Origin: Elusimicrobiota bacterium | GTDB lineage: Bacteria; Elusimicrobiota; Elusimicrobia; JACQPE01 | DNA length: 64,000 nt | NCBI GenBank assembly: GCA_016207685.1 | Contig: JACQPE010000004.1 | Span: forward strand, 1,559 to 65,558 | Reading direction: 5' to 3' | In this document: positions 1 to 64,000 of the stretch, one piece after another | Layout: each line of letters starts with the position of its first letter | Numbering within the stretch: the stretch's first letter is position 1 | Translations under genes and position numbers: made by a program | The notes under the pieces: generated by a model | Told to the model about the DNA's origin: nothing | Databases searched by the model: none | The model's input: only the letters and a program-made list of their open reading frames with translations

Positions 1-330
1 CTTTTGACCGATGCGTTGGCCATGGTTGGCTGCCAAGTTTTTCAGGCGGAAAATGGGGCCCAGGCCATCGCCCTGGCTAAGCAAGAGCATCCGGACTTCG
101 TTTTAATGGATCAGACCATGCCTGATTTGAAAGGTTACGATGCGATCAAGGAAATTCGCAAAGAGACGGGCATGGAACAGGTGCCCTATGTCATGATCAC
201 CGGTGATTTCAACGTCCAATACGACCAGGAAGACGATCAAATGACCAATTGCGCCTTCCTGCCCAAACCTTATAGCATTGACCAGCTCATGACCACCATT
301 GGCAATGCCTTGGGCCGGCCGTTTCCTTAA
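1..330 (+). CDS. response regulator receiver (CheY-like) domain protein, 5' partial at window edge
   Basis: ORF open to position 1; receiver hallmarks in translation (DFVLMDQTMPDLKGYD, VMITGDF, LPKPYSIDQL). Confidence 0.7.
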   Translation, partial: LLTDALAMVGCQVFQAENGAQAIALAKQEHPDFVLMDQTMPDLKGYDAIKEIRKETGMEQVPYVMITGDFNVQYDQEDDQMTNCAFLPKPYSIDQLMTTIGNALGRPFP

Positions 331-366
331 GTTTCTTAATGGGTTTGCTAACCGACCGGCCAACGA

Positions 367-2145
367 ATGGTGCTGAAAATTCCCAAACGGACCGCCATCG
401 TTCTTGTTTTGGCCTGCTTTTTACAAGGATGCGTCCCCGGCGCCATGATGACGGCTGATCATGAATTTCTTGAAGGGGATTCCCTTGTAGAAGAACCCGA
501 ACCGTCAACACCTTATCCATTGAGCTTGATTTGGGTCGTATCGCCAAATCATTCTTTAGAAGACACCATCAGCGCTCTTGAATTTTTGGCTGAACGATAT
601 GACCATTGGAATCTTGTTCTGGCGCTGCCATCGGCTTCATTGAAGGATCTCTCACCCGAACAAAAAAGCCGCCTGGCCCGTCTTGGCGAGCACCGCCGCG
701 TCACTTTGGCCGCGCAGCTCTATGGAAGCCTTCCCTTGGGCATGCTGACTTCGACGCGCCGCTTTTTGGAAACTCACCTCAACCTCGCCCCCGCCCCGGA
801 TATCCCTCAACGAATCCTCCGAGAATCCGAAGTGTCTAAATTGCTTTTGATAACCGAAGAGCTTTGGCTGCAGACTTTTCCACAGATGCCCAATCCCGGG
901 CTTGTGTTGCCTTTGGGTCAATGGCCCGCGGCCATTCCTAAATTCAAAGCCTTGAAAGATTTTTCCTGGGTCGTCACCGCCTCGACCACGGGGCTGACCG
1001 GTTGTGACGGTTCCCATTGGTGCCGGGGTTTCATGATTCCCGCTTCATCTCTTGGAGAATCCTCGCTTCGCGGAATTGTCGCAATTGATGAAACATACTC
1101 GCCGCCGGCGCCGGATCCACGCCCCATCCTTGATGATATCTTCCGGCGTCACGATAATGAAGAGGTTTCATGGCAATTAAGAAGCCTTGAATCGTGGGGT
1201 GATCTGACTATCGCCCCAAAATACCCGGATCAATTTTCATGCCTTAATCCCTGCTCCAGTTGGGCCGGGCCTCAAAGCGCCGGCGTTCTCTGGGGGACCT
1301 CGGCCCAAGAACAATACTGGGCAACAATGGCCCAGTGGCGGAAAGATATTCACCAGTACCAAAATTCCGGCAAAGCCACCATCTCAACGCTCGATCAAAT
1401 TTGGGAAGAATACTACCGATGGCTCGACTATCGGCTTCCTTCATCGTTAGCGCGCGGCAGGGAACGCTCCTCCACCGATGTCGCCCTGGAACAAACATTC
1501 ATCGCCGGCGTCAAATCTATCTATCAAAAAATGTTTCCTGTTTTAGGAAAAACCGCGCGTCTTGCAGACACGCTTGATTCCGCTATCAACGGAGATTCTT
1601 CCCAAGATTTAACGGCAGGCGCCCGATCGCAGCTTAAATTTTTTGACCGATATGACAATTTTCCCCAAGAGGCCGGCATACCTAACATTGATTCTCTGGA
1701 TCTCTCTTGGAATGATCAAGAAATCACTTTTCAAATCCGGTTCTCAACAGCGCCCCGAGAGTGGCCGCTCATGGAACTTTATATCGACCTTAACAATCAA
1801 TCCTATGCCGGCGCCAGCGATTCCGCAGACGGCCGGCTTCACGCTGCGGCTAATGACTACTGGGAATACTTAATCCGGGCCGGACCAGAATCCGGCCTCA
1901 CTCTTTATCGCTACAGTCCTCAAGGAGCGCCGCGTGAGCGCGCCGCGCTCAAAGAAACCCTTCAATGGCGCGAGGGAGTGCTTTCGGGCCGATTCCCCCG
2001 TTTATGGATCGCTGGAAAAAATCCGCGAAATTGGGGCTGGGCCCTGTGCTCTCAACCGGCCGGCGATACCCTTGAGCGCGACTGCCTGCATTCGGTAAAA
2101 ACTCTCGAAGATGTCCTTCCTTTCATGCGGCCAGATTTTCCATAA
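367..2145 (+). CDS. hypothetical lipoprotein
   Basis: N-terminus MVLKIPKRTAIVLVLACFLQGC is a signal peptide ending in a lipobox Cys; no family recognisable by eye. Confidence 0.5.
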   Translation: MVLKIPKRTAIVLVLACFLQGCVPGAMMTADHEFLEGDSLVEEPEPSTPYPLSLIWVVSPNHSLEDTISALEFLAERYDHWNLVLALPSASLKDLSPEQKSRLARLGEHRRVTLAAQLYGSLPLGMLTSTRRFLETHLNLAPAPDIPQRILRESEVSKLLLITEELWLQTFPQMPNPGLVLPLGQWPAAIPKFKALKDFSWVVTASTTGLTGCDGSHWCRGFMIPASSLGESSLRGIVAIDETYSPPAPDPRPILDDIFRRHDNEEVSWQLRSLESWGDLTIAPKYPDQFSCLNPCSSWAGPQSAGVLWGTSAQEQYWATMAQWRKDIHQYQNSGKATISTLDQIWEEYYRWLDYRLPSSLARGRERSSTDVALEQTFIAGVKSIYQKMFPVLGKTARLADTLDSAINGDSSQDLTAGARSQLKFFDRYDNFPQEAGIPNIDSLDLSWNDQEITFQIRFSTAPREWPLMELYIDLNNQSYAGASDSADGRLHAAANDYWEYLIRAGPESGLTLYRYSPQGAPRERAALKETLQWREGVLSGRFPRLWIAGKNPRNWGWALCSQPAGDTLERDCLHSVKTLEDVLPFMRPDFP

Positions 2146-2161
2146 TAGGACAGGATTGATC

Positions 2162-3664
2162 ATGAAAAATAAAATAATTTTCTCCTTTGGATTTGTGATC
2201 GGCTCGATACTCCTGATCCACTCACGCTCCCATGCGGCGGATACGGGACTGCCCGGGCTCCAGCAAGCCTTCCGGGCGGTCGCTGAAAAAGCGCGCCCCT
2301 CCTGCGTGAACATTTCGGCATCCCATGAAGAGGAAATTGCAGTTCCTGAATTCTATTTTATGGACCCTGAAGAATTCTTCTTTGATTATTTCCATGGCGC
2401 GCCGCAGCGCCGGGGGAAACCACGAACTCAAAAACGGACTCAAGCAAGCACCGGCTCAGGCGTCATCATTGACCCCGAGGGTTATGTTTTGACCAATGCC
2501 CACGTGGTCGCTGATGCGGATAAAATCAAGGTGCGCCTCACCGTTAATGGAAAGAAAAAAAACTATCCGGCTAAAGTTGTTGGCCGTGATGAGCGCGTGG
2601 ATTTGGCGCTCATCAAAATCGAAGGCCAAGGCCCGTTTCCCGCTGCTGCATTGGGCGATTCCGATCAAGCCCAAGTCGGCGACTGGGCCATTGCCGTGGG
2701 AAGCCCCTTTGAGCTAGAGCAGACCTTCACCGTGGGTGTCATCTCGGCGATGCGGCAATCCTTCAATATAGAAGGCCGCACCTATCATAATCTCATTCAA
2801 ACCGACGCGGCCATCAATCGAGGGAATTCCGGAGGGCCGCTCGTCAATATCAATGGCGAAGTGATCGGCATCAATACCGCCATCTATTCGCCTTCAGGCG
2901 TTTTTGCCGGAATCGGTTTTGCCTTGCCGGTTAATTTAGCCAAAGATGTCATCCCCTATCTTAAATCCGGCAAACAGCGCCAGTGGGGATGGATAGGAGT
3001 CACCGTCGCCGAAATTGACGAGGTGTTAGCCAAGCGCTTCAACCTTCCCGAGTCCCGCGGGGCTCTTATCAATGAAATTATTACAGATGGTCCGGCCGAA
3101 AAAGCCGGCCTTGAACGCAGCGACGTCATTGTCAGCGTTAATGATACCGCCATTGATACTCCGGATGATCTCACCAGCACCATCCGTCAGAGGAGAATCG
3201 GGGACACCTTGCGCCTCGGCATTATCCGGGATGGCCGCGCGAAAGACCTTAAAGTCACGGTTGGGCAACGGCCAAAATGGGCTGATGTCCAGGGACAAGA
3301 CTCCTCGGATGCAGCGCCAGAAAACGACTCTGCAGAGCCTCCTGCAACAGTGAACACCGATGTTTCATGGACCTGGGAGGGGTTGGATCTCTCCAATGTC
3401 AACGCTGCGCCGCGCGCCTTCCTAAAACGTTGGCTCATCCCGCCTCAAACATCCGGAGTGGCGATTATCGCCATCAACCCTGCGAGCTCTTTGGCCAGTT
3501 ATTTAGATCAAGGCGACGTCGTCACCGGTATTAACCGCTCAAAAATCGACTCGGTCAACGAATTCCAACGCGAAGTCCGCCGGGCCAGCCTTAAGGACGG
3601 AATCGTTTTTGACATTATCCGCCAAGGCAACCGTCAATTCGTAAGCATTCAAGTCAGTCCCTAA
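2162..3664 (+). CDS. htrA: periplasmic serine endoprotease DegP/HtrA family with two PDZ domains
   Basis: trypsin-fold motifs GSGVIIDPEGYVLTNAHVV, DLALIKI, GNSGGPLVN; signal peptide MKNKIIFSFGFVIGSILLIHSRSHA; start set at ATG 2162 rather than the ORF-track 2111. Confidence 0.85.
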   Translation: MKNKIIFSFGFVIGSILLIHSRSHAADTGLPGLQQAFRAVAEKARPSCVNISASHEEEIAVPEFYFMDPEEFFFDYFHGAPQRRGKPRTQKRTQASTGSGVIIDPEGYVLTNAHVVADADKIKVRLTVNGKKKNYPAKVVGRDERVDLALIKIEGQGPFPAAALGDSDQAQVGDWAIAVGSPFELEQTFTVGVISAMRQSFNIEGRTYHNLIQTDAAINRGNSGGPLVNINGEVIGINTAIYSPSGVFAGIGFALPVNLAKDVIPYLKSGKQRQWGWIGVTVAEIDEVLAKRFNLPESRGALINEIITDGPAEKAGLERSDVIVSVNDTAIDTPDDLTSTIRQRRIGDTLRLGIIRDGRAKDLKVTVGQRPKWADVQGQDSSDAAPENDSAEPPATVNTDVSWTWEGLDLSNVNAAPRAFLKRWLIPPQTSGVAIIAINPASSLASYLDQGDVVTGINRSKIDSVNEFQREVRRASLKDGIVFDIIRQGNRQFVSIQVSP

Positions 3665-3682
3665 AGGGGCACGTCCGGCGTT

Positions 3683-5263
3683 TTACGGCGCGAATAATAA
3701 AAAAACGACCACGCCCAAAATGACCGCTGTTGCGGCGGCAGCCACGGTGGCCTTGGCTATTTTCTGCGTTTGGGTATCCTCCCTGGAATCCCCTCGTATC
3801 CGGCGCCATTTTCTGGATTCCTCCGGCGTTAATCCGGTGGAAGACGCCGTTTCTTCCTTATAGTCAATGGTCAATACCTTTTTTTGAAAATTACCCGCGG
3901 CATCCACCGCCGCAATAACCATACGATTTTCTCCTAATTGCAGCGTTGTCTCCATCGAAAAATACCCTTGGCTGTCTGTATCGGCAGATGTCGCTCCCAA
4001 GCGGATGAGCGCCCCGGGCTCCGATCGCCCCTGGATGACCAACGAATTTTTCTTTATCGTTGAGAATTCTTGTTCGGGCTCAGTGATATCCAAAAATGGC
4101 GCTTGGCGGTCCAACGCTAATTTTTGCCAATCGCCAAATGGCCCTTCAAAACCCAAACGATCACGCAAAGAGACCCGATAAACATAAAGTCCGTCATCCA
4201 AACCAGTCCGACCAAAATCAAAAGGTTCCTCAAACGTAGCTGTTTCATCCCAAAGTAAAACGCCCTCCGGGGACTGCGCCACTTGAACACGCAGCAAAGA
4301 AACTTGAGGTATTCTCCGCATGATCCCGGCGCCGCGGCGGCTGCTTCCCATAACCCAACCCAAGGCGCTTCCTCGAAGAACAAAATTCCCTTGGTCTGAA
4401 ATCGTCTTTGTTGATGTAACTACGGATTCAGAATCCCAAAACTTCTCTATCACCACCCGGTTAGGAACTTCCGGCACAGGAACTGCTTGACCCGGAGGCC
4501 GGCCCGCAGGCACCTCCGTGGCAAAACCTTGACGCACAGAAACAGTTTGATTTTGCGCTTGAACATCAGCGACGCCCGCATAAACCTCAACCACTGTGGC
4601 CAAATCTTCGCGTACTCGGGCGCGGTATTCCACATTTTTCGATTTTGGCGTGATTCGGGCCGATTGGGTAACCACGCGAGCGCCCAAAGACCGAATTTCT
4701 CCTGAAATCAGCGCGGCCTCTCCAATGTTTTGCGCACCGGCGCGCTCAGGGCGTATAACGGCAAAAGATTGAGGTCCCAGGACCAAGTCTTCCCCTTGCG
4801 CGAAACGCACCCGCGCTTGGGAGAGCGCGCCGGTGCGCAAGCCGTCATCTTGCCAAATATCCATATTTTTCGAGGCGACTTTCCACAAGGGGGACTCCCG
4901 CCGCCGAAGCTCCACCAGCCGCTGAGTTTCCATGAGCTTAGCTGATCGCAGGCTTTCTTTTACCAATAAAACAGGAATTCTCAAGGTTTGCCCGGGTAAA
5001 GCCATGGCGGGATCCGATGTCGGCAGCTTGTTGTGCCGGGCAATTTCAGGCCAACGGCTAGGGTCCTTGAGATAACGCTCGCTTAAGGACCACCATGTAT
5101 CCCCGGGCTCAATAGCCACTTCTTGATAGAAGCGGGACTCTTCCGCGAAGATAAAATTCCATGTTCCAAGTTCTAGGCTCCAAGTCGAAAATAAAAAAAT
5201 CCCAGCGATTCGGCATCTTGTTTTGAACCGGGAACTGGGAACCGGGAACTGGGAACTAATCAT
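3683..5263 (-). CDS. LysM domain-containing protein with C-terminal transmembrane anchor
   Basis: LysM-like [20 protein letters not shown]...LPGQTLRIP; C-terminal hydrophobic [20 protein letters not shown]; ATG lies 2 nt after the histidine kinase stop (translational coupling); 5' codons are made of the heptamer repeat, so the true start is uncertain. Confidence 0.55.
5225..5256. repeat. heptanucleotide tandem repeat (GAACYGG)x4.5
   Basis: read directly: gaaccgg gaactgg gaaccgg gaactgg gaac, spanning the histidine kinase stop and the start of the LysM gene. Confidence 0.9.
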
Positions 5264-7388
5264 TTATGGGGATCGTGAAACTAAACGTGCTGCCTTGGCC
5301 TGCGGCGCTTTGGACCCAAATTTTACCGCCGTGAGCTTCGACGATTTCCTTGGAAATTAAAAGACCCAGCCCCGTGCCGCCTTTGGAACGCCCTTCAATT
5401 TGCCCATATTTCTTAAAAAGTCTCTGTTGATCTTCGGGAGCAATCCCCTCCCCCGTATCAACAACGTCAATGCGTAAAAATTTTTTTTCTGAAGCATCCC
5501 CCAGGCGCAAGGTGATTCGACCTCCGGAGGGCGTGTATTTCAGCGCATTACCAACAAGATTAATAAAAACTCGTTCAATTAGCGCCGCGTCGCAGGCGGC
5601 GCGGGAATCAAAACCGGAGATGGTCTCCAAGATAAGCTCATTCCCCAAAGCTCGGGCCCTGCCCTCAAACATCTCCACCACGTCGCGAGCCAAATCAGCA
5701 ACATTCACCGGATGCTTGGAAATGGGAATTGCTCCATGCTGAATGCGAAATGAATCCAAAATATTATTAATCATGGTCAACAAACGGCGCGAGGCGCGGT
5801 CCATTTGCGTCAATGCCCAACGCTGCTTTTCCGTCAAAACGCCCATGCCGGGGCCGTGCAACACTTCAATAAAACCGGTAATGCCGTTTAAAGGATTTTT
5901 TAAATCGTGGGTCACCGCTTGCACAAACTCATCTTTCACCGCCTCCATTTGCTTTTCGAGCGTCACATCACGCAAAACCAAAAGCTCGTCTAAAATCAAT
6001 GCCGGGGCGGCGTCATGTTTACCCACGGGCTCAAGATGCAGTTCATAAACTTTCTTCGTATTGGGACCCAGACTCAACTCCATTACCCTTGAGGGCACAT
6101 GGTCTTTTCGAAATGCCTCCACGGCTTCCATTACAAACGCGCGCCAAGGCGCACCTAAAGAATCTGCGTAGGGATGCTCCAAAATTTCCTGGAGCGCCTT
6201 GTCGGAAAAAAGAATTTTTCTGGCCTGCTCATTGGCCAAAACCACGTTCTGATTTTCGAGCAAGACAAGCCCATCGCGCATAGAGGCCATGGTGGCTTCG
6301 GTTTTGGCTTTTTCAGCCAGCAAACGCTCCAATTGAATCTCTGAATAACGCTTCAACTGAATGACCATCGCATCAAAACTGCTTTCAAGCTCCCCTATTT
6401 CATCTCTGCGGCTTTTTAAGGGAGTGATTTCAAATGAACCTTGGGCCACTTGGCGCGCCGCATGGATCAATTTCCATAATGGCCCCAACAGGCGCTGGGC
6501 CACCAACAAAGCCGCTGCCACGGAAACCAAAACGGCAAAAAATAACAACCCGAGCGCTCTCTTGCGGATTAAACGCACGCTGGCATAAGCATCGCTTTGC
6601 GCTTGTTGCGCCAACACCCAATAGGTCCCGCCGCCGATCGACACCGGAGCCCAGGAACCCACCATGGCGCCGGCGCCGTTGGGTAGCTCAAAATGGAGCG
6701 ATCCCATGGCGGCGGGATTTTGTCGCGCCTGGGCCACCAAGGGGTCGTCCCCCAAAATGGTCCCCATGACTGAACCGGACCGCGGGGACAAAAGCGTCCC
6801 TTGGGCATCAACAAAAAAAGCGTTGCCCGTTCCTGAAAACCGCTCCTCGGCTATCGCCTGGGCCAAAGATGCCGCTGATTCCTTAACGGTCAACAAAAGC
6901 TGCCCCTCGATCGTATCTTCGTGCCAAAGTCCGAGAATGGGACCTTGCTGGTTTTGACGGCTGCTCAATAGCGTCAAAACAGCCGCTGACAAGCTCGCTG
7001 AGGCTGGGCGCTTCGTCCAGTCTCCCGGATTGAAATTCCTCTGATATACCCTCAAGAGAACCTGTTTTTTTTCCAGATCCCAAACGGCAACCTCTAAAAT
7101 TTCAGGGTGCGTTTCCAGAAAACTGCTGATCATGCCGCGCTTTTGGCCGACCATGAGATCCCGCCGTTTCAGGATGCCTTTCAAAAATCCAGCCTGCTTA
7201 AGTGAATGCTCATAGCGCTCCCGAACGCGCTGGGCCAAAGATTGTGCTAATTTTGTTTCAAGCTCGAGGGTCGCCGACACCACTTCCTGTTCATTGAGAC
7301 GCAATAAGCGCCCGCCCACGCCCACGAGCGGTATTACGACCATGGCCACGAGCAATAAAGTCAGCTTGAGGCGTATCCCAGGATTCAT
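5256..7388 (-). CDS. sensor histidine kinase (TM sensor-HAMP-HisKA-HATPase_c)
   Basis: H-box [19 protein letters not shown]; ATPase boxes [25 protein letters not shown] and [25 protein letters not shown]; N-terminal TM helix and HAMP-like segment. Confidence 0.85.
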
Positions 7389-7465
7389 GATTAGTGGTCC
7401 TCTACGAAACTCTAGAGGGTATTGCGTGTTAATTCAAGACGGAAGACGGTCCAAAGGAGTTAGAC

Positions 7466-8425
7466 TCAAGCCGCGCGAAACCAACGGGCCACTTTAGGCC
7501 AAACCCGGCGATGCGCCATAGCGCTCACGGCTAGCCCAATATGTCCAACTGGGAATTCCCAATTCGTCACCTGTTTATTTAAAATTTTTTCCAAAGAACG
7601 CGAGCTTGCCGGAGGCACCAAATGATCCTCGGCGGCCATTAAATTAAGCACCGGGCATTGAATATGATTCAAATGAACGCGCTCATCGGCCAGACTGAGG
7701 CGGCTCTTAATAAGATTATTTTTTTGATAACACTCCCGGACAAATTCTTCAAACACAGCTCCGGGAATGTTCACGCCGTCATGGATCCATCGCTCCATGG
7801 CCTTAAAAAACGCCACAAATTCTCTGTCGCTTTTATTCTGATGGCGTTGAACGTATTTGTCAAACATGTTATGCAAAGGCCGCATCCATTGGAACCCCCA
7901 TTCCAGCATCCATGCCGGGATATTGCCGAATGCCCGCGCCACCTCATTTACCGGCAGAATCTGCGGCGATGACCAAAGACCCAGAAGGCTCTCAGAAACA
8001 TGAAAATCAACAGGAGCCGCCATAAGAGCCAATTTTTTTAATCCCTGCGGCATTAGGCTCGCATACATCAGGGCCAACGTGCCCCCCATGCAATAGCCCA
8101 GCATGGAAATTGTTGAATGGCCCGAACGGCGCCGCACAAGCGCGGCGCAATCCGGAATAACCCCGTAAACATAATCTTCAAGCGTATTAAAACGATCCGA
8201 ACGATCCGGAACACCCCAGTCAATCAAATAAATATCCAAGCCGCCGTGATTGAGCGATTCAATCACGCTGCGGCCCGGATAGAGATCGAGAATATAAGGC
8301 CGGTTAACCAAAGCAAAAACCATCAACACCGGCAGCGCGCCGGTTCGTTGACTGGGAAAGTGGCGCAACAAAACCTTCCCTTGGCGCCAAATCACGCGAT
8401 GCGGCGTGGCCCAAAGAGATTTCAT
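7466..8425 (-). CDS. phaC: poly(3-hydroxyalkanoate) synthase catalytic subunit PhaC, short class III/IV type
   Basis: alpha/beta-hydrolase with lipase box GYCMGG and upstream YLIDWG, both characteristic of ~36 kDa PhaC. Confidence 0.65.
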   Translation of the reverse strand: MKSLWATPHRVIWRQGKVLLRHFPSQRTGALPVLMVFALVNRPYILDLYPGRSVIESLNHGGLDIYLIDWGVPDRSDRFNTLEDYVYGVIPDCAALVRRRSGHSTISMLGYCMGGTLALMYASLMPQGLKKLALMAAPVDFHVSESLLGLWSSPQILPVNEVARAFGNIPAWMLEWGFQWMRPLHNMFDKYVQRHQNKSDREFVAFFKAMERWIHDGVNIPGAVFEEFVRECYQKNNLIKSRLSLADERVHLNHIQCPVLNLMAAEDHLVPPASSRSLEKILNKQVTNWEFPVGHIGLAVSAMAHRRVWPKVARWFRAA

Positions 8426-8432
8426 AAATTCT

Positions 8433-8472
8433 AGTTATAGTGTTATAAGGTTATTGAGTTATCGGGTTGACG
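8433..8472. repeat. octanucleotide tandem repeat (RGTTATNN)x5 in the phaC upstream region
   Basis: agttatag tgttataa ggttattg agttatcg ggttgacg read directly. Confidence 0.8.
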
Positions 8473-8521
8473 GATTTGTTCTTCTTGTAACTTTATGTCC
8501 TATGACTCTACAACTCAATAG

Positions 8522-8818
8522 CTATTTTATCTGACGTTCCAGAGCGCGCACGCGGCGCTCAAGATCGTGGGCTTTCTTCGCTAACGCGTCAAAATCCGTC
8601 AACGTCGGATAAGACATTTTTTTAAGCGCCGCCTCAAACCACGCATCCGTCTTTTTTTTTGCGGCCTGCGCCTGGCGGATATTCTCTTTGGCCGCCTTCA
8701 AGAACACCGGATGGCGCAACAACGTCTCCGACATCTGCCCCGTCGCCGCAAGCCACGCGTCATAAAAACTCCGATAAAAATTCTTCGACATTGTTAGAGG
8801 TTTGGTGCCGGCGCTCAA
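8522..8818 (-). CDS. small coiled-coil protein, possible PHA synthase partner/phasin (PhaE/PhaR-like)
   Basis: 98 aa, co-oriented immediately upstream of phaC; Ala/Lys-rich coiled-coil C-terminus (ALAKKAHDLERRVRALERQIK); assignment rests on context only. Confidence 0.3.
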   Translation of the reverse strand: MSAGTKPLTMSKNFYRSFYDAWLAATGQMSETLLRHPVFLKAAKENIRQAQAAKKKTDAWFEAALKKMSYPTLTDFDALAKKAHDLERRVRALERQIK

Positions 8819-8928
8819 CGCAGGCCGGTTTTCAAATCCCCCCTTTCAAATCATTCATGATCGTCGTTAGATTCTAGGTTTCCAAAATTTTGCTCATATC
8901 TATGACCCCTGACCCTGCATATTTTACT

Positions 8929-9867
8929 TTACGCGCGGGGATGGGTTCTCTCGTAGACTTTTTTGAGATTGGACGGCGTGAGCGCCGTGTAAATCTGGGT
9001 TGCCTCCAATGATTTGTGACCCAGCATCTCTTGAAGATGGCGCAAGTCCAAACCCGCCAAGAGCAGGTGCGTGGCAAAAGAATGGCGAAGTTGATGCGGT
9101 GTGACCCGCGTTCCCAAAGCCGCGCGGCCCAAGAGCCGAAGGCGGGACTCCATGAGAACTCTTGAAAGCGGACGGCCCTGTTTATTAGAAAAAATCACGC
9201 CGTCGCCTTTTCGGGACAAATGAGGCCACTGCCGGGACCGCTCGGTCAAATACTCCCGAAGCGCCGTCAGAGCTTGTCCTCCAATGGGAACCAAACGCTC
9301 TCTGGCCCCCTTGCCAAAAATGCGCAATGATCCGGCATCCCAATGGACCGCCCCGGGCAGCAAACTTAAAAGCTCGCTGATGCGAAGTCCCGATGAGTAT
9401 AGAATTTCAAGCGCGGCCCAATCACGCATCGCTGCGAGCCGCCCGCGGCCCCTGGCGTCATCGGTCTTTTTTTTCGCCAAAGCCAAAAGCGCCGACATTT
9501 GATCCGTTGAAAGGGCTCTAGGCAACGTTCTTGAGCGCTTCAGACGGCGCCCAAATCCCAACAAAGAAACCGCCGACGCCAACCGCCACTGGGGTTCGCG
9601 ACTTAAATATTTAATCCAACCCCGAAGGCTTGAAATCCGGCGCGCCAAGGTAGCCGCCGCCCGTGACAACTCTTCCCTTTCTCGAGCCAAATAAGCCCGC
9701 AACAATTGACGATTTAAGTCGGCAACGGATTCGACTTGATGATCCCGTGCATAATCGGCAAAATCATGGAGGTCCAACCGGTAGGATTCCTGGGTATTAA
9801 AAGCCAGCCCCCGGCGCGTGCGCAAATGCGCCAAATAAACCTCAATGGACCGAAGCAGGTCAGACAC
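8929..9867 (-). CDS. tyrosine site-specific recombinase, XerC/XerD family
   Basis: catalytic C-terminus HQLRHSFATHLLLAGLDLRHLQEMLGHKSLEATQIYTAL (R...HxxR...Y); 312 aa like chromosomal Xer. Confidence 0.8.
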   Translation of the reverse strand: MSDLLRSIEVYLAHLRTRRGLAFNTQESYRLDLHDFADYARDHQVESVADLNRQLLRAYLAREREELSRAAATLARRISSLRGWIKYLSREPQWRLASAVSLLGFGRRLKRSRTLPRALSTDQMSALLALAKKKTDDARGRGRLAAMRDWAALEILYSSGLRISELLSLLPGAVHWDAGSLRIFGKGARERLVPIGGQALTALREYLTERSRQWPHLSRKGDGVIFSNKQGRPLSRVLMESRLRLLGRAALGTRVTPHQLRHSFATHLLLAGLDLRHLQEMLGHKSLEATQIYTALTPSNLKKVYERTHPRA

Positions 9868-9877
9868 AAATAAAAAA

Positions 9878-9895
9878 GTCCAACGTCCAATGTCC
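9878..9895. repeat. heptamer array (GTCCAAY)x2.6
   Basis: gtccaac gtccaat gtcc; inverse complement of the array at 9934..9960. Confidence 0.8.
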
Positions 9896-9933
9896 GCTTT
9901 TTAAAATTTGAAGTAGGGAATTAAAAATTCCAT

Positions 9934-9960
9934 GACTTTGGATTTTGGACTTTGGACTTT
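9934..9960. repeat. heptamer array (GAYTTTG)x4
   Basis: gactttg gattttg gactttg gacttt; the same unit recurs at 24520..24550. Confidence 0.85.
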
Positions 9961-9981
9961 TTTCGTGATCTCCGCCATTTA

Positions 9982-12234
9982 TTATTTAGGCAAACTCTTC
10001 GTGTTGCGGCATTTAGGAAACCCTGAGCACGCCAAGAACGGCCCCCTGGGCCCGACACGTTTAAGAAGAAACTTGCCGCATTTTTCGCATTTGAATTCGG
10101 TGATCTCGGGCGCCGGACGGATGACCTTGTTTCCTTGACGGTCTAGACTGATGCTCGTTTTGCACTTCGGATAATCCTGACACGCCAAGTAAAAAAGCCC
10201 GCGCAAGCCTCGCTTCTTAAACATCAACTTACCGCATTTGGGACATTTTTCCTGCGTGACTTCAGGCTCCAAGGGATTGCCCTCTGTATCCAACGACATT
10301 TTATTTGTGCATGTTTCAGGATTATTCTCGCACATCAAGTACTTGCCGAAGCGCCCCTCCTTTAGCAGCATCACGCCGCCGCAGCGGCGGCATTTGTGGC
10401 CTGAATCTTTGGGAACCACGCTGACCTTGCCCATGGCTTTTTGAGCCTTTTGAATCTCCTTGTCAAAAGGCTTATAAAAAGCCTCGATCACCTTTTGCCA
10501 GGGGCGCTCCCCCTCGGCGATGAGATCCAAATCTTCCTCCATTTGGGCCGTAAAGGACAAATCCACCACGTCAGGAAAATGACCTTTAAGCTGTTCGATC
10601 ACCACTTTGCCGATTTCATTGGGATAAAATCGCCGCTCTTTAAGATACACATAGCCTCGGTCAACAACCGTAGCCAACGTCGGAGCGTAGGTAGACGGCC
10701 GTCCAATGCCGTGCTCTTCAAGAGTGCGCACTAGGCTGGCCTCATTGTAGCGCGGCGGAGACGAAGTTTCATGAGACCTGGCCTCAAGCGCATTCGGGAC
10801 GCCTGCCAAAGCCAATGATTCCCCTTCCTTCAGGGCCGGTAAACTCGACGGCTCGTCTCCCTCTCCTTCTTGATAATCTTCGTAGAGTCTCAAAAATCCG
10901 TCAAAAACCAGCCGCCGTCCGGTCGCGCGAAATTTCGCCTGGCCGCCGGCGTCGGCAATCTCAACGGTCATGACATGATAGAGCGCATCCTCCATTTGAC
11001 TCGCTAAAAACCGCCGCCAAATCAAATCATACAAGGCCCCATGGTCCTTTCCTCCCTGATCGCGCGCCATCTTGTACGCCAGCGCGTCTTTGTCCTGATA
11101 AACCGATGTGGGCCGGATCGCTTCATGCGCCTCTTGAGCGCCTTTGGTTTTTGTTTTATAAACAGGAATTTGGGCCGGATAATAATTTTTCCCAAAATTC
11201 TTGGCAATAAAATCCCGCGCCTGCTCCTGGGCCGATCGAGCGACATTGACCGAATCCGTGCGCATATAGGTGATAAAACCGTTCTCGTAAAGCCCCTGGG
11301 CCACGCGCATAGTGCGCTGGGCTGAAAATCCCAGCGCTTGAGACGCCGCCTGGGTCATCGTTGATGTCGTGAAGGGAGCGGCCGGGGAGCGTTTGCGGTC
11401 GGCCTCATCAAGCTTGCTGATACGCAAGGGCAACTGACGCAGTCGCGCGGTCGCCGCCTGCGCTGAAGCGTCATCCTTAAAGATGGTTGATTGGACTTTA
11501 TAAGTTTGAGCAAATAATTGATGCGTCCTTGTCTCGCCCACGACAGAGCCTTGCCACTCCACAAGTTCGGAGCTGAATGTCGCGCCGTTTTTTTCAAATA
11601 TCCCATGAATGCTCCAATAGGTTTCCCTGGCGAATTGATCAATTTCCTTCTCGCGTTCCACAATAAGCCGCACGGTTACCGATTGCACGCGTCCGGCCGA
11701 AAGCCCGCGGCGCACCTTGGCCCAAAGCAAGGGTGAGAGCTTGTAGCCCACCAGCCGGTCTAAAACCCGGCGGGCTTGCTGCGCCGAGACTAGATTTAAG
11801 TCAAGGCCGCGCGGATGCCCGATCGCCTCTTTAATGGCGTCTTTCGTGATTTCATGAAAAACAACCCTCTTGATTTTTGACGCGGGCAGCTTAAGCGTCT
11901 CAACCAAATGCCACGCGATGGCCTCGCCTTCCCTGTCATAGTCCGTGGCCAAAAAAATTTCCTTGGCCCCACGGGAAGCGCTCTTCAGTTCCGAGATCAC
12001 TTTGGTCTTTTTTTCAATGACCACGTATTGAGGCTCAAAATTCTTCTCCAAATCAACCCCAAGATCGCGCTGCGGTAAATCCCGAATATGGCCCATGCTG
12101 CTCTTAACGACAAAATTTTTTCCCAAAAATCCGGCGATCATGCGCTGCTTGGTCGGCGACTCGACGATCACGAGGGCGCCTCCGGAAGACGAGGTTCCTC
12201 TAGCTGCGCTCATAGCCATAGGCGCCGCTGACAA
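9982..12234 (-). CDS. topA: DNA topoisomerase I
   Basis: TOPRIM N-terminus GALVIVESPTKQRMIAGFLGKNFVVKSSMGHIRDL; C-terminal repeated CxxC...CxxC zinc-ribbon modules. Confidence 0.9.
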   Translation of the reverse strand: MSAAPMAMSAARGTSSSGGALVIVESPTKQRMIAGFLGKNFVVKSSMGHIRDLPQRDLGVDLEKNFEPQYVVIEKKTKVISELKSASRGAKEIFLATDYDREGEAIAWHLVETLKLPASKIKRVVFHEITKDAIKEAIGHPRGLDLNLVSAQQARRVLDRLVGYKLSPLLWAKVRRGLSAGRVQSVTVRLIVEREKEIDQFARETYWSIHGIFEKNGATFSSELVEWQGSVVGETRTHQLFAQTYKVQSTIFKDDASAQAATARLRQLPLRISKLDEADRKRSPAAPFTTSTMTQAASQALGFSAQRTMRVAQGLYENGFITYMRTDSVNVARSAQEQARDFIAKNFGKNYYPAQIPVYKTKTKGAQEAHEAIRPTSVYQDKDALAYKMARDQGGKDHGALYDLIWRRFLASQMEDALYHVMTVEIADAGGQAKFRATGRRLVFDGFLRLYEDYQEGEGDEPSSLPALKEGESLALAGVPNALEARSHETSSPPRYNEASLVRTLEEHGIGRPSTYAPTLATVVDRGYVYLKERRFYPNEIGKVVIEQLKGHFPDVVDLSFTAQMEEDLDLIAEGERPWQKVIEAFYKPFDKEIQKAQKAMGKVSVVPKDSGHKCRRCGGVMLLKEGRFGKYLMCENNPETCTNKMSLDTEGNPLEPEVTQEKCPKCGKLMFKKRGLRGLFYLACQDYPKCKTSISLDRQGNKVIRPAPEITEFKCEKCGKFLLKRVGPRGPFLACSGFPKCRNTKSLPK

Positions 12235-13363
12235 TGCGGCCCTCCATCTCCAATTCCAAAAGGGCGCGACTGGCTTCCTCTAGGCCTAATCCACTTTTCG
12301 AGAGCAATTGATCCATGTTCATCGGTTCCCCTGACAAGTGCTTTAAAATCTTCTCTTGAATCGCCAAAGAGACCGGCGTGATTTCTTTCAACGATCCTGC
12401 TTGAACCGTTTGTTGTTGATATTGCTTCCAGGGTTCAAGCCCTCGCGGCGCTCGCGCGATCATCTCCGGCAGGGACTCTAGCAAATCTTCGGGCTTTGAC
12501 AAACAAATGGCCCCATCCTTAATGAGAGCATGCGGACCCGCGCTACCGGCGGCAAAAATGCTTCCCGGTACGGCCCAAACGTCTTTTCCCAACCGCGCCG
12601 CGTGGCGCGCTGTAATTAAAGAACCGCTCGCCACGTCTCCCTCCACCACAACCACGGCCTGGGCCAAGGCGGCGATAATACGGTTTCGCTGCGGAAAATG
12701 ATGCGCCTGGGGGCCTTCCCCCAGGCCAAACTCCGTCACCGCTAAACCGTTGGACGGTATTGCTTCCCCCTGAAGAGACCGGTGGCTTGAAGGGTAGTTT
12801 TGATCCAAGCCCGTGCCCAAAACCGCAACTGTTGGCGCTCCTTCTTGCAAAGACCCCCTGTGCGCCGCCACGTCAATACCGTAGGCCAAACCGCTGATCA
12901 CGACAACCCCGGCTCGGGCCAATGATCGCGCCAAGCGTTCAGCCACGGCAACGCCGTAGGCGCTGGCTCGGCGCGAACCCACAATCGCGACGACCGGATG
13001 CCGCCAATGAGTCAAATCCAGCGTCCCGTGACACCACAAACCGGCAGGGGATTCTGTTGACCCAAGCCCGGCCAGGGCCTCCTTGATTTCTTCCAAAATC
13101 AAAAATTTCCAGCCCTTAGCCAAGGCCTCCTCATAAAGCCTGATCCAATATCCTATTTGGGGCTCCATGGCCTTTAAGGAGCGTTGATCGCCGGCGGGCA
13201 GCCGGCTCCAAAGACCTGGTTCAACATTCGGCAGCGAAAAATCGGCGCCAGCCCCCTCCCAGGCGCTTTCAATGATATTAATGCCCGCCAAGGAACATCC
13301 GGCCTGATGCAAAAGAAAACGCCGCTGCCGCAAATCTTCGCGGAGAGACGGAGCCATTAACAA
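12200..13363 (-). CDS. dprA: DNA processing protein DprA (Smf)
   Basis: DprA core GVVVISGLAYGIDVAAHRGSL and GSLITARHAARLGKDVWAVPG; typical dprA-topA order with 35-nt overlap. Confidence 0.85.
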   Translation of the reverse strand: MLMAPSLREDLRQRRFLLHQAGCSLAGINIIESAWEGAGADFSLPNVEPGLWSRLPAGDQRSLKAMEPQIGYWIRLYEEALAKGWKFLILEEIKEALAGLGSTESPAGLWCHGTLDLTHWRHPVVAIVGSRRASAYGVAVAERLARSLARAGVVVISGLAYGIDVAAHRGSLQEGAPTVAVLGTGLDQNYPSSHRSLQGEAIPSNGLAVTEFGLGEGPQAHHFPQRNRIIAALAQAVVVVEGDVASGSLITARHAARLGKDVWAVPGSIFAAGSAGPHALIKDGAICLSKPEDLLESLPEMIARAPRGLEPWKQYQQQTVQAGSLKEITPVSLAIQEKILKHLSGEPMNMDQLLSKSGLGLEEASRALLELEMEGRIVSGAYGYERS

Positions 13364-13384
13364 AAAATCCTCAAAATAATCCCT

Positions 13385-14239
13385 TCAGTCTTGTTCATTG
13401 CGGCGCGGCAAGCGCATCACGCCGTCGCCCAAAGAAATCGCGTCGTGGGAATAAATGATTTGGCACTCCGCGCGCTCATCAAAAACCTCATCGGTCACGC
13501 GCACTCTGCCGACGCGCTCGATGAGCCAATAACGCTTGCGTGTTCGCGGATCCGTCGCCTGCCGGGTCTTGCGAATAACCGCTAATTCATCTCCTGGCAC
13601 CAGCCCATCTCTGGACCCTAGGCTAATAAAAATAATGTCCCCCTGCGAGAGCATCACCAACTCCTTGTCGCGGCTGGAAATGATCCGGCCGTCATAATTC
13701 GTGAACTCTCTCTGACGAATAATCCGCCGCTGGGAATTGGTCGCGGTGGATACGGCCATTGTCCCTTCGCTTCCATCGCCCGCAGGAATATCGCTTTCAG
13801 CGGCCTCGGCCACGGGGGTCATTCCGGCCTTGGTTTCTGCGCCCCGTGGTTCTTGTTGAGGCTTGGCCGCCGCCATTGTTGGTTGTTCAGAAGCCTGATG
13901 TTCGGATGCGCCCAATTTTTTTATATCCCCCCTGGAGGCCCCGGAAACATAATCCGGCCCCGGCAGCTTTAATACCTGCCCGGGAACAAGTTGATTAGGA
14001 TCTTTCAAGATGTCGCGATTGATGTCATAAATCGCGCTCCAATCATAACCGTTTTCCCTGAATAAAACCGCGATCTGCCAAAGGGTGTCGCCTTTAACGA
14101 CAACGTAGCGCTCCTCCAAAATTTCCTCTTCGGCCCCGGCCGCGCTGATCTGACATAAAACGCAAGCGGCCATGGCCGCTTGAATAAATATTATCTTTCG
14201 TGACCCCTGACCCCTGACCCATGACCGCTTATTCCTCAT
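13385..14239 (-). CDS. secreted LysM domain protein
   Basis: LysM YVVVKGDTLWQIAVLF...VPGQVLKLP; start moved to MRNKRSW (14239) to avoid a 71-nt overlap with comM; N-terminus reads as a signal peptide and its first codons are the (TGACCCC)n repeat. Confidence 0.55.
   Translation of the reverse strand: MRNKRSWVRGQGSRKIIFIQAAMAACVLCQISAAGAEEEILEERYVVVKGDTLWQIAVLFRENGYDWSAIYDINRDILKDPNQLVPGQVLKLPGPDYVSGASRGDIKKLGASEHQASEQPTMAAAKPQQEPRGAETKAGMTPVAEAAESDIPAGDGSEGTMAVSTATNSQRRIIRQREFTNYDGRIISSRDKELVMLSQGDIIFISLGSRDGLVPGDELAVIRKTRQATDPRTRKRYWLIERVGRVRVTDEVFDERAECQIIYSHDAISLGDGVMRLPRRNEQD
14201..14226. repeat. heptamer array (TGACCCM)x3.7
   Basis: tgacccc tgacccc tgaccca tgacc; a 2-unit copy (tgacccctgaccctg) occurs at 8903..8917. 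Confidence 0.9.
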
Positions 14240-14258
14240 TTGCCCCCCCGCTTGGCGC

Positions 14259-15839
14259 TCAAAACGTAGGCGCGCGGTCCAGCGCGCGCATCTTGACGGC
14301 CATGCCCACATCCTCCATGGCGATTTCATCCCTGCCGCATAAATCAGCGGCGGTGCGCGCCACCTTCAAGATGCGGTGATAGGACCGCACTGATAAACTC
14401 AAGCGTTTGATCACCTTGCCTAGAAATTCTTCTTGAGCTTTATCAATTTTGCAATAGGCTTTTATCTCTTTGACGCCCATGGCCGCATTCACGCTGAAAT
14501 GCCGGCCATCGAACCGCCGCCGCTGGCGCGAGCGCGCCTCGATGACGCGCTGACGCACTTGGGAGGACGGCTCCGCGGTCACGCTTGGAGCCTGCCCGCT
14601 GGATAACGCCTCGCGAAACTCTTGGGAGGTGACTTCCACGTGAATGTCCATGCGGTCTAAAATAGGGCCGGAAAATTTACGGCGATAACGAATCACTTGA
14701 GAAGGGCTGCATTGACAGGGCCGCTCGGAAGAGCCCAGATACCCGCAGGGACAGGGATTCGTGGCCGCGATCATCATGAAACGCGCCGGATAGCGGAATC
14801 TACCGGCCGCCCGCGTGACATAAACCTCGCCCTCTTCAAGCGGCTGGCGCAAGGCTTCCAAAACCGGCCGGGAGAACTCGCCCATTTCATCAAGAAACAA
14901 AACCCCGTGATGCGCCAGACTGATTTCCCCGGGCAACGCCTGGGCGCCCCCGCCGATTAAGGAAATGTCGCTTGCCGTATGATGCGGATTGCGAAAAGGC
15001 CGCCGGACTACCAACGAAGCGCCGTCTTGTAAAGCCCCTGTCATGGAATAAATTTTTGTCAGCTCCATGGATTCTTGAAGCGACAAGGGCGGCAAAATTC
15101 CAGCAAAAGCCTTGGCCATCAATGTCTTGCCGACTCCCGGCGGCCCAACTAAAAGCGCATGATGGCCTCCGGCAGCCGCAATTTCCAAGGCTTTCTTGGC
15201 CAAGACATTGCCCACAACATCGCTAAAATCAACGCCATGTCCCAGGCCGTCCTCAAGACCGCCGTCCCATCCGTTCCAAAAATGATCATCATGGCGGAAT
15301 GGCGCCAACTCGCGCCGTCCTGAAATCCAATCCATGGCTTCCCGAAGATGCCCACAGCCGATGACATTCAAGTCGCGGACCAAGGCCGCCTCTTCCTTGT
15401 TATCCACGGGAACAACAACGCCTTGATACCCCTTGTCCCGCGCCAAAATCGCCATGGCCAAAACGCCGCGAACCCGGCGCAACGAGCCATCCAACCCCAA
15501 CTCCCCGGCAAATAAATACCGCGAGAGCTTGCCATGCGCGTCCTGATGATCAAACTGCCCGTCTTGGGCCATGATGCCGCAGGCCATGGCCAAATCAAGC
15601 TCGGCGCCGGCCTTAGGTAAATCCGCGGGCGCGAGATTAATCGTGAGTTTGGCCGCCGGGAAAGGCACGCCGCAGTTGCGGATAGCGGAGAGCACCCGCT
15701 CTCGGGACTCGCGCACTGACGGATCCGGAAGCCCGACCAAAGCAAAGGACGGCACCCCCCGTCGGCGCAAATCCACCTCGACCGTCACCAGCCGCGCGTC
15801 AATCCCATGCAGACAAGCCGAGGAAATTTTACTCGTCAT
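14259..15839 (-). CDS. comM: YifB/ComM family Mg-chelatase-like AAA+ ATPase
   Basis: N-terminus MTSKISSACLHGIDARLVTVEVDL; Walker A HALLVGPPGVGKTLMAKAFAGILPPL. Confidence 0.85.
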   Translation of the reverse strand: MTSKISSACLHGIDARLVTVEVDLRRRGVPSFALVGLPDPSVRESRERVLSAIRNCGVPFPAAKLTINLAPADLPKAGAELDLAMACGIMAQDGQFDHQDAHGKLSRYLFAGELGLDGSLRRVRGVLAMAILARDKGYQGVVVPVDNKEEAALVRDLNVIGCGHLREAMDWISGRRELAPFRHDDHFWNGWDGGLEDGLGHGVDFSDVVGNVLAKKALEIAAAGGHHALLVGPPGVGKTLMAKAFAGILPPLSLQESMELTKIYSMTGALQDGASLVVRRPFRNPHHTASDISLIGGGAQALPGEISLAHHGVLFLDEMGEFSRPVLEALRQPLEEGEVYVTRAAGRFRYPARFMMIAATNPCPCGYLGSSERPCQCSPSQVIRYRRKFSGPILDRMDIHVEVTSQEFREALSSGQAPSVTAEPSSQVRQRVIEARSRQRRRFDGRHFSVNAAMGVKEIKAYCKIDKAQEEFLGKVIKRLSLSVRSYHRILKVARTAADLCGRDEIAMEDVGMAVKMRALDRAPTF

Positions 15840-15901
15840 TGCGCCTCATTATAAATATGAATGAGCCGTTAGCCAACAAAAATTTTCGATAAAATCCTCT
15901 T

Positions 15902-16543
15902 ATGCTCATCGAACTAAATCCTATTGAAGCGCGCCTATTGGGCTCTCTGGTTGAAAAATCCCTGACAACGCCGGGGCTTTATCCGCTGACTTTTAACTCG
16001 CTGATCAACGCTTGCAATCAAAAAACAAACCGGGACCCGGTTATGAGCCTTGATGCGGACACGGCCGGCAAAGGCATCCAAACGCTCATCGAAAAGGGCC
16101 TTGCCGAGCGCCTGCAGCTTCCGGGGGACCGCGTCCCAAAATTTAAGCATCACATCGAGAAACTCTTAAACGGCGCTGATTCAAAACTAATCGGAACAAT
16201 CTGCGTGCTGCTACTTCGAGGGCCTCAAACCCCCGGCGGAATCAAAACGCGCACGGACCGCTTGTGCACCTTCACCGGCACCGCCGAAGTGGAAGGCCTC
16301 CTACAAAAACTTTGTGCTAGAAGCGAGGACCCCTTGGTCGCGCGCCTGCCACGTCAACCGGGACAAAAAGAAACCCGCTATCAGCACCTCTTGGGCGGGC
16401 CCATCGCCCATGCGCCGGCAGAGCCATTCCCAAAAATCGTCCCGCCTTCGGCAGACCGCCTAAGCAACCTGGAAACACGGGTCGGAGCCCTGGAAGCCTT
16501 CGTCAAAACTCTTCAACTCCAACCCCCGCGTAATCAGACCTAA
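15902..16543 (+). CDS. DUF480 (YceH/UPF0502-like) protein
   Basis: N-terminus MLIELNPIEARLLGSLVEKSLTTPGLYPLTFNSL typical of YceH family. Confidence 0.55.
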   Translation: MLIELNPIEARLLGSLVEKSLTTPGLYPLTFNSLINACNQKTNRDPVMSLDADTAGKGIQTLIEKGLAERLQLPGDRVPKFKHHIEKLLNGADSKLIGTICVLLLRGPQTPGGIKTRTDRLCTFTGTAEVEGLLQKLCARSEDPLVARLPRQPGQKETRYQHLLGGPIAHAPAEPFPKIVPPSADRLSNLETRVGALEAFVKTLQLQPPRNQT

Positions 16544-16550
16544 ATTCTCA

Positions 16551-16578
16551 AAAATGTAAAATGTGTAGATGTGACCCC
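16551..16578. repeat. 28-nt intergenic element, copy 1 (aaaatgtaaaatgtgtagatgtgacccc)
   Basis: its reverse complement matches 26 of 28 nt of 31339..31366; it fills the gap between convergent genes. Confidence 0.85.
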
Positions 16579-16583
16579 AATCC

Positions 16584-17340
16584 TTATTGGATTTTTTGAA
16601 GCACATACATCACATTTTTGACAGACCAAAGCCGAAGCCGTAAAACCAATTGTGCCACTCGCGTCAAAAAAATGGACCACTTCATCCGATTGTTCGTCAT
16701 GAACAGAAATCTGGTTAGCAAACGGGGATCAAGGCCGTTGATCACCAACTCTACCCCGCGCGGAAATTTCATATTTGCCGGCCTGATGCATTGATCATGC
16801 CCCTGACCATGACGTATAAAAATAAGCCCCCCGGGCGCCAAGAGATCGACATACTCTGCCAGAACCTTCCGGTGGACCTCCCCGGCTTCTTTCGCCGAGC
16901 TAAAAAATTTCCGGGTAAATGGATGGAACTCCCGGATATAAATCAAATCGTACCGGCCTTGCGCCACGTCTCGGTTGGCTTTGGGATCCGTGCCATCGGC
17001 CACCAAAAAATTGACACCCTCCACGGAACCGTTTCTTTGGCGAGCGATTGCAACTCCCGCATCGGACAAGTCAAAGGCGGTTACTTCTTTCGCTAAGCAC
17101 CGCAGTGCCAGCGTCAAATGTCCCAGACCGCAGCCGACCTCAAGACACCGCCGGATTGTGTGTGTGTGTGTGTGTGTGCTTTTCTATCAGAACAGAAACC
17201 AAATAAACATCTTTAAATACGCGCCATTTCTCCACGATGGTGCTGTTGTGTTCGACCTTGGGGTCGCCTCGGGCATACCCAGCGTTTTGACCGCGCACAT
17301 GATCCATCATCTTATCTCGAACAAAATCAATGTTCCCCAT
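16584..17340 (-). pseudogene. class I SAM-dependent methyltransferase with reading frame broken at a (CA)11 tract (possibly phase-variable rather than dead)
   Basis: Rossmann motif I LEVGCGLGHLTLALR is in frame with ORF 16584..17117 but upstream of its TTG start; the N-terminal part is ORF 17140..17340 ending ...EKHTHTHTH-NPAVS*; one extra CA unit would fuse the two frames. Confidence 0.5.
17157..17178. repeat. (TG)11 dinucleotide microsatellite
   Basis: read directly: 22 nt of alternating tg. Confidence 0.95.
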
Positions 17341-17471
17341 ATTAATTATCTCCTTGTTGAACCTGACAATAGCCGACGCGATCGGGCCGGGCCGTTAAAA
17401 AATTATAACACGTCGGCGGCGCGCCCTGCAGGGGTGTAGGCAAGAAGGTATTCTATTTTTATAATAAGCTC

Positions 17472-20240
17472 GTGCCCGGAAGAAAATTTGTTTTTTCCTT
17501 TGGCCGGGGAAAGGCCGACGGCCGCGCCGGGGATCGCGTTCTCTTGGGCGGCAAAGGGGCCAACCTTCATGAAATGACCCGGCTGGGACTTCCCGTGCCG
17601 CCGGGATTTACGATCAGCACGGATGTCTGCGATTATTTCTACCGCCATCTTAAAACTTACCCCGTCAGCCTCAAAAAGGAGGTGTCTCGAGCTCTCGCCA
17701 AACTTGAGCGCGTGATGGATTTACAGCTGGGAAATCCAGAACGGCCGCTCCTTGTATCCGTGCGTTCCGGAGCGCGCGCCAGCATGCCCGGCATGATGGA
17801 CACCATCTTAAATCTTGGCATGAACGATGCCGTGGCCGAAAGTCTCTCCTTGCGGCTCAACGATGAACGCTTCGTTTATGACAGCTACCGGCGCTTGATC
17901 GCGATGTACGCGGACGTTGTCCTCGGTTTGGACAAAAATATTTTTGAGGAAGCTCTGGAAAAACTAAAACGTGAACGGGGCGTTACACGGGATTCCCAAT
18001 TAACCGCTCCAGCCTATAAAACGTTGACCGCGCAATTTAAATCGCTCGTGCGCCGGCACACGCAGCGCGAATTTCCGCAGGACTCACAGGAACAACTCTG
18101 GGGCGCTATGGGCGCCGTCTTTGGCTCATGGATGAATCCCCGCGCCATCACCTACAGGAAACTCAATCGCATTCCCGAAAGCTGGGGCACGGCCGTCAAT
18201 GTGCAGGCCATGGTCTTTGGCAATCGGGGCGGCGCGAGCGCCACGGGCGTGGCGTTCACGCGCGATCCTTCGACCGGAAAGAAACGTTTTTTTGGAGAGT
18301 TTCTTCCCAATGCCCAGGGTGAAGACGTCGTGGCCGGAATCCGCACGCCGCAACCCATCAACCAACAATCCAAAAACGGCTCGAACGGCCATTCGCCTAC
18401 TCTCGAAAATCTTATGCCCAAAGCTTACGCCGAATTGGTAAAAATCCGCAGCCTCCTTGAGAATCATTACAGGGACATGCAAGATATCGAATTTACGATT
18501 CAAGAGGGAACTCTCTACCTCCTTCAATGCCGCAACGGCAAACGCACTGCGGCAGCAGCCATCAAAATAGCTGTGGACATGGCTCATGAAGGGCTCATCA
18601 CCAAAGAAGAATCTTTACAACGCGTGACTCCGGCCCAATTCGAGCAATTACTGCACCCGCGACTAGATACCCAAGCGAAAAAAAACGTGGTTGCCCGGGG
18701 TTTGCCGGCAAGCCCCGGGGCCGCCTGCGGACAAATCGTGTTTGACCCAACAACGGCGTTCGAATGGTCCCAAAACTTGAAGCGCCGGGTCATCTTGGTG
18801 CGTCCGGAAACAAGCCCCGAAGATATCCACGGCATGCACGCGGCAGAAGGCATCCTAACCGCTCGCGGCGGCATGACCTCCCATGCCGCTGTTGTGGCGC
18901 GCGGCATGGGCAAATGCTGCGTGGCCGGATGCAACGATCTGACTGTTTCCTTAAACCATCGCGAGATGGTTCTCGGGGGACGGGTCTTCAAAGAAGGGGA
19001 CTATTTGACTCTTGACGGCGGCACCGGAGAGATCATGACCGGGGCCGTAGCGACCATTGAACCCAGCCTAACGAAGGATATCGAAGAGTTTCTCTCTTGG
19101 GCCGATCAAATCCGCGCGTTGCGCATCCGGGCCAATGCGGACACGCCGCACGACGCGCGCATTGCGCGAACATTCGGCGCCGAGGGCATCGGTCTCTGCC
19201 GCACGGAACACATGTTTTTTGATTCGGACCGCATTGATACGGTGCGTGAAATGATTCTGGCCGATGATCCTGAAGGCCGCCAACGGGCGCTGGAAAAAAT
19301 TATGCCCATGCAAAAAAAAGATTTCATGGGAATCTTTCGGGAAATGAAAGGGCTGCCGGTGACGATCCGGCTTCTCGATCCCCCTCTTCATGAATTCTTG
19401 CCGCAAAAAGAGGAAGAAATCAGGCGCCTGGCAGCCAAAATCGGCATTCCCGAAGAAAAACTGCGCCGCAAGGCGGAAAGCCTTAAAGAGTTTAACCCCA
19501 TGCTGGGACATCGCGGGTGCCGTTTGGGGATCAGTTTTCCCGATATTTACATCGTGCAGGTCCGCGCCGTTATGGAGGCTGCCTGTGAGCTGATCCGCGA
19601 TGAAGGAATTGATCTTTTCCCTGAAATCATGATTCCTCTGGTGGCGCATGAAAAAGAATTAAAAATCATTAAGGACTACATCGAACAAGAAAACAAAGCC
19701 GTCTTGGCCCGATATAAAGTCCATATTCCCTACACCATCGGCACCATGATCGAATTGCCGCGCGCGGCTTTAACAGCGGATCAAATCGCCCGACATGCGG
19801 AATTTTTCAGCTTCGGCACCAATGATCTGACACAGACGGCCTACGGCCTATCAAGAGATGATTCGGCTGTTTTTTTGGACTCCTACCAAGAACGCGGTAT
19901 TTTTGACAAAGATCCCTTTGTCACCCTTGATCAAGAAGGCGTGGGCAGCCTTATTAACACAGCGTGCCGCCTCGGCCGCTTAACGCGGCCAACCATCAAG
20001 CACGGCAACTGCGGCGAGCATGGCGGCGACCCGGACACGATCGCTTTCTGCCCCAACAAAGGCCATCATTATGTCAGTTGCTCGCCCATTCGCGACCCCA
20101 TCGCCCGCCTGGCCGCCGCGCATGCGGCGTTAGCGTCTAAAAAATTGAAGATCCTCTTGAACCAAAAATCGCCTGCTCGTCGCAGACTTAAAAACAACGG
20201 ACAAATGACGGCGCGCCGAAACAATATATTAACGGGTTGA
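17472..20240 (+). CDS. ppdK: pyruvate, phosphate dikinase
   Basis: VLLGGKGANLHEM, catalytic-His region ARGGMTSHAAVVARGMGKCCVAGC, PEP-utilising C-terminal domain (FFSFGTNDLTQ); unusual ~30-aa basic C-terminal tail. Confidence 0.9.
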   Translation: MPGRKFVFSFGRGKADGRAGDRVLLGGKGANLHEMTRLGLPVPPGFTISTDVCDYFYRHLKTYPVSLKKEVSRALAKLERVMDLQLGNPERPLLVSVRSGARASMPGMMDTILNLGMNDAVAESLSLRLNDERFVYDSYRRLIAMYADVVLGLDKNIFEEALEKLKRERGVTRDSQLTAPAYKTLTAQFKSLVRRHTQREFPQDSQEQLWGAMGAVFGSWMNPRAITYRKLNRIPESWGTAVNVQAMVFGNRGGASATGVAFTRDPSTGKKRFFGEFLPNAQGEDVVAGIRTPQPINQQSKNGSNGHSPTLENLMPKAYAELVKIRSLLENHYRDMQDIEFTIQEGTLYLLQCRNGKRTAAAAIKIAVDMAHEGLITKEESLQRVTPAQFEQLLHPRLDTQAKKNVVARGLPASPGAACGQIVFDPTTAFEWSQNLKRRVILVRPETSPEDIHGMHAAEGILTARGGMTSHAAVVARGMGKCCVAGCNDLTVSLNHREMVLGGRVFKEGDYLTLDGGTGEIMTGAVATIEPSLTKDIEEFLSWADQIRALRIRANADTPHDARIARTFGAEGIGLCRTEHMFFDSDRIDTVREMILADDPEGRQRALEKIMPMQKKDFMGIFREMKGLPVTIRLLDPPLHEFLPQKEEEIRRLAAKIGIPEEKLRRKAESLKEFNPMLGHRGCRLGISFPDIYIVQVRAVMEAACELIRDEGIDLFPEIMIPLVAHEKELKIIKDYIEQENKAVLARYKVHIPYTIGTMIELPRAALTADQIARHAEFFSFGTNDLTQTAYGLSRDDSAVFLDSYQERGIFDKDPFVTLDQEGVGSLINTACRLGRLTRPTIKHGNCGEHGGDPDTIAFCPNKGHHYVSCSPIRDPIARLAAAHAALASKKLKILLNQKSPARRRLKNNGQMTARRNNILTG

Positions 20241-21779
20241 TTTTTCAGCAGGCAGCGAAGTCCGCAGATGGTTGATTTCCTTCCAACGAATGAAAGTTTG
20301 ATCCGGTGGCAGGCCGGCCGCGGTTAATGCCTTGGCTAGAACCGGTTCGCCTCTCGACAAAATTTTTAATTTTGTCTCACCCGCCTGGCGCAAAGCATAA
20401 ACTGCCAACAAAACGGCAATCAGGCTAGGCAGCGAATCCCGCGAGAGCTCCTCAAAAAATTCCACAAAAAGAAAAACAGCCAGTGGGATCGCAGAAACCC
20501 AAACCCCTTTCTTCCAAATTTTCCAGCAGATCATCAAGCAAAAAACCGAAAATAAGGAAAAGCCAACAAGTCCCGTCTCACAAAGAATACGCAGCCAAAG
20601 ATTGTGCGGGTGGCTAAACATCGGCTGGCTCAATCCCGCCGATTTCCAAGAGGTATCGGTCACATAGGGATAGCTGCCGATGCCTGAACCGATGATTTTA
20701 TTCTTCTGCCAAACTCCCCAAGCGGTCTGCCACTGCGTCAATCGGTAGGACAGCAGCTGATCCATCCGATGAAATACCGTGAGACTGTCCGGGCGGTCAT
20801 TAACCCAGCTGCGAATACGGGGAATGGAAGGCACGGCAATTAAAAAAATAAAAAGCGCCAATGCCTGCCGGGCCACCAACGGACGGCTCGCCTCTTTGAC
20901 GTGCAGCCAATAAATTCTCATCACGCACAAACTCACCAGCAACACCACGGAAAGCCTAGATTGCGAGAACGCGGTGGCCGCAAAAAGCAATGCTTCGGCG
21001 GCCACAAACACAGGCCATGAAAACCGGGCTTGGCAAAGGAGTCCCGCAGCGTAGCAAATCACCATGACAGCACCATAGGTGGTAGGATTCTGCAGAGAGG
21101 CTAGGGATCGGTCGGCGAAGCCCCCATTGGTCATAGGCCGGAACATCTGAGCGCAAAATTGCCAGGCTGGCGGAAAAAAATGCTCCAAGATGCCGATGGC
21201 CGCCAAAAATACGCCCAACAAAAAAACTTGCTCCGGAATTGATTTCCATGCCTGCGTTTGCGGCCATGCCAAAAATATCCAAAAAAGATAAAAAAACAAA
21301 CCATAAAAAATCAACTGCTCTAGCCCAGGCGCAGGGAAACGACCGAAAAGCACAGAAATTACGGCAGCCCCCGCAAAAGCCAGGCTTAAAAGAAATAGAG
21401 ACCGGTGAAAAGTCCATATAATTTTAAAACCCCGGCGCAAAAACCAAACGCCTGATATGCAGCAAAAAAAAGCCAGCGCCACGCGTGCCGTGGTCCAAAA
21501 AAAGGACATTCCACCGATAACCACGCGCGAACCACGAATCTCAAGGGCCGTGCTCCAAAGCAAGAGGGGAAGCAACGCCATGTCCCAAAGGTTGGGTGTC
21601 TCACGATAATCGCTGCGATTTTGACGCAAAAAATTTCTACCTGAAATATTCTTCGGATTTATACCAGACACGGGCACAATGTTAGCAGTATAACCTTTAA
21701 CGCTCATTGCCGCTAAGATAACTTTAAGTTTTACCCAAGCGCGCGGCTTCGCAACGTCATGCCGGGAGCCAAATCCCAA
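20229..21779 (-). CDS. O-antigen ligase/polymerase (Wzy_C)-like polytopic membrane protein
   Basis: about 10 hydrophobic helices, no soluble domain; resemblance is at family level only; probable true start at 21581 (MALLPLLLW). Confidence 0.4.
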   Translation of the reverse strand: MGFGSRHDVAKPRAWVKLKVILAAMSVKGYTANIVPVSGINPKNISGRNFLRQNRSDYRETPNLWDMALLPLLLWSTALEIRGSRVVIGGMSFFWTTARVALAFFCCISGVWFLRRGFKIIWTFHRSLFLLSLAFAGAAVISVLFGRFPAPGLEQLIFYGLFFYLFWIFLAWPQTQAWKSIPEQVFLLGVFLAAIGILEHFFPPAWQFCAQMFRPMTNGGFADRSLASLQNPTTYGAVMVICYAAGLLCQARFSWPVFVAAEALLFAATAFSQSRLSVVLLVSLCVMRIYWLHVKEASRPLVARQALALFIFLIAVPSIPRIRSWVNDRPDSLTVFHRMDQLLSYRLTQWQTAWGVWQKNKIIGSGIGSYPYVTDTSWKSAGLSQPMFSHPHNLWLRILCETGLVGFSLFSVFCLMICWKIWKKGVWVSAIPLAVFLFVEFFEELSRDSLPSLIAVLLAVYALRQAGETKLKILSRGEPVLAKALTAAGLPPDQTFIRWKEINHLRTSLPAEKSTR

Positions 21780-21872
21780 CCGGCAAGGGTGAACAAAAAT
21801 TATCTTAGCGGCGATGACTTTAACGCTATGAATCCGCGAGTGGTTTGCGCATCACAGACGCCGGAACCTCGG

Positions 21873-22994
21873 CTATGCCATAGGCTCCCTGCGGGAAATG
21901 CCGATTAAAATTCCGGCCATGAGGCAGCAGGTAATTAATGATGAGCCGCCATAGGAAATAAAGGGCAGCGTGATACCTTTAGTCGGCGCCAGCGCCGTGG
22001 TGACTGCCATGTGGATGGCCGCCTGATATGAAAGACAAAACGTGATTCCCAGGGCCAGATGCCGCTCAAAAAACCATTGGGACTTAAGCGCCGCGCGCAA
22101 GCCGCGGATGGTGACTATCGCGAATAACCCGATCACCAGGACGCTGCCCGCAAACCCTAGTTCTTCGCCGATCACCGGAAAAACAAAATCCGTGTGCGGC
22201 TGCGGCAGATAATGCAGCTTCAGCTCCGAGTCGCCCAAACCCTTGCCTAACAAGCCTCCGGACCCAAGAGCCAAAAGCGCCTGAGCGATTTGATAGGTGG
22301 CGCCGTGATTGCCGGCGTCAAGGCCGCCGCGCCACAGCGACAGGAATCCGATTAATCGCTTGACGCGATAAGGGCTTTGATTAACTAAAAAAATCACCGC
22401 CGGTATAGCGGCCAGGGGATACACCAAAAAAAACCGCCAAGGTATCTCGGAGGCCAAAATCATCGTAAAAAAAACAAGCGCCATCACGACGGGATTGCCA
22501 AAATCAGGCTCCCAAACGACCGGTAAGACCAGCACGACAAAAATCAACGCAGGCCAAGCCAATGCCCATGGCAAGCGATCCAGTTTTGAATGGTAGCGGT
22601 CCAAATACCGAGCCAGGGCAACAATCAAAACGAGCTTAGCCAGTTCCGATCCTTGAAAACCCAATGGACCCAAATAAAGCCATCGCTTGGCCCCGCCCAC
22701 GCTGCGCCCCAAACCCAATGTCAGGATCAACAGACAAAACGTGGCCACGTAAAGCGGCAGCCATAGCTTTCTCCAAACTTCCATCTTAAGCCGCGTCCCG
22801 AAAAACATGGCAACTAAACCCATAGTCAAATAAATCAAATGCCGCCTTAAGTAGTAAAAAACGTCGCCAAAACGGTTGCCGGCCATAATGGAACTTGAAG
22901 AAAAAACCATCACGGCTCCCATGATGATTAAAATAGCGAAAGCGCCGATGAGCCAAGGGTCTCCGACCGCTAATCCGGACCGCTTAAATTTCAC
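21873..22994 (-). CDS. ftsW: SEDS-family peptidoglycan glycosyltransferase FtsW/RodA
   Basis: conserved C-terminal block GGLLGKGLGDSELKLHYLPQPHTDFVFPVIGEELGF; position after murD in the dcw cluster. Confidence 0.8.
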   Translation of the reverse strand: MKFKRSGLAVGDPWLIGAFAILIIMGAVMVFSSSSIMAGNRFGDVFYYLRRHLIYLTMGLVAMFFGTRLKMEVWRKLWLPLYVATFCLLILTLGLGRSVGGAKRWLYLGPLGFQGSELAKLVLIVALARYLDRYHSKLDRLPWALAWPALIFVVLVLPVVWEPDFGNPVVMALVFFTMILASEIPWRFFLVYPLAAIPAVIFLVNQSPYRVKRLIGFLSLWRGGLDAGNHGATYQIAQALLALGSGGLLGKGLGDSELKLHYLPQPHTDFVFPVIGEELGFAGSVLVIGLFAIVTIRGLRAALKSQWFFERHLALGITFCLSYQAAIHMAVTTALAPTKGITLPFISYGGSSLITCCLMAGILIGISRREPMA

Positions 22995-24376
22995 GCGCCT
23001 AATTCCTTCGCCAATGCGCTGATTAATCGCTTAAACTCTTCTCCACGATGCTCATAATGGCGGAATTGGTCAAAAGAGGCGCAGGCTGGAGAAAGAACGA
23101 TCAAATCTCCGGTTGAGGCATTCATTAAGGCGGCGCGCATCGCCAGTTCCAACGTTTGACAGCGCTCGCCATCGAATGCCGCATGTAGTTCCTTAAAAAT
23201 CAACTGATTCGCCTCTCCGTAACAATAAAATTTTTTGACTTGACCGCCGCGCGCGGCAATCGGGGCATATGATGCGCCCTTATCCTGCCCCCCTAGAAGC
23301 AAATGGATTTTTCCCCCTCTTGATAGCGCCAAGGGTTCCAGCGCCCGCAAAGCCGCGACCACGCTATCCACATTGGTCGCTTTTGAATCATTGATGAATA
23401 ACACATCCCGGATGCTGCCTGCGCGCTCGAGACGATGCGGCGGCGGTTGATACGTCTCCAGGGCCTCTTCAACGCCCACGCGCGGCATATCCGCCTCCAA
23501 AACGGCCAAAAGGGCAGCCATCTGGTTTTCCAAATTATGAACTCCCATTAAATTTGGCGCCGGCTTCATATCATAAGAACGCGCCCCGCGCTGACCGGAA
23601 TAACGGACGCGAAGCATGCCTCCCTCAAACCATGCGCCCTCTTGGAGAGAGCGCGCTGAACTAAAAAAAACGCGGCGGCTTGATGCCCGCTCCAGAACGG
23701 CCCTGGCCGCGGCATCCTCAAAATTACCCACGCCAAGACCTGCGACTTTGACAAAGTCGAACAATTTCGCCTTGGCCGAAACATAATTTTCCCAACTACC
23801 ATGATGGCTTAAATGATCCGCGGTGATGTTCATCAAAACGCCGCAATCAAGCGTCAATGAGGCAGAATCCTCCAGTTGGTAGCTCGAAATTTCCAAAATC
23901 AACGCATGCTTGTTCGTTATTTGGTCAATCGCCTCGATCAGGGGCGAACCAATGTTGCCCGCCGCCAGAGCCGGATAACCGCAAGTTCTAAATAGGTGGC
24001 CGGTCAAATCCGTGGTTGTTGTTTTGCCGTTGGTGCCGGAAATGCCGATGATTATTTTTGGCTTTATCGCCATTGCTCCAAAGGCGAAATCCATCTCGCT
24101 TAAGATGGTCTTGCCCGATTCATTCAATTTTTTAAATATCGATGACCGTGGATCAAGCCCCGGGCTTTTAATGACATAACGCGCCTTCAGCACCGCGTCC
24201 GAATGGCCGCCCAACTCAATGAGCGCCCGAGGGTGGGCTTCCTTGGCGGATTTCCCCAACAAAGGGCTCGCGGCGTTATCGCTGGCTAAAACTTTTGCCT
24301 TGGGATGGCGGCGCCGCAAAAAACGCAACGCGGCCAATCCCGATTTGCCTAATCCCAGGACAGCGTAGTCGAACAC
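22991..24376 (-). CDS. murD: UDP-N-acetylmuramoyl-L-alanine--D-glutamate ligase
   Basis: Mur-ligase P-loop IGISGTNGKTTTTDL; dcw context. Confidence 0.85.
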   Translation of the reverse strand: MFDYAVLGLGKSGLAALRFLRRRHPKAKVLASDNAASPLLGKSAKEAHPRALIELGGHSDAVLKARYVIKSPGLDPRSSIFKKLNESGKTILSEMDFAFGAMAIKPKIIIGISGTNGKTTTTDLTGHLFRTCGYPALAAGNIGSPLIEAIDQITNKHALILEISSYQLEDSASLTLDCGVLMNITADHLSHHGSWENYVSAKAKLFDFVKVAGLGVGNFEDAAARAVLERASSRRVFFSSARSLQEGAWFEGGMLRVRYSGQRGARSYDMKPAPNLMGVHNLENQMAALLAVLEADMPRVGVEEALETYQPPPHRLERAGSIRDVLFINDSKATNVDSVVAALRALEPLALSRGGKIHLLLGGQDKGASYAPIAARGGQVKKFYCYGEANQLIFKELHAAFDGERCQTLELAMRAALMNASTGDLIVLSPACASFDQFRHYEHRGEEFKRLISALAKELGA

Positions 24377-24390
24377 TAGCGGGGGCCCAA

Positions 24391-24415
24391 CGTCCGGCGT
24401 CCGGCGTCCGGCGTC
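24391..24415. repeat. heptamer array (CGTCCGG)x3.5
   Basis: cgtccgg cgtccgg cgtccgg cgtc, 15 nt upstream of the murD start codon. Confidence 0.9.
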
Positions 24416-24519
24416 TTAAGCCTGAAAATAAAAAATTTAATAATGAAATCAGAGAGTGTAACAATGGAAAAATGAAAATCCGAAAATCCAAACTTCCATA
24501 CTCCAAATTTTTTTGATTT

Positions 24520-24550
24520 GACTTTGGACTTTGGACTTTGGACTTTGGAC
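24520..24550. repeat. heptamer array (GACTTTG)x4.4
   Basis: gactttg gactttg gactttg gactttg gac, ending 5 nt from the mraY stop codon. Confidence 0.9.
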
Positions 24551-24554
24551 TTCT

Positions 24555-25652
24555 TCATCTCACTTTCAAACTGGCCAAAGCAATGAGGGCCAAAATAACC
24601 CCGACCACCCAAAATCGAACCACAACTTTGGGCTCGGCCGCCCCCAAAAGCTCGAAGTGGTGATGAACGGGCGACATTTTAAAAATTCTCTTGCCCTTGG
24701 TCATGCGGAAATAGCCCATCTGAATAACCACGCTCAAGGATTCGGCCAAAAAAACACCGCCGATCACGGGCAGCAAAATCTCCTGCTTGGAGACAATGGA
24801 GACGAACACCAGCAAGGACCCCAACGGCAGCGATCCTGTGTCTCCCATAAAAATTTGCGCCGGATAACTGTTGAACCATAAAAATCCTAAACCCGCGCCG
24901 ATCAAAGCGGAAAGAACGATCGTGAGTTCCCCCGCGGCCGGCACTGAAATAATGCGCAAATACTGAGAAAACCGGGCATGCCCCGCGGCATAGACGAACA
25001 CGAGCATCGCGGAGGCCGCAATCACCAAATTACCGATCGCGAGTCCATCCATGCCGTCGGTTAAATTAACGCTGTTGGAAAATCCAACGAACAAGAGCAT
25101 CACCAGGAAAAAATAAAACACATGCAAATTAAGATAAGTCTCTTTGATAAAAGGCACATTAACGCTCAAAGCGAATTGGGCATTGGGGGGATAAAGCGCC
25201 AGATAAAAAGCGAACGCCGAGGCCGCGCCGATTTGAAGCAAGAATTTAACCCTGGAGCTTACGCCTTCGGCCCTGCCCTCGCGCCTCGGCGCGTGAATTT
25301 TGAGCCAGTCATCCCAAAACCCGAGCGCTGCAAATAAAAAAAGCAGCAATTGCGCCATCAGCACATAGCGGTTATCCGGGCGCGCCCATAAAAACACCGT
25401 CAACATCATCACCGCAATAATTAAAAGTCCCCCCCCAACGGCAATTCCTGTTTTGGTTTGATGGGAATCCGGACCCCAGACTTTGGGTTTATTGACCATT
25501 CCATGAGCCAAAAGCGTTCGAATCATCCAGGGTCCCATAAACAAACACACGGCGAAGGCCGTCACGGCCGCTGCCCCGGCCCTGAAGGTGATGTAAGAAA
25601 ATACATTGAGGCCAAAATAGCTGTGGCGTAACAGAGAAAGATAATAGAGCAT
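24555..25652 (-). CDS. mraY: phospho-N-acetylmuramoyl-pentapeptide transferase
   Basis: polytopic membrane protein with MraY blocks IFMGDTGSLPLG and PVHHHFEL. Confidence 0.9.
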   Translation of the reverse strand: MLYYLSLLRHSYFGLNVFSYITFRAGAAAVTAFAVCLFMGPWMIRTLLAHGMVNKPKVWGPDSHQTKTGIAVGGGLLIIAVMMLTVFLWARPDNRYVLMAQLLLFLFAALGFWDDWLKIHAPRREGRAEGVSSRVKFLLQIGAASAFAFYLALYPPNAQFALSVNVPFIKETYLNLHVFYFFLVMLLFVGFSNSVNLTDGMDGLAIGNLVIAASAMLVFVYAAGHARFSQYLRIISVPAAGELTIVLSALIGAGLGFLWFNSYPAQIFMGDTGSLPLGSLLVFVSIVSKQEILLPVIGGVFLAESLSVVIQMGYFRMTKGKRIFKMSPVHHHFELLGAAEPKVVVRFWVVGVILALIALASLKVR

Positions 25653-25768
25653 TAAACTGTCACTGACATATAGCCTCGAAAAAAATTATTTTCCAGCCCG
25701 GACGATTCGCTCTTCGCTCTCTGGGCCGCGTTTCGCGTTTCGCCGCTTTTGGACTTTGGCCATCCTAT

Positions 25769-27220
25769 TTAAAACTCCCTTTTTAGATCACTAATCAATT
25801 CTTCAAGAGCCTCGGCCCGCGATGCCTTAAATAACACCGCTCCTGGCGGAGGATATAAAAATAGTTGCCGCTTAATAAGTTCCAATGCCTCTCCTCTCGT
25901 CGCAAAAATGACCTTGGGTCCCATTTTGCCGAATTCCTGGTTCAAGCCCATGGCCAAGCGCTCGGCCGCGAACCGGCCCGTCACCACAAAAACCACGCGT
26001 TCATTGATGAGACCGGCCCCTTTGGCTTGCCGGGCGATGCTGGCGCCTGTTTGATAATGCAGCTCCATCTCACGACTGCCCAGCTCACGCATTTCCCCCA
26101 AAACGACGATGCGCGTTCCCTCGCGGGCGCCGGCCAAAAACCCGATGACGCTATCCTCCATGGAAGCGGGATTGGCATTGTACGCGTCATTAATGGCGAC
26201 AAACTGTTCAGCTAGCGCCGGACTTAAATCAATGCGATCGCCGCGCAGGGAAACCGGAGTAAATTTTAAAAGTCCTTGCAAAATTTTCTTGACCGGAACT
26301 TTGGCGGCCAAGCCGCAGGCTGCGGCGGCAAGCGCGTTTTTCATAGGTCCCAAGGCTGTCATGGGGATCATCGCCTCGCCCAAAAATTTTTCTTGGTACA
26401 TGATCTCCAACAAGGTTCCCTTGGCGCTGCGACTCTTAATGCGCCCCTGAACATCGGCGCCGGGCTCAAAACCAAAACTTAAATAACCGCAACCAGGCCA
26501 CAACGCCGGAAGCCTGGATAGCCAGGGATCCTCTTTCCCATAAATAACCTGGCCGCCGGGTTCAAGGCCGCGTAAAATTTCGGACTTCGTCTCAAAAATA
26601 GTTTTTTCGTCGCCAAAAGTCGCCAGATGCGCCGGCGCGATGTTGGTCAAAACAACAATCTGGGGTTTGCCGGCCAAAGACAAAGGCTCAATATCGCCCT
26701 TTTTCCGCGCTCCCATTTCCCAAACTGCGAAACGATGCTTCTCGGAAAGTTCAAGAATAGACAACGGACAGCCCACTTCATTATTAAAATTACCGCGACT
26801 GCTGGTAACGGGGCCTGATTGGGAAAGAACTCCGGCAATCATTTCCCTCGTTGTTGTTTTACCGTTGCTGCCGGTGACGCCCACGACGGTGACTTGGGAA
26901 AAAAGAGCCCGGTGCGCTTGGGCCAAAGCCAATAACGCATCCAGACCGCGCCTCACTAAGATGATCGCCCCCTGGGCAGAAGCAGGGGGCCGGGGCTCGC
27001 GACTCACCAAAGCGCCCAAGGCTCCGCTGGCCAAGGCATCAGGCACAAAATCATTGCCGTCTTTATTGGCGCCTTCAATGACCCAGAAAAGTTCTCCCTT
27101 GGCGATTCGCCGGGAATCAACGGCGATTGAAGACACGGCTTGCCGTGGATCGCCTTGAAGCAACCGCCCATGGCAAGCATCCGCAATTCTTCCCAGAGTC
27201 CAATGCTTCAAGAGCTCCAT
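25769..27220 (-). CDS. murF: UDP-N-acetylmuramoyl-tripeptide--D-alanyl-D-alanine ligase
   Basis: P-loop VGVTGSNGKTTTREM and Mur-ligase C-terminal domain. Confidence 0.85.
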   Translation of the reverse strand: MELLKHWTLGRIADACHGRLLQGDPRQAVSSIAVDSRRIAKGELFWVIEGANKDGNDFVPDALASGALGALVSREPRPPASAQGAIILVRRGLDALLALAQAHRALFSQVTVVGVTGSNGKTTTREMIAGVLSQSGPVTSSRGNFNNEVGCPLSILELSEKHRFAVWEMGARKKGDIEPLSLAGKPQIVVLTNIAPAHLATFGDEKTIFETKSEILRGLEPGGQVIYGKEDPWLSRLPALWPGCGYLSFGFEPGADVQGRIKSRSAKGTLLEIMYQEKFLGEAMIPMTALGPMKNALAAAACGLAAKVPVKKILQGLLKFTPVSLRGDRIDLSPALAEQFVAINDAYNANPASMEDSVIGFLAGAREGTRIVVLGEMRELGSREMELHYQTGASIARQAKGAGLINERVVFVVTGRFAAERLAMGLNQEFGKMGPKVIFATRGEALELIKRQLFLYPPPGAVLFKASRAEALEELISDLKREF

Positions 27221-27241
27221 TGTTTTATAATTTCATCATAT

Positions 27242-28195
27242 ATGGGCGTGACTCAAGAAAGCCTGCTCTTAACAAACGCGCGCAACGTGATTCATTCTTT
27301 TGATCCGAATCTGTTGACTCAACTGCGCATTGATGCCACCGGCATCGGCCTGCGCGTTGAAAAAATTTCTAAAACCCGAGCCCCCAAAAAAGAACATCAA
27401 GCGGCCTGGCTGGAAGCGGCCATCGGCTTGATTGACCTGACGACCCTTGAAGGGTCGGACACGGATGAACGCGTGAACCGGCTCGCGCATAAGGCCGTGC
27501 GCCCATGGCGCGCGCAGCCAGCCATACACGCGGCCGCCCTATGTGTTTACGGCAATCTAGTGCCTCAAGCCAAAAAATTTCTCGATGGCTCCCCCGTTAA
27601 AATCGCGGCCGTTTCCACGAGCTTCCCTCACGGCCAAACGCCGCTCGCGATCAAAATTCAGGAAACAAAAGCTCTGGTGGCCGCGGGCGCTGATGAAATT
27701 GACATGGTCATCAGCCGCAACGCTCTCTTGCGCGGGGACCACTACAAAGTCTATGAAGAAATCGCCGAAACGCGCGAAGCCTGCGGCGACGCCCATTTGA
27801 AAGTCATCTTAGAAACAGGCGAACTCTCCGAATTCCGCCAAATTTGGATCGCAAGTGAAATCGCCATGCAAGCCGGAGCTGATTTCATTAAAACATCCAC
27901 CGGTAAAATCCAGCCGGCCGCCACCCTTGAAGCAGGGCTCATCATGCTTCAAGCCATCGATCAATTTCACCGCCGAACGGGATATAAAATTGGATTTAAA
28001 CCTGCCGGAGGCATCCGATCGGCCAAACAAGCGCTGACCTGGATGGCATTGGTCCAAGAAACGCTCGCTGATGATTGGGTTGCGCCCCGCTTATTGCGCC
28101 TTGGGGCGTCAAGCCTGCTCGATGATATTATCCGGCAACTGCATCATCTAAAAACCGGCCAATACGAAAGCTATGATTACATTCCCAAGGGATAG
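27242..28195 (+). CDS. deoC: deoxyribose-phosphate aldolase (long form)
   Basis: Schiff-base lysine region ADFIKTSTGK within a TIM-barrel aldolase-like sequence; start taken at ATG 27242 to avoid overlap with divergent murF. Confidence 0.65.
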   Translation: MGVTQESLLLTNARNVIHSFDPNLLTQLRIDATGIGLRVEKISKTRAPKKEHQAAWLEAAIGLIDLTTLEGSDTDERVNRLAHKAVRPWRAQPAIHAAALCVYGNLVPQAKKFLDGSPVKIAAVSTSFPHGQTPLAIKIQETKALVAAGADEIDMVISRNALLRGDHYKVYEEIAETREACGDAHLKVILETGELSEFRQIWIASEIAMQAGADFIKTSTGKIQPAATLEAGLIMLQAIDQFHRRTGYKIGFKPAGGIRSAKQALTWMALVQETLADDWVAPRLLRLGASSLLDDIIRQLHHLKTGQYESYDYIPKG

Positions 28196-28204
28196 GAGAT
28201 CGTC

Positions 28205-30589
28205 ATGAAAACACCCTCTGCAATAATGGCCCGCCTGGATTACGGCCCCAATCCCGAAACAACCAAAGTCCATTTTAAGCCGATTTATGATCTTTTTATT
28301 AACAATGAATGGGCGCCACCGATATCCGGAAAATACTATGACACCATCAATCCGGCCGCGGGCAAAGCGCTGGCCAAGATTGCCTGGGGCAATGAGCTTG
28401 ATATTGACCGCGCCGTCAAGGCCGCCCAAGAAGGATTTAAAACATGGAAATCTTATTCCCCCTCCGAGCGCAGCCGTCTGATCTTCGCTTTGGCCCGTAT
28501 CATCCAAGAACGCTCCCGCGAATTGGCCATTGCCGAAACGCTCAATAACGGTAAGCCCATTCGCGAATCGCGTGACATTGATATTCCATTGGCGGCGCGG
28601 CACTTTTTCTACCACGCGGGATGGGCCGACAAACTGGAATCAGCATTTGCCGATATTACGATCGCACCCCTGGGCGTTGTCGGTCAAATCATCCCTTGGA
28701 ATTTCCCCTTTCTCATGCTGGCTTGGAAAGTGGCTCCCGCATTGGCTGCCGGCAATGCCGTGATCTTAAAACCCGCGGAAACCACGCCCCTAACAGCGCT
28801 TTTATTTGCCGATATCTGCCGTGATGCAGGGCTGCCGCCAGGCACCGTTAACATCGTCACCGGGCACGGCGACACAGGCGCCGCCTTGGCCAACCACCCA
28901 GGCGTGGCCAAAATCGCTTTTACCGGTTCGACCGAAGTGGGGAAATTAATCCGCAAGGCCACGGCCGGTTCAGGCAAAAAACTGTCCCTCGAACTCGGCG
29001 GTAAATCCCCAACGATTATCTTCGAGGATGCGCCGCTCTATCAAGCCGTTGAAGGCATCGTGGACTCAATTTTCTTTAACCAAGGCCAGGTGTGCTGCGC
29101 CGGCTCCAGACTGTTGCTCGAAGAAAGCATCGCTCCCAAATTTATCGAACTTCTGAAAGACCGGATGGCCAAAATTCGCGTCGGCGACCCCATGGATAAA
29201 AATACGGATATGGGCGCCATTAACTCTCAAGATCAGCTTGATAAAATCCGCCATTACGCCAAAATCGGACAAGATGAGGGAGCCTGCTTGTGGCAAGCTC
29301 CTTGCGAGCTGCCCAAACAGGGTTTTTTCTTTCCCCCAACGATTTTTACGGAAGTTCAAACCACTCATACGATTGTTCAAGAAGAAATTTTCGGCCCGGT
29401 GCTTTCCATCCTGACATTCAGAACCGTGAACGAAGCCGTGGAACTGGCCAATAACACGCCCTATGGCCTGGCTGCGAGCGTCTGGACTAAAGATGTGTCC
29501 AAGATGGTGGCTGTATCGCGAACGCTCAAAGCGGGCACCGTCTGGGGCAATGGCACGAATAAATTCGATGCAGCCGCCGAATTCGGCGGACACAAAGAAT
29601 CCGGCTTTGGCCGCGAAGGCGGTTTGCAGGGACTATGGGAGTACTTGCAAGTTCAAAGTTCAAAGTCCGAAGTCCGAAGTCTCGATGAAATCTACCGCAA
29701 CGCCTCACCGCAACCCGCAACCCGCAACCCGCAACCCGCAACTCATGTATGGAAAACGCCGAAGATGCTCATCGGCGGCAAGCAGGTTCGCACGGAATCA
29801 GGCCGTTATTACAAAATCAACGCCGCCAACGGCCAAAAACTTCTTGCCGATGTTAATCAAGGCTCGCGTAAAGACATTAGAGATGCCGTTGAAGCGGCGC
29901 ATGCCGCTTTGCCTGGATGGTCCAAAACCACGGCCTACAATAGAGGCCAAATTCTCTACCGCATGGCCGAGATGCTTTCCTCCCGCGCCTCTGAATTCGC
30001 CCATGCCATTGCCGCCCAAACAGGGAGTTCCTGGGAAGATGCCGCAGGTGAAGTTTCCTTAACCATCCAACGCCTGCTCCACTATGCCGGCTGGTCGGAT
30101 AAATACACGGGGAGCGTCAATCCCGTGACACAAACGGACTTTAACATCACCTACCCGGAAGCCGTCGGCGTCGTCGCTTTATTCGCGCCCAACACCCGGC
30201 CCCTCTTGGGCCTCATCAGCAAATTAGCGCCCGCTTTTGCAGCCGGCAACACGAGCGTCGTCGTTGCCTCCGAGCAATTTCCCCTAAGCGCCACGGACTT
30301 TATTGAAATTTTAGACAGCTCGGACGTCCCTGCGGGCGTCATTAACATCATAACCGGATTGCATGAAGAACTCCTGCCCACTGTAGCCGAACACCGCGCC
30401 GTGGGCTTGATTGATGTTTCAGGACCCGCCGCACGGGTTAAAATAGCCGAGGAGCTTTCGATCAGCAACCTCAAACGCGTTTATCATGACCCGGAAATGC
30501 CGGATTGGACATCTCCCGAAGCCCAAGGCCGATTGTGGATGCGCCGCTACCTGGAATTTAAAACCGTCTGGATCACCAGCGGCTTTTAA
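28205..30589 (+). CDS. aldehyde dehydrogenase fused in frame to a second, truncated ALDH-like module
   Basis: module 1 complete (LSLELGGKSP, catalytic FFNQGQVCCAGSRLL, end ...GLWEYLQVQ); heptamer-encoded linker SSKSEVRS...PQPATRNPQPAT; module 2 from Met 29765 (MLIGGKQV...) has ALDH N-terminal/NAD-binding-like sequence but no catalytic Cys/Glu region. Confidence 0.7.
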   Translation: MKTPSAIMARLDYGPNPETTKVHFKPIYDLFINNEWAPPISGKYYDTINPAAGKALAKIAWGNELDIDRAVKAAQEGFKTWKSYSPSERSRLIFALARIIQERSRELAIAETLNNGKPIRESRDIDIPLAARHFFYHAGWADKLESAFADITIAPLGVVGQIIPWNFPFLMLAWKVAPALAAGNAVILKPAETTPLTALLFADICRDAGLPPGTVNIVTGHGDTGAALANHPGVAKIAFTGSTEVGKLIRKATAGSGKKLSLELGGKSPTIIFEDAPLYQAVEGIVDSIFFNQGQVCCAGSRLLLEESIAPKFIELLKDRMAKIRVGDPMDKNTDMGAINSQDQLDKIRHYAKIGQDEGACLWQAPCELPKQGFFFPPTIFTEVQTTHTIVQEEIFGPVLSILTFRTVNEAVELANNTPYGLAASVWTKDVSKMVAVSRTLKAGTVWGNGTNKFDAAAEFGGHKESGFGREGGLQGLWEYLQVQSSKSEVRSLDEIYRNASPQPATRNPQPATHVWKTPKMLIGGKQVRTESGRYYKINAANGQKLLADVNQGSRKDIRDAVEAAHAALPGWSKTTAYNRGQILYRMAEMLSSRASEFAHAIAAQTGSSWEDAAGEVSLTIQRLLHYAGWSDKYTGSVNPVTQTDFNITYPEAVGVVALFAPNTRPLLGLISKLAPAFAAGNTSVVVASEQFPLSATDFIEILDSSDVPAGVINIITGLHEELLPTVAEHRAVGLIDVSGPAARVKIAEELSISNLKRVYHDPEMPDWTSPEAQGRLWMRRYLEFKTVWITSGF
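29651..29685. repeat. heptamer array (GTYCRAA)x5 inside coding sequence
   Basis: gttcaaa gttcaaa gtccgaa gtccgaa gtctcga. Confidence 0.9.
29709..29743. repeat. heptamer array (CGCAACC)x5 inside coding sequence
   Basis: cgcaacc x4 then cgcaact; encodes PQPATRNPQPAT in the ALDH frame. Confidence 0.9.
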
Positions 30590-30612
30590 TCTCACGTAAA
30601 ATTTTCTCTTCA

Positions 30613-30652
30613 GGCGCACTCAAGACCAGGCGCCATTTTGTTTTTTGTTTTT
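30613..30652 (+). terminator. putative rho-independent terminator after the ALDH gene
   Basis: ggcgc-actcaagaccag-gcgcc stem-loop followed by a T-rich run (attttgttttttgttttt). Confidence 0.45.
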
Positions 30653-30692
30653 CTTCTCTGCCAGCCTCATGAAGAGCTAAAATGAGTCCATT

Positions 30693-31337
30693 ATGCTCCA
30701 TCCTGATTTAAAGGATATTATAACGAGCCGGTTTTTGCTGGGGGGCTTGATTATTGGATTTTTAAGCGCCACGCCCTTGGGCCCCATCGGCGTTCTGTGC
30801 ATCAATCGGACGTTAACTAAGGGCAAATCGGTCGGCGTCGCCTCCGGCTTCGGCACGGCGGCAGCCGACGCTATTTACAGTTGCGTGGCTGGATTCGGTC
30901 TGCGCCTGATAAGCGCCCTCATCAACGGCCAGCATTTCTGGTTTCGCCTGACCAGCGGCCTATTAATCTGCGGCTACGGTCTTAAAACATTCTTCGCCAA
31001 ACCGCCGCACCCTGCGGACAGACAACGCCTTAAAGGTCTTTTGAGCGCCTTCCTGTCCACATTCTTGCTAACTCTGGCCAACCCAACCATTATTATCAGC
31101 TTCATGGCCATATTTGCCGGTTTAGGGGTAGCCCATACGCACGGCAACCGCCTGCTGGCCGCAGAATTGGTGGGCGGTGTTTTCCTTGGCGCCCTTTTTT
31201 GGTGGGCGGCTTTCAACAGTTTAATCAGCGTATTCCCGGTAAAGCTCAATGACAACGGCCTCAAATGCTTTAACAAAGTCTCTGGCGTCGCGATTATCGG
31301 CCTAGGCCTTCTCGCGCAGTTCTTTTTAGAAACCTAG
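30693..31337 (+). CDS. LysE/RhtB family amino-acid exporter
   Basis: six-TM protein with N-terminus LGGLIIGFLSATPLGPIGVLCINRTLTKG typical of the LysE translocator family. Confidence 0.75.
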   Translation: MLHPDLKDIITSRFLLGGLIIGFLSATPLGPIGVLCINRTLTKGKSVGVASGFGTAAADAIYSCVAGFGLRLISALINGQHFWFRLTSGLLICGYGLKTFFAKPPHPADRQRLKGLLSAFLSTFLLTLANPTIIISFMAIFAGLGVAHTHGNRLLAAELVGGVFLGALFWWAAFNSLISVFPVKLNDNGLKCFNKVSGVAIIGLGLLAQFFLET

Positions 31338-31338
31338 C

Positions 31339-31366
31339 GGGGTCACATCTCTACATTTTACATTTT
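31339..31366. repeat. 28-nt intergenic element, copy 2 (ggggtcacatctctacattttacatttt)
   Basis: inverted copy of 16551..16578 (26/28 identical); it fills the gap between convergent LysE and HExxH genes. Confidence 0.85.
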
Positions 31367-31367
31367 G

Positions 31368-32135
31368 TCAACGATTAACGCTGACGGCTCGAATAAAATT
31401 ATCCTGGGGACTCCTGTCCTGGGTTAAACGCTCCAGGCCCAGCAGGTAATAAATTTTTGCCGCTTCCAGAGGAGCATCCCTTTCCAATTCTTCAAGAGCG
31501 CGCTCATTAAACCGGTAAGGCGAGACCGCTCGGTCAATGGTGGCGATTTGTTTCGGCGACAAAGACAAGGCCTCGCCGCCTTGGAAATCCCCCAGCGCAT
31601 CTTGACACGCGTCATAGTGGAGGTCCCGCAGGATTGCCGTTTCCCGAAGATCCCAGCCGCCCTCCAGGCAGAGGAGCCCTTGCGCCCAATGACGGCGCAA
31701 GGGCTCCTCAATGGCTGCTTCTCCCGCCAGCTCCTCGGCTTCGGCAAATCCCCCGATACCAAGTTCATGACTGAACAAATGCCACATTTCATGACGCAAT
31801 GTCCGCCATAAAAGCAGTCTCCGAATCTTCTGGTCGGCAATGAGCCGGAAATGAGGATGGATCAAAATTAAATCGCTTTCAGGATCATAGACGGCGGCGG
31901 CGCGTTCCCGGCGTTTCCCTTTAGTTTCAATCGGCTCATCGTTGTAGCGAACAAGAATGGGATTATCCTCGTCAACCACATTTTTAATCACTTGACCGAT
32001 AAAATCATCCGCCAAAATGATCCAGGTTAAATCTTCAGCTAAATAGGAATCGGGCGATTGAATCGCTTCCGGCAGGCTGGCCCATAAAAAACCTGGCGCC
32101 GCGGCCAACAGAACGACTCTCCGAAAAACCCTCAT
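31368..32135 (-). CDS. secreted protein with HExxH zinc-metallopeptidase-like motif
   Basis: signal peptide MRVFRRVVLLAAAPGFLWASL; LRHEMWHLFSHELG. Confidence 0.4.
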   Translation of the reverse strand: MRVFRRVVLLAAAPGFLWASLPEAIQSPDSYLAEDLTWIILADDFIGQVIKNVVDEDNPILVRYNDEPIETKGKRRERAAAVYDPESDLILIHPHFRLIADQKIRRLLLWRTLRHEMWHLFSHELGIGGFAEAEELAGEAAIEEPLRRHWAQGLLCLEGGWDLRETAILRDLHYDACQDALGDFQGGEALSLSPKQIATIDRAVSPYRFNERALEELERDAPLEAAKIYYLLGLERLTQDRSPQDNFIRAVSVNR

Positions 32136-32213
32136 ATAACATAGTCATATCCCTTAAAAGAGCATTTCCGCAAGGGAGCTTACCTATAAATTTTGGTGGG
32201 GGATAAAAATTTT

Positions 32214-33869
32214 TTATTTCGTTTCAAAAATGTAGACGCCGTCCCAATCAGCGTGGGGAGGCGCCTCTTGAAATCTCCGGCAGCGTTCAATATAAATTTT
32301 TGATGGAGCATCATCGGGTATATTGATAAGACACTGTTCAAAAGCCTTGAGCGCCTCGGGCCATCGGCGGTTACGATAATAAAGCACGCCGGCATCGAAA
32401 CGCTCCAGAAGCGCCTGTTGCGGCGCCGTCAAGCCGCCGCGCCTGGCTAATAACTCGTAAATTTTAATAGGCTGTTGTTTGCCTTTGACACGGACCACAT
32501 CGAGCTCCCGGCACTCGATGGCGTTTTTCGCCATAGCATAGGTGGTTTCCGAAATCGTCAGGAAGGTTCCGTAATTTTTACCCCCGGATTCAAGGCGTGA
32601 TCCTAAATTAACCGCATCACCCATGACCGTATAGCTCATGATGCCTTTGCTGCCTAAATTGCCGACCAACATCTCTCCGGAATTGACTCCGATGCGCACA
32701 TCAAGATGCGGCAGACCGCGCTTGGCCCAATCTTGATTTAAGACGCGCACGCGCTTCTGCATATCAAGACAGCAAAGCGCGGCCCTCGTCGCATGATCCG
32801 ACTGCTCCAATGGGGCACCCCAGAAGGCCATGACCAAATCGCCCTCAAACTTATCGAAAGTTCCCTTATGGTCAAGAATAATTTTGACCATATCATCAAA
32901 ATACTCATTAAGAAAAGAGACCAACTGGGTTGGTTTCATTTTTTCAGAGATGGTCGTAAATCCTGTCAAATCCGCAAAAATAACCGTCATTATGCGGACT
33001 TCACCGCCTAACCGAAGCTTGTTCGGGTCTTTCAAAACCTCATCCACAACCGAAGGGGCCACATAGCGTTTGAAAGTTTCCCTAATATGCTCACGATCGC
33101 GCAAACCCTTAATCATGTCATCAAAATGTTCTCCCAACACCGCAATCTCCCCGCGCCCGCTGGTGACGATTTTGGAATCCAAATCGCCGTGCTTGACGAT
33201 CGTCATGGCCTGCATTAAAGCGGCGATCGGACGATTAATTAAATAGGTCACCAACAAAGAAAGCGCCGCGGCCAAAACCAAAACCAAAATCGCCGTCGTC
33301 CCCACGGTCAACATCGTGCGGCGGGCCATTTGATCAATGATTTCGAGTTCCCCTGTCAACTCCTCATGTAGCGCTTTCTGAAAATTCTGAAGAGCCGCAT
33401 TAAGCTGCCGGGAGATTTCACCCAATTGAGCCAAATCGGCGGCCATGGCCCCAAAATCAGCTCCTTCAACCATATTGCGGGCGGCGCGCCCGCCGGTTTC
33501 TAGATAAGGAGGAAAAAGTTTTGATAATTCCTGGCTCGACGCCGCGCCTATAATCCCGAAGGAGAGCAGGCTTTTGAGCTTATCTTGAATTTCAATTCCC
33601 AATTGATGCGCCTTCTCCAACTTGCCGGTATTCTTGAACATAATGGCCGATGAATAAAGCTCTCCAAGATAACGGAAATCAGCATGGAGCTGCCGCCCTA
33701 GCTCATGCGCCGGATATACGGTCCCCTCCACATAGGCGGTCAATTCTCGCGTGCGCCGGCTGGATTGATACGCGACGGCAGTCGCCAAAAAAAATAGCGC
33801 CAAAAGCGCCGCGAAACTAATAAAAAGCTTATAGCGAAGCTTGAGAAAATCGGCAATTCGAGTTTTCAT
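32214..33869 (-). CDS. membrane sensor-HAMP class III adenylate/guanylate cyclase
   Basis: N-terminal TM/periplasmic segment and HAMP; cyclase homology domain MTVIFADLTGFT, KFEGDLVMAFWGAP, YTVMGDAVNLGSRLES; TPR-like C-terminal tail. Confidence 0.8.
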   Translation of the reverse strand: MKTRIADFLKLRYKLFISFAALLALFFLATAVAYQSSRRTRELTAYVEGTVYPAHELGRQLHADFRYLGELYSSAIMFKNTGKLEKAHQLGIEIQDKLKSLLSFGIIGAASSQELSKLFPPYLETGGRAARNMVEGADFGAMAADLAQLGEISRQLNAALQNFQKALHEELTGELEIIDQMARRTMLTVGTTAILVLVLAAALSLLVTYLINRPIAALMQAMTIVKHGDLDSKIVTSGRGEIAVLGEHFDDMIKGLRDREHIRETFKRYVAPSVVDEVLKDPNKLRLGGEVRIMTVIFADLTGFTTISEKMKPTQLVSFLNEYFDDMVKIILDHKGTFDKFEGDLVMAFWGAPLEQSDHATRAALCCLDMQKRVRVLNQDWAKRGLPHLDVRIGVNSGEMLVGNLGSKGIMSYTVMGDAVNLGSRLESGGKNYGTFLTISETTYAMAKNAIECRELDVVRVKGKQQPIKIYELLARRGGLTAPQQALLERFDAGVLYYRNRRWPEALKAFEQCLINIPDDAPSKIYIERCRRFQEAPPHADWDGVYIFETK

Positions 33870-33899
33870 TAACCGAGGTACCGTCTTGAGAATACTTGA

Positions 33900-34352
33900 T
33901 CACTCTTTGATAGTGATCACAAGCAGCGTCTTTAAACCGGCAATCTTCGATGCATCCGATGCCCACAGAAAACCCAGGGCATTGTGATCGGTTTGCAACG
34001 CCGCAACAAGCGCCTCGACGCCGGTTAGCGAAGAAGGCGGCGTGCCGCCATCTTGAAACACTTTTTTAATCCAATAACTCTGATAACCGTCTTCAGAAAC
34101 ACTTAAGACGGCTTTAAAAAACAATCCGCGCAAGCCTTTGGGCTCCTTAGTTTCCAGGGGCCGCAGCCGGTTCCCCTGGAGCATCACCTTCTCCCCCAAA
34201 AAAATATCCCGCGCTTCTTCTCTGGTCAGCGTTGAGGCGGGAAAACCGGGCCCGGCGACGATGGCAATTTCCTTGGACCAGAGAGAACCGCTCGCCATCA
34301 GCATGATACAAAGGACCGGTAAAAACCGCCCCATTAGAAGGAAAAGGCCCAC
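33900..34352 (-). CDS. small periplasmic PstS-like (PBP-fold fragment) protein
   Basis: signal peptide; segment TLTREEARDIFLGEKV resembles the conserved region of phosphate-binding proteins; only ~150 aa, so half a PBP fold at most. Confidence 0.35.
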   Translation of the reverse strand: MGLFLLMGRFLPVLCIMLMASGSLWSKEIAIVAGPGFPASTLTREEARDIFLGEKVMLQGNRLRPLETKEPKGLRGLFFKAVLSVSEDGYQSYWIKKVFQDGGTPPSSLTGVEALVAALQTDHNALGFLWASDASKIAGLKTLLVITIKE

Positions 34353-35461
34353 TGGAAGGCCACCTCCCGATAAATCTGTTCCCCGGCTGTGGCGCCGCCG
34401 GGCACCTCATAATAGCGGCCCTCCGCCTTAAGCGCCGAGCGCACATCCAAATTGTAGCGCACGCCGACAATATGCCGGGCATGATCTTGGGCGCTTGTGG
34501 GCAAAACTCCGGTCACAAAGTTTTGAGTCACGGAATTGCGGCGCAGGGCCATCACATAAGAACTCTCTTCCGCGGCGCGAACTTCTTCATAGCGGTAATA
34601 GGGCATAAACTTCTCCCGGAAGTTATAACCCACTTGGACAAAATAGGCCGCACTCGTTTGCGTGCCCGTAGCCTCGGAAACGCCCACGCCTTGATCGGCA
34701 ACCCTATAATACTCCGCAATAAACTCAACAGGCGCTTGCGCATGAAATAAATGCGCGCCGATGATCATTTGCCGGGTCTGCGTCAGCACGACCGAAGCCG
34801 CTGTGCGTTCCGTGATATTTGAACGATAGCCGGAAAAACCAAAACCTGAAAAGGGATGCGTCCGCGGCTTTGCGGTGACATTGAAAGAAACGGCCTTATC
34901 CGTATTGTCGTCGCCGACATTATTCGTCTGCATTCCGGACGTGGTGATCTGGGGGCCATTGCCGGCCATCAGACCGTAATGAAGCTTGAGGGGTCCTGCC
35001 GGCACCCTGCCTTCGGCCCAGAGTCCGTTAAAATGCGTCGGCAAAAACCCGCCGTCGTGTTCCCACTTCAAAAATTCCGGCCGGTCAACGCTCGTGTGCA
35101 AAATCAGTCCATGATGATAAGCTAAATTCCAGTAACCCAGCAAATTATGAAAACGCCCAACCCACAAGCGAAGCCCGTCATTAAAAAGATAGCCCGCCTG
35201 CAATCGCTCTAAATCAATACCGGCCAACCCTGTCTTATGAGGATGCACTGTGGTTTCGGCAAGGATATCAATTCGTTCATTAATACTGTCGGTCAGAAAT
35301 AAATCCACCGTTCCCTGGATAAAGCCGCCTGAATTTCCAGGTTTTGAAGACTCGACAAAATCCGCATTCCCAAATCCCCGAAACGTCAATGCGTGGCTCC
35401 GCAACGGCAAAACAACAAACGTTCCCAACATGACCGCTGCCAACTGCCATTGTTTACTCAT
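34334..35461 (-). CDS. outer-membrane beta-barrel porin-like protein
   Basis: signal peptide MSKQWQLAAVMLGTFVVLPLRSHA; alternating amphipathic strands; C-terminal aromatic end ...AFQWAFSF. Confidence 0.45.
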   Translation of the reverse strand: MSKQWQLAAVMLGTFVVLPLRSHALTFRGFGNADFVESSKPGNSGGFIQGTVDLFLTDSINERIDILAETTVHPHKTGLAGIDLERLQAGYLFNDGLRLWVGRFHNLLGYWNLAYHHGLILHTSVDRPEFLKWEHDGGFLPTHFNGLWAEGRVPAGPLKLHYGLMAGNGPQITTSGMQTNNVGDDNTDKAVSFNVTAKPRTHPFSGFGFSGYRSNITERTAASVVLTQTRQMIIGAHLFHAQAPVEFIAEYYRVADQGVGVSEATGTQTSAAYFVQVGYNFREKFMPYYRYEEVRAAEESSYVMALRRNSVTQNFVTGVLPTSAQDHARHIVGVRYNLDVRSALKAEGRYYEVPGGATAGEQIYREVAFQWAFSF

Positions 35462-35504
35462 TAGTCAACATCATAAAAAAAATAGAGGTCAGTCAACCGT
35501 TTCT

Positions 35505-37055
35505 TCACGTCTTCCATTTAGAAAGATACTTGCGGCATATCTCGCGATCATCAAAATGGACTCTTCTGTCGCGAAAAATTTGATAAGTTTCATGCCCTTT
35601 ACCGGCGACAAGCACGCAGTCTTCCGATTGCGCCTGGAAAATGGCGTATCGAATCGCTCTCCGGCGATCAACAAAATGAACGAAATTCCGGCGTCCTTCG
35701 GATTCGGGTCCTTTGATCATCATATCGATGATACGCCTAGGGTCCTCGCTGCGTGGATTATCCGAGGTAAATACGGCCAGATCAGCCAAACGGGACGCCA
35801 GGGCCCCCATGATCGGACGTTTACCCGGATCGCGATCGCCGCCGCAGCCGATCACAACAATGAGACGCCCTTTCCGGGGCAGAGCGCGCAATGCTTCGAT
35901 AACATTTTTAAGCGCTTCCGGTTTGTGCGCGTAGTCCACCAGAACCAGGGGTTGCCCATATTTTGAAATTTTCTCCAGCCTCCCGGGAACACCCTTGAGC
36001 GCAGCTATTCCACGGGCAATGGCCCGCCAAGACATTCCCAGGGACCGGCACGCCGCGGCCGCGGCCAGAGCATTGACGGCATTATAAGAACCGATCAAAG
36101 GGAGCGCTGTTTTCATTCTTTCTTTTCCAGCGGCGATCTCGCAATCCGTATGATCAAAAAAGGGACTAACTCTTTTGAGGCAAAAATCGCTCTTCTTGTT
36201 CACGCCGCCGCCAAACAACAAAGGCTTTGCTGTTTTCTCTGATAATAACTTCCGGTAAAGCTTACGGCCCCACGCATCGCCCATATTGACAAGCGCCATT
36301 TTTCCAGTCTTGGATGATTTCTTAAGAAGCCGGGTGAATAACTGCTCCTTGGCGGCAAAGTATTGCCCCATTGTTTGATGGTAATCCAAATGATCCCGGC
36401 TCAAATTCATGAACACGGCCCTATCAAAATGAAGTCCCTCGAGCCTGCCCCGATGAATCGCCTGAGAGGTCGCTTCCATGAAACAAAACCGGCATTTGGC
36501 GTAGACCATGCGCGCCAACATGGAAATAATCTCATCCGGCTGCGGTGTCGTGAGGGTCGCTGGAAAAATTCGTCCATTAATTCGGTTGCTCACGGTCCCC
36601 AAAACGCCGCACGGCCATCCCTGGGCCCTGGCGATTGCCTCCATCAGGTAACACACCGTTGTCTTGCCGCTGGTGCCCGTGACAGCTACCAATTTGATTT
36701 TTTTTGAAGGATCGTCATAAACCCAATTGGCCAACTCATGGAGCCATTCTCGCAGCCGAGGCCCTTGATAAACAGGAACGTCGCGCATCGAGGCCTCTTC
36801 ACGAAGATTCTTCATAATCTTTGGAGGCGCCGATGGCTCCACCAAAACCGCGCAGGCGCCGTCCCTAATGGCCTGCAAGGCATAACATGCGCCATGGGTT
36901 TGAGCGCCGGCCAAGGCGCAAAACACGGTGCCAGGAGCCACGCGGTTCGAATCGGAACTGACGTGGGCAATGGCACGATCAACAGGCGACTCCACAAAAG
37001 GTTGAAGCCTGTCTCCAAAATGCCTTATGAGCGCGACTAATGTTTTTTTTCTCAT
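35505..37055 (-). CDS. murE: UDP-N-acetylmuramoyl-L-alanyl-D-glutamate--2,6-diaminopimelate ligase
   Basis: P-loop VAVTGTSGKTTVCYLM; 4-nt overlap with ftsI. Confidence 0.85.
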   Translation of the reverse strand: MRKKTLVALIRHFGDRLQPFVESPVDRAIAHVSSDSNRVAPGTVFCALAGAQTHGACYALQAIRDGACAVLVEPSAPPKIMKNLREEASMRDVPVYQGPRLREWLHELANWVYDDPSKKIKLVAVTGTSGKTTVCYLMEAIARAQGWPCGVLGTVSNRINGRIFPATLTTPQPDEIISMLARMVYAKCRFCFMEATSQAIHRGRLEGLHFDRAVFMNLSRDHLDYHQTMGQYFAAKEQLFTRLLKKSSKTGKMALVNMGDAWGRKLYRKLLSEKTAKPLLFGGGVNKKSDFCLKRVSPFFDHTDCEIAAGKERMKTALPLIGSYNAVNALAAAAACRSLGMSWRAIARGIAALKGVPGRLEKISKYGQPLVLVDYAHKPEALKNVIEALRALPRKGRLIVVIGCGGDRDPGKRPIMGALASRLADLAVFTSDNPRSEDPRRIIDMMIKGPESEGRRNFVHFVDRRRAIRYAIFQAQSEDCVLVAGKGHETYQIFRDRRVHFDDREICRKYLSKWKT

Positions 37056-38800
37056 GTCGGCCCCTGATGCACAACATTGACATTTTGCGCTGACAATGCG
37101 GGCTTAAGTCCCATATTCACAATCGCTTCCTGCATTATTTTCTTAAACAATGGGGCCGCCAAGTCGCTGGCCCAGGCCACTTTAGGCTTGCGCGGATCAT
37201 CCAATATCACACAGGCGGCCAATTCCGGTTCCGGCATGGGCAAGGCGCCACAAAATGAAACGACAACATGATTTGGCGTATGGAGTCTGGTTTTCGGATC
37301 AATTTTCTGTGCCGTCCCTGTTTTTCCGGCCGTTGGATATCCGGCCATTTGAGCGGACTTGCCAGTTCCCTGTGCCACCACGCCTTCCATCAAAACCATG
37401 GCGCGCTTGGCCGCATTTTGAGGTAATGCTTGACGGACTTTCCGCGAAGAAAACGCGTAAAGCCGGCGCTCCTCGCGAAAACCCTTAATGCGATCAACAA
37501 TCTGGGGTTCAAGCAAAATGCCGCCGTTGGCCAAAGCCGCGTACGCTTGCGTTAATTGAAGCGGCGTCGTTCCGATTTCATATCCAAATGACATCATGGG
37601 CAAACTGACAGCGCTCCATCCCGCGGGCGGCCGGACAATGCCGACCGATTCTCCCGTGACGGGGAGCGCGGTTCTTGAGCCGAAACCAAACGCCCGATAG
37701 GCCTGATAAAGACCTTCCTGGCCGAGAGCCATGCCGATCTTGGCAAAACCGATATTTGAAGAATGCGCTATCACGGCGCTCAAGGGAATCAACCCATAAG
37801 GCTCATGGTCGGAAATCGTCAGGCTCGGCGTTGGATGCCAGCGCCCATTCTCGCAATCAATTTCATCTGTCTCTTGGACAACGCCGGCGTCCAATGCCGC
37901 CGCCAACACAAAAGGCTTGACAACGCTGCCCGGCTCAAAGGTATAACTCACGGCCAAATTAGGGTCCAGACTAAATCCCAATCCATCCTCAAAACCAGCT
38001 TCGGTGCGGCTCGCCATGGCCAAAAGCGCTCCCGTCCTGACATGAACGACTACGGCCACGGCGGCGCGGGCGTCCTGATGGGCCAGCGCTTCTTCCAAAT
38101 GAGCTTCCGTGCTTGATTGCAACTGAGCATCCAGCGTTAAATAAACATCAAAGGGTCCTTCGTCATGGCCGCGACTCCAGGGCCAGATCGCCATGCTCTC
38201 CGGCCGATCCTCTTCAGCAAACACCTTTCCTAAGGCATCCCGCAAAACAACACGCACCTCCTCTTTCCCTTGCAGCAGGGGATTAAGCTGCCTCTCAAGG
38301 CCGGATGTCCCCTCGCCGTCAATGCCCACGGAACCGATCAACTCCGCTGCCGTTTTCCCCCAGGGATAACGGCGCTTGGATTCAAGCTCAATTCCGATTC
38401 CCTTAATTCCCAGGCGCCTTAACGCCTCGGCCTCATCGGCAACGACCTGACGTTTGATCCAAACAAAATTCGACGATCCCCGAAGGCGGCGCATGAGGTC
38501 GCGTTGGTCAACACCTGAAATAACACGCGCGATTTGAAGCGCCAGGCGCTCGGGTGGAATATCGGTCTCTCGACGCGACACAAACAAAGACGGCATCTCG
38601 ACCGATACCCCAAGAACCCGGCCTCGCCGGTCAAGGATCCGCCCTCGCATGGGGCGGACACGCCTTGTTTGAACAACCTCGGAAGCTGTCATCTTGGCGT
38701 AAGAACCGTGCCTCACAATCTGAAGCTGGCCTAACCGGACAGCCACGGCGCCATAGAGAAAAAAAATCGCAGCCAAAGGCAGAAAGAGCCGGAAAGTCAT
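37052..38800 (-). CDS. ftsI: peptidoglycan D,D-transpeptidase FtsI (PBP3)
   Basis: SxxK (SVVKPF), KTG (AGKTGTAQK) and a dimerisation domain; start set at MTFRLFLPLAAIF (38800), because the ORF-track N-terminus MALFHFELGTWNLELGT is the translated heptamer repeat. Confidence 0.85.
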   Translation of the reverse strand: MTFRLFLPLAAIFFLYGAVAVRLGQLQIVRHGSYAKMTASEVVQTRRVRPMRGRILDRRGRVLGVSVEMPSLFVSRRETDIPPERLALQIARVISGVDQRDLMRRLRGSSNFVWIKRQVVADEAEALRRLGIKGIGIELESKRRYPWGKTAAELIGSVGIDGEGTSGLERQLNPLLQGKEEVRVVLRDALGKVFAEEDRPESMAIWPWSRGHDEGPFDVYLTLDAQLQSSTEAHLEEALAHQDARAAVAVVVHVRTGALLAMASRTEAGFEDGLGFSLDPNLAVSYTFEPGSVVKPFVLAAALDAGVVQETDEIDCENGRWHPTPSLTISDHEPYGLIPLSAVIAHSSNIGFAKIGMALGQEGLYQAYRAFGFGSRTALPVTGESVGIVRPPAGWSAVSLPMMSFGYEIGTTPLQLTQAYAALANGGILLEPQIVDRIKGFREERRLYAFSSRKVRQALPQNAAKRAMVLMEGVVAQGTGKSAQMAGYPTAGKTGTAQKIDPKTRLHTPNHVVVSFCGALPMPEPELAACVILDDPRKPKVAWASDLAAPLFKKIMQEAIVNMGLKPALSAQNVNVVHQGPT

Positions 38801-38813
38801 GGCGGACAATAGA

Positions 38814-38848
38814 GTTCCAAGTTCCAAGTTCCAAGTTCCAAGTTCAAA
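38814..38848. repeat. heptamer array (GTTCMAA)x5
   Basis: gttccaa x4 then gttcaaa, 14 nt upstream of the ftsI start. Confidence 0.9.
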
Positions 38849-38896
38849 ATGGAAAAGGGCCAAAAAAAGCAGGGCTTCTTTTCCCTCTTGACTTTT

Positions 38897-38924
38897 AACT
38901 TGGAACTTGGATATTGGAACTTTC
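38897..38924. repeat. heptamer array (AACTTGG)x4, inverse complement of 38814..38848
   Basis: aacttgg aacttgg atattgg aactttc. Confidence 0.85.
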
Positions 38925-38930
38925 TGCTGA

Positions 38931-39203
38931 TCATGGCATCACCCGGAGCTTTTCAGCAACCGGATAATCTGTGGGCAACCGATAACCTTGTTCGCGCGCC
39001 TTGATGGCCGTGATCTTATAAAACTGAATTTGTGCCAACTTAAATTCCATTTGAGCCAATTCTAAATCAAGGCCTTGAAGTTTTTCCCTCAAGCTTGCCA
39101 CCCGGTAGCCGCTTTGAACAACAAGAGTGCGCATCCAGACAACGGTCAAAAATGATAGGGCAACCCCCGGAATAATAATTAAGACTTTGACGCCGGATTT
39201 CAC
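38931..39203 (-). CDS. ftsL: cell division protein FtsL
   Basis: 90 aa, single N-terminal TM helix (VLIIIPGVALSFLTVVW) then coiled coil; position between rsmH and ftsI. Confidence 0.5.
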   Translation of the reverse strand: MKSGVKVLIIIPGVALSFLTVVWMRTLVVQSGYRVASLREKLQGLDLELAQMEFKLAQIQFYKITAIKAREQGYRLPTDYPVAEKLRVMP

Positions 39204-39250
39204 TCGCGCCGCCTTGAAAAACCAAAAGAATGCCGAATGCCGGAATCTAA

Positions 39251-39360
39251 AACGTCGAATTTCGAACGTCGAATTAAGGAACAGGGAAAATTTTGAATTT
39301 TAAATTTTGAATTTTGAATTAAGGAATTCATTTTATTTGTCATTTGAGATTCGTCATTCG
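39251..39360. repeat. compound short-tandem-repeat region: (CGTCGAA/TTTCGAA)x3, (AATTTTR)x4, (GTCATTY)x2
   Basis: aacgtcgaatttcgaacgtcgaatt ... ttttgaattttaaattttgaattttgaatt ... gtcatttgagattcgtcattcg; related to 51470..51506. Confidence 0.85.
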
Positions 39361-40253
39361 CCATTTCTAGGTTCATCAATTTTTTCAATGGCTCGCAATC
39401 TGGCTGATCGCGCTTTAGGATTCTGTTCCAGCTCCCTCTCGCAGGCCTGAACCGTGGAACGCGACAAAAAACGCGCCTGTCCGGATTCGACCCAAGAGTG
39501 AAAAACATCCTTGACAATCCGGTCCTCTAAAGAATGAAAACTAATAACAACCACCCGTCCCCCTGGTTTTAAGACCGCCGGAACAAAACCGAGCATTTGC
39601 CGGATGGCTCCCAGTTCATCATTGACCACGATGCGCAAGGCTTGAAAAACTTGAGCCCATATTTTGCGATTTCCGCTCGCACGCCGCAAAAATTTCACGA
39701 GCGCGCCCGATGTTTTGATCGAACCCCCGGCATTACAGAGCGTATGCGCGATACGACGGGACCACGATCTTGAAATTTCACCATTGGCCATCAGCAATTG
39801 TTCCAGGTCGCCCTCTGAAAGGGCCGCCAACAATTCGGCCGCGGTAATGCCTTTGTTTTGGCTGTCTAAACGCATGTCAAGAGGCTCGTCATTTTGGTAA
39901 GAAAGCCCAAGGCCTGAGTCCAAAACCTGAAAAGTCGAAGGTCCGAGGTCGCATAAGATGCCATCAACCGAAGGCCACGCCGCTCGAGTCAACACATGGT
40001 CCAAATTTCTAAAATTTGCCCGGACAAACCGGGTTCGATCGTGAAAAAATTTAAGGCGCTCCTGCGCTAAAGCCAAACTGCGCTCATTCCAATCAACACA
40101 AAGGCACCTTGCTTGAGGAAGCAGGGACAAAAGAGACCAGGAATGCCCTCCCGCTCCTGTCGTCAAATCCACATAATAGCCCTGGGGGTTTCCAGCCCAA
40201 TAATCTACCGCCTCTTGAAGAAGAACGGGCACATGAAGGGTCAGCGGCTTCAT
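39354..40253 (-). CDS. rsmH: 16S rRNA (cytosine1402-N4)-methyltransferase
   Basis: MKPLTLHVPVLLQEAVDYW...VDLTTGAGGHS, typical MraW/RsmH N-terminus; heads the dcw cluster. Confidence 0.9.
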   Translation of the reverse strand: MKPLTLHVPVLLQEAVDYWAGNPQGYYVDLTTGAGGHSWSLLSLLPQARCLCVDWNERSLALAQERLKFFHDRTRFVRANFRNLDHVLTRAAWPSVDGILCDLGPSTFQVLDSGLGLSYQNDEPLDMRLDSQNKGITAAELLAALSEGDLEQLLMANGEISRSWSRRIAHTLCNAGGSIKTSGALVKFLRRASGNRKIWAQVFQALRIVVNDELGAIRQMLGFVPAVLKPGGRVVVISFHSLEDRIVKDVFHSWVESGQARFLSRSTVQACERELEQNPKARSARLRAIEKIDEPRNGE

Positions 40254-40265
40254 ATAATGATTATT

Positions 40266-40670
40266 GCATTACCGGCGGCATCTGCCGGAGGGCCGCCCTT
40301 CATCTATTACAGATCGAGGGAGGAAATTCCGAACTCCGCAGAGCCAGGGTGCCGTCTAAAAGGCGGGGCGCCCGTTGGAGACAACCGGCGCACGGACAGT
40401 GCCACAGAAACGAAACCACCCCATGATCCGTCACGATTAAGGGGAACGGGTGAAACCGTGAGGTAAAAGCTCACGCAGAATCATAGAAATATGAATCCGG
40501 AGGAAAACCCCACCTGGAGCAAGGCTGGATTTAGGAAAACTCCGCCAGGTCAGGCTCAAGACCGGGGTTCCTAAGTCCCTGCAAAGCAGAACGCCGCTTA
40601 GATAAATGGTCCTCGCTTGATTTTTACATCAAGCACAGAATTCGGGGTACAGGCAAGCCGCCGGTAATGC
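40266..40670 (+). ncRNA. rnpB: RNase P RNA (bacterial type)
   Basis: P4-region block GAGGAAAUUCCGAACUCCGCAGAGCCAGGGUGCCG (cf. GAGGAAAGUCCGGGCUCC...GGGCAGGGUGCCAGG); also CACGGACAGUGCCACAGAAACGAAACCACC, GGUGAAACCGUGAGGUAAAAGCUCAC and CCACCUGGAGCAAGGCUGGAUUUAGG; 14-bp terminal helix gcattaccggcggc/gccgccggtaatgc. Confidence 0.8.
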
Positions 40671-40716
40671 AAAAAAATTGATCTCCCGGCCCCGATATTT
40701 AAAACCCCCCTGGCTT

Positions 40717-40751
40717 GCGCACCGGATCAAAAGGTGCGCTGTTTGTTGTGG
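40717..40751 (+). terminator. putative terminator hairpin after rnpB (overlaps the rnhA stop)
   Basis: gcgcacc-ggatcaaaa-ggtgcgc stem-loop then tgtttgttgtgg. Confidence 0.4.
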
Positions 40752-41206
40752 ACGGATAAACGGGCCAACCGATCGGCCATGCTATTTTGTTCGCGCGGGA
40801 CATGGTTGATATCCACTCTTTCAAAATGACGCTCCAACGTTTTAGCCTCCAAAGAAAGTTTTTGAAGCTTGGCATCCCGAATCTTGTACTTCCCTTTGGC
40901 TTGCTGGGCCAATAGCTGGGAATCGGTAAAAACAGCGATTACCTTGGCGCCTCGATCACGGCCTTCTTTTAAGGCGCGAAGGTACGCGCTCCACTCGGCA
41001 ATGTTATTGGTGCCATGGCCTAGGTATTCGGAAATCTCCGCCACGGTCTCTCCGCCCTCGCCAACAAGCCAAACGCCGATGCCTGCCGGCCCCGGATTAA
41101 ACCGGCAAGCGCCGTCAATGTAAGCGACCAATTTTACTGATCTATCCATAGCGCGCCTCGTTTCGCTGGGCGCAGGGTGCGGGGCAGAACAAAATATCTT
41201 CGACAA
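40727..41206 (-). CDS. rnhA: ribonuclease HI
   Basis: LVAYIDGACRFNPGPAGIGVW, TNNIAEWSAYLRAL, FTDSQLL; probable true start at MDRSVKL (41149). Confidence 0.8.
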   Translation of the reverse strand: MSKIFCSAPHPAPSETRRAMDRSVKLVAYIDGACRFNPGPAGIGVWLVGEGGETVAEISEYLGHGTNNIAEWSAYLRALKEGRDRGAKVIAVFTDSQLLAQQAKGKYKIRDAKLQKLSLEAKTLERHFERVDINHVPREQNSMADRLARLSVHNKQRTF

Positions 41207-41310
41207 ATAACAAAAAATTTATGGTTCATGCCATAGGGGTTCGCAAAAAAATTCTGTCAATCCTCATATCTTGCGAATCCCGAACCCCGATCAATAGATC
41301 AACCCACGGG

Positions 41311-42099
41311 TTACGGAGGCAAATAAAGAATGCGCTGACAGCGCTCGCATTGCACAAATTCATGAGCTTTAATCACTTCATTAATCATCTGCGGCGTTAA
41401 ATGCATGCGGCAGCCGCCGCAACTGGCTCCCTCCAAAACAGGAGCGACGGCCACGCCTTCACGCTTCGCCCGCAGACGTTCATAACGCGATGCCACATCC
41501 GGAGGAAAGACGGCAAAAAGTCCGGCGCGTTCTTGGATCGCTTGTTCCAACAAAGACTCTAATTTTCCTTTCTCCGAATCCAATTGCGCGGCGCGGTCTT
41601 CTTTCTCTTTTTTGTGCGTCTCCATGGCAGCCGCCGCTTCTTTGGCGCGCTTTTGCTGAAGATCCAATTCATCCATGAGTTCCAAAATTTTGGTTTCGGC
41701 ATCATCCTTCTTTTTCTTCAAATTCTCGATCGCGGTCAAAAGCGCCCTGTAGGCCTCGTTGGTTTTCACGAGGCGCAGCTCGCCCGAATGTTTGTTGATA
41801 TCGCCGTCAATTTTCGCCACGTCGCCCTCAAGGGTTTTATGATGCAATAAAAGTTTCTTGCGCTGTTCCTTGGCGGATTCGATTGCTTGCTGCTCCTCTA
41901 TTATGCTGCGGCGAATTGCATCCGCCGAAGTTTGCGCCTGCGCGATTTGAGCCTTGATCCGGTCAAGGCCCCTGTCTTTTTCCTGCAGGCCCGTCATGCG
42001 CTTAATGGTCTCTTTGACGGAAAGCTCCGGCGTTTCCTGGGGCGGATTTTGTTCTGGGACCGGCGCCACGGCGGGCTCTTCCATGTTTCGAGTATACAA
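41311..42099 (-). CDS. COG1579-type coiled-coil protein with C-terminal C4 zinc ribbon
   Basis: long coiled coil then CGGCRMHLTPQ...CERCQRIL. Confidence 0.6.
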   Translation of the reverse strand: MYTRNMEEPAVAPVPEQNPPQETPELSVKETIKRMTGLQEKDRGLDRIKAQIAQAQTSADAIRRSIIEEQQAIESAKEQRKKLLLHHKTLEGDVAKIDGDINKHSGELRLVKTNEAYRALLTAIENLKKKKDDAETKILELMDELDLQQKRAKEAAAAMETHKKEKEDRAAQLDSEKGKLESLLEQAIQERAGLFAVFPPDVASRYERLRAKREGVAVAPVLEGASCGGCRMHLTPQMINEVIKAHEFVQCERCQRILYLPP

Positions 42100-42108
42100 A
42101 TCCTTTTC

Positions 42109-42143
42109 TAAAAATCCCGTAAAAATCCTGGCAAAAATCTTCC
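42109..42143 (+). promoter_or_regulatory. three 12-bp direct repeats (YAAAAATCYYSS) upstream of the 42164 gene
   Basis: taaaaatcccg taaaaatcctgg caaaaatcttcc read directly. Confidence 0.4.
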
Positions 42144-42163
42144 TTCGGGGTTAAACTTGGACT

Positions 42164-43651
42164 ATGCGGCGGCAAATTCTCATCTTTGCGGCGCTCGCTA
42201 TTTTTTGGCCCGCGGCCGCGCATGCCGGCTGCTCCAAAACAGAAAGGATGTCATTCCTGGAAGCCATCAACCTCATTGACAGGCCTGTCACCGGAATCAT
42301 TGAACATTCGGGGCTTTCCAATGGCTGCAAACGGACGATTCTAAAAAGCCTCTCCGAGGCTTTTGAATTTCGCTCCCAAAACAACCTCTGTTTTGCCGAT
42401 GAAGAACGGTCCTGCCAACAGCTCTTTGAAGCGGCGGCAGCCATTGATGAATTATTAAAAGAAGGCGAACGCCCTCTGTGCCGCCGCCACGGAAAAAATG
42501 AGGAAGAAGCGGAAAGCGATAATGAAGAAGACGCCGAGGAAGAAGACGCATGCGACGCGAACGAAAAAAACGCCTGGTTGATCGCTGCTGCCGATGCCTC
42601 GGCCGGCATGGCGATTGAATTTGAAATTCTTCATTTTGAGGATAAACTTTCAAAAAAAATTGTCCCTTACTGCCTGCTGCCCCAGGCCTGTTTTGATGAA
42701 GGCCCTCAATGCCGCCGCGAACTGGCCAAAATGTGGTGGGGGGGCACCGGGTTCGACTTTGGCGATCGCAAGAATGAGGAATTCTGGCTGCGATCCGGCG
42801 GCTTTATCCATCTCTTTCTGGCCTCCGCCTTCACCTGCAGTTCAGGCCGCCAACACGGCGGAACGTGCTCGATTTATTCGGGAGCCAGTCTCATGGCCCA
42901 TTACTGCTCGACGCCGGCCACCAACCCCAATGCCGCCCCCGGAACATGCGCCATGACGGGCCCCGGATTTGAGTGTGTTTTGCCGGATCAGCTCCTTGAG
43001 GACGCCTACCAACATAAAGCGTGGAAACGGGAAATTTGTCGCACGGATAAAGAGACCGCAACGGTCACTTGCTCGCCGACTACGAATACAACTTTGGAAA
43101 ATAGCAGCGACGCCGCAATGGCCAGGCTTGACAAAAACAAATGCCATGACTCAACCAGCGCGCCGGATCAAAAAATTTGCGAACGTCTAAAAAACCGCTC
43201 GGGAAGAATCAACCGCAATGCCGCCATTTTGACGGAAGGAATAGACGCGATAGGCGATCCCAACGCTTCTCTTCGAGGCCGCTCCGGGGCTTACCTATGG
43301 AGCCTAATTAATGTTTATGAGGGCTATGGATTTGATGCCAAATTCTACGCGGCCAACGAAACCGGATGGAATAGCGCTCTGGAATCGGTGGCCGACGGCC
43401 ATCCCGTTCAAATAGGGATTGATGTCAAAAATTGGAAATACTACGGCTCCCGGGGCGGCCGCCATGCCGTTGTTCTTGAAGGCGCTTGGCTGGGGCCCGA
43501 TGGGTGGCAGGTCCTTCTGCGTGATTCCAACTTTCCGGACGTCGTAAAAATTTTTGAAGCGGATTTTATCAAGGCCACTTTTCTTGAAGGCGGCGGCGGC
43601 GTCGGCGTGCGGCCGCCGGCAGCCCCTTCAAGGCCGCCGGCCGGTCAATAA
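42164..43651 (+). CDS. secreted cysteine-rich protein with acidic segment and C-terminal papain-like (C39-like) domain
   Basis: signal peptide MRRQILIFAALAIFWPAAAHA; acidic run EEEAESDNEEDAEEEDACD; candidate Cys motif TCSIYSGASLMAHYC and His motif GGRHAVVLEGAWLGPDGWQVLLRDSN. Confidence 0.35.
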   Translation: MRRQILIFAALAIFWPAAAHAGCSKTERMSFLEAINLIDRPVTGIIEHSGLSNGCKRTILKSLSEAFEFRSQNNLCFADEERSCQQLFEAAAAIDELLKEGERPLCRRHGKNEEEAESDNEEDAEEEDACDANEKNAWLIAAADASAGMAIEFEILHFEDKLSKKIVPYCLLPQACFDEGPQCRRELAKMWWGGTGFDFGDRKNEEFWLRSGGFIHLFLASAFTCSSGRQHGGTCSIYSGASLMAHYCSTPATNPNAAPGTCAMTGPGFECVLPDQLLEDAYQHKAWKREICRTDKETATVTCSPTTNTTLENSSDAAMARLDKNKCHDSTSAPDQKICERLKNRSGRINRNAAILTEGIDAIGDPNASLRGRSGAYLWSLINVYEGYGFDAKFYAANETGWNSALESVADGHPVQIGIDVKNWKYYGSRGGRHAVVLEGAWLGPDGWQVLLRDSNFPDVVKIFEADFIKATFLEGGGGVGVRPPAAPSRPPAGQ

Positions 43652-44371
43652 ATTTTTGGAAAGCAAGGCCTGGGCGCGCTCGTAATCGGCGGGGGTGCCG
43701 ATATCAATAAAAAAAGCTTCCGGAAACGCCAATGCATAAAGCGATTTATTCGCCATTGTTGGAAATAGGCCGTATTCCAGAGAAAAATCAACGCCCTTGG
43801 GGATCTCAGCCAGAACGCGGCGCTCAACAACATAAGCGCCGCCATTGATCAAACATGGGGCCGAGTCCGGCGTTTTAGTTTTTTCCAAAAAAGCCGTGAC
43901 AAGACCGCTGTCATTGGATTGAACGCGGCCATAGCGGCCCTCATCAATGACTTTGGCCAACGCCAAGGTGAGATCGGCCCGATGGCGGACGTGCCAATCC
44001 CAAAGTTCGGCCAACGACGCATTAAAGTAAACATCCCCGTTAAAAGCGAAAAATTTATCTTCTTGAATCAATGGCTCCGCTTCTTTAATGGAACCAGCAG
44101 TCCCCAGCTGGCGCCTAGGATCGGAATATAAAATTTCCGCGCCCCAGGAGCCGCCATCGCCAAAATAAGCCTTCATTTTATCCGCATGATAAGCCACGGC
44201 CAAAATAATTCGATGAATTCCCTGGCGCACCAGGCGTACAATAAAATGCTCCAAAAAAGGTTTCCCCGCCACAATCAACATGGGCTTGGGCGTGTCTTTG
44301 GTCAAAGCGCCCAAACGCGCGCCTAACCCACCGACCAATACCACCGCTTCTTTGGGCATTCCTGCAGCCAT
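43628..44371 (-). CDS. sugar-phosphate nucleotidyltransferase (NTP_transferase family)
   Basis: N-terminal VLVGGLGARLGALTKDTPKPML pyrophosphorylase signature. Confidence 0.75.
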   Translation of the reverse strand: MAAGMPKEAVVLVGGLGARLGALTKDTPKPMLIVAGKPFLEHFIVRLVRQGIHRIILAVAYHADKMKAYFGDGGSWGAEILYSDPRRQLGTAGSIKEAEPLIQEDKFFAFNGDVYFNASLAELWDWHVRHRADLTLALAKVIDEGRYGRVQSNDSGLVTAFLEKTKTPDSAPCLINGGAYVVERRVLAEIPKGVDFSLEYGLFPTMANKSLYALAFPEAFFIDIGTPADYERAQALLSKNLLTGRRP

Positions 44372-44440
44372 AAACTTGTTATTGATTTTCGAGTTCTTTG
44401 TCTATTTTGCCAAGTTATGAACGAACCCGCACTTAAAATT

Positions 44441-44534
44441 TAGGACTTTAGTCCTATTTATTAATAGGACTTTTATCCCATTAAAACATGGGACTTCAGT
44501 CCTAAATTAACCGGCTTCTTAGGACTCAAACTTA
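44441..44534 (+). promoter_or_regulatory. array of four AGGACT(n2)AGTCCT-type near-palindromes with 24/24/30-bp spacing, immediately upstream of the 44541 start codon
   Basis: TAGGACTTTAGTCCTA (44441), TAGGACTTTTATCCCA (44465), TGGGACTTCAGTCCTA (44489), TTAGGACTCAAACTTA (44519). Confidence 0.55.
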
Positions 44535-44540
44535 AATGCT

Positions 44541-45722
44541 ATGAAACATTTATTGACAGCCGCTTTGGTCAATATGACCGCAGTCAACATGCCGCTTTAC
44601 GCGGATCATGGCCAGGGCGCTCCGGATGCCCCAGCGGATTTCGCTTATGAAGACCTGCGCTGCCGCTGGGAAGGCGGCGCAGGCAGCAGGGTTGTCTGCG
44701 AGGATCAAGATGGAGGCGGTATCAGCGCTTCCTGCGATGACCTAAAAAAAATTTGCGAAGCGGGCTTGACTCAAACGAAGATGGGAATTCCAGCCATTGA
44801 ATCCCAACAAGAACAAAACCATGAACCTCTCACCAATGCCCAAGGAGAACCCTGCCAAACCTTACAGACCGGCACTGTTGCCTGCACCAAAAAAGACGGC
44901 TCTATCTATGCCTCCCGGCTCGGCGCTCAATCAGCCGCGTCCATCCTATTTGATGGAAACGCGGATGTCTCCATCTTCAATAGCGCCGATGGCTACACCT
45001 GCGAGGTAACGGCCGGCCGGTACTCGGTTTGCGAAAAACATGATGAAACAGGACGACTGGCGCATAGCTTTGGCGCCACCTGCGACATGCGTCCGGATCT
45101 TTGCGGACCCGCTTCCGATTCAACGACATCTCCCTCCACTCAAAAACAAGCTGAACAAATCGCGGTATTTCCGCAAGGCAATGACGGGCTGCCGGAGTTG
45201 GACCTGGGTTTAGGTTCATCAGGAAATTCAACAACAACTCCGGCAGCTGGATCACCGGCCCATGACAACGGACTTCTCATGACCGAGGGTGCCCCATCAG
45301 TATATGACCCTCTGATGGAACAATCCGAATCTGCCCTGCGTCAAACGGATGCTGCCATCAAGAAAGTTTGGCGCGAGGTCAAAAAAGGAGCCCAATCAAT
45401 CACCAACGCGGCGGCGGCTCAATTGAATCATTTGAGTCTGCGCCTTTGGCACGCCATTTCCCACCAGGTGACGCGCACGCAAGTGATGCGCCGGCTGCCG
45501 GCTAAATATTTCGCCTCAAACGGCATTTTTGAAAAACCGGACAAAGTCCTTCTTGAACTCAATCTTATCGCGGAGCCAGGATTGCCGGCCATGCTCCGGG
45601 ATGTGAGCGTCACCGAAGAATGCCTGGGCGCCGTTCCTGGGCAGGCGAGCGTGCAACACGTGGACATGCTCGCCCAATGCGGCCGGGTCGCTTTCGGCGA
45701 AAGCCGCAGATTCAAAATATAA
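44541..45722 (+). CDS. hypothetical secreted cysteine-rich protein
   Basis: signal peptide MKHLLTAALVNMTAVNMPLYA; paired Cys throughout; Ser/Thr/Gly-rich linker; no family recognised. Confidence 0.4.
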   Translation: MKHLLTAALVNMTAVNMPLYADHGQGAPDAPADFAYEDLRCRWEGGAGSRVVCEDQDGGGISASCDDLKKICEAGLTQTKMGIPAIESQQEQNHEPLTNAQGEPCQTLQTGTVACTKKDGSIYASRLGAQSAASILFDGNADVSIFNSADGYTCEVTAGRYSVCEKHDETGRLAHSFGATCDMRPDLCGPASDSTTSPSTQKQAEQIAVFPQGNDGLPELDLGLGSSGNSTTTPAAGSPAHDNGLLMTEGAPSVYDPLMEQSESALRQTDAAIKKVWREVKKGAQSITNAAAAQLNHLSLRLWHAISHQVTRTQVMRRLPAKYFASNGIFEKPDKVLLELNLIAEPGLPAMLRDVSVTEECLGAVPGQASVQHVDMLAQCGRVAFGESRRFKI

Positions 45723-45726
45723 ATGG

Positions 45727-46923
45727 TTAAAAATGCCAAGCCGCCAAAAGCTGATGTCGGCGGGGCAGTCGGCGGTATTCTCCGGAACCGGGGCCAAAGG
45801 ATCTCTGGAGATTTATTTTTACTTCGAGATTCGATCCCGGGGAAAGAAAAATAAGTTCCGGAATCCAAGCGAATGAGCCATCGTTGATGTTGGAATACCC
45901 TTGAACGGCAAACGACCACAATGGGGTGAATGTCCGCCCCAGGTGAACGCCGACATAGTCTTTGGCCATATAAAGGTCCTCTCCCCGCAACAACCTGGTG
46001 AAATCATAACTTGACGCATCGCCGGCGCCCAGGCCGTTATGCAAATACTCCAATGATACGAGCCAATCCGCCGCATACGCGCGTTCCCAATGGATCAAGT
46101 GCCTTTTGAATTTTTTTTGAACAATCTCGCTTCGAATGACCGGCGTCAAACCGGCGATTTCAAAGCTGAACTCTTCTTCTTGAATCTCATTAAAAGTTCC
46201 TTCCCATCGCAGTTCACCCTGCAGCACGGACCACTCGAGACTGGCACCCAGGCCGCGCGTCATCGGGGCCAGTTCTCCGGCTAAAAAACTTCCCTCCAAT
46301 CCAGAAGCCAACAATCCTTGGGCCAGGAGATAAGAACGGTATCGCGCGTTATCCCGGTCCCAACAATAAGCGCCCTCGATTTTTAGTAAATTGCCGGGCC
46401 GCCAACGCCACCGAGCCGTATCCGATCCGGGCCTTTCCAACGATTCCGCGGCAATCGCCGGAAGCGCGTCAAAACGATCCAGAATCGAAACAAAAACACG
46501 GGTATTGCCCATGGCGTTACGCATCCGCCCGGCTGATAGTTCCCACGAATCAGCGCTAAAAGCGCCATAAAAACGGTAGGCTCGCGCTAAAAGCTGCCGG
46601 TTATTAAATGCCCCCCAGGAAGCCTCCCAATTTATCCGATTGCTTCCCTGAAGACGCTCCAATGTCAGCGACTGCCATTCTGATGTGCCAAGGTAATCTC
46701 CTGAAAAATAATGAACCTGCAGATCCGCCTCAAGGCGCCAAGGGCCGCGGCGCAGATCCGATGGGCGGGCGCTCAAATAACTGCGTGATAGACTATAGGG
46801 ATCCTGCTCAAAAACCGTTTTTGAGGCGGCCAGAGACTCTTTAAAGCCAATGTCAAACGGAATAGCGTAAGCCGGCGCGGCCAAAAAAAGAAAACAAAAT
46901 TTAAGAAACGCTCGCCGCTTCAT
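45727..46923 (-). CDS. hypothetical outer-membrane beta-barrel protein
   Basis: signal peptide MKRRAFLKFCFLFLAAPAYA; C-terminal ...LLAAWHF; last gene of the LolA-like/FtsX/ABC operon. Confidence 0.4.
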   Translation of the reverse strand: MKRRAFLKFCFLFLAAPAYAIPFDIGFKESLAASKTVFEQDPYSLSRSYLSARPSDLRRGPWRLEADLQVHYFSGDYLGTSEWQSLTLERLQGSNRINWEASWGAFNNRQLLARAYRFYGAFSADSWELSAGRMRNAMGNTRVFVSILDRFDALPAIAAESLERPGSDTARWRWRPGNLLKIEGAYCWDRDNARYRSYLLAQGLLASGLEGSFLAGELAPMTRGLGASLEWSVLQGELRWEGTFNEIQEEEFSFEIAGLTPVIRSEIVQKKFKRHLIHWERAYAADWLVSLEYLHNGLGAGDASSYDFTRLLRGEDLYMAKDYVGVHLGRTFTPLWSFAVQGYSNINDGSFAWIPELIFLSPGSNLEVKINLQRSFGPGSGEYRRLPRRHQLLAAWHF

Positions 46924-47836
46924 GGGCGACTAAAGAGGCATTTTTATCGTCGCTTAAAATCGAGCCGTCGCGCAAGTGAACCACGCGCCGGGCGCGCTCT
47001 AAAATCAACGCGTCATGACTTGAAAACAAAAACGTCGTTCCCCTGTCCCTATTAATTTTCTGCATCAAATCAAGAATGCCGGCGGCTGTTTTAGAGTCCA
47101 AATTCGCCGTTGGTTCATCGGCTAAAATCAGCTTGGGGCTGGCGGCCAAGGCCCGCGCAATGGCCACGCGCTGCTGCTGACCGCCGGAAAGCTTCGACGG
47201 CCGGCGATGGGCGCAATTTTCCAGGCCGACATAACGCAGGCCCTCCCAAACACGCTCACGCCGTTCCGGCGGCGACACTTCTTTTAAAATCAAGGCGTAT
47301 TCGATATTTTCATAGGCGCTTAAAACAGGAATAAGATTAAAGGCTTGAAAAACGAATCCCAGGTTTAGCCGCCGGAAATCACTTCGATCATCCTCGGAAA
47401 GATCCTCAAGATTGCGTCCCTCGAATAAGACTTGGCCATAGGTCGGCTGCTCCAGGCTCGCGATGATATTTAACAACGTTGACTTGCCTGATCCCGAAGG
47501 GCCGGCCAAGGCCAAAAACTCCCCTTGCCGAATGTCCAGGCTGACGTTTAACAAAGCTGTTACGGCAAATTCGTCCTCCTTGACGATCAGCTCCCGCAAA
47601 AAACGGGCCCTCTGCAAGACGGAATCTTTCCGGCGAAACTCCTCCGCCTTTGACTCAACGACGGTTTTAATGTCCCGGTATGCGCTTAATAACTTCTTGG
47701 CCGAGAAAGTCTTGCGCAAATCGCCCAAATCCCTAGTTTTTTCATAGAGATCGGCAAGTCCCGGAATGAAGGCGCGCTCGCTGGTCCGATAAATTTTTGT
47801 GACCTTATCAATCGAGAGCAAAGACGCGTTAGACAT
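46901..47836 (-). CDS. ABC transporter ATP-binding protein (LolD/MacB-type) with ~80-aa N-terminal extension
   Basis: Walker A GPSGSGKSTLLN, signature LSGGQQQRVAIARAL, Walker B LILADEPTANLD. Confidence 0.85.
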   Translation of the reverse strand: MSNASLLSIDKVTKIYRTSERAFIPGLADLYEKTRDLGDLRKTFSAKKLLSAYRDIKTVVESKAEEFRRKDSVLQRARFLRELIVKEDEFAVTALLNVSLDIRQGEFLALAGPSGSGKSTLLNIIASLEQPTYGQVLFEGRNLEDLSEDDRSDFRRLNLGFVFQAFNLIPVLSAYENIEYALILKEVSPPERRERVWEGLRYVGLENCAHRRPSKLSGGQQQRVAIARALAASPKLILADEPTANLDSKTAAGILDLMQKINRDRGTTFLFSSHDALILERARRVVHLRDGSILSDDKNASLVAHEAASVS

Positions 47837-49058
47837 GGCGCAGGGCCTCCGCGGCGCGCAGGCGGGTTACCCGGATCGCGGGAATAATGCCGGCAATGGC
47901 GCTAACCAAAATCACCAGCAAAACGGCAACAATATGGCTCTTCCAGGCAAAACGCATGTAAAGAACCTTTTCAAAAGGCAAAAAATAACTTAAGGCTTCG
48001 CCCAAAGGCAACGGAAGTCCGACAAAATGAAACACGACAATGGCGGATAATCCCCAAGCCGCGCCCCAAGCAAGGCCCATCGTTCCCAAAAAAGCGGACT
48101 CCATCAAAAGAAGCAGCGCGACGTCGCGGCGCTTCGCGCCCAAGGCCATCATTAAGCCGAATTCCCGGATGCGTTCGAATAGGCTCATGAGCATGGTGTT
48201 TAAAATTCCCAAGGCCACGATGATAAATACGATGCCGATCATAAAAGACAAAACAGCATCCTGAAATCCCTGCACATGAACGATCTCGGAGCTGATATCG
48301 CTCCAGCGCAAAATCTTTAATCCCCTCCGGGGCGCTTCCAGCGACACGGCTAATCGCTCCTGGGTTGCTTCAATCATCGTGGCGTCCTTAAGCTTGACGG
48401 CGATGCAGTTAATGTCCTCTCCCCAGGCCAATAGCTCTTGGGCGTCTTTAAGATGCATGTAAATAATCGAGGCGTCCCAGGTGTAGCTGCCCGTCTTATA
48501 AATACCGGAAACGCGCAATACCTTGCCCTCAAAAGCGCCTTGGCGGTTTTGAGCCATAAGCACTAATTTTTCCCCCACGCGCACATCCAAATTTTTAGCC
48601 ACTTTGGCCCCGATCGTCACCTGCTTTGGGGCATCCAAAAACCGGCCCTCGACGATGTATTGGGCCACGCTCGTTAATTGCTTTTCCTTCTCCGGCTCCA
48701 TGGCAAAAACACCCGTGCCTACGGAATTTTGGGCCGACGCCAATAAAGCGGTAAATAACACCCTCTGGGAATAAGCCATAACGGCGTTATCGCGCGAAAG
48801 CGCCTCTTCAATCGCCGCAACATCTCCAAAAGAATACTCGGGAATTTTCAAATCCTCCGTATCTTTGTTCTGAATTTGAATATGGGAATTAAAAACGCTC
48901 AAGGAACGCTCCACCATGTCGGATTGAAGACTTTTAATCAGGCTCTGAATAAAAAATAAAGCCGCCACGCCGATGATCACCGAGGCCAGCGTCAAGCCGC
49001 TGCGGCGGCGGTTGCGAAACACGTTGCGCAAGGCCAGCTTGATAACGGCAAAAATCAT
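47829..49058 (-). CDS. FtsX-like ABC permease (LolC/E/MacB-type)
   Basis: TM1 MIFAVIKLALRNVFRNRRRSGLTLASVIIGVAALFF, large periplasmic domain, three C-terminal TM helices. Confidence 0.8.
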   Translation of the reverse strand: MIFAVIKLALRNVFRNRRRSGLTLASVIIGVAALFFIQSLIKSLQSDMVERSLSVFNSHIQIQNKDTEDLKIPEYSFGDVAAIEEALSRDNAVMAYSQRVLFTALLASAQNSVGTGVFAMEPEKEKQLTSVAQYIVEGRFLDAPKQVTIGAKVAKNLDVRVGEKLVLMAQNRQGAFEGKVLRVSGIYKTGSYTWDASIIYMHLKDAQELLAWGEDINCIAVKLKDATMIEATQERLAVSLEAPRRGLKILRWSDISSEIVHVQGFQDAVLSFMIGIVFIIVALGILNTMLMSLFERIREFGLMMALGAKRRDVALLLLMESAFLGTMGLAWGAAWGLSAIVVFHFVGLPLPLGEALSYFLPFEKVLYMRFAWKSHIVAVLLVILVSAIAGIIPAIRVTRLRAAEALRHV

Positions 49059-49876
49059 TTGGGGAGGCCCTCTTCCAAGGTCTTTTTCGTAAAAATTTTC
49101 TCATCGAACTTTTCATCGAAACTGACGCTTTTATATTCGATCTCGGTTTCCTGGCCTTTCTTTTTCATCGGCCTGCACGTCGTCACCAAGGGGATGCGCC
49201 GCCCGCCCATCATTTTGATTTTATCAAGGGCAATGTCCCGGATAAGTTCTCCACGCTCGTTATAATCCTTCTCGCCCACGGGAATGACCTCGAGGCCGTC
49301 TTTAGACACTACGGCCATCCAAACAACTTTGCCCCAAACCACCGGCGCATCGTCATGCGGGATCATCTCGATCGTCACCTGATAATCGCTTCGTTTTTTG
49401 GGATCGGGAATCTCCTCAATTATTTTATGGCCATAATCCGTAACGAAAGAATCCAACTTGGTCATGTCCTCATAAGTGAAATCCGACCCCATCCAAGAAG
49501 TGTGCATCATGGAAAAGGGCACCTTAATCGCCTGCTCCGTCTCTCGGGTGTACGTCCAGATGTCCTTGCCCAGGCGCAACGTGCGATTACCTTTTTCTTT
49601 ATCCGGTTTATGGATGACTAAAAACGATTTTTCCTTGCCCTGGTGGAAACTCTCCACCTCAAGCTCGCGAACGTAAGAAGGCCGGACGATGCGCATGGCA
49701 ACCCGCGCATGCGAGCTTTTAATGCCCCGCATCACCTCCAACCCGCGATCCACAATCTCCTTAGGAGTCAGCTTAAGGACCGGGGGTGCCGCCGGCGGGA
49801 CAACGCTCGGCGCCGCAATCCCTTGAGCTTGGGCTAAAGCTAAAAATAAAAAAATCCAAAATCCAGCCAAAAACAT
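49055..49876 (-). CDS. LolA-like outer-membrane lipoprotein-sorting/carrier family protein
   Basis: signal peptide; family commonly encoded upstream of FtsX/ABC pairs; 4-nt overlap with the permease gene. Confidence 0.5.
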   Translation of the reverse strand: MFLAGFWIFLFLALAQAQGIAAPSVVPPAAPPVLKLTPKEIVDRGLEVMRGIKSSHARVAMRIVRPSYVRELEVESFHQGKEKSFLVIHKPDKEKGNRTLRLGKDIWTYTRETEQAIKVPFSMMHTSWMGSDFTYEDMTKLDSFVTDYGHKIIEEIPDPKKRSDYQVTIEMIPHDDAPVVWGKVVWMAVVSKDGLEVIPVGEKDYNERGELIRDIALDKIKMMGGRRIPLVTTCRPMKKKGQETEIEYKSVSFDEKFDEKIFTKKTLEEGLPK

Positions 49877-50449
49877 GAATCCACTGACAGTTTAGCGAAT
49901 TATTGGATAGAGAACCGCTTCCAATGCCGTGGCGGCTCCCACTGCCTTCAGGACTCTTGCCTAACGATCCGGCTGACCTATTGAGCCGGCTCCGTCTTTG
50001 GATGCGTCGTAAGCATCGCCGTAAATGGTCGCAGTCTCATCGAGCGTGGCCCGCCTCGCTTTTCTATAAGCGGGGGCTCTGTCGCCCTGGCGCCGCTTTA
50101 TATTGTCGGGCTAGCAGGCGAGGCGGCCTTGGGTAAAATCGGCGTTTTAACGATGAATTTGCAATACCACATGGCAAAAATGGAAACCGTTACTTTTACT
50201 GATTGTTGCGGCGATGATTCCGGCGCCTTGAAGTCCGCGGATGGAACGAAGAACATCTCCATTGATTACGGCGGAATATTCATCAGCATGGGACTCGGTT
50301 TTTAGCGAAGCCTCAAAAATAGAACTGGGGTCAATGCCTGACACATATTTTTTGTAAATAATAAAATTTCCATTATGTCTCACCCGCTTCGCATAGAATA
50401 GTAAAGGTGTAGCCCAGGGGAGCCCCCCGCCAACAATCCCTACATTCCG

Positions 50450-50480
50450 AAAAATGCCCCTGGCCGGGGCGCATTTTTGC
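50450..50480. terminator. bidirectional rho-independent terminator-like hairpin downstream of meaB
   Basis: aaaaat-gcccc-tggcc-ggggc-gcattttt: GC stem flanked by an A-run and a T-run. Confidence 0.5.
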
Positions 50481-50497
50481 CGGTGATAACACGATTT

Positions 50498-51448
50498 TTA
50501 CCGCCGTTTTCTTTTGAGAACTTTCTCGACGTACTCAATGGGGTCGGCTTTGCGCTCGAGAAGGTTGCCCAAGTCCACATCGGAAACCTTGGAGTCAATG
50601 GCCTGCCATAGCCTTTCCATCATCATGAGGCGGACTTCCGTGCGGATAGACTCCTTTTTGCGGCGTTCCCATTCGCCCGAGTCTTTCATGTGGCGCTCAT
50701 GGTCGTCAATGGTGGATAAAAGCCCTTCGGCGCCGTCTCCGGAGACCGAGTTGACCGCCATGACCGGGGTTTTCCACGCCCCTGATTTGCGCACGTCCAT
50801 GCTAAAAATATTCTTCCAAAACGTAATCGCCCGGTCCGTGCCTTCGGTATCTGATTTGTTGACCGCCACCATATCGGACATCTCGATAATGCCCGCTTTC
50901 ATGGCCTGCACCTCGTCTCCCAGGGTGGGCACCGTCACATAAACCGTGGTCTGGGCGACCTTGGCGATCAAGGTGTCATCCTGGCCGCTGCCCATGGTTT
51001 CAATAAAAATAAAATGCTTGCCGCTGGCCTCCATCACATGCACGAGAGAATAAATTTTTCGCGTCAATGAATCCAGGCTTTGCGCGCCGCCCGGCACCGA
51101 CCGGATAAAAACGCCTTCATCGTTGGCAATCTCCTGCATCCGGATGCGGTCCCCCAAAAAAGAGCCATGGCTGATGGGACTCGTGGGGTCAATCGAGAGC
51201 ACGCCCACGGTTTGCCCGCGTTTGCGCACCGCTTTAGCTAATTGGAAAATGAGCGAACTCTTGCCCACGCCCGTGGATCCGGTAATGCCGATAATCCGGG
51301 CATTACCGCCATACGGGTAAATTTTCTGCAGAAACTTAACGCTCGCCCCGTCGCCGTTTCGCTCCACCAAGGAAAGCCCTCTGGCAATGGCGCTCATCTC
51401 GCCGGAAATTACTCCGAGAACAAGTTCTTTTAATTCAAATGGCAGCAT
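50498..51448 (-). CDS. meaB: methylmalonyl-CoA mutase-associated GTPase MeaB/ArgK
   Basis: P-loop GITGSTGVGKSSLI and G-protein motifs. Confidence 0.85.
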   Translation of the reverse strand: MLPFELKELVLGVISGEMSAIARGLSLVERNGDGASVKFLQKIYPYGGNARIIGITGSTGVGKSSLIFQLAKAVRKRGQTVGVLSIDPTSPISHGSFLGDRIRMQEIANDEGVFIRSVPGGAQSLDSLTRKIYSLVHVMEASGKHFIFIETMGSGQDDTLIAKVAQTTVYVTVPTLGDEVQAMKAGIIEMSDMVAVNKSDTEGTDRAITFWKNIFSMDVRKSGAWKTPVMAVNSVSGDGAEGLLSTIDDHERHMKDSGEWERRKKESIRTEVRLMMMERLWQAIDSKVSDVDLGNLLERKADPIEYVEKVLKRKRR

Positions 51449-51469
51449 AAGGACACCTCTCTTCTAAAA

Positions 51470-51506
51470 ATTTTCAATGACGATTTTCGAATGACGAATT
51501 TCGAAT
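51470..51506. repeat. (TTTCGAA/TGACGAA) 14-mer tandem repeat x2.5
   Basis: ttttcaatgacgattttcgaatgacgaatttcgaat; shares the core GACGAATTTCGAA with 39251..39275. Confidence 0.85.
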
Positions 51507-51520
51507 AAAAACGAATCCTG

Positions 51521-51952
51521 CTAATTTCTGCGCGTCTTTTTGGCAAGCCGTTCTTTTAAAAAACGGACGATTTCATTGGTCGGCGTTCCCGGACCAAAAA
51601 CGCGCTCCACGCCCTTTTTCTTGAGTTTGAGCACATCTTCACGCGGAATAATCCCTCCGCCAAAAACAAGAATATCTTTAAGCCCTTTTTCGTGGAGCAA
51701 ATCCATCACTTGGGGAAAAAGCGTCATATGGCTTCCGGACAGTAACGACAGCCCCACGCAGTCCACATCCTCCTGAAGGGCCGCCGTGGCGATCATTTCG
51801 GGGGTCTGCCGGATACCCGTGTAAATCACATCAAATCCCGCATCGCGCAACGCGCGAACCACGACTTTAGCGCCGCGATCATGACCGTCTAAGCCCGGTT
51901 TGGCAATTAAAATCCTACTCATAAACCATTTCCTCCTCTTGGAGCATTTCAA
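51521..51952 (-). CDS. methylmalonyl-CoA mutase, B12-binding (small/C-terminal) subunit
   Basis: cobalamin-binding DxHxxG: [15 protein letters not shown]. Confidence 0.8.
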
Positions 51953-53003
51953 GGTAGGCTTTGACCACCTGGGGGTCCAACCTTATCGAACTTAAGCTTT
52001 GGAGCTCGGTTGTGAGCTGTCCCAGGAGTTGTTCCCGGGGGACCCCGCGTAATTGATAGCGAATATCTTCGGCGGTGTCAACTACCGCGATAATGCGCGC
52101 GCCCAAGGGAATGGCTTCTCCCTTGAGATGGTCCGGGGTCCCGGAGCCATCCATGCACTCATGATGATGGCGGATAATAGGAATGGCCCCTTTGAAAAGT
52201 TCGACGCCGGAGAGCATTTTTTCCGCCAAGACCGAATGTAATCCATCCAACGAACCTTCCGAAGACTTATATTCCATGCGGGAAATACTTAAAAAATCCA
52301 TATAACGAGTATTTTTTTCCGCCAAAAATCCAATGTCATAAAGCAAGCTCGCATGCGCCAGATCCGCCAGTTCCTTGGCGGAAAGCCCCAGCCTTCGGCC
52401 TAAATACGCGGCTTGGCGCTGACACCGCCAAGGACGGCCCACGAATCGAGGACCGATAGATTCGATGGAAATAGCCAGCACTTCAAGAATGTGGGCAAAA
52501 AAATTACGCTGCTCATGAACCAGGCGGGCATTGGAAATGGCAATCGAAGCAAAACTGGCCAAATGGGTCAAAAGCATCTGATCTTCCTGGGTGAACTGCC
52601 CATTAATTTTATTGAGCATTTCCACAATCCCCAAGGGTTCTCCTTTGAAAAACATGGGCACGCACAAAAGAGATTTAGTCACGAAGCCGCTGGTTTTATC
52701 AAACTGCCCGGCAAACCTGGCGTCCCGCGTGACATCTCCGATAACTAAAGGCTGCAGATTTTGAGCCACCCATCCGGCGACCCCCACTCCGACGGGAATG
52801 ATGAGCTTTTTAATCGCCATTCCCTTGTCACCCGTCGCTACCTTAAAATAAAGATTCTTTCGGGTATCATCAAACAGCATTATTGAACTCGCTTCGCAAT
52901 TCAATAATTTTTTACCCACAAGACCAATTTTGCCCAAAACCGTATCCAAGTCGGTTGAACTTGTGAGCTCTTCGGCTATTTCAAAAAGACCTGCGGCATC
53001 CAT
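51915..53003 (-). CDS. GAF domain protein with degenerate HD-GYP domain
   Basis: N-terminal GAF; C-terminal HD-GYP fold in which HD is YDIGF ([14 protein letters not shown]) and GYP is GTP ([15 protein letters not shown]). Confidence 0.7.
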
Positions 53004-53005
53004 AA

Positions 53006-54994
53006 TTATTTTTTCTTCTCCTCTTCATGTTTTTCTTCGGCGCCGCCGATGACTTCGCGCACCGTGGTCAGGCCCTGCAGGCATTTCATGAGACCGTCTT
53101 GAATGATGGTTCTCATGCCGGAGGCTACGGCGGCATCCTTCAAGGGCCCGGCCGCCACCTCCTTAAGCGCCAGCGTGCGAATCCGATCATCCATCACCAG
53201 TAACTCATGAATACCGCAGCGCCCTTTAAATCCGGAGCCTTTGCATGTCGCGCAATCCTCTCCTTTGCCGCGATAAAGCTTGGCTCCGGCCGGCAACTCC
53301 ACCGCATGGGCCTTATAAATCTCCTTTTCCTCGGCTGTTGGCTCCACGGTGATCTTGCAATCAGGGCAGACCCGCCTGGAGAGCCTCTGGGCCAAAATCG
53401 CTTTCACCGTGCTCGCCACCATAAAGGCCGGTATCTTCATCTCCGTCAAGCGGGCGATCGAGCTTGGCGCATCGTTGGTATGAATCGTGGAAAAAACCAA
53501 ATGACCCGTCATGGCCGCTTCCATGGCGATATGGGCTGTTTCTTTATCGCGAATTTCACCGACCATGATCACATCGGGGTCCAACCGTAAAAATGACCGC
53601 AAGGCCGCGGAAAAATCGAAAAATTTATCCCCGCTTAATTTTAAGTCCGGATTAACAGGAACTTGAACAATGCCGTCGAGATTATACTCCACGGGATTTT
53701 CCGCGGTTAAAATTTTAATGTCGGGCCTGTTAATAAAATTTAACGATCCATAAAGCGTCGTTGATTTGCCCGATCCCGTAGGTCCGCAAACCAAAACCAG
53801 GCCAAAATTCTTCTTGCCGCCGACGCCTTTTAAAAGTCCCAAATATTTCTCCAGCGTGTCGGGCAAAAAGCCCATGGTATTGATATCCACCTGCACGCTG
53901 CGCCGATCCAGGACTCGCATGACGCAAGACTCGCCATAAGCCGTAGGCACAACTTCCACGCGAAACTCAAGCGGATTGCCCTTGGCGATGACTTGGATGC
54001 GCCCCGATTGGGGAATTCGCCGCTCGGTGATATTCATGGATTTGGTCATAATTTTGATTTTAGCGATCAAAGCGTTGCGAAAAAGCCAAGGAATCTTAAT
54101 GTAACGCGCATCTTTCAGCATCCCGTCAACGCGTAAACGGATACCCACTTTGCTTCTCTTGCCACGAGGGTCCTCAAAAGGCTCGATATGAATATCAGAG
54201 GCCTTCTCGCGGATGGCCGCCAAAATAATAATGTTCATAAGCTTCTCGACTTCCGGAGCGGACGTATCGACTTCTGTAATGTCTGATTTTTGTTCGCTGC
54301 TTTGAATCTCCAGGCCTTCGGACATCGTGCCCAGGTCCTGGCTGCGCACATCCTCCAAGGCCTTTTCCAAAGCTTCACTGGCGGCTTCCGCCTGGCTGGG
54401 GCCTCCTTCTTCCTCAACTTCCTCCTCCTGCTCCTCATCCAGTTCTTCGGCGGCCATTTCAATCGCGGAAGGGCCGGATTTGACGTGCGCTTCGGACGAA
54501 GGGCTTGAAGGGCCGTCTTTCGGATCTCCTCCCAATGCCTTGCGGCCGGCGGCCAAAATATCATCGGGGAATGCGAAATAACTTCTGACTTGAAATCCTG
54601 TGCGCAATTGAATGTCATCCGCCACAAATAAATCGCGCGGATCGGGCATGGCCACCAAAAGCATCCCCTCCTCTTTCATGAACGGCAGCAACGTATGCCG
54701 GCGCTGCAAGGCCTCCGGGACCAGGTGAATCACATCCGGATCAATGGCCAATTGAGATAAATCAACGGCCTTCACATTCCATCCCTTCATGATTATTTCC
54801 AGCAGCTTGGCTCGATCCGCCAACTTTTTACGCAAAATAAACATCAAAAATTGCGCCACATTGCCCTTGGCCTTGACCCAAAGCAGGTCTAATTGCTTGG
54901 CGTCAATCAAATGGGATTCAACAAGAAGTTCTTTAAGTGTTTTTTTACGAACAAGCGCTTCCATGGGATTTATTAATAGGGAACCAACGGGCAA
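53006..54994 (-). CDS. PilB/GspE-family secretion ATPase with MshEN-like N-terminal domain
   Basis: N-terminus TLKELLVESHLIDAKQLDLLW; acidic linker; Walker A LVCGPTGSGKSTTLY; C-terminal tetra-Cys CPDCK...CATCKGSGFKGRCG. Confidence 0.8.
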   Translation of the reverse strand: MPVGSLLINPMEALVRKKTLKELLVESHLIDAKQLDLLWVKAKGNVAQFLMFILRKKLADRAKLLEIIMKGWNVKAVDLSQLAIDPDVIHLVPEALQRRHTLLPFMKEEGMLLVAMPDPRDLFVADDIQLRTGFQVRSYFAFPDDILAAGRKALGGDPKDGPSSPSSEAHVKSGPSAIEMAAEELDEEQEEEVEEEGGPSQAEAASEALEKALEDVRSQDLGTMSEGLEIQSSEQKSDITEVDTSAPEVEKLMNIIILAAIREKASDIHIEPFEDPRGKRSKVGIRLRVDGMLKDARYIKIPWLFRNALIAKIKIMTKSMNITERRIPQSGRIQVIAKGNPLEFRVEVVPTAYGESCVMRVLDRRSVQVDINTMGFLPDTLEKYLGLLKGVGGKKNFGLVLVCGPTGSGKSTTLYGSLNFINRPDIKILTAENPVEYNLDGIVQVPVNPDLKLSGDKFFDFSAALRSFLRLDPDVIMVGEIRDKETAHIAMEAAMTGHLVFSTIHTNDAPSSIARLTEMKIPAFMVASTVKAILAQRLSRRVCPDCKITVEPTAEEKEIYKAHAVELPAGAKLYRGKGEDCATCKGSGFKGRCGIHELLVMDDRIRTLALKEVAAGPLKDAAVASGMRTIIQDGLMKCLQGLTTVREVIGGAEEKHEEEKKK

Positions 54995-55009
54995 TAAAAA
55001 TACGCGCTG

Positions 55010-56647
55010 TTAATGCTGCGATTGCTGCCAACCGGCGACTCGGGCCAAGGCTTGCGCGATTTCTCCAAGGGTTGCTCCGGCGTCAACGGCTCCAATCGCG
55101 ACGGGCACCACATTTTCTTGGGTCGCCATAACCTGGGCAAGACGCTCAAGGGCCCTCTCGACGCGTTTTTTCTCGCGCTGCCTACGGTGTCGCGCCAACG
55201 CCCGCACGCTTTGGTTCTCCGATAAGGGCCGGACCTTAAAAGCCTTGACGCCGCTGGAATCATGATCTCCACCAAAAGTATTTACACCAACGATGGGAAT
55301 TTTTCCAGACTCAATTGCCATTTGATAATGATAGCTTGACTGGGCGATTGCCTGGCCGGCAAAACCATCCTTAATGGCCTCAAGCATGCCCCCGTGCCGG
55401 CTGATTTCTTCAAGACGGTCTTTGACCGAAACCACGATGTCTTGAGTTAAAGCTTCAATGGCATAGGAACCGCCAACCGGGTCCGCCGTGTCGGCAATGC
55501 CAGTTTCAAGCGCCAAAATTTGCTGGGTTCTCAAGGCCAAAAGCTGGGCTTGCTCCGTGGGAATAGCCAAAGCTTCATCAAAGGAATTGGTGTGGAGGCT
55601 TTGGGCGCCGCCCAAAACAGCGGCCATTGCTTGCAACGACACGCGAACGGCATTATTGAAGGGATCCTGCCGCGCCAAGGTTGATCCGCAGGTCTGGGCA
55701 TGAAAACGCAAATGAAGCATTTTAGGGTCTTCAATGCCGTAGCGCAAGCGCACTAAATGCGCCCAAATTTTTCGCGCGGCCCGGAACTTGGCGATTTCCT
55801 CTAGAAAATGGTTGTGCACGCCAAAGAAAAAACTTAACCGCTGTAACAAAGTCTTAATGGAGCCAACCCTGGCCTTAAATTGATCCAAATAGACCAGCGC
55901 ATTACCGAAGGTGAAAGCCAACTCATCAACGGCCGTAGCCCCAGCCTCCCGGATATGATACCCGGAAACGGACACAGGATAAAAAAGAGGAGTCTCCTTC
56001 ACGGAATACTCCATCAAATCGCAGGCCAAACGCAAGCTGGGGGCCGGCGGAAAAGCATAGGTTCCGCGCGCCAAATACTCCTTTAAAATGTCATTTTGCA
56101 CGGTGCCGCGCAAAATTTTAGGGTCTAATCCGCGGCGCCTGGCCAGGACCACCAAACAAGAATAAAGAACAAGGGCCGTGGCATTGATGGTCATGGAAAT
56201 CGAAACCTTGCTTAAATCAATGCCCTTAAAAAGCCGCTCGAAATCCCAAATGCCGCCGACGCTCACCCCGACCTTTCCAACCTCCCCCTTGCTGTTGGGA
56301 TGATCCGGATCAAGCCCCATTTGCGTGGGTAAATCAAAGGCCAGCGACAACCCCGTTTCACCATGACCGATTAAATAATGAAACCGCTTGTTCGTTTCCG
56401 CAGCTGTTCCATAGCCGCAATACATGCGCATCGTCCAGAGCTTGGCTTGATATCCTTGAGGGTAAAGCCCGCGCGCAAAAGGAAACTTGCCGGGCTCGCC
56501 TTCCTGCCGCAAGGTCACGTCGTTGATATCCTGGTGCGTGTACACTCTCTTGATATCAAAACCGCTTGGCGTCTGAAATTCCATCGCCGGCGGCGTTCGA
56601 TTGTTGGATGTGCTATCGGAATTCTTAACTTCAGCCGTCAAAGTCAA
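55010..56647 (-). CDS. methylmalonyl-CoA mutase, catalytic (large/N-terminal) subunit
   Basis: FPFARGLYPQGYQAKLWTMRMYCGYGTAAETNKRFHYLIGHGETGLSLAFDLPTQMG. Confidence 0.85.
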   Translation of the reverse strand: MTLTAEVKNSDSTSNNRTPPAMEFQTPSGFDIKRVYTHQDINDVTLRQEGEPGKFPFARGLYPQGYQAKLWTMRMYCGYGTAAETNKRFHYLIGHGETGLSLAFDLPTQMGLDPDHPNSKGEVGKVGVSVGGIWDFERLFKGIDLSKVSISMTINATALVLYSCLVVLARRRGLDPKILRGTVQNDILKEYLARGTYAFPPAPSLRLACDLMEYSVKETPLFYPVSVSGYHIREAGATAVDELAFTFGNALVYLDQFKARVGSIKTLLQRLSFFFGVHNHFLEEIAKFRAARKIWAHLVRLRYGIEDPKMLHLRFHAQTCGSTLARQDPFNNAVRVSLQAMAAVLGGAQSLHTNSFDEALAIPTEQAQLLALRTQQILALETGIADTADPVGGSYAIEALTQDIVVSVKDRLEEISRHGGMLEAIKDGFAGQAIAQSSYHYQMAIESGKIPIVGVNTFGGDHDSSGVKAFKVRPLSENQSVRALARHRRQREKKRVERALERLAQVMATQENVVPVAIGAVDAGATLGEIAQALARVAGWQQSQH

Positions 56648-56975
56648 TCTGGTCTCCTATGCCGGTACCCGAAGCCGCAATCGTTCCTCTCGGCAATTCA
56701 ATCACCCGATCCGCTTTCCAATAGATACGCGACAGTCTCCAGGGCGCCAGCGTTTCGGCCCCCACAACCTCATTATGCCGGTTAATAAACAAGCAATCAA
56801 TTGGGTACCGCATAAAAAACGTATGCACCTGCGGACACACGGAATATAGGACCATGGCCTCGCCATTGTCCAGCGGACGCTGGCCCAAAAGGCCTTGAAT
56901 ACGCTCCCAAAAACCTCGGGCCAGCCGCAGGCGTCCGGCGATTTCGATGCGGCGCGTGCGGTTTTTTATTACCAA
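56631..56975 (-). CDS. DUF192 family protein
   Basis: ~114 aa with VHTFFMRYPIDCLFIN-type core. Confidence 0.55.
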   Translation of the reverse strand: MVIKNRTRRIEIAGRLRLARGFWERIQGLLGQRPLDNGEAMVLYSVCPQVHTFFMRYPIDCLFINRHNEVVGAETLAPWRLSRIYWKADRVIELPRGTIAASGTGIGDQIDFDG

Positions 56976-58000
56976 ACGAAATCAACGCCCAAAAAGCCCA
57001 GGAGGCCGGAAAAACTCCATGAACCCAAATCCTTGTTGGTCACCCGTGTCGTTTGGCGCTCCGCGTCAACCGATCCGGCAACCGAAGTCGCCGCCTGGTA
57101 ACCCAGCTCCAAACGGATCATGTGATTTCGTGAAGCGGCCCACTCGATACCATACTGAACGCGGCCGGCGAAAACAGTTTGGCTGCGGCTCGCCGAAAGC
57201 AGAACCTGATCGCTGGTGCTCACGGATCCCTCAATAGGGCTTTCGCTGCCATAGTCAATATCCGTATCCACGGAAAACGTATAGGTGCGGTCAACCTTGG
57301 TATTAATAAGCCCAAGGCCGATGAGCCAATGCGGTTTAAGCGCCAGAGACGATTTAGAATCCATCTGAACAAAAAAGATCAATGGAACCTGGCGCATGGA
57401 TTCGTCAATTTCCAGACGCGCGTAAGAATACATGGAATCATCGCCGCCGCCGTCGATGCTTAATGTATCCAATCCAATATCGTTGCTGACGATTCGGTTG
57501 TTGAGCGAGCCATACCCCAAAGAAACACCCACGGCCATGCCGTGGTCAACGTAATAACGATAAACAATTTCCGGTAAAAATCCGGACGGCGACCATTCGG
57601 TCCTGCTAAAACTATAGATGAACGTATCGGACACGCCTGCCGTCTGTGTCGTGACGACGGTATGCAATATATCAACCACATTGTTAGAATGCCAATTGGG
57701 ATTGCCGCCGCCCAGCAAGCTGGGCTGCGAAAAAAAACCAAGCTCAATGCCGAAGGAACTGGCTTCATCTAAATTCCATTCAGAATGCTGCGGGCCCCTG
57801 CTGCGCGAGGAGCGACGCTCATACTCTTCATAACGGCGCGGATCATACCCGTATTCTCGGATCGATGGAACCTCATCCGGAACAGACGGCAAGCTCGAAG
57901 ATGCGGCCCGAAGTTCAACATTCATTGCGCCCAACAATATCCCCAAAACCAAGACACGGGGCCCCTGTTGACGCAGAATCGTCTGCCTGAATCTTTTCAC
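56969..58000 (-). CDS. hypothetical outer-membrane beta-barrel protein (GTG start)
   Basis: start moved to GTG at 58000 (VKRFRQTILRQQGPRVLVLGILLGAMNVELRA is a signal peptide), 1 nt after the ALDH stop; the ORF-track start would overlap ALDH by 265 nt; C-terminus ...FLGVDFVW. Confidence 0.4.
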   Translation of the reverse strand: MKRFRQTILRQQGPRVLVLGILLGAMNVELRAASSSLPSVPDEVPSIREYGYDPRRYEEYERRSSRSRGPQHSEWNLDEASSFGIELGFFSQPSLLGGGNPNWHSNNVVDILHTVVTTQTAGVSDTFIYSFSRTEWSPSGFLPEIVYRYYVDHGMAVGVSLGYGSLNNRIVSNDIGLDTLSIDGGGDDSMYSYARLEIDESMRQVPLIFFVQMDSKSSLALKPHWLIGLGLINTKVDRTYTFSVDTDIDYGSESPIEGSVSTSDQVLLSASRSQTVFAGRVQYGIEWAASRNHMIRLELGYQAATSVAGSVDAERQTTRVTNKDLGSWSFSGLLGFLGVDFVW

Positions 58001-58001
58001 G

Positions 58002-59555
58002 TTATTGATCAATCTGGGCTTTTTGAAGCCGCCCGGAATAATCCACATATACCGCTTTCCATTCGGTAAAAATATCAAGAACCGCTTGGCCTGCTTCGCG
58101 ATGGCCGTTGCCCGTGTGCTTGACACCGCCAAAAGGCAAATGCACTTCCGCGCCGATCGTGGGCGCGTTGATATAGGTAATTCCTGTTTGCATGTCCCGC
58201 ACCGCCTGCATGACGCGATTGACATCCCTTGTGTAGACCGAACCCGAAAGGCCATAGCGAGTGCCATTCATCACCTGGAGCCCCTGTTCAAAAGTCTTAA
58301 CCTTAATGACCATCAACACAGGCCCAAAAATTTCTTCTTGAGCCAAGCGCATGTCCGGGGCGCCTTCAAAAATAGTCGGCTCAAAATAAAATCCTTGCCC
58401 CAAGACGCCTTCCGTAGCCCGGCGGCCTCCCAAAAGCAGCCTTGCTTTGTCCTCGCGTAATCCGATGTCCACATAGCGCTTCACCGTTTCGAGCTGGTCC
58501 TCGCTCACCAAAGGCCCCACTTGGGAATCTGCATCAAGGCCATTGCCCAATTTTAATTTTGAGGCCGCTTGGACCAATTTCTCGATCAACGCTCCATAAA
58601 TCCCCTCCTGAATAATGAGGCGGCTGGTGGCTGTGCAGCGCTGCCCCGTCGTGCCAAAAGCGCCCCATAGAGCGCCCTCAATCGCCAAGTCTACGTCCGC
58701 ATCATCAAGCACCAGTTGAGCGTTTTTGCCGCCCATCTCCAAAGAAACTTTTTTAAACAATTGACCGCAAGCCGCTGCGATCGAGGACCCCACCTCGGAG
58801 GATCCCGTAAAAGAAATCAGCCGGACCACCGGTGACTCAATCAACGCTTGTCCCAAGACGGAGCCGCTGCCATGAACCAAATTAACGACGCCCGCCGGAA
58901 TACCCGCCTCTTCCAAAATTTCCACCAAAAGCGTGGCGGTCGCCGGGGTGCAGGATGCCGGCTTAAAAACAACCGTGTTACCGCACAAAAGCGCCGGAAA
59001 TATTTTCCATGAAGGAATCGCCATGGGAAAATTCCATGGCGTGATCAAGCCGCAAACGCCGATGGAACTCCTCACGGTCATGGCAAATTTATCGGCCAAC
59101 TCGGAAGTTGTCGTGACGCCAAATAGACGCCGGCCTTCGCCCGCGAAATAAAGCGCCGTGTCAATAGCTTCCTGCACATCGCCCCGGGTTTCTTTTAACA
59201 CCTTGCCCATCTCTTGAGTCATCACTTGGGCCAAGGCTTCTTTGCGTTCGAGCAAAACCTGGTAGGCCCGCAAAATCCGTTCAGCCCTCTTTGGCGCCGG
59301 CACCAATCTCCACGAGGCGTACGCCTCCGAGGCTGCAACGACGGCCTCATTCAAATCCTCCGCCGCTGATGATGGCCACCGGCCCAAAAGCTCTCCGGTT
59401 GCCGGATTAATATTGTCAAATGTCTTGCCGGAACGCGACGCCTTCCATTGGCCATTGATATAGTTATAAGCGCCGGGCAGCCGGACCGCCCTGGAAACGC
59501 CATCCATGATATCGGCTATTTTTTTATTAGTCCTATGCAATGTCGTGCTTGCCAT
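58002..59555 (-). CDS. NAD(P)-dependent aldehyde dehydrogenase
   Basis: [11 protein letters not shown] and catalytic [14 protein letters not shown]. Confidence 0.85.
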
Positions 59556-59572
59556 GAATCCTCCTTAAACCA

Positions 59573-59995
59573 TCAAGTAACTTCTTTGCTTGTGATTCCA
59601 ATTTTGGGTTCTTTCCCAAAACGCGCCGCGATTGTAGTGGATAAGCCCCCGCGCGCATTAAACTCCCCCTTGACTTCGCAAAAAACAGGTCTCACCGCCG
59701 AAACTAAATCTCTCAAAATTCTATTGATGACATTTTCCTGAAAAATGCCCACCTGACGGTACGCATTAATGTAAATCTTCAACGCCTTGAGTTCCGCCAC
59801 CCAAGCGCCCGGCACATACCTCAAGCGGATGCGGCCAAAATCCGGCAGCCCTGTCCTGGGGCAAATGGATGTGAACTCCGGGATATCAATCGTGATCTCA
59901 TAGTTTGGGTATTGATTGGAAAAAACTTCAATCCGCGGCAGCCCGGTCTTGCGGCCGCTTTGAGCATGCTCGTGTGTGTAAAGGGCGCTTTTCAT
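59573..59995 (-). CDS. queF: NADPH-dependent 7-cyano-7-deazaguanine reductase
   Basis: FTSICPRTGLPDFGRIRLRYVPG and QueF motif ELKALKIYINAYR. Confidence 0.8.
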   Translation of the reverse strand: MKSALYTHEHAQSGRKTGLPRIEVFSNQYPNYEITIDIPEFTSICPRTGLPDFGRIRLRYVPGAWVAELKALKIYINAYRQVGIFQENVINRILRDLVSAVRPVFCEVKGEFNARGGLSTTIAARFGKEPKIGITSKEVT

Positions 59996-60022
59996 TGCGT
60001 GTAACCATTCATAAATCGTCTA

Positions 60023-60094
60023 TGTCCCCAAGTGGAATTGAACCACTATCTTTGCCTTCGCAGGGCAACACTCTATCCGTTGAGCTATGGGGAC
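60023..60094 (-). tRNA. tRNA-Arg, anticodon GCG
   Basis: cloverleaf folded by hand from GTCCCCATAGCTCAACGGATAGAGTGTTGCCCTGCGAAGGCAAAGATAGTGGTTCAATTCCACTTGGGGACA; acceptor 7 bp, Arg-type D-arm, anticodon loop CTGCGAA. Confidence 0.75.
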
Positions 60095-60163
60095 TCAAGA
60101 ACAAACGAACGCTACAGTTTAGCCTTTCTTGGAATTCTCGAAAAGCAAGGTGTAAAATAAAAC

Positions 60164-60712
60164 ATGGAGAAAAAAACAAGCTCAATGAAGGGCATTTATT
60201 CTACCCCATCGCTTAATGAAACCATGCTGCCTCAAGGGATCTGCCTTGGCTGCGGCATCAACAATCCACATGGTTTTCGAGCAAAATTTTGGCGCGGCCC
60301 GGATAACACCGATGAAATCATTGGCCGCGTCACTATTCCTGAACATGGCTGTGGCTGGCCGGGCATTGTGCATGGAGGATCATTATTCACGGTACTTGAT
60401 TGCTTGGCTGCCTGGACCGTCTTCGCCGCGAGGCCCGGAGCGCCGACGGTAAATGTGACCCAATCAGCCACAAGCCGGTATTTTAAGCCGGCGCGGCCCG
60501 GCCAAATCCTCTCGTTAGCGGGAACGCTGCGCGATGCGGGCCATGATCGCTCAAGTCCTGTCATTACCTTTGGCCAAATCCATAATGACCAGGGCCAACT
60601 CCTCGCTGAACTCGAGGCTTCTTTAATGACTTTGAAGCCCGCCGTGTTCAAACGCCTGACAGGACTCGCCCAGCTTCCGCCTGACTATCAACGCCATTTC
60701 CCGGACTTGTAA
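60164..60712 (+). CDS. PaaI/hotdog-fold acyl-CoA thioesterase
   Basis: GIVHGGSLFTVLDCLAAWTVFA. Confidence 0.65.
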   Translation: MEKKTSSMKGIYSTPSLNETMLPQGICLGCGINNPHGFRAKFWRGPDNTDEIIGRVTIPEHGCGWPGIVHGGSLFTVLDCLAAWTVFAARPGAPTVNVTQSATSRYFKPARPGQILSLAGTLRDAGHDRSSPVITFGQIHNDQGQLLAELEASLMTLKPAVFKRLTGLAQLPPDYQRHFPDL

Positions 60713-60765
60713 GTGAAAAAAATTTGTTGTTCACTCCGATCTCCCGACCCCTAACTCCTAATTTT

Positions 60766-60854
60766 GGAGAGATGCGTGAGCGGTTGAAACGGCACGCCTG
60801 GAAAGCGTGTATAGCCGAAAGGCTATCGAGGGTTCGAATCCCTCTCTCTCCGCA
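60766..60854 (+). tRNA. tRNA-Ser, anticodon GGA
   Basis: class II tRNA: acceptor GGAGAGA/TCTCTCC, D-loop GAGCGGTTGAA identical to E. coli tRNA-Ser, anticodon loop CTGGAAA, long variable arm TAGCC-GAAA-GGCTA, T-loop TTCGAAT; T-run follows. Confidence 0.85.
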
Positions 60855-61321
60855 CTTTTTTAGAGAAAAAGTACGGTTCGGACGGCCCCTGCTCGGAGGG
60901 CAGGGACCCTTGAAGCGCCTGAGGCGCGTTGAGCCGGAGGCGCTGGGACGAATATAAAATATGTCCCATTCTCTCCGCAGAAGTTGACAGATTTCAAAAC
61001 TCTACCGCAAGAAAGCCGCGTTCATGTTGGGCAACGGGCGGAGCAATAGCTCAACCGTCTTTCTAGGCCATTCATGGTTGAGATTATCCTCCGTTGTGGG
61101 TATCCCAGCGCCTCGGCGCACACAACAATCCCTGTTTTTGGGGCTCAATAGGTTCATTTGCATTATGGCCTGTCGTTTTGCTGTCTACGCTTCACGACCA
61201 GCGTCGCCGAGGACCTTGCAAGACGCGCTACGACCCTGCGGGCTAGGCTTTGGGTTGATGGAACTTGCATCCATTGGATTTCTACGGCTTTCCTGGCGCA
61301 GGGGGGTTAGGGGTTAAAAAA

Positions 61322-61831
61322 TTAGTTTCCCTGACATGCGGAGTCAAAGGGGATCGGCTCAAAATCAACGCCCATCTCTAAATTCATCGTCCCGTCACTG
61401 GCAAATTCGCCGCCCGCGTCTTTGAACATGGAATAATAAATGGCTTTCATGACTTCTTTATAGAATCCAATATCGCTGACAGTAAGGGCCTCATCGCTGA
61501 AGGATTGGTTATTCGCCGCAATCAAATACCGCAAGGCGTATTCGCCCTTCAATGTCAACGTCTTGATCCCATAGTCCCCGGGCCGGCACGATTTCAGGGG
61601 AACGCTCGCATTGGTGTAGCGAAATAACACCTCGGCCGTGGAACCGCCGCGAACGCGCCAACTGTTCGGACGGCGATCCACCCATTCCTGCGCATTGCGT
61701 TTAATGAACCCTCTTAAGCTCATCTCCCATCCCTGTTCACCGGACTGCGCCAAAGCCCAGGTGATCACAATTCCTGTCATCACCGCTGAAAATCCTAAAA
61801 TCAACGTCCTGTGCCTCATGGTATCCTCCAA
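61322..61831 (-). CDS. hypothetical exported protein
   Basis: N-terminal hydrophobic helix LILGFSAVMTGIVITWALA; no family recognised. Confidence 0.35.
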   Translation of the reverse strand: MEDTMRHRTLILGFSAVMTGIVITWALAQSGEQGWEMSLRGFIKRNAQEWVDRRPNSWRVRGGSTAEVLFRYTNASVPLKSCRPGDYGIKTLTLKGEYALRYLIAANNQSFSDEALTVSDIGFYKEVMKAIYYSMFKDAGGEFASDGTMNLEMGVDFEPIPFDSACQGN

Positions 61832-62092
61832 AATAAATCCTGAAATTAGTCTAACAGTGAAAACCGCGATTGCAAGGCATTAATTTCTAAACCTAAAGAG
61901 GCTCAAGAGAAGGAAGCTGCCCAGAAAAATCAAGAAAGAACAAAGAAGGCTCTTATTCTTTTTGAACAAAACTCAAGTCATCCCTCCCTGGGCCACGAAA
62001 AATGGCCGGGCAAGAAAAAATTGACGAAATCCGCGTCTCCGATTCCCACCGGATCACGTATCAAAAAATCTACGATGAGGCGACCCTAAATA

Positions 62093-63565
62093 TCAAGCCG
62101 GGGGATTGGCGGCGCCTAATTCCCGGCGCAGGAGGTTCTCAAGTTTCTGGGGATGGGCTTGGCCTTTGGTTTTGCGCATGACGGCGCCGATTAAGGACTG
62201 GATGGCTTTGTCTTTGCCGGCTTTGTATTCAGCTACGGGTTTGGGGTTTTCGGCAATGGCTTGGCGCACGAAACCGAGCAAATCGCCGTCCGACGAGATC
62301 AGCGTCACACCGCTTTGTTTGTAGGCCTCCTCCGCGGTAATATCCGAATGATCAAAAATTTTCAAAAATAAGTCTTTGGAAAGACGGCTGGAAAGATCTT
62401 TGGCGGCGACCAGCTTAATAAATCCGGCCAGGCGTTCAGCGGTCACGGGGCTTTGAGCCACGCTTTTTTGGCGCTCCCTTAAGGTTCCCAACAAATCGTT
62501 CAATATCCAATTGGCCACGCTTTTGGGATTGATCGTGCCGCCATCGGCCGTCACAAGCTCACAGGTTGCGTCAAAAAGATCGGGGACGCCCTCGTCTTCA
62601 TGAAACGCCAAGGCCTTCGCCTCCTTGGCGGGAATCCCCAACTTCTCATAACGCCTCACCTTGGCCAAAGGCAATTCGGGCAGCGCTGCGCGCCATTGGT
62701 TAATCCAAACCTCATCCAGCACCAAAGGCGGCAGATCCGGTTCCGGAAAATACCGATAATCACTCGCCTCTTCCTTGCTGCGGAGTTTCTGCGTTTGATT
62801 GTTCGCTGCGTCCCAGAGGCGGGTTTCAAGCGCGATCCTTTCCCCTGCTTCAAGAGCCCGGCGTTGCCGCGCGATTTCGTAATCTAAGGCATCACGCACG
62901 GCCTTAAAAGAATTCAGATTTTTGATCTCCACGCGCTGGCCAAAGGAGCCATCGGTGTTGGTGACTGAAACGTTCACGTCCACCCGAAGCTCGCCTTTTT
63001 CCATGTCGCAGTTAGAGACCCCCAAGGCGCGCAGCGTCGTGCGCAAGGCCACCAAAAAATCGCTCGCTTGCGCCGGTGTTTCAAAATCAGGCTCGGTCAC
63101 AGTTTCCGCCAGGGGAACCCCCGCTCTGTTGTAATCGGCCAGGCTATAATCGAGATCGCGATTTCCGATCGCATGCAGGAGTTTGCCCGCATCTTCTTCC
63201 AAATGAATGCGCCGGATGTGGATAGTTTTGACGGCGCCATCGCTTGCGACGTCCAAACGGCCATTTTCACAGATGGGCTTGTCGTATTGGGAAATCTGAT
63301 AATTTTTAGGCAGATCCGGATAAAAATAATTTTTGCGCGCAAAAATCGAAGTCGAGCGAATCGCGCAATCCATGGCCAAGCCCATCTGCACGATGCGCTC
63401 AACAGCGCCTTTATTTGTGACCGGTAAAACCCCAGGGTCCCCCACACAAATTGGGCATATATTGCTGTTGGGCGGCCTGCCGAAGGAATCTGTCCGGCAA
63501 GCGCAAAAAAGCTTGCTCTCGGTATTGAGCTGAACATGGATTTCAAGGCCTATCACAGGGCGCAT
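62093..63565 (-). CDS. gatB: aspartyl/glutamyl-tRNA(Asn/Gln) amidotransferase subunit B
   Basis: MRPVIGLEIHVQLNTESKLFCAC. Confidence 0.9.
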   Translation of the reverse strand: MRPVIGLEIHVQLNTESKLFCACRTDSFGRPPNSNICPICVGDPGVLPVTNKGAVERIVQMGLAMDCAIRSTSIFARKNYFYPDLPKNYQISQYDKPICENGRLDVASDGAVKTIHIRRIHLEEDAGKLLHAIGNRDLDYSLADYNRAGVPLAETVTEPDFETPAQASDFLVALRTTLRALGVSNCDMEKGELRVDVNVSVTNTDGSFGQRVEIKNLNSFKAVRDALDYEIARQRRALEAGERIALETRLWDAANNQTQKLRSKEEASDYRYFPEPDLPPLVLDEVWINQWRAALPELPLAKVRRYEKLGIPAKEAKALAFHEDEGVPDLFDATCELVTADGGTINPKSVANWILNDLLGTLRERQKSVAQSPVTAERLAGFIKLVAAKDLSSRLSKDLFLKIFDHSDITAEEAYKQSGVTLISSDGDLLGFVRQAIAENPKPVAEYKAGKDKAIQSLIGAVMRKTKGQAHPQKLENLLRRELGAANPPA

Positions 63566-63612
63566 GGTTTTCCCGAAAAGTATATACTTTCTCCGAGGGA
63601 AAATTTTCGATC

Positions 63613-64000
63613 ATGGAGGATACGATGGACTGGGGAATCAAAAATCGGATTTCACGAATTATCAAACCTAAAACAGGAAAAACAGTGATGCTGGCCGTGG
63701 ATCACGGCTATTTTTTAGGGCCCACCACGGGTTTGGAAGACGCCCGGGCCACGGTCGCGCCCCTGGCGCCCTATGCCGATGCCATCATGCTCACGCGTGG
63801 AATTTTGCGCAACTGCGCAGACCCCTCTTGGAACGCTCCGATCGTGTTGCGCGTTTCGGGCGGCGCCAGCATCTTGACCGAACTTTCCAACGAAACGATC
63901 ACCGTGACCATGGAGGAGGCCCTGCGGCTTAACGCCAGCGCCGTGACTAACTCCATTTTTATCGGCGCGCCCCATGAAAAAGAATCTCTTGTCGGGCTTT
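63613..64000 (+). CDS. class I (DhnA/FbaB-type) aldolase family protein, 3' partial at window edge
   Basis: MEDTMDWGIKNRISRIIKPKTGKTVMLAVDHGYFLGPTTGLED; ORF runs off the window. Confidence 0.5.
   Translation, partial: MEDTMDWGIKNRISRIIKPKTGKTVMLAVDHGYFLGPTTGLEDARATVAPLAPYADAIMLTRGILRNCADPSWNAPIVLRVSGGASILTELSNETITVTMEEALRLNASAVTNSIFIGAPHEKESLVGL

What the first reader, a model, noticed from the sequence alone, without database searches (positions are those of the whole stretch)
29651..29743. Two heptamer arrays form an in-frame linker fusing a complete ALDH to a truncated ALDH-like paralogue
ALDH module 1 reaches its natural C-terminus (...GLQGLWEYLQVQ) and then reads through with no stop. 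It crosses (GTYCRAA)x5 and (CGCAACC)x5, translated SSKSEVRS...PQPATRNPQPAT. It then enters a second module that begins with its own Met (MLIGGKQV, 29765). This second module has an ALDH N-terminal/cofactor-domain-like sequence but no catalytic Cys/Glu region. Total repeat length keeps the frame. Gain or loss of a single 7-nt unit would insert a frameshift, terminate module 1 near its natural end and uncouple module 2. Repeat copy number could therefore toggle between a fused and a split architecture.
Basis: seen in the sequence. Interest (0 to 1): 0.55.

Follow-up and report, generated by a model that had tools for sequence, protein, structure and literature searches.

The report
ALDH16-type enzyme with heptamer-repeat linker
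The "ALDH fused to half an ALDH" is an ordinary member of the known, structurally solved ALDH16 family. Its flexible linker has been colonised by the 7-base tandem repeats that litter this genome, and every relative keeps the reading frame, so an on/off switch is not supported.

Summary
One 794-aa ORF (28205..30589, +) runs from a complete aldehyde dehydrogenase, through (AAGTYCR)x4.7 and (CCGCAAC)x5, into an ALDH-like module that lacks the catalytic domain.

The architecture is not new. The whole protein aligns end to end (E=9e-213) with PDB 6MVR, ALDH16 of Loktanella sp. The C-terminal "pseudo-ALDH" domain of that protein is the defining feature of the family.

All five independent close relatives (the one named assembly is Elusimicrobia) carry the same fusion in frame. 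Their linkers are hypervariable: three further lineages hold heptamer arrays at this site, two with different units and one with a degenerate CCGCAAC array, and two lineages have none.

Period-7 arrays are a genome-wide feature here. There are 8 strong arrays against 0.02 expected, and they lie mostly between genes.

In 129 of 133 more distant loci the two modules are separate adjacent genes, usually behind a deoC-like aldolase.

The best reading is a selectively tolerated, fast-evolving, Pro/Ser-rich tether built from slippage-prone repeats, with the frame held by purifying selection. A repeat-driven fused/split toggle is neither supported nor excluded, because no population data were available. 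Only one of the eight frame-shifting changes simulated (+1 unit in array 1) would end module 1 near its natural end.

The parts
27140..28195 (+). deoC-like (DeoC/LacD family) aldolase gene immediately upstream. The true start is probably downstream of 27140, because the longest ORF overlaps murF.
   Evidence: Pfam PF01791, E=9e-22. A deoC homologue precedes the ALDH gene in 99 of 133 testable related loci. A DeoC-ALDH-pseudoALDH triple fusion, P0126 (1142 aa), exists.
28205..30589 (+). Single 794-aa ORF: an ALDH16-family aldehyde dehydrogenase.
   Evidence: End-to-end alignment, aa 6-793 against 6-766 of PDB 6MVR (LsALDH16), E=9e-213.
28205..29659 (+). Module 1 (aa 1-485): a complete catalytic ALDH with the NAD-binding, catalytic and oligomerisation parts. 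The motifs IPWNFP, LELGGK and GQVCCAGSR align with Asn165, Glu261 and Cys295 of 6MVR.
   Evidence: Pfam Aldedh 40-485. Alignment. The catalytic triad of 6MVR is named in PMC12041015. Stand-alone orthologues stop 3-6 residues after the equivalent of Y480.
29660..29746 (+). Interdomain linker (aa ~486-514), low-complexity and rich in Ser, Pro, Thr and Gln. It is hypervariable among relatives (27-35 aa between EYL and VWK).
   Evidence: junctions of the window, L004, L084, L085/86, L002 and L001. The RNA is unusually unstructured, z=+3.1. No Rfam match.
29649..29681 (+). Heptamer array 1: AAGTTCA x2, AAGTCCG x2, then AAGTC (33 nt = 11 codons). It belongs to an AAGTYCN unit family that recurs in intergenic spacers of this window.
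   Evidence: TRF. Related units lie at 9944, 24520, 38813, 38897 and 5157.
29685..29688 (+). ATGA between the arrays, with both the ATG and the TGA out of frame. +1 unit in array 1 would end module 1 at this TGA. +1 unit in array 2 would put this ATG in frame with module 2.
   Evidence: Simulation. It is absent from the relatives' linkers on reading. By my own rough estimate an ATGA would occur in such a segment by chance about 9% of the time.
29695..29742 (+). Heptamer array 2: CCGCAAC x5 perfect (29708-29742) plus one more copy at 29695-29701 after a 6-nt gap. It is 48 nt in all and encodes PQPATRN-type Pro-rich repeats.
   Evidence: TRF and the sequence. L084 has a degenerate CCGCAAC array at the same place.
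29747..30586 (+). Module 2 (aa 515-794): the ALDH16 C-terminal pseudo-ALDH domain. It has the Rossmann-like part and the C-terminal beta-flap motif YLEFKTVWI, and no catalytic domain.
   Evidence: phmmer: aa 5-281 of the query against 501-766 of 6MVR, and only residues ~6-249 of ordinary ALDH structures. NCBIfam matches cover positions ~1-245 only.

Best explanation
The ORF encodes a bacterial ALDH16-family enzyme. An active ALDH (module 1) is covalently tethered to the family's characteristic C-terminal pseudo-ALDH domain (module 2). In the solved Loktanella enzyme that domain packs against the catalytic module the way a second subunit does in ordinary ALDH dimers.

The tether is a structurally unconstrained linker. 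In this lineage, where the closest named relative is an Elusimicrobia MAG, heptanucleotide tandem repeats arise all over the genome, presumably by replication slippage. The linker is the one coding place that tolerates them.

C-rich, stop-free units (CCGCAAC, CCCCGCT, CTCACCC) read in all three frames give Pro/Ser/Thr-rich flexible peptide. Purifying selection removes variants whose total length breaks the frame, so what is seen is always an in-frame linker of 27-35 aa.

Shown: the architecture, family membership, conservation of the fusion, hypervariability of the linker, the genome-wide period-7 excess and its intergenic bias. Inferred: a slippage origin, and the absence of a regulatory role.
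For: 1. The full-length collinear match to LsALDH16 structures 6MVR/6MVU has E=9e-213. The C-terminal module matches 6MVR 501-766. The family description is in PMC8160307 and PMC12041015.
2. The fusion is open and in frame in the window, L004, L084, L085/L086 and L002, and open to the contig edge in L001.
3. The linkers differ. L004 has a GAAACGG-like array x3.9 and CCCGCTC x6.7. L001 has CTCACCC x4.1. L084 has a degenerate CCGCAAC array. L002 has no arrays, and none are evident in L085 by eye.
4. There are 8 strong period-7 arrays against 0.02 expected. There are 17 perfect period-7 runs against 0-9 for other periods. 11 of the 17 lie in the 10% of the window that is non-coding (P=9e-8).
5. 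Over-representation of heptamer SSRs in intergenic DNA, and a polymerase-slippage explanation for it, are described for other bacteria (PMC4692102 and PMC4679880).
6. The linker has no RNA structure (z=+3.1) and no Rfam family match.
Against: - Non-triplet repeats inside a gene are the classic signature of contingency loci.
- Three lineages carry heptamer arrays at exactly the same linker position, which could mean the repeats are wanted there rather than merely tolerated.
- Array 1 belongs to a recurrent AAGTYCN unit family that sits next to start and stop codons elsewhere in the window. That hints at a sequence-specific function I cannot explain.
- The split architecture is clearly viable in other phyla (129 of 133 loci), so a frameshifted state need not be lethal.
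- No read-level or strain-level data were available.
Confidence: 0.8

Rival explanations
1. Contingency locus. Slippage in either heptamer array toggles the gene between the fused ALDH16 form and a truncated or split form, in which module 1 ends early and module 2 is either made separately or lost. This would give population heterogeneity in enzyme assembly or activity.
For: - The unit length is not a multiple of 3, and the perfect copies (5.0, 2.6 and 2.7) are slippage-prone.
- +1 unit in array 1 ends module 1 ten residues after its natural end at a TGA that overlaps an ATG (ATGA). +1 unit in array 2 puts that ATG in frame with module 2.
- Split ALDH + half-ALDH gene pairs are the norm in other phyla, often with overlapping stop and start, so both states could be functional.
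- SSR copy number differs between related Flavobacteriales in the spacer of the split genes (L006 against L007).
Against: - All five independent relatives are in frame. By my arithmetic, if each frame were random the chance would be about (1/3)^4 for the four relatives besides the window.
- Copy numbers are low for high-rate switching.
- A clean split needs two simultaneous changes. Most single changes give junk tails of roughly 38-105 aa after the shift.
- The ATGA is not conserved in relatives.
- There is no convincing Shine-Dalgarno sequence before either candidate start.
- The target is a cytoplasmic metabolic enzyme, not the surface or restriction-modification genes typical of phase variation.
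- The same repeat class is scattered through intergenic DNA, so its presence here needs no special explanation.
Confidence: 0.07
2. The arrays act at the nucleic-acid level, like their intergenic siblings. They might be binding sites for a heptamer-reading protein, or an unstructured mRNA stretch that modulates ribosome transit between the two domains for co-translational folding. The encoded peptide would be secondary.
For: - Array 1 shares the AAGTYCN unit family with arrays abutting start and stop codons elsewhere in the window.
- The linker RNA is less structured than all 200 shuffles.
- Heptamer arrays recur at the same site in three further lineages.
- A regulatory role has been proposed for TAACTGA heptamers in Beggiatoaceae, and CspB is reported to bind heptamer repeats (PMC4679880).
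Against: - The unit sequences at this site differ completely between lineages (CCGCAAC, CCCCGCT, CTCACCC), which argues against a sequence-specific reader.
- Two fused relatives have no arrays at all: L002 by TRF and L085 by eye.
- No function has been demonstrated for heptamer SSRs in any of the cited systems.
Confidence: 0.1
3. Artefact or decay. The real locus is two genes, or a pseudogene, and the continuous frame results from mis-assembly of repeat copy number.
For: Short repeats can be mis-assembled. The L001 contig breaks exactly inside its heptamer array.
Against: - The arrays are only 33-48 nt, well within the length of a single read.
- Five separately assembled relatives from different projects are also fused and in frame.
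- Both modules are intact, with the catalytic residues conserved.
- The fused form matches a crystallised protein.
Confidence: 0.03

Closest known systems
ALDH16 of Loktanella sp. (LsALDH16; PDB 6MVR, 6MVS, 6MVT, 6MVU; Liu & Tanner 2019, J Mol Biol 431:524; CDD family cd07111)
   Same: The same two-module architecture over the full length (aa 6-793 against 6-766, E=9e-213). The Asn/Glu/Cys catalytic triad is conserved in module 1. The C-terminal domain is homologous, including the terminal beta-flap motif.
   Different: The linker here is longer and is encoded by heptanucleotide tandem repeats. In a neighbour-joining tree the window's clade is sister to the split-gene forms rather than grouping with the other fused ALDH16 representatives. 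No enzymology or structure exists for this protein.
Vertebrate ALDH16A1 (pseudoenzyme linked to gout)
   Same: The same family and domain order, according to the reviews.
   Different: The vertebrate proteins lack the catalytic residues and are thought to be binding proteins. The window's module 1 keeps them.
Split 'ALDH + ~289-aa half-ALDH' gene pairs behind deoC in Bacteroidota, Acidobacteriota, Verrucomicrobiota, Planctomycetota, Pseudomonadota and others
   Same: These are orthologous modules (module 1 ~56-62% identical, module 2 ~43-50%) in the same gene order and the same deoC neighbourhood.
   Different: They are two polypeptides, with a stop 3-6 residues after the conserved AY and a start -4 to ~+70 nt later. 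I found no description of this split form in the papers I searched.
Type B/C PutA C-terminal domain
   Same: A Rossmann-like pseudo-ALDH domain that substitutes for a dimer partner, according to PMC12041015.
   Different: A different ALDH family (P5CDH) and a different protein context. This was not compared here.
Over-represented intergenic heptamer SSRs (cyanobacterial STRR/GGGGAYT, Xanthomonas GGGAATC, Beggiatoaceae TAACTGA; Mrazek et al. 2007 as cited in PMC4692102 and PMC4679880)
   Same: A period-7 excess, an intergenic bias, variable copy number and unit sequence between relatives, and unknown function.
   Different: Here there are many different units rather than one dominant unit, and the lineage is different. 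One pair of arrays lies inside an expressed reading frame.
SSR contingency loci (Haemophilus, Neisseria, Campylobacter phase variation)
   Same: A non-triplet tandem repeat inside an ORF, so unit gain or loss shifts the frame.
   Different: Copy number is low, the target is a metabolic enzyme, and no out-of-frame allele was seen among relatives. Switching is untested.

Membership tests
ALDH16 (cd07111) | N-terminal complete ALDH module | tested here: met
   Pfam Aldedh covers aa 40-485 against profile positions 5-460 of 461, E=2e-209.
ALDH16 (cd07111) | C-terminal extension of ~250-300 aa resembling an ALDH NAD-binding domain plus beta-flap, without a catalytic domain | tested here: met
   Module 2 matches 6MVR residues 501-766 (E=1e-78) and only residues ~6-249 of ordinary ALDH chains. 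NCBIfam models match at positions ~1-245 only.
ALDH16 (cd07111) | Collinear full-length homology to a characterised ALDH16 | tested here: met
   One alignment stretch, aa 6-793 against 6-766 of 6MVR_A, 711 bits, E=9e-213. 6MVR is identified as Loktanella ALDH16 in PMC12041015.
ALDH16 (cd07111) | Bacterial type: catalytic Asn, Glu and Cys present | tested here: met
   IPWNFP, LELGGK and GQVCCAGSR are identical to the 6MVR motifs holding Asn165, Glu261 and Cys295 (alignment; residues named).
ALDH16 (cd07111) | A homodimer that mimics an ALDH tetramer, and a C-terminal domain that does not bind NAD | not testable with these tools
   This needs a structure or biochemistry. By eye, module 2 has VASEQF where module 1 has LKPAET, so the NAD-binding Lys is replaced. 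That is sequence inspection only.
SSR-mediated phase-variable (contingency) gene | A tandem repeat with a unit that is not a multiple of 3, inside the ORF | tested here: met
SSR-mediated phase-variable (contingency) gene | Copy-number polymorphism that produces in-frame and out-of-frame alleles among strains or reads | tested here: not met
   The five independent related junctions are all in frame. Within-species data are unavailable, because exact-protein look-ups found no other contig. The test is therefore between species only.
SSR-mediated phase-variable (contingency) gene | A functional OFF or alternative state with defined stop and start | tested here: inconclusive
   +1 unit in array 1 gives a clean 496-aa module 1. 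Other changes give junk tails of roughly 38-105 aa after the shift. Module 2 restart needs a second change or a start without a clear Shine-Dalgarno sequence.
Genome-wide heptamer long-SSR class | Excess of period-7 arrays over other periods and over chance | tested here: met
   8 arrays against 0.02 expected. 17 runs at period 7 against 9, 7, 1, 0 and 1 for periods 5, 6, 8, 9 and 10.
Genome-wide heptamer long-SSR class | Intergenic bias | tested here: met
   11 of 17 runs lie in the 10.3% of the window that is non-coding, P=9e-8. The three linker arrays are the only ones deep inside a supported gene with at least 2.5 copies.

The most novel reading that the evidence does not exclude
The heptamer arrays make the ALDH16 linker a reversible frame switch. 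In part of the population the enzyme would be produced as a separate (or lone) catalytic subunit instead of the tethered form. That would recreate, by slippage, the split architecture that is fixed in most other phyla. The out-of-frame ATGA between the arrays would serve as the stop/start junction.
Probability: 0.06. Interest if true: 0.6.

Novelty: new member of a known kind. Interest (0 to 1): 0.27.

Why it matters
For the finding itself, little changes. It removes an apparent oddity by assigning the protein to ALDH16, a family with a crystal structure, and it explains the repeats as part of a genome-wide heptamer-repeat habit.

The value lies in the by-products:
- It is a clear natural example of non-triplet SSRs being domesticated as an interdomain tether, with the frame held by selection.
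- ALDH16 exists far more often as two adjacent genes than as a fusion, at least among the relatives sampled here.
- The deoC-like aldolase linkage is strong, from conserved synteny and one triple fusion. ALDH16's physiological substrate is unknown, in bacteria and in humans, so this linkage gives a testable lead: an aldolase-generated or aldolase-consumed aldehyde.

Tried and rejected
1. RNA element in the linker: rejected. The fold is weaker than all 200 shuffles (z=+3.1), and Rfam gives no hit at E<=0.1 in 27000-31500.
2. 'The fusion is a recent read-through of an intergenic spacer.' This was suggested by an in-frame Met with an N-terminus-like peptide in the L002 linker and by the higher identity to split than to fused forms. 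It is not favoured. The neighbour-joining tree puts the fused clade that contains the window as sister to all split forms, with the other fused ALDH16s outside (100/100 bootstraps). One ancestral fusion followed by one fission is the simpler history. The rooting is midpoint only, so a re-fusion is not excluded.
3. Complementary arrays forming a hairpin: rejected. The two arrays in the window are not complementary.
4. Population-level variation: could not be tested. Exact-sequence look-ups of the 794-aa protein and of the downstream LysE-like protein found no other contig. The single genome and metagenome scans gave only relatives with <=70% identity.
5. The primary ALDH16 structure paper: not held, under either its DOI or PMC6376876. 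Statements about it come from two reviews.
6. P0001 (274 aa, starting MLIAGKQV) looked like a stand-alone module 2. It is a gene call at a contig edge, and the frame is open to the first base through a CTCACCC array.
Full report
**1. The observation**

A single ORF, 28205..30589 on the + strand, encodes 794 aa with no stop between its two halves.

Tandem Repeats Finder reports three arrays, all with 100% matches:
- (AAGTTCA)2.6 at 29649-29666
- (AAGTCCG)2.7 at 29663-29681
- (CCGCAAC)5.0 at 29708-29742

The first array is therefore 4.7 copies of AAGTYCR (33 nt), not five. A further CCGCAAC copy sits at 29695-29701, separated from the main array by 6 nt, so that block is 48 nt, or 16 codons. The junction translates as ...GLQGLWEYLQVQSSKSEVRSLDEIYRNASPQPATRNPQPATHVWKTPKMLIGG....

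The repeats are far beyond chance. The window holds 8 perfect period-7 arrays of at least 2.5 copies, against 0.02 expected from a first-order Markov model. Periods 4-12 other than 7 give 0 or 1.

**2. What the protein is**

Module 1 (aa 40-485) is a full-length Pfam Aldedh match (E=2e-209). Module 2 matches ALDH models only over their first ~245 positions.

A search of solved structures settles the identity.
- Module 2 matches residues 501-766 of PDB 6MVR/6MVU (E=1e-78). It matches only residues ~6-249 of ordinary ALDHs.
- The whole 794-aa protein aligns in one stretch, 6-793 against 6-766, with 6MVR (E=9e-213).
- 6MVR is ALDH16 of Loktanella sp. (Liu & Tanner 2019). Two reviews describe the family as an ALDH with a large extra C-terminal domain that resembles a non-functional cofactor-binding domain. 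That domain makes one chain mimic a classical ALDH dimer, which the authors call 'trans-hierarchical' similarity (PMC8160307; PMC12041015).
- The motifs IPWNFP, LELGGK and GQVCCAGSR of the window protein are identical to those holding Asn165, Glu261 and Cys295 in 6MVR. Module 1 should therefore be catalytically competent, as in bacterial ALDH16 and unlike vertebrate ALDH16A1.
- The C-terminal YLEFKTVWI of module 2 aligns with the terminal strand of 6MVR. What is missing is precisely the catalytic domain.

The 'complete ALDH fused to a truncated ALDH-like paralogue' is thus a known, structurally solved architecture.

**3. Relatives: fused or split**

A search with module 2 returned thousands of stand-alone proteins of ~287-292 aa from many phyla. 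Only three hits were close, at 62-68% identity. One of those, P0002, is a fused protein cut off by a contig end.

Genome and metagenome scans gave 160 loci. Of the 133 loci where the upstream region can be read:
- 129 have the ALDH and the half-ALDH as separate genes, and 113 of those are within 300 nt of each other.
- 99 have a deoC-like aldolase in front.

In the split forms the ALDH stops 3-6 residues after the conserved ...GL.AY. The half-ALDH starts -4 to about +70 nt later, with M..RLEVLKTYKLYIGG.

Four of the 133 loci are fused: L002, L004 and the identical pair L085/L086, all among the window's close relatives; L004 is annotated as an uncultured Elusimicrobia MAG. Adding the window, L084 (whose contig starts inside module 1) and L001 gives the following junction set. 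Five independent junctions besides L001 are open and in frame. L001 is open to the first base of its contig.

The Met at 29765 aligns with a Leu of the split proteins, and homology begins at least six residues upstream (VWKTPK against VLKTYK). It is therefore not the module's own start.

A neighbour-joining tree of concatenated modules places the fused clade that contains the window as sister to all split forms, with 15 other fused ALDH16 representatives outside (100/100 bootstraps). The simplest history is an ancestral fusion retained here, with one fission leading to the split clade. A re-fusion cannot be excluded, because the tree is midpoint-rooted.

**4. The linker and its repeats**

Between the conserved EYL and VWK the relatives have 27-35 residues with no conserved sequence:

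| Locus | Repeats in the linker |
|---|---|
| Window | AAGTYCR x4.7 and CCGCAAC x5 (+1) |
| L004 | a GAAACGG-like array x3.9 and CCCGCTC x6.7 |
| L001 | CTCACCC x4.1; the contig ends inside the array |
| L084 | a degenerate CAGGATG-like stretch and a degenerate CCGCAAC array |
| L002 | none found by TRF |
| L085/86 | none evident by eye |

The C-rich units contain no stop in any frame. Read in three frames they give Pro-rich heptapeptide repeats: PQPATRN, SPLPAPR and HPSPLTP. This is the composition of a flexible tether.

The window as a whole shows the same repeat habit:
- It holds 17 perfect period-7 runs of at least 15 nt, against 9, 7, 1, 0 and 1 for periods 5, 6, 8, 9 and 10.
- 11 of the 17 lie in the 10.3% of the window not covered by long ORFs (P=9e-8).
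- Several abut start or stop codons.
- Units related to array 1 (AAGTYCN, on either strand) recur at 5157, 9944, 24520, 38813 and 38897.

Over-representation of heptamer SSRs, mostly intergenic, has been reported for many bacteria, with a polymerase-slippage explanation and no established function (PMC4692102; PMC4679880). [quoted passage not shown]

The linker RNA is less structured than all 200 shuffles (z=+3.1) and matches no Rfam family.

**5. How it most likely works**

The linker is a structurally unconstrained tether in an ALDH16 enzyme. In a genome that generates heptamer arrays everywhere, it is the one coding site that tolerates them. Selection then filters for stop-free units and for a total length that keeps the frame.

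Five of five informative junctions are in frame despite repeated indel turnover. By my arithmetic, random frames would give about 1% for the four relatives besides the window.

The shown steps are family membership, conservation of the fusion, linker hypervariability, and the genome-wide period-7 excess with its intergenic bias. The inferred steps are an origin by slippage and the lack of a regulatory role.

**6. The toggle hypothesis**

I simulated unit gains and losses.
- +1 unit in array 1 ends module 1 at 496 aa, at a TGA (29686) that overlaps an ATG (29685) in an ATGA motif.
- +1 unit in array 2 puts that ATG in frame with module 2. A clean split would therefore need two changes.
- -1 unit in either array gives a 616-aa ORF, about 130 residues past the natural end, of which roughly 105 are out-of-frame junk.
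- +1 or -2 units in array 2 give ORFs of 552 and 545 aa, each with about 38 junk residues after the shift. +2 units gives a 623-aa ORF.
- Restart at Met 29765 would lack the first strand of the domain and has no clear Shine-Dalgarno sequence.

The ATGA is not conserved in the relatives' linkers. By my own estimate a chance occurrence in such a segment is roughly 9%. Copy numbers (5, ~2.6, ~2.7) are low for fast switching, and the gene is a cytoplasmic enzyme.

The idea is not absurd, because the split form is viable elsewhere. Nothing found here supports it, however, and read-level data were not obtainable.

**7. Novelty and verdict**

The architecture is already known (ALDH16). The protein is a new member from a lineage whose closest named relative is an Elusimicrobia MAG. 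Its unusual feature is a heptamer-encoded linker.

The most interesting by-products are the dominance of a split-gene form of ALDH16 among the sampled relatives and its tight association with a deoC-like aldolase. That association includes P0126, a 1142-aa DeoC-ALDH-pseudoALDH fusion. I did not find either point in the papers I searched.

Interest in the finding as posed is low to moderate.

Noticed in passing
window, whole; e.g. 5157-5257, 9934-9960, 14201-14226, 24391-24415, 24520-24552, 38813-38922, 39228-39320, 51470-51506: The window shows a genome-wide excess of 7-nt tandem arrays, almost all intergenic and often directly next to start or stop codons. For example, 24520-24552 lies 3 nt after the stop of 24555..25652(-), and 38813-38845 lies ~14 nt upstream of an ATG at 38799(-). 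A unit family AAGTYCN recurs on either strand at six or more sites. This resembles cyanobacterial, Xanthomonas and Beggiatoa heptamer repeats. Its function is unknown.
   Followed up: partly
window 27140-30589; loci L004-L163: The gene order deoC-like aldolase, ALDH, half-ALDH is conserved in 99 of 133 testable loci across Bacteroidota, Acidobacteriota, Verrucomicrobiota, Planctomycetota, Pseudomonadota and the window's close relatives (L004 is an Elusimicrobia MAG). One protein, P0126 (1142 aa), fuses all three. This is a possible clue to the unknown physiological substrate of ALDH16.
   Followed up: partly
loci L005-L163: ALDH16 exists mostly as a split pair: a ~485-aa ALDH that stops just after ...GL.AY.., followed by a ~289-aa pseudo-ALDH. 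This holds in 129 of 133 loci, often with overlapping stop and start (ATGA/TGATG). Among 50%-identity cluster representatives both forms are common: 30 fused-like and 73 split-like among the 149 listed representatives besides P0001. I found no description of the split form in the papers searched.
   Followed up: partly
L006 ~5950-5998, L007 ~5926-5998, L009 ~5948-5998: In Flavobacteriales-type MAGs the short spacer between the split ALDH and half-ALDH genes is filled with 8-nt tandem repeats (GCACATTA/ACACATTA, or AGCACACT/AGCACATT). L007 has three more units than L006. SSRs therefore gather at this junction in an unrelated phylum too.
   Followed up: no
window 29685-29688: An out-of-frame ATGA lies between the two arrays. 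Its TGA becomes the stop of module 1 after +1 unit in array 1, and its ATG comes into frame with module 2 after +1 unit in array 2. It is not conserved in relatives and may be coincidence.
   Followed up: yes
L001 1-29: The Logan contig ends inside a (CTCACCC)x4 array at the equivalent linker position. The gene caller therefore reported a false 274-aa 'stand-alone' module 2 starting at the internal Met.
   Followed up: yes
P0128 (1154 aa), P0184 (4596 aa), P0178 (1239 aa): Some ALDH16-like representatives carry other additions, such as an N-terminal Myb/SANT-like DNA-binding domain in P0128 and a very long upstream region in P0184. These are probably eukaryotic or mis-joined gene models and were not examined.
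   Followed up: no
window 27140-27220: The longest ORF of the deoC-like gene overlaps the 5' end of the divergent murF-like gene (25769..27220, -) by ~80 nt. The real deoC start is probably further downstream, since homology to orthologues begins around aa 56-64.
   Followed up: no

Follow-up and report, generated by a model that had tools for sequence, protein, structure and literature searches.

The window analysed here, a stretch of 64 kb, carries on its minus strand an operon that runs from an mraW-family methyltransferase gene through a gene at the ftsL position and ftsI to murE (Table 1). The product of the ftsL-position gene has a membrane helix at its N terminus and a coiled coil after it, and a syntenic small ORF lies between the MraW-family gene and ftsI in relatives. 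A Pfam search of this protein returned no match, and its assignment as ftsL thus rests on position and architecture. The ftsL stop at 38931 and the ftsI ATG at 38800 leave 130 nt between the two genes (the mRNA corresponds to the minus strand). This gap is largely composed, as an initial annotation of the sequence had described, of a heptamer array, a spacer and the inverse array.

Table 1. Genes, repeat features and putative relay ORFs in the window
Feature	Position	Strand	Description
mraW-family methyltransferase gene	40253..39354	-	first gene of the operon described
ftsL-position gene, 90 aa	39203..38931	-	stop TGA 38933-38931; assigned by position and architecture
ftsI, 582 aa from ATG 38800	38800..37052	-	Pfam PBP_dimer and Transpeptidase
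murE	37055..35505	-	same operon, 3' of ftsI
5' arm of ftsL-ftsI element	38893..38922	-	mRNA sense GTTCCAA TATCCAA GTTCCAA GTTAAAA; imperfect heptamer array, 8 nt past ftsL stop
inter-arm spacer, 44 nt	38849..38892	-	adds to the stem (GGAAAAG..GCC / GGC.CUUUUCC)
3' arm of ftsL-ftsI element	38814..38848	-	mRNA sense TTTGAAC then (TTGGAAC) x4; ends 13 nt before ftsI ATG
upstream GCCATGA copy	38931..38937	-	7-nt direct repeat; flanks the insertion
downstream GCCATGA copy	38797..38803	-	includes ftsI start codon
putative relay ORF ftsL-ftsI, 45 codons (MISRKFQYPSSKLKVKREKKPCFFWPFSILNLELGTWNLELYCPP)	38797..38934	-	ATGA with ftsL stop, ATGA with ftsI start
putative relay ORF mraW-ftsL, 54 codons	39364..39200	-	TGA overlaps ftsL GTG (GTGA)
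putative relay ORF mraY-murD, 60 codons	24558..24376	-	ATGA on mraY stop, TAGTG on murD start
histidine-kinase/LysM spacer	5151..5262	-	operon spacer; GTTCCCR arrays and inverse CTTGGAR-type array
inverted pair (AGTCCAA)n ... (TTGGAC)n	9868..9981	-	operon spacer; fold z -3.7 to -5.8
mraY-murD spacer	24377..24554	-	operon spacer; (AGTCCAA) x4, imperfect inverse array, (GACGCCG) x3
heptamer spacer	25653..25768		operon spacer
ftsL-ftsI spacer	38801..38930	-	operon spacer
mraW-ftsL spacer	39204..39353	-	operon spacer; direct arrays GAATGCC, AACGTCG/AATTTCG, AATTTTG (+ strand units)
heptamer spacer	51449..51520		operon spacer
arrays AAGTTCA, AAGTCCG, CCGCAAC	29649..29742	+	in frame, variable linker of double aldehyde-dehydrogenase gene

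Read on the plus strand, positions 38813-38848 contain 4.7 perfect copies of AGTTCCA (to 38845) followed by one GTTCAAA variant, and positions 38893-38922 contain an imperfect reverse-complement array (TTTTAAC TTGGAAC TTGGATA TTGGAAC TT), in which 38897-38922 amounts to 3.7 heptamer copies with 78% matches. The two arrays initially annotated with five and four copies are thus present, but the counts need qualification, as the first consists of four perfect copies and one variant and the second of two perfect copies and two variants. The arms are 87-90% complementary across 30-31 nt and lie 44-47 nt apart. The sequence GTTCCAAGTTCCAA, with up to two mismatches allowed, has 10 matches in the 64-kb window against 0.68 expected, and none of 100 shuffles reaches 10.

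Folding of the minus-strand RNA, the check proposed in the initial annotation, predicts a strong hairpin of -62.4 kcal/mol, compared with a shuffle mean of -36.6 (z = -6.9; 0 of 200 shuffles fold as well), and the bare 130-nt spacer alone reaches -56.3 kcal/mol. The stem comprises ~30 bp with interruptions, including an unbroken helix of 15 bp, and the apical loop in the inter-arm spacer holds a U7 run, the sole one of the element. The 3' arm is followed by UCUAUUGUCCGCC, which contains no U-tract, and a terminator scan reports no site here; a terminator or attenuator reading is rejected because a U-tract 3' of the stem is missing. Rfam covariance models gave no hit at the gathering score; the only matches, to hairpins of plant miRNA precursors, score 16-32 bits, where the thresholds lie at 54-200.

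The repeat indeed abuts the ftsI start, ending 13 nt before the ATG, and there is, as initially remarked, no Shine-Dalgarno motif before this codon. This is unremarkable here, because only ~35% of the putative starts in the window possess one. The ORF caller places the FtsI start at TTG 38863 and thereby adds an extension, ELGTWNLELGT, that is encoded by the array; the GenBank protein P0001 begins MELGTLLSAMTF..., also within the repeat array. Alignment with nine homologues, all of which align from MTFRLFLPLA, places the FtsI start at ATG 38800. As judged from this alignment, the extension is an ORF-calling artefact that has been carried into the GenBank protein, in line with the initial annotation, which had attributed the peptide to the ORF caller. 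Stop-free heptamer arrays lure gene callers into extending proteins at the N terminus, and start codons next to heptamer repeats in MAGs therefore need caution.

The junction in other genomes

FtsI of the window has a 100% identical match in a protein of an uncultured Elusimicrobia MAG. We compared the ftsL-ftsI junction with those of relatives, defined as the next-best FtsI matches (57-43% identity, the nearest at 57%; those with names are all Elusimicrobia). The two genes share a 4-nt ATGA overlap in L001, L003 and L005 (53-57% FtsI identity) and are separated by 3 nt in L006 and by 4 nt on the contig encoding P0007; in the closest relatives found, which span 52-57% FtsI identity, the genes either overlap in ATGA or lie 3-4 nt apart. 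In the more distant L007 (43% FtsI identity), a 98-nt spacer of unrelated sequence is found. We detected no structural conservation at the junction, the element being missing from L001, L003, L005, L006, the P0007 contig and L007. The initial annotation had named canonical junctions in relatives as the outcome that would speak against its proposal, and the reading as a conserved regulator is refuted on these terms, because the closest relatives have the canonical junction without the element. The accompanying statement that ftsL and ftsI normally overlap or abut holds within this clade but not more widely: at ~60 ftsI loci of diverse bacteria outside the phylum, which served as controls (FtsI 31-38% identical, among the matches listed), only ~40% of the junctions overlap by a crude estimate, and the others have gaps of 2-190 nt, many of them 17-190 nt.

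In the window, two copies of GCCATGA enclose exactly 134 nt of extra DNA. Its removal in silico gives ...GTGATGCCATGACTTTCC..., an ATGA junction as in L001, L003 and L005. Because the relatives lack the element and removal of the 134 nt restores the ATGA junction, the element is, on the sequence evidence, a lineage-specific insertion rather than a conserved fold. The insertion into this ATGA junction is datable.

An insertion placed precisely between two GCCATGA copies, in a junction without interruption in relatives, would be expected of a MITE-like mobile element that generates a 7-bp target-site duplication. The termini are inverted, their order is fixed (see below) as in terminal inverted repeats, and the same GTTCCAA inverted pair is found in contigs with GC contents between 41% and 70%. 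However, the direct repeats flanking 39 further GTTCCAA pairs do not exceed those of control flanks in length, so that a target-site duplication is rejected as a general feature of these pairs. Spacers and outer flanks differ between copies, where a mobile element should have a conserved interior, and a different heptamer is found at each locus in the window. In addition, ATGA, which makes up four of the seven duplicated bases, could persist by selection for the start/stop overlap. We consider a mobile element of this kind highly improbable.

In two Acidobacteriaceae genomes (L045 and L067), an inverted (CAGTTCT)n/(AGAACTG)n pair fills the ftsL-ftsI gap and is predicted to form 26-bp stems of -49 and -51 kcal/mol. 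These hairpins arose independently of the one in the window. The match may be a coincidence in heptamer-rich genomes, or a hairpin may be tolerated or useful at this junction; because L045 and L067 carry a heptamer hairpin at the same site, the element could still affect ftsL/ftsI expression. Other Acidobacteriota contain a different, conserved hairpin motif in the ftsL-ftsI gap. We judge an assembly artefact unlikely, because similar elements recur at many loci in the window and because L045 and L067, separate MAG records that stem from different projects, share one element at this junction.

Heptamer arrays and putative relay ORFs in the window

The ftsL-ftsI element is one of many heptamer features in this DNA. 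A tolerant detector finds 11 arrays of period 7 and none of periods 8-11 in the 64-kb window, whereas shuffles give 0.16 period-7 arrays. Counting only perfect arrays of 15 nt or more gives 17 at period 7, five at period 6 and zero at periods 8-12, and Tandem Repeats Finder reports ~20 period-7 rows. With 2.75 arrays per 64 kb in the unrelated, diverse ftsI loci (1.44 Mb), the window is ~4 times denser; the period-7 excess of the genome is measured on these 64 kb of contig. At least 12 different heptamer units are present, and the unit changes from locus to locus (GTTCCAA, GTTCCCR, GTCCAAA, GACGCCG, CAAAATT and others). Nine of the 11 strict arrays lie outside conserved coding sequence and two are located in a protein linker.

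About seven operon spacers are built from heptamers (Table 1), with lag-7 autocorrelations of 0.37-0.57 compared with ~0.25 at other lags. The murF-mraY spacer is one of them. In four of the seven, an array is paired with its near-inverse and a significant fold is predicted; the remaining spacers contain direct arrays only and do not fold (z of -0.4 to +1.3 for mraW-ftsL, with 51449-51520 likewise unfolded). The energies of the four folding spacers favor the sense strand in two cases and the antisense strand in two, which gives no support to selection for RNA structure on the transcribed strand. The spacer between the histidine-kinase and LysM genes has an imperfect array at 5156-5185 and an inverse-type array at 5225-5257; the former accounts for the related motif that the initial annotation had seen near 5170-5200 upstream of the LysM gene. 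Among the relatives, L003 and L005 carry heptamer arrays elsewhere and L001 and L006 have none, and the L003 copy of the aldehyde-dehydrogenase linker contains heptamer arrays different from those in the window.

The whole ftsL-ftsI element is bridged by a 45-codon ORF, here termed a relay ORF, which has the stop/start overlap of coupled genes at both of its ends (Table 1). The element is open in two of its three frames. Comparable ORFs bridge the mraW-ftsL and mraY-murD spacers, and the kinase-LysM spacer is open in the LysM frame from ATG 5263, which overlaps the kinase stop. When spacer interiors were shuffled and the junction bases kept, the probability of such a bridge was 0.075 for ftsL-ftsI, 0.038 for mraW-ftsL and 0.033 for mraY-murD, and over the seven heptamer spacers three relay ORFs are seen against ~0.22 expected. 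The ftsL-ftsI relay ORF taken by itself is only mildly improbable (P ~0.075), because the arrays are stop-free in every frame. Relay ORFs are missing from eight non-heptamer control spacers and from the four other heptamer spacers of the window, as they are from those found in L005, L045 and L067, which have TGA within the repeat units. Counted in any frame, the sense strand of the heptamer spacers in the window has 22 stop triplets against 53.6 expected (43 on the antisense strand), a depletion that is partly pseudo-replicated because each array repeats one unit; control spacers have 56 against 51.2 expected. The relay ORFs and the stop depletion hint at ribosome passage and suggest that ribosomes can traverse heptamer elements. 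As the 45-codon ORF bridges the entire element, the ftsL-ftsI hairpin may be crossed and melted by ribosomes rather than blocking them.

These features bear on the proposal, made in the initial annotation, that the hairpin is a translational or attenuation control point for ftsI. As a dedicated cis-regulatory structure, it would attenuate transcription or occlude ftsI initiation and so set the FtsL:FtsI ratio. Its strong fold, which ends 13 nt before an AUG lacking a Shine-Dalgarno motif, would suit such a role, as would the different conserved motif in the same gap of other Acidobacteriota, and the independent heptamer hairpins in L045 and L067 raise the possibility that the site is selected for function. 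Yet the element is missing from the closest relatives found, elements of the same kind fill many unrelated spacers, the stem lacks a U-tract and is crossed by an open ORF, and there is no sense/antisense folding bias across the four folding spacers. The proposal is thus mostly unsupported. We regard this form of regulation as quite unlikely, and the hairpin is probably not a dedicated ftsI switch.

The reading we favor, with some reservation, is that the ftsL-ftsI spacer represents one copy of a genome-wide, STRR-like heptamer class and is tolerated by means of a putative relay ORF. A 134-nt segment consisting of array, spacer and inverse array would have entered a junction at which ftsL and ftsI formerly overlapped in ATGA. 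Replication slippage is the most likely means by which the arrays gain and lose 7-nt units, as the literature on such repeats would suggest, and the hairpin would be a consequence of their inverted arrangement, not a conserved riboregulator of ftsI. Ribosomes leaving ftsL would re-initiate at the AUG that overlaps the ftsL UGA; their translation of the relay ORF would melt the hairpin and end at the UGA over the ftsI AUG, where they may re-initiate once more. The ancestral translational coupling of ftsL and ftsI would thereby be kept without a Shine-Dalgarno motif. Slippage alone leaves the complementarity of the arms, the seed at an overlapping junction and the fixed arm order unexplained. 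Because these are essential housekeeping genes, a phase-variable contingency locus would seem unlikely.

Inverted pairs in metagenomes

We found (GTTCCAA)3 in more than 120 metagenome contigs, which range from 32 to 70% GC. The inverse array is located within 160 nt downstream at 26 of 80 loci and upstream at 2 of 80, and when all loci are counted by contig, 32 contigs have the GTTCCAA arm in first place and 4 have it in second (p = 2e-6). Other heptamers tend toward the same polarity: the GT-containing (GTY) arm is first in ~19 pairs and the AC-containing arm in 2 (counted by eye), and at independently sampled loci the GT-containing arm comes first in eight cases and second in none. Because this order reads alike on both DNA strands, it is a trait of the element and not of transcription direction. 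Start-codon adjacency was rejected as its cause, orientation relative to neighboring genes being unbiased: lone arrays split 16 versus 23, and next to paired elements there are 19 gene starts and 27 gene stops. Arms in the metagenome pairs are ~31 nt long each, roughly three helical turns, and are separated by unconserved spacers of 0-84 nt. The lengths of the two arms show no correlation that would indicate stem selection (Spearman -0.02).

Among the classifiable paired elements in the metagenome contigs, 17 of 20 lie between convergent or co-directional genes. This placement, the arm length of about three helical turns, and the long helices (15 bp unbroken within a ~30-bp stem in the window, 26 bp in L045 and L067) would be compatible with an element acting in mRNA stability or processing, either as a block to 3'-5' exonucleases of the REP/BIME type or as an RNase III site, which could decouple the decay of ftsL and ftsI. 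At a Haemophilus heptamer SSR locus, RNase III is reported to take part in controlling expression through a structure in the 5' UTR (PMC12721329). Several heptamer spacers, however, are not folded (mraW-ftsL and 51449-51520), and we found no G-U asymmetry favoring the transcribed strand. We consider such a function unlikely.

The fixed order of the arms could also reflect protein binding. A cold-shock-domain protein or another single-strand-binding protein with a 7-nt footprint might use the first-transcribed GT arm as a platform and thereby gate the hairpin; Bacillus subtilis CspB is known to bind a heptanucleotide site with the consensus GTCTTTG/T (PMC1904285). The preference for GTY in the first arm (~19 pairs versus 2 with it in the second arm only, and 8 to 0 at independent loci) and the 32 to 4 ratio for GTTCCAA point in this direction. 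On the other hand, a GTC-specific unit preference was rejected: GTC/GAC is modestly enriched, with 24 observed against 15 expected, but other trinucleotides are enriched similarly, and an arm order that is identical on both DNA strands does not by itself point to RNA. We regard a protein platform as very unlikely.

More generally, the inverted arrays may constitute a functional device of fixed polarity across phyla, in which the GTY arm is always 5', which takes the form of a relay in the window and which can be absorbed as linkers or N-terminal peptides. We hold this broader possibility to be unlikely. Two readings would fit it: the first-emerging arm may serve as a platform for a protein that covers 7 nt, for example an RNA chaperone of the cold-shock-domain type, which would decide on hairpin formation, or the arrays may be scars left where repeats were added to the 3' ends of DNA. 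The arm order is, in any event, fixed across unrelated genomes.

Comparison with known repeat systems

Bacteria have been known to carry heptamer tandem repeats since about 1990. Heptanucleotides form the most abundant class of long SSRs in most genomes, with slippage proposed as their source (Mrazek 2007, as summarized in PMC4679880). In Xanthomonas and Nostoc, heptamer arrays, some of them inverted, are over-represented between genes (PMC4692102), and heptamers abut start codons lacking a Shine-Dalgarno motif in Beggiatoaceae (PMC4679880) and Nostoc (bioRxiv 10.1101/2022.06.06.494920). The arrays in the window resemble these STRRs and long SSRs in several respects. They consist of tandem 7-nt units, usually in 3-5 head-to-tail copies, with an excess of period 7 over neighboring periods; they are mostly intergenic, often lie a few nt from start or stop codons and include many units per genome; and some form inverted pairs able to fold into stem-loops (PMC4692102, PMC4679880, bioRxiv 10.1101/2022.06.06.494920). 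The (AATTTTG)n array of the window is a rotation of the Nostoc repeat (TTTTGAA)n. A difference lies in the host: cyanobacterial STRRs are found in Nostoc, Anabaena and Calothrix, and the Xanthomonas repeats have the unit GGGAATC, whereas the host phylum here is Elusimicrobia, for which we found no report of heptamer repeats in the literature searched. Unlike some heptamer repeats, the units in the window have no quadruplex potential, because they are not G-rich.

The TAACTGA repeats of marine Beggiatoaceae, for which a translational role has been proposed (MacGregor 2015, PMC4679880), are similar in that the arrays lie directly upstream of start codons in place of a Shine-Dalgarno motif, including those of essential genes (PMC4679880). 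They differ in having one dominant unit and 169 direct sets against a single indirect one (PMC4679880), compared with many units and frequent inverted pairs in the window.

A further comparison concerns abundant intergenic hairpin repeats within operons, a feature that the window elements have in common with the REP/BIME sequences of enterobacteria, and effects on mRNA may, by analogy, be similar. REP/BIME sequences belong to one conserved family, with a link to RAYT transposases. The window elements, in contrast, have periodicity and architecture in common rather than sequence; a conserved palindromic consensus of the REP/BIME kind is not found among them, the units varying from locus to locus.

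Finally, the junction resembles ATGA-coupled gene pairs. At each of its ends, the relay ORF overlaps its neighbor by the canonical 4 nt, and in relatives this overlap joins ftsL and ftsI directly. The difference is that coupling in the window would be routed through an intervening 45-codon ORF that apparently has no conserved product. In the heptamer-repeat literature searched, we did not find relay ORFs, depletion of stops on the sense strand or a fixed arm order. The heptamer repeat class as such is known; what the present analysis adds to it are these relay ORFs, the stop depletion and the fixed order of the arms.

Arm order in inverted heptamer pairs

When (GTTCCAA)n and (TTGGAAC)n, tandem 7-nt repeats that can form a hairpin, stand as an inverted pair, the order of the two arms is fixed in the metagenome loci L088-L205 and in the window (38813-38922). 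The GTTCCAA arm leads in 32 contigs and trails in 4 (p = 2e-6). A like tendency is found in inverted pairs of other heptamers, where the GT-containing arm comes in first place.

Heptamer arrays in reading frames

As heptamer arrays lack stop codons, gene callers run open reading frames into them. FtsI of the window is publicly annotated as a protein of 591 aa that begins at a TTG within the heptamer array (38827 and 38863). Upstream of the LysM gene, the LysM frame is open from an ATG overlapping the histidine-kinase stop codon, and 3' of the arrays no canonical in-frame start codon occurs before a GTG at the LysM domain edge. Translation of this heptamer element yields a peptide that is basic first and hydrophobic next, and which resembles a signal peptide. 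A double aldehyde-dehydrogenase gene holds in-frame heptamer arrays in the variable linker between its two halves; the linker of the relative L003 matches it in position, with different heptamers.

Features of the window and of compared loci
Feature	Locus	Positions	Strand	Score
RNase P RNA, bacterial class A	window	40275-40665	+	176 bits
Group II intron D1-D4 domain	window	61092-61267	-	62 bits (gathering threshold 49)
tRNA gene	window	60023-60094	-	
tRNA gene	window	60766-60852	+	
Heptamer element 5' of LysM gene	window	5151-5263		
Double aldehyde-dehydrogenase linker	window	29649-29742		
Double aldehyde-dehydrogenase linker	L003	13778-13860		
Division/cell-wall cluster, two pieces	window	21873-27220; 35505-40253		
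~80-nt repeat	L007	about 3185-3270; 4960-5045		
(CAGTTCT)n/(AGAACTG)n hairpin	L045	9895-9967		
(CAGTTCT)n/(AGAACTG)n hairpin	L067	about 9884-9961		
ftsL-ftsI gap motif	L011, L012, L018, L020, L055 (variants in L027, L035, L059)	about 9790-9970		

Gene order and RNA genes

The division and cell-wall gene cluster of the window is in two pieces, with mraW-ftsL-ftsI-murE and murF-mraY-murD-ftsW standing about 8 kb apart. Other genes, the double aldehyde dehydrogenase among them, occupy this interval, and the cluster is split in a similar arrangement in the relative L001. RNase P RNA lies directly 5' of the MraW-family gene and is encoded on the other strand; the group II intron match adjoins the two tRNA genes.

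Other elements next to ftsI

In L007, a more distant Elusimicrobiota genome, a sequence of the form TTCTGTCATCC.CGCGAA.GCAGGCTTC...GGGCGGGGATCCAG is found both in the ftsI-murE spacer and in the spacer 3' of murE; it is an intergenic repeat of another kind. In two Acidobacteriaceae genomes (L045 and L067), an inverted heptamer hairpin lies exactly in the gap that separates the ftsL stop codon from the ftsI start codon. The ftsL-ftsI gap of other Acidobacteriota holds a common, conserved motif that reads GGCGGC...GGGCCGCC, a short hairpin, and then ATGTTTGTCTA; variants of it occur in L027, L035 and L059. This motif 5' of ftsI is a candidate for an undescribed leader element.

Follow-up and report, generated by a model that had tools for sequence, protein, structure and literature searches.

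A strong-weak-strong array of TAGGACT palindromes upstream of an orphan secreted-protein gene in Elusimicrobia resembles DevR/LiaR-type response-regulator boxes

Between two divergent genes in a 64-kb stretch of DNA from an Elusimicrobia MAG (the window, by which we mean the whole stretch analysed), we found an array of near-palindromic boxes that runs strong, weak, strong and ends in an out-of-register half-site. Judging from its sequence and from its counterparts in other genomes, the array probably consists of primary, secondary and primary boxes for a phosphorylation-activated response regulator of the NarL family, of the DevR/LiaR type, which would be encoded elsewhere in the genome. It is most likely an ordinary signal-controlled promoter switch, with no new kind of element or mechanism. 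The first-pass annotation of this DNA had seen in it an operator array at which a dimeric regulator, not encoded next to it, would bind cooperatively. That proposal gains strong comparative support from the recurrence of the palindrome, from its partner box and from its presence in the promoters of regulator genes, but the same-face placement and the gradient of degeneracy that had been adduced for it do not hold. The factor itself had been given as unknown; the core that the boxes have in common with the DevR/DosR box, together with the skeleton of the LiaR site, points to a NarL-family response regulator.

The features of the region are collected in Table 1. Left half-sites of the form T[AG]GGACT start, in register, at 44441, 44465, 44489 and 44520, at a spacing of 24, 24 and 31 bp, and right half-sites of the form AGTCC[CT]A start at 44450 and 44498. 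The sites read exactly as first annotated except for the start of the fourth: its 16-mer had been begun one base early, and the last step is therefore 31 bp in register and not 30 bp, while the two 24-bp steps stand. The first and third sites are indeed near-perfect dyads, and the second and fourth do keep one good half-site, the left half being intact in both. By contrast, a step of 24 bp corresponds to 2.29 helical turns, or a rotation of ~103 degrees per step, so the boxes do not share one face of the helix as had been supposed; and where a gradient of degeneracy toward the start codon had been described, the pattern is strong-weak-strong. Box 4 is out of register because it lies 31 bp from box 3. 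It is probably accessory or vestigial, and possibly a relic or a low-affinity site.

Table 1 Features of the array, its flanking genes and the predicted promoter elements
Feature	Position	Strand	Sequence	Remarks
Box 1, primary	44441-44456		TAGGACTTTAGTCCTA	Perfect 7-2-7 dyad
Box 2, secondary	44465-44480		TAGGACTTTTATCCCA	Left half perfect; right half degenerate, GAC core lost
Box 3, primary	44489-44504		TGGGACTTCAGTCCTA	One mismatch; left half is the DosR-type GGGACT
Box 4	44520-44535		TAGGACT (44520-44526), then CAAACTTAA	Lone left half-site
24-nt tandem repeat	44433-44504		Unit TTAAAATTTAGGACTTTAGTCCTA	Three copies; found by repeat search
Inverted repeat formed jointly by sites 1-3	44437-44469 / 44476-44508			33-nt arms; large imperfect palindrome
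Downstream gene, hypothetical protein HY547_00305	44541-45722	+		393 aa; Elusimicrobia MAG annotation
Divergent gene, sugar-phosphate nucleotidyltransferase	43628-44371	-		PF00483; NCBI start at 44359
-10-like hexamer, register 1	44503-44508	+	TAAATT	55 nt from box 1 centre, the modal offset
Register 1, predicted start	~44515			26-nt leader; box 1 at -66.5, box 2 at -42.5
-10-like hexamer, register 2	44527-44532	+	CAAACT	Weak; 8 nt before ATG
Register 2, predicted start	~44539-44541			Leaderless; boxes 1/2/3 at about -90.5/-66.5/-42.5
Mirror-image -10-like hexamer	44437-44442	-	TAAATT	55 nt from box 3 centre; read from sequence
Sigma-70-like match	44385-44413	-	TTGGCA, 17 nt, GAAAAT	9/12 consensus; for the divergent nucleotidyltransferase gene
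REC-only ORF	1-330			Two-component protein
HAMP-HisKA kinase	5256-7388			Two-component protein

Each 24-nt unit of the tandem repeat consists of an 8-bp AT-rich spacer and a 16-bp box, and the three units, which take in boxes 1-3 with their spacers, are 67-83% identical to one another. The regular spacing of the boxes could stem in part from simple duplication of 24 nt. When searched with up to three mismatches, TAGGACTNNAGTCCTA had three matches in the 64-kb window, against 0.48 expected, and all three were sites 1-3; with up to two mismatches, AGGACTNNAGTCCT had three matches in the window, two of them in the array. No further TAGGACTNNAGTCCTA site was found elsewhere in the window even at three mismatches, and the window thus holds no regulon of such sites. 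A Logan assembly made independently from the same sample (groundwater run SRR12113385; L001) contains the array as well, which is therefore no assembly artefact. Heptamer repeats of the form (GACTTTG)n occur elsewhere in the window; a link between them and the boxes was judged coincidental, heptamer repeats being a general phenomenon here, with many different units. A replication origin, recombinase sites and CsrA-type GGA sites were also considered from the sequence at the array, and were set aside for want of a supporting feature.

The downstream gene, read from its ATG at 44541, encodes a protein with 12 cysteines and a plausible signal peptide (judged by eye). Among 5.8 billion protein clusters it had no homologue but itself, and no Pfam family was found in it. 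The intergenic spacer that separates it from the divergent nucleotidyltransferase gene is 169 bp long, with 33% GC. The nearest genomes, whose nucleotidyltransferases are 59-62% identical to that of the window, have a different gene upstream of the nucleotidyltransferase, across a spacer of 32-230 bp, and share the gene order nucleotidyltransferase, Zn-ribbon protein, RNase H, rsmH, ftsL, ftsI and murE. We found no paralogy between the two flanking cysteine-containing secreted proteins. That no regulator gene adjoins the array had been remarked at the outset, and the same is true of the whole 64-kb window for genes of the NarL/LuxR type (GerE): none was found by Pfam search of 46 of its ORFs or by tblastn with the GerE consensus, with a C-terminal DosR sequence and with a regulator and a kinase linked to the motif. 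The REC-only ORF and the HAMP-HisKA kinase in Table 1 are the only two-component proteins of the window, in which no LiaF or HisKA_3 gene was found either.

The first-pass annotation had allowed that the motif might occur nowhere else, or at random with respect to gene starts. Instead, the palindrome recurs across phyla, Elusimicrobia included, and stands at a fixed distance from gene starts in other Elusimicrobia. A scan of GTDB with TAGGACTNNAGTCCTA, taking one genome per species, returned at least 120 loci, and among the matches listed the form TAGGACT-WW-AGTCCTA was found from phylum to phylum. Of the 112 sites at non-Elusimicrobia loci among these matches, 67 had TT/AA as the free central pair and 15 had TA, and the excess of W-W centres held even in the GC-rich genomes listed. 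At least ten Elusimicrobia loci, from at least eight assemblies, carried a 16-mer identical to box 1, all with a W-W centre, and two of them belong to JACQWW, which is related to the source MAG. Elusimicrobia account for well under 1% of species-level genomes by our own estimate; on that estimate of the share of the phylum in GTDB, the palindrome is over-represented in it. Among the matches listed, the flanks of the Elusimicrobia sites were mutually unrelated, and the sites are therefore independent and not copies of one repeat. These unrelated flanks, and the single locus in the window, are at odds with a dispersed palindromic repeat of the REP/MITE kind. In one cyanobacterial MAG (MFD03044.bin.2.81) the palindrome does lie inside a dispersed repeat, which is a separate phenomenon. 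The exact AGGACT variant was in none of the papers searched. We also compared the palindrome with the OsdR consensus of Streptomyces, AGGGCCGATCGGCCCT, and rejected the match, the inner bases being different.

The palindrome also tends to have a partner at a set distance. We searched metagenomes for perfect boxes with TAGGACT 0-30 nt further on, a range that allows 31 offsets, and recovered 72 loci and 57 unique arrays. The start-to-start distance was 22 bp in 3 unique arrays, 23 bp in 19, 24 bp in 7, 25 bp in 2, 26 bp in 3 and 27 bp in 1, and no unique array had a distance of 28-31 bp; the six offsets from 22 to 27 bp, out of 31, accordingly held 35 of the 57, with the mode at 23 bp and the next highest count at 24 bp. 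Partial sites near perfect sites likewise clustered at 22-26 bp in the genome sample (16/43 events, among the matches listed). Given that 22-24 bp is the norm for the palindrome elsewhere, the 24-bp step of the window is typical. The last step, 31 bp to the lone half-site, is atypical. The partner can even resemble box 2 closely: at L147, L151, L194 and L172, a perfect box is accompanied at 24 bp by a secondary box near-identical to box 2 (TAGGACTTTTATCTCA or ...TCT). The weak box of L172, TAGGACTTTTATCTCT, hardly differs from that of the window, and the pair of perfect and weak boxes starts 24 nt past the stop codon of a regulator gene with the helix motif TVKNH.

Regulators carrying this helix recur near the palindrome. 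Among the matches listed, a GerE helix-turn-helix was encoded within an 8-kb block at 13 of the 120 loci (tblastn), nine of the 13 having the DosR-like helix (K/R/Q)T(V/I)KN(H/Y), that is, TVKN[HY]; at 11 of the 120 the palindrome stood in the promoter region of a gene or operon for a REC+GerE regulator. Gene maps and Pfam searches showed that seven cyanobacterial loci among these matches have it in the promoter of an operon for a HisKA_3 kinase and a REC-GerE protein. Four more loci have it upstream of the regulator gene: L008, L051 and L076, at ~100 bp or less, and L041, at ~420 bp. The regulator at L017 is closest to structures of LiaR/VraR (5hev, E = 2e-46) and DevR (3c3w, E = 3e-40). Eight further loci with a GerE gene came from a second scan, which covered metagenomes. 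In the 10 Elusimicrobia loci among the matches listed, no NarL/LuxR-type regulator gene was found.

The position of the boxes relative to promoter elements is also shared. In 274 non-redundant flanks of W-W-centred sites, TAnnnT hexamers were commonest at an offset of 55 nt from the box centre, where there were 19 (mean 6.9, sd 3.3), and offsets 54-57 were all elevated, which would place the perfect box at about -66.5. The layout in Elusimicrobia is a perfect box, 8 nt, a weak box whose left half reads T-R-G-G-W-C, 22 nt, one of the hexamers TATAAT, TATACT, TAGCCT or TACTCT, and then 6 to 9 nt before ATG. At five loci (L121, L079, L036, L024 and L053) the ATG of a long signal-peptide ORF lies 66.5-69.5 nt from the box centre, so that the mRNAs would be leaderless or nearly so; in L092 and L054 (Elusimicrobium minutum MAG) the layout recurs with a 9-nt leader that includes a Shine-Dalgarno sequence. 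Relative to the predicted -10 elements, the perfect box is at ~-66.5 and the weak box at -42.5 in seven other Elusimicrobia promoters. The genes downstream include a subtilase operon (L053), a gene for a trypsin-like protease (L092) and genes for proteins without a Pfam family; ORFs in GC-rich loci are our own provisional calls.

As read from its sequence, the window array fits this Elusimicrobia template in two registers. The 24-bp spacing means that boxes would stand at -42.5 and -66.5 whichever predicted start is taken (~44515 or ~44540). Register 1 parallels other Elusimicrobia loci in its perfect box at -66.5 and weak box at -42.5; its weakness is that the strong box 3 abuts the -10 element, where it would be repressive. 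Register 2 parallels the primary-secondary-primary layout of DevR Class II promoters. Its template agrees with the distances from box to ATG at the five loci with leaderless or nearly leaderless genes; its weakness is a poor -10 element, CAAACT, which box 4 overlaps. Since the array is palindromic, the other strand carries a mirror-image TAAATT at the matching distance of 55 nt from box 3. It is conceivable that the nucleotidyltransferase operon has a leftward promoter that depends on the boxes and shares box 2, which would parallel the divergent promoters of the DevR regulon (PMC3177182).

We propose that phosphorylated regulator dimers would occupy the strong boxes 1 and 3 first, and that these bound dimers would cooperatively recruit a further dimer to box 2, the weak one, at a distance of 24 bp. 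The box near -42.5, which would overlap the -35 region, could then recruit RNA polymerase together with its neighbour at -66.5, and the gene for the secreted cysteine-containing protein would be switched on, possibly along with the divergent nucleotidyltransferase operon. We infer the identity of the regulator, its cooperative binding, activation as opposed to repression, and the transcription start; activation is preferred because of the upstream position of the box in other genomes and the behaviour of DevR and LiaR.

The main rival explanation reverses the sign of the switch. The boxes would then be operators for a repressor, of the same or an unrelated dimeric helix-turn-helix family, that occludes a constitutive AT-rich promoter lying within the array (TTAAAA, 16 nt, TAAATT, start ~44515). 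Repressors typically bind palindromes that lie across the core promoter. In the window the best -10-like hexamer (44503-44508) adjoins box 3 or is overlapped by it, the -35 region falls within box 2, and box 4 would lie at about +6 to +21. We nonetheless consider repression unlikely, since the perfect box lies ~55 nt upstream of the -10 hexamer in other Elusimicrobia and across phyla, which is the position of an activator, and since DevR, LiaR and VraR are activators at such arrays (PMC13486717, PMC3177182, PMC4482077).

Two explanations that dispense with a DNA-binding regulator seem to us far less plausible. It is very improbable that the boxes act in RNA, as stem-loops of a 5' leader (a stability element, an attenuator or CsrA-like GGA sites) or as a bidirectional terminator. 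The segment 44425-44560 does fold to -34.5 kcal/mol, with z = -5.4 against shuffles, but any palindrome array folds well by construction; box 1 is terminator-like on both strands, but the array lies between two divergent gene starts, so that there is nothing to terminate. Four A/U-GGA motifs occur in the region, the last of them near the start codon. Box 2, however, breaks 2/6 stem pairs and yet keeps a perfect left half-site, and what is conserved across genomes (among the matches listed) is the half-site sequence and the W-W centre, not merely pairing. Moreover, the common promoter geometry would put most or all of the boxes upstream of the transcription start, and a search of Rfam gave no RNA family at the array. 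Least probable of all, in our view, is a functionless by-product, whether of a slipped 24-nt tandem duplication or of a small palindromic mobile element that came in together with the orphan gene and survives as a remnant. The likeness of the three units extends to their spacers, the downstream gene is an orphan, relatives carry a different gene at the same position and one cyanobacterial genome has the palindrome in a dispersed repeat. Against this origin stand the single locus in the window, the mutually unrelated flanks of the Elusimicrobia sites, and the recurrence, in unrelated genomes, of the distances from box to box (22-24 bp), to the -10 hexamer and to the start codon.

Beyond the array itself, we put forward more tentatively a wider reading, in which TAGGACT-WW-AGTCCTA, a partner at 22-24 bp and a -10 element at 55 nt mark an ancient, undescribed regulator-operator pair. 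Its regulator would be a NarL-family protein with a K-N helix, ranging from Cyanobacteria and Chloroflexi to Elusimicrobia, and in Elusimicrobia the pair would control a regulon of leaderless genes, which encode proteases and secreted proteins that are for the most part specific to the lineage; the array in the window would be one member of it. To our knowledge, almost no transcription-factor sites are known from experiment in Elusimicrobia. An anonymous palindrome of an uncultured phylum is here turned into a testable regulatory prediction that names a regulator family, a template of boxes and promoter, and a candidate regulon of secreted proteins, among them subtilase- and trypsin-like proteases in relatives. 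Distant phyla have in common the sequence of the box, its pairing at 22-24 bp and its placing at -66.5/-42.5. This conservation should be useful for inferring regulons in other lineages represented by MAGs only, and it indicates how far DNA recognition of the DevR/LiaR type is conserved.

The boxes of DevR/DosR are among the closest known systems. The M. tuberculosis DosR/DevR box is a palindrome of 18-20 bp whose core is GGGACT-WW-AGTCCC, as in the EMSA probe TTGGGGACTAAAGTCCCTAA (PMC5999986), and in the cryo-EM structure of the DosR complex K179, K182 and N183 of helix alpha-9 read GGGACT (PMC13486717). Chauhan et al. reported two to four tandem boxes in every promoter of the DevR regulon, with conserved primary boxes that recruit DevR cooperatively to poorly conserved secondary boxes, and found G5 and C7 of each half-site (18-bp numbering) to be essential (PMC3177182). 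The window boxes have the core GGACT-WW-AGTCC in common with this system: boxes 1 and 3 read T[A/G]GGACT-TT/TC-AGTCCTA, with the GAC core in both halves, and keep the G5 and C7 positions in both halves. They differ in that the outermost G of GGGACT is A in 3/4 of the strong halves, and their flanks are AT-rich, as against TTS...SAA in Dev boxes. The order strong-weak-strong plus half-site resembles the primary-secondary-primary arrangement of Class II, and four-box arrangements in divergent intergenic regions exist as well (PMC3177182), the window array too lying between divergent genes; divergent DevR promoters are those of narK2-Rv1738, tgs1-Rv3131 and hspX-Rv2032 (PMC3177182). In a DevR example with boxes at -42.5 and -63.5, the proximal box is the one at -42.5 (PMC3177182), and both predicted registers of the window would place a box there. 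The helical phasing of 21 bp seen in M. tuberculosis is absent, however, the centres in the window being 24 bp apart, so the geometry of the oligomer must differ. The targets differ too: DevR/DosR controls hypoxia or dormancy genes, whereas the target in the window is a secreted orphan protein in an Elusimicrobia MAG.

The second comparison is with LiaR/VraR, which regulate the response of Firmicutes to cell-envelope stress. The enterococcal LiaR consensus is T(X)4C(X)4G(X)4A, and activated LiaR binds, as a tetramer, the consensus site with an adjoining secondary site, protecting ~42-44 bp (PMC4482077). Boxes 1 and 3 have this skeleton exactly (T1, C6, G11 and A16), whereas G11 is replaced by A in boxes 2 and 4, and the internal bases of the enterococcal sites differ from those of the window boxes. 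LiaR reads DNA with the pair K177-T178, and the recognition helix of NarL has K188-V189 (PMC4482077); the regulators associated with the palindrome have a DosR-like K-N pair instead. NarL has been named the closest homologue of DosR (PMC13486717). As to location, LiaR/VraR sites belong to operons like liaFSR/liaXYZ or vraSR, while the array in the window is flanked by the genes for the orphan protein and the nucleotidyltransferase, with no liaF/liaS-like genes there.

A third comparison is with the uncharacterised cyanobacterial HisKA_3/REC-GerE loci (L017, L010, L059, L073, L094, L102 and L114). They have the identical 16-bp palindrome with a degenerate neighbour at 23-24 bp, and the palindrome lies in a divergent intergenic region as it does in the window. 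In these loci, however, the regulator adjoins the site, and the divergent operon encodes an LTXXQ (Spy/CpxP-like) protein, an HlyD protein and a MacB-type exporter. The 7-2-7 design is also that of NarL of E. coli, a dimer of which binds a 7-2-7 inverted repeat with a 2-bp centre; its heptamer is TACYYMT, as against TAGGACT in the window. Because the sequence and the tandem arrangement agree with those of DevR/DosR and the 21-bp phasing does not, the array is not a Dev box in the strict sense, and we file it with the DevR/LiaR-like box arrays.

Besides the gene for the 393-aa orphan, putatively secreted protein, the divergent nucleotidyltransferase gene has as a neighbour the gene for a 495-aa protein whose signal sequence is lipoprotein-like (…AAAHAG|C) and which matches Peptidase_C39_2 weakly. 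This gene is an insertion, in reverse orientation, between the nucleotidyltransferase and Zn-ribbon genes, which adjoin each other in every relative examined. We considered the 495-aa protein as a paralogue of the 393-aa protein and rejected this on comparison of both.

At several window genes, a TATAAT-like hexamer lies 6-12 nt before the start codon. Because these close hexamers occur at starts without a Shine-Dalgarno sequence, they suggest that leaderless mRNAs are frequent in the source genome. The window also encodes tRNAs and RNase P RNA and holds a group II intron domain match, and two of its long stretches contain no ORF of at least 80 aa.

About 20 heptanucleotide tandem repeats are spread over the window, with varied units (GACTTTG, AGTTCCA/AACTTGG, GAACTGG/TTCCAAG, CGTCCGG, AATTTTG and others), reminiscent of the cyanobacterial STRR heptamers. 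Where complementary arrays face each other, they fold into long hairpins (-29 to -56 kcal/mol) directly 3' of minus-strand genes, and these resemble terminators of an unusual kind. Three consecutive arrays fall within one long ORF, and since 7, the repeat period, is not divisible by 3, this ORF may in reality be two genes, or one gene with a variable tract.

Features of the window, and loci (L-numbers) from the genome and metagenome scans for the palindrome
Feature	Position or loci	Strand	Remark
495-aa protein gene	42164-43651	+	18 Cys
RNase P RNA	40275-40665	+	
tRNA-Arg	60023-60094	-	
tRNA-Ser	60766-60853	+	
Group II intron D1-D4 domain match, next to both tRNA genes	61092-61267	-	
Stretch without ORF of at least 80 aa	49877-50497		621 bp; between LolA-like and MeaB genes
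Stretch without ORF of at least 80 aa	17118-17471		354 bp; (TG)11 microsatellite inside, 17157-17178
Starts with close TATAAT-like hexamer	15839 (-), 17472 (+), 27220 (-), 30693 (+), 60164 (+)		
Heptamer repeats, main sites	5150-5265, 9868-9981, 24470-24560, 38805-38930		
Heptamer repeats, further sites	14201-14226, 24391-24415, 39228-39320, 51470-51506		
Consecutive heptamer arrays	29649-29742		(AAGTTCA), (AAGTCCG), (CCGCAAC)5; within ORF 28205-30589
Bacteroidales-type arrays	L075 2927-2990; L021; metagenome loci L128, L133, L135-L138, L150, L153, others		TAGGACTGCAGTCCTA-like boxes
Dispersed repeat, MFD03044.bin.2.81	L044, L050, L060, L069, L074, L084, L099, L106, L115, L125		gtagtTAGGACTTTAGTCCTAaaaaagcgataaatcgctgactac
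Cyanobacterial divergent-operon locus	L017 2913-7573; also L010, L059, L073, L094, L102, L114, L147, L151		

Outside the window, TAGGACTGCAGTCCTA-like boxes with GC, CC or AC centres stand in tandem on Bacteroidales-type contigs. They are spaced 22-23 bp apart in runs of up to three, and no GerE gene was noticed near these arrays. In one genome, that of the cyanobacterium MFD03044.bin.2.81, the palindrome TAGGACT-WW-AGTCCTA lies within a longer repeat (…gtagtTAGGACTTTAGTCCTAaaaaagcgataaatcgctgactac…) that is dispersed over at least ten contigs. There it acts as a small mobile or REP-like element would, and not as a regulator site.

The palindrome also occurs at a conserved cyanobacterial locus, where it and a weak neighbour at a distance of 23-24 bp lie between two divergent operons. 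One operon comprises HisKA_3 kinase and REC-GerE regulator genes; in the other are genes for an LTXXQ (Spy/CpxP-like) protein, an HlyD protein and a MacB-type ABC exporter. By appearance, the locus is an uncharacterised envelope-stress two-component system. On a metagenome contig (L172, 2040-8235), a perfect box begins 24 nt beyond a kinase gene and the gene for a regulator with the DosR-like recognition-helix sequence TVKNH, with a weak box 24 bp from it and a putative operon downstream of both. The N-terminal sequences, as read, suggest that this operon is heterodisulfide-reductase-like (HdrCBA/MvhD). On that reading, L172 would hold a redox regulon that recalls that of DosR.
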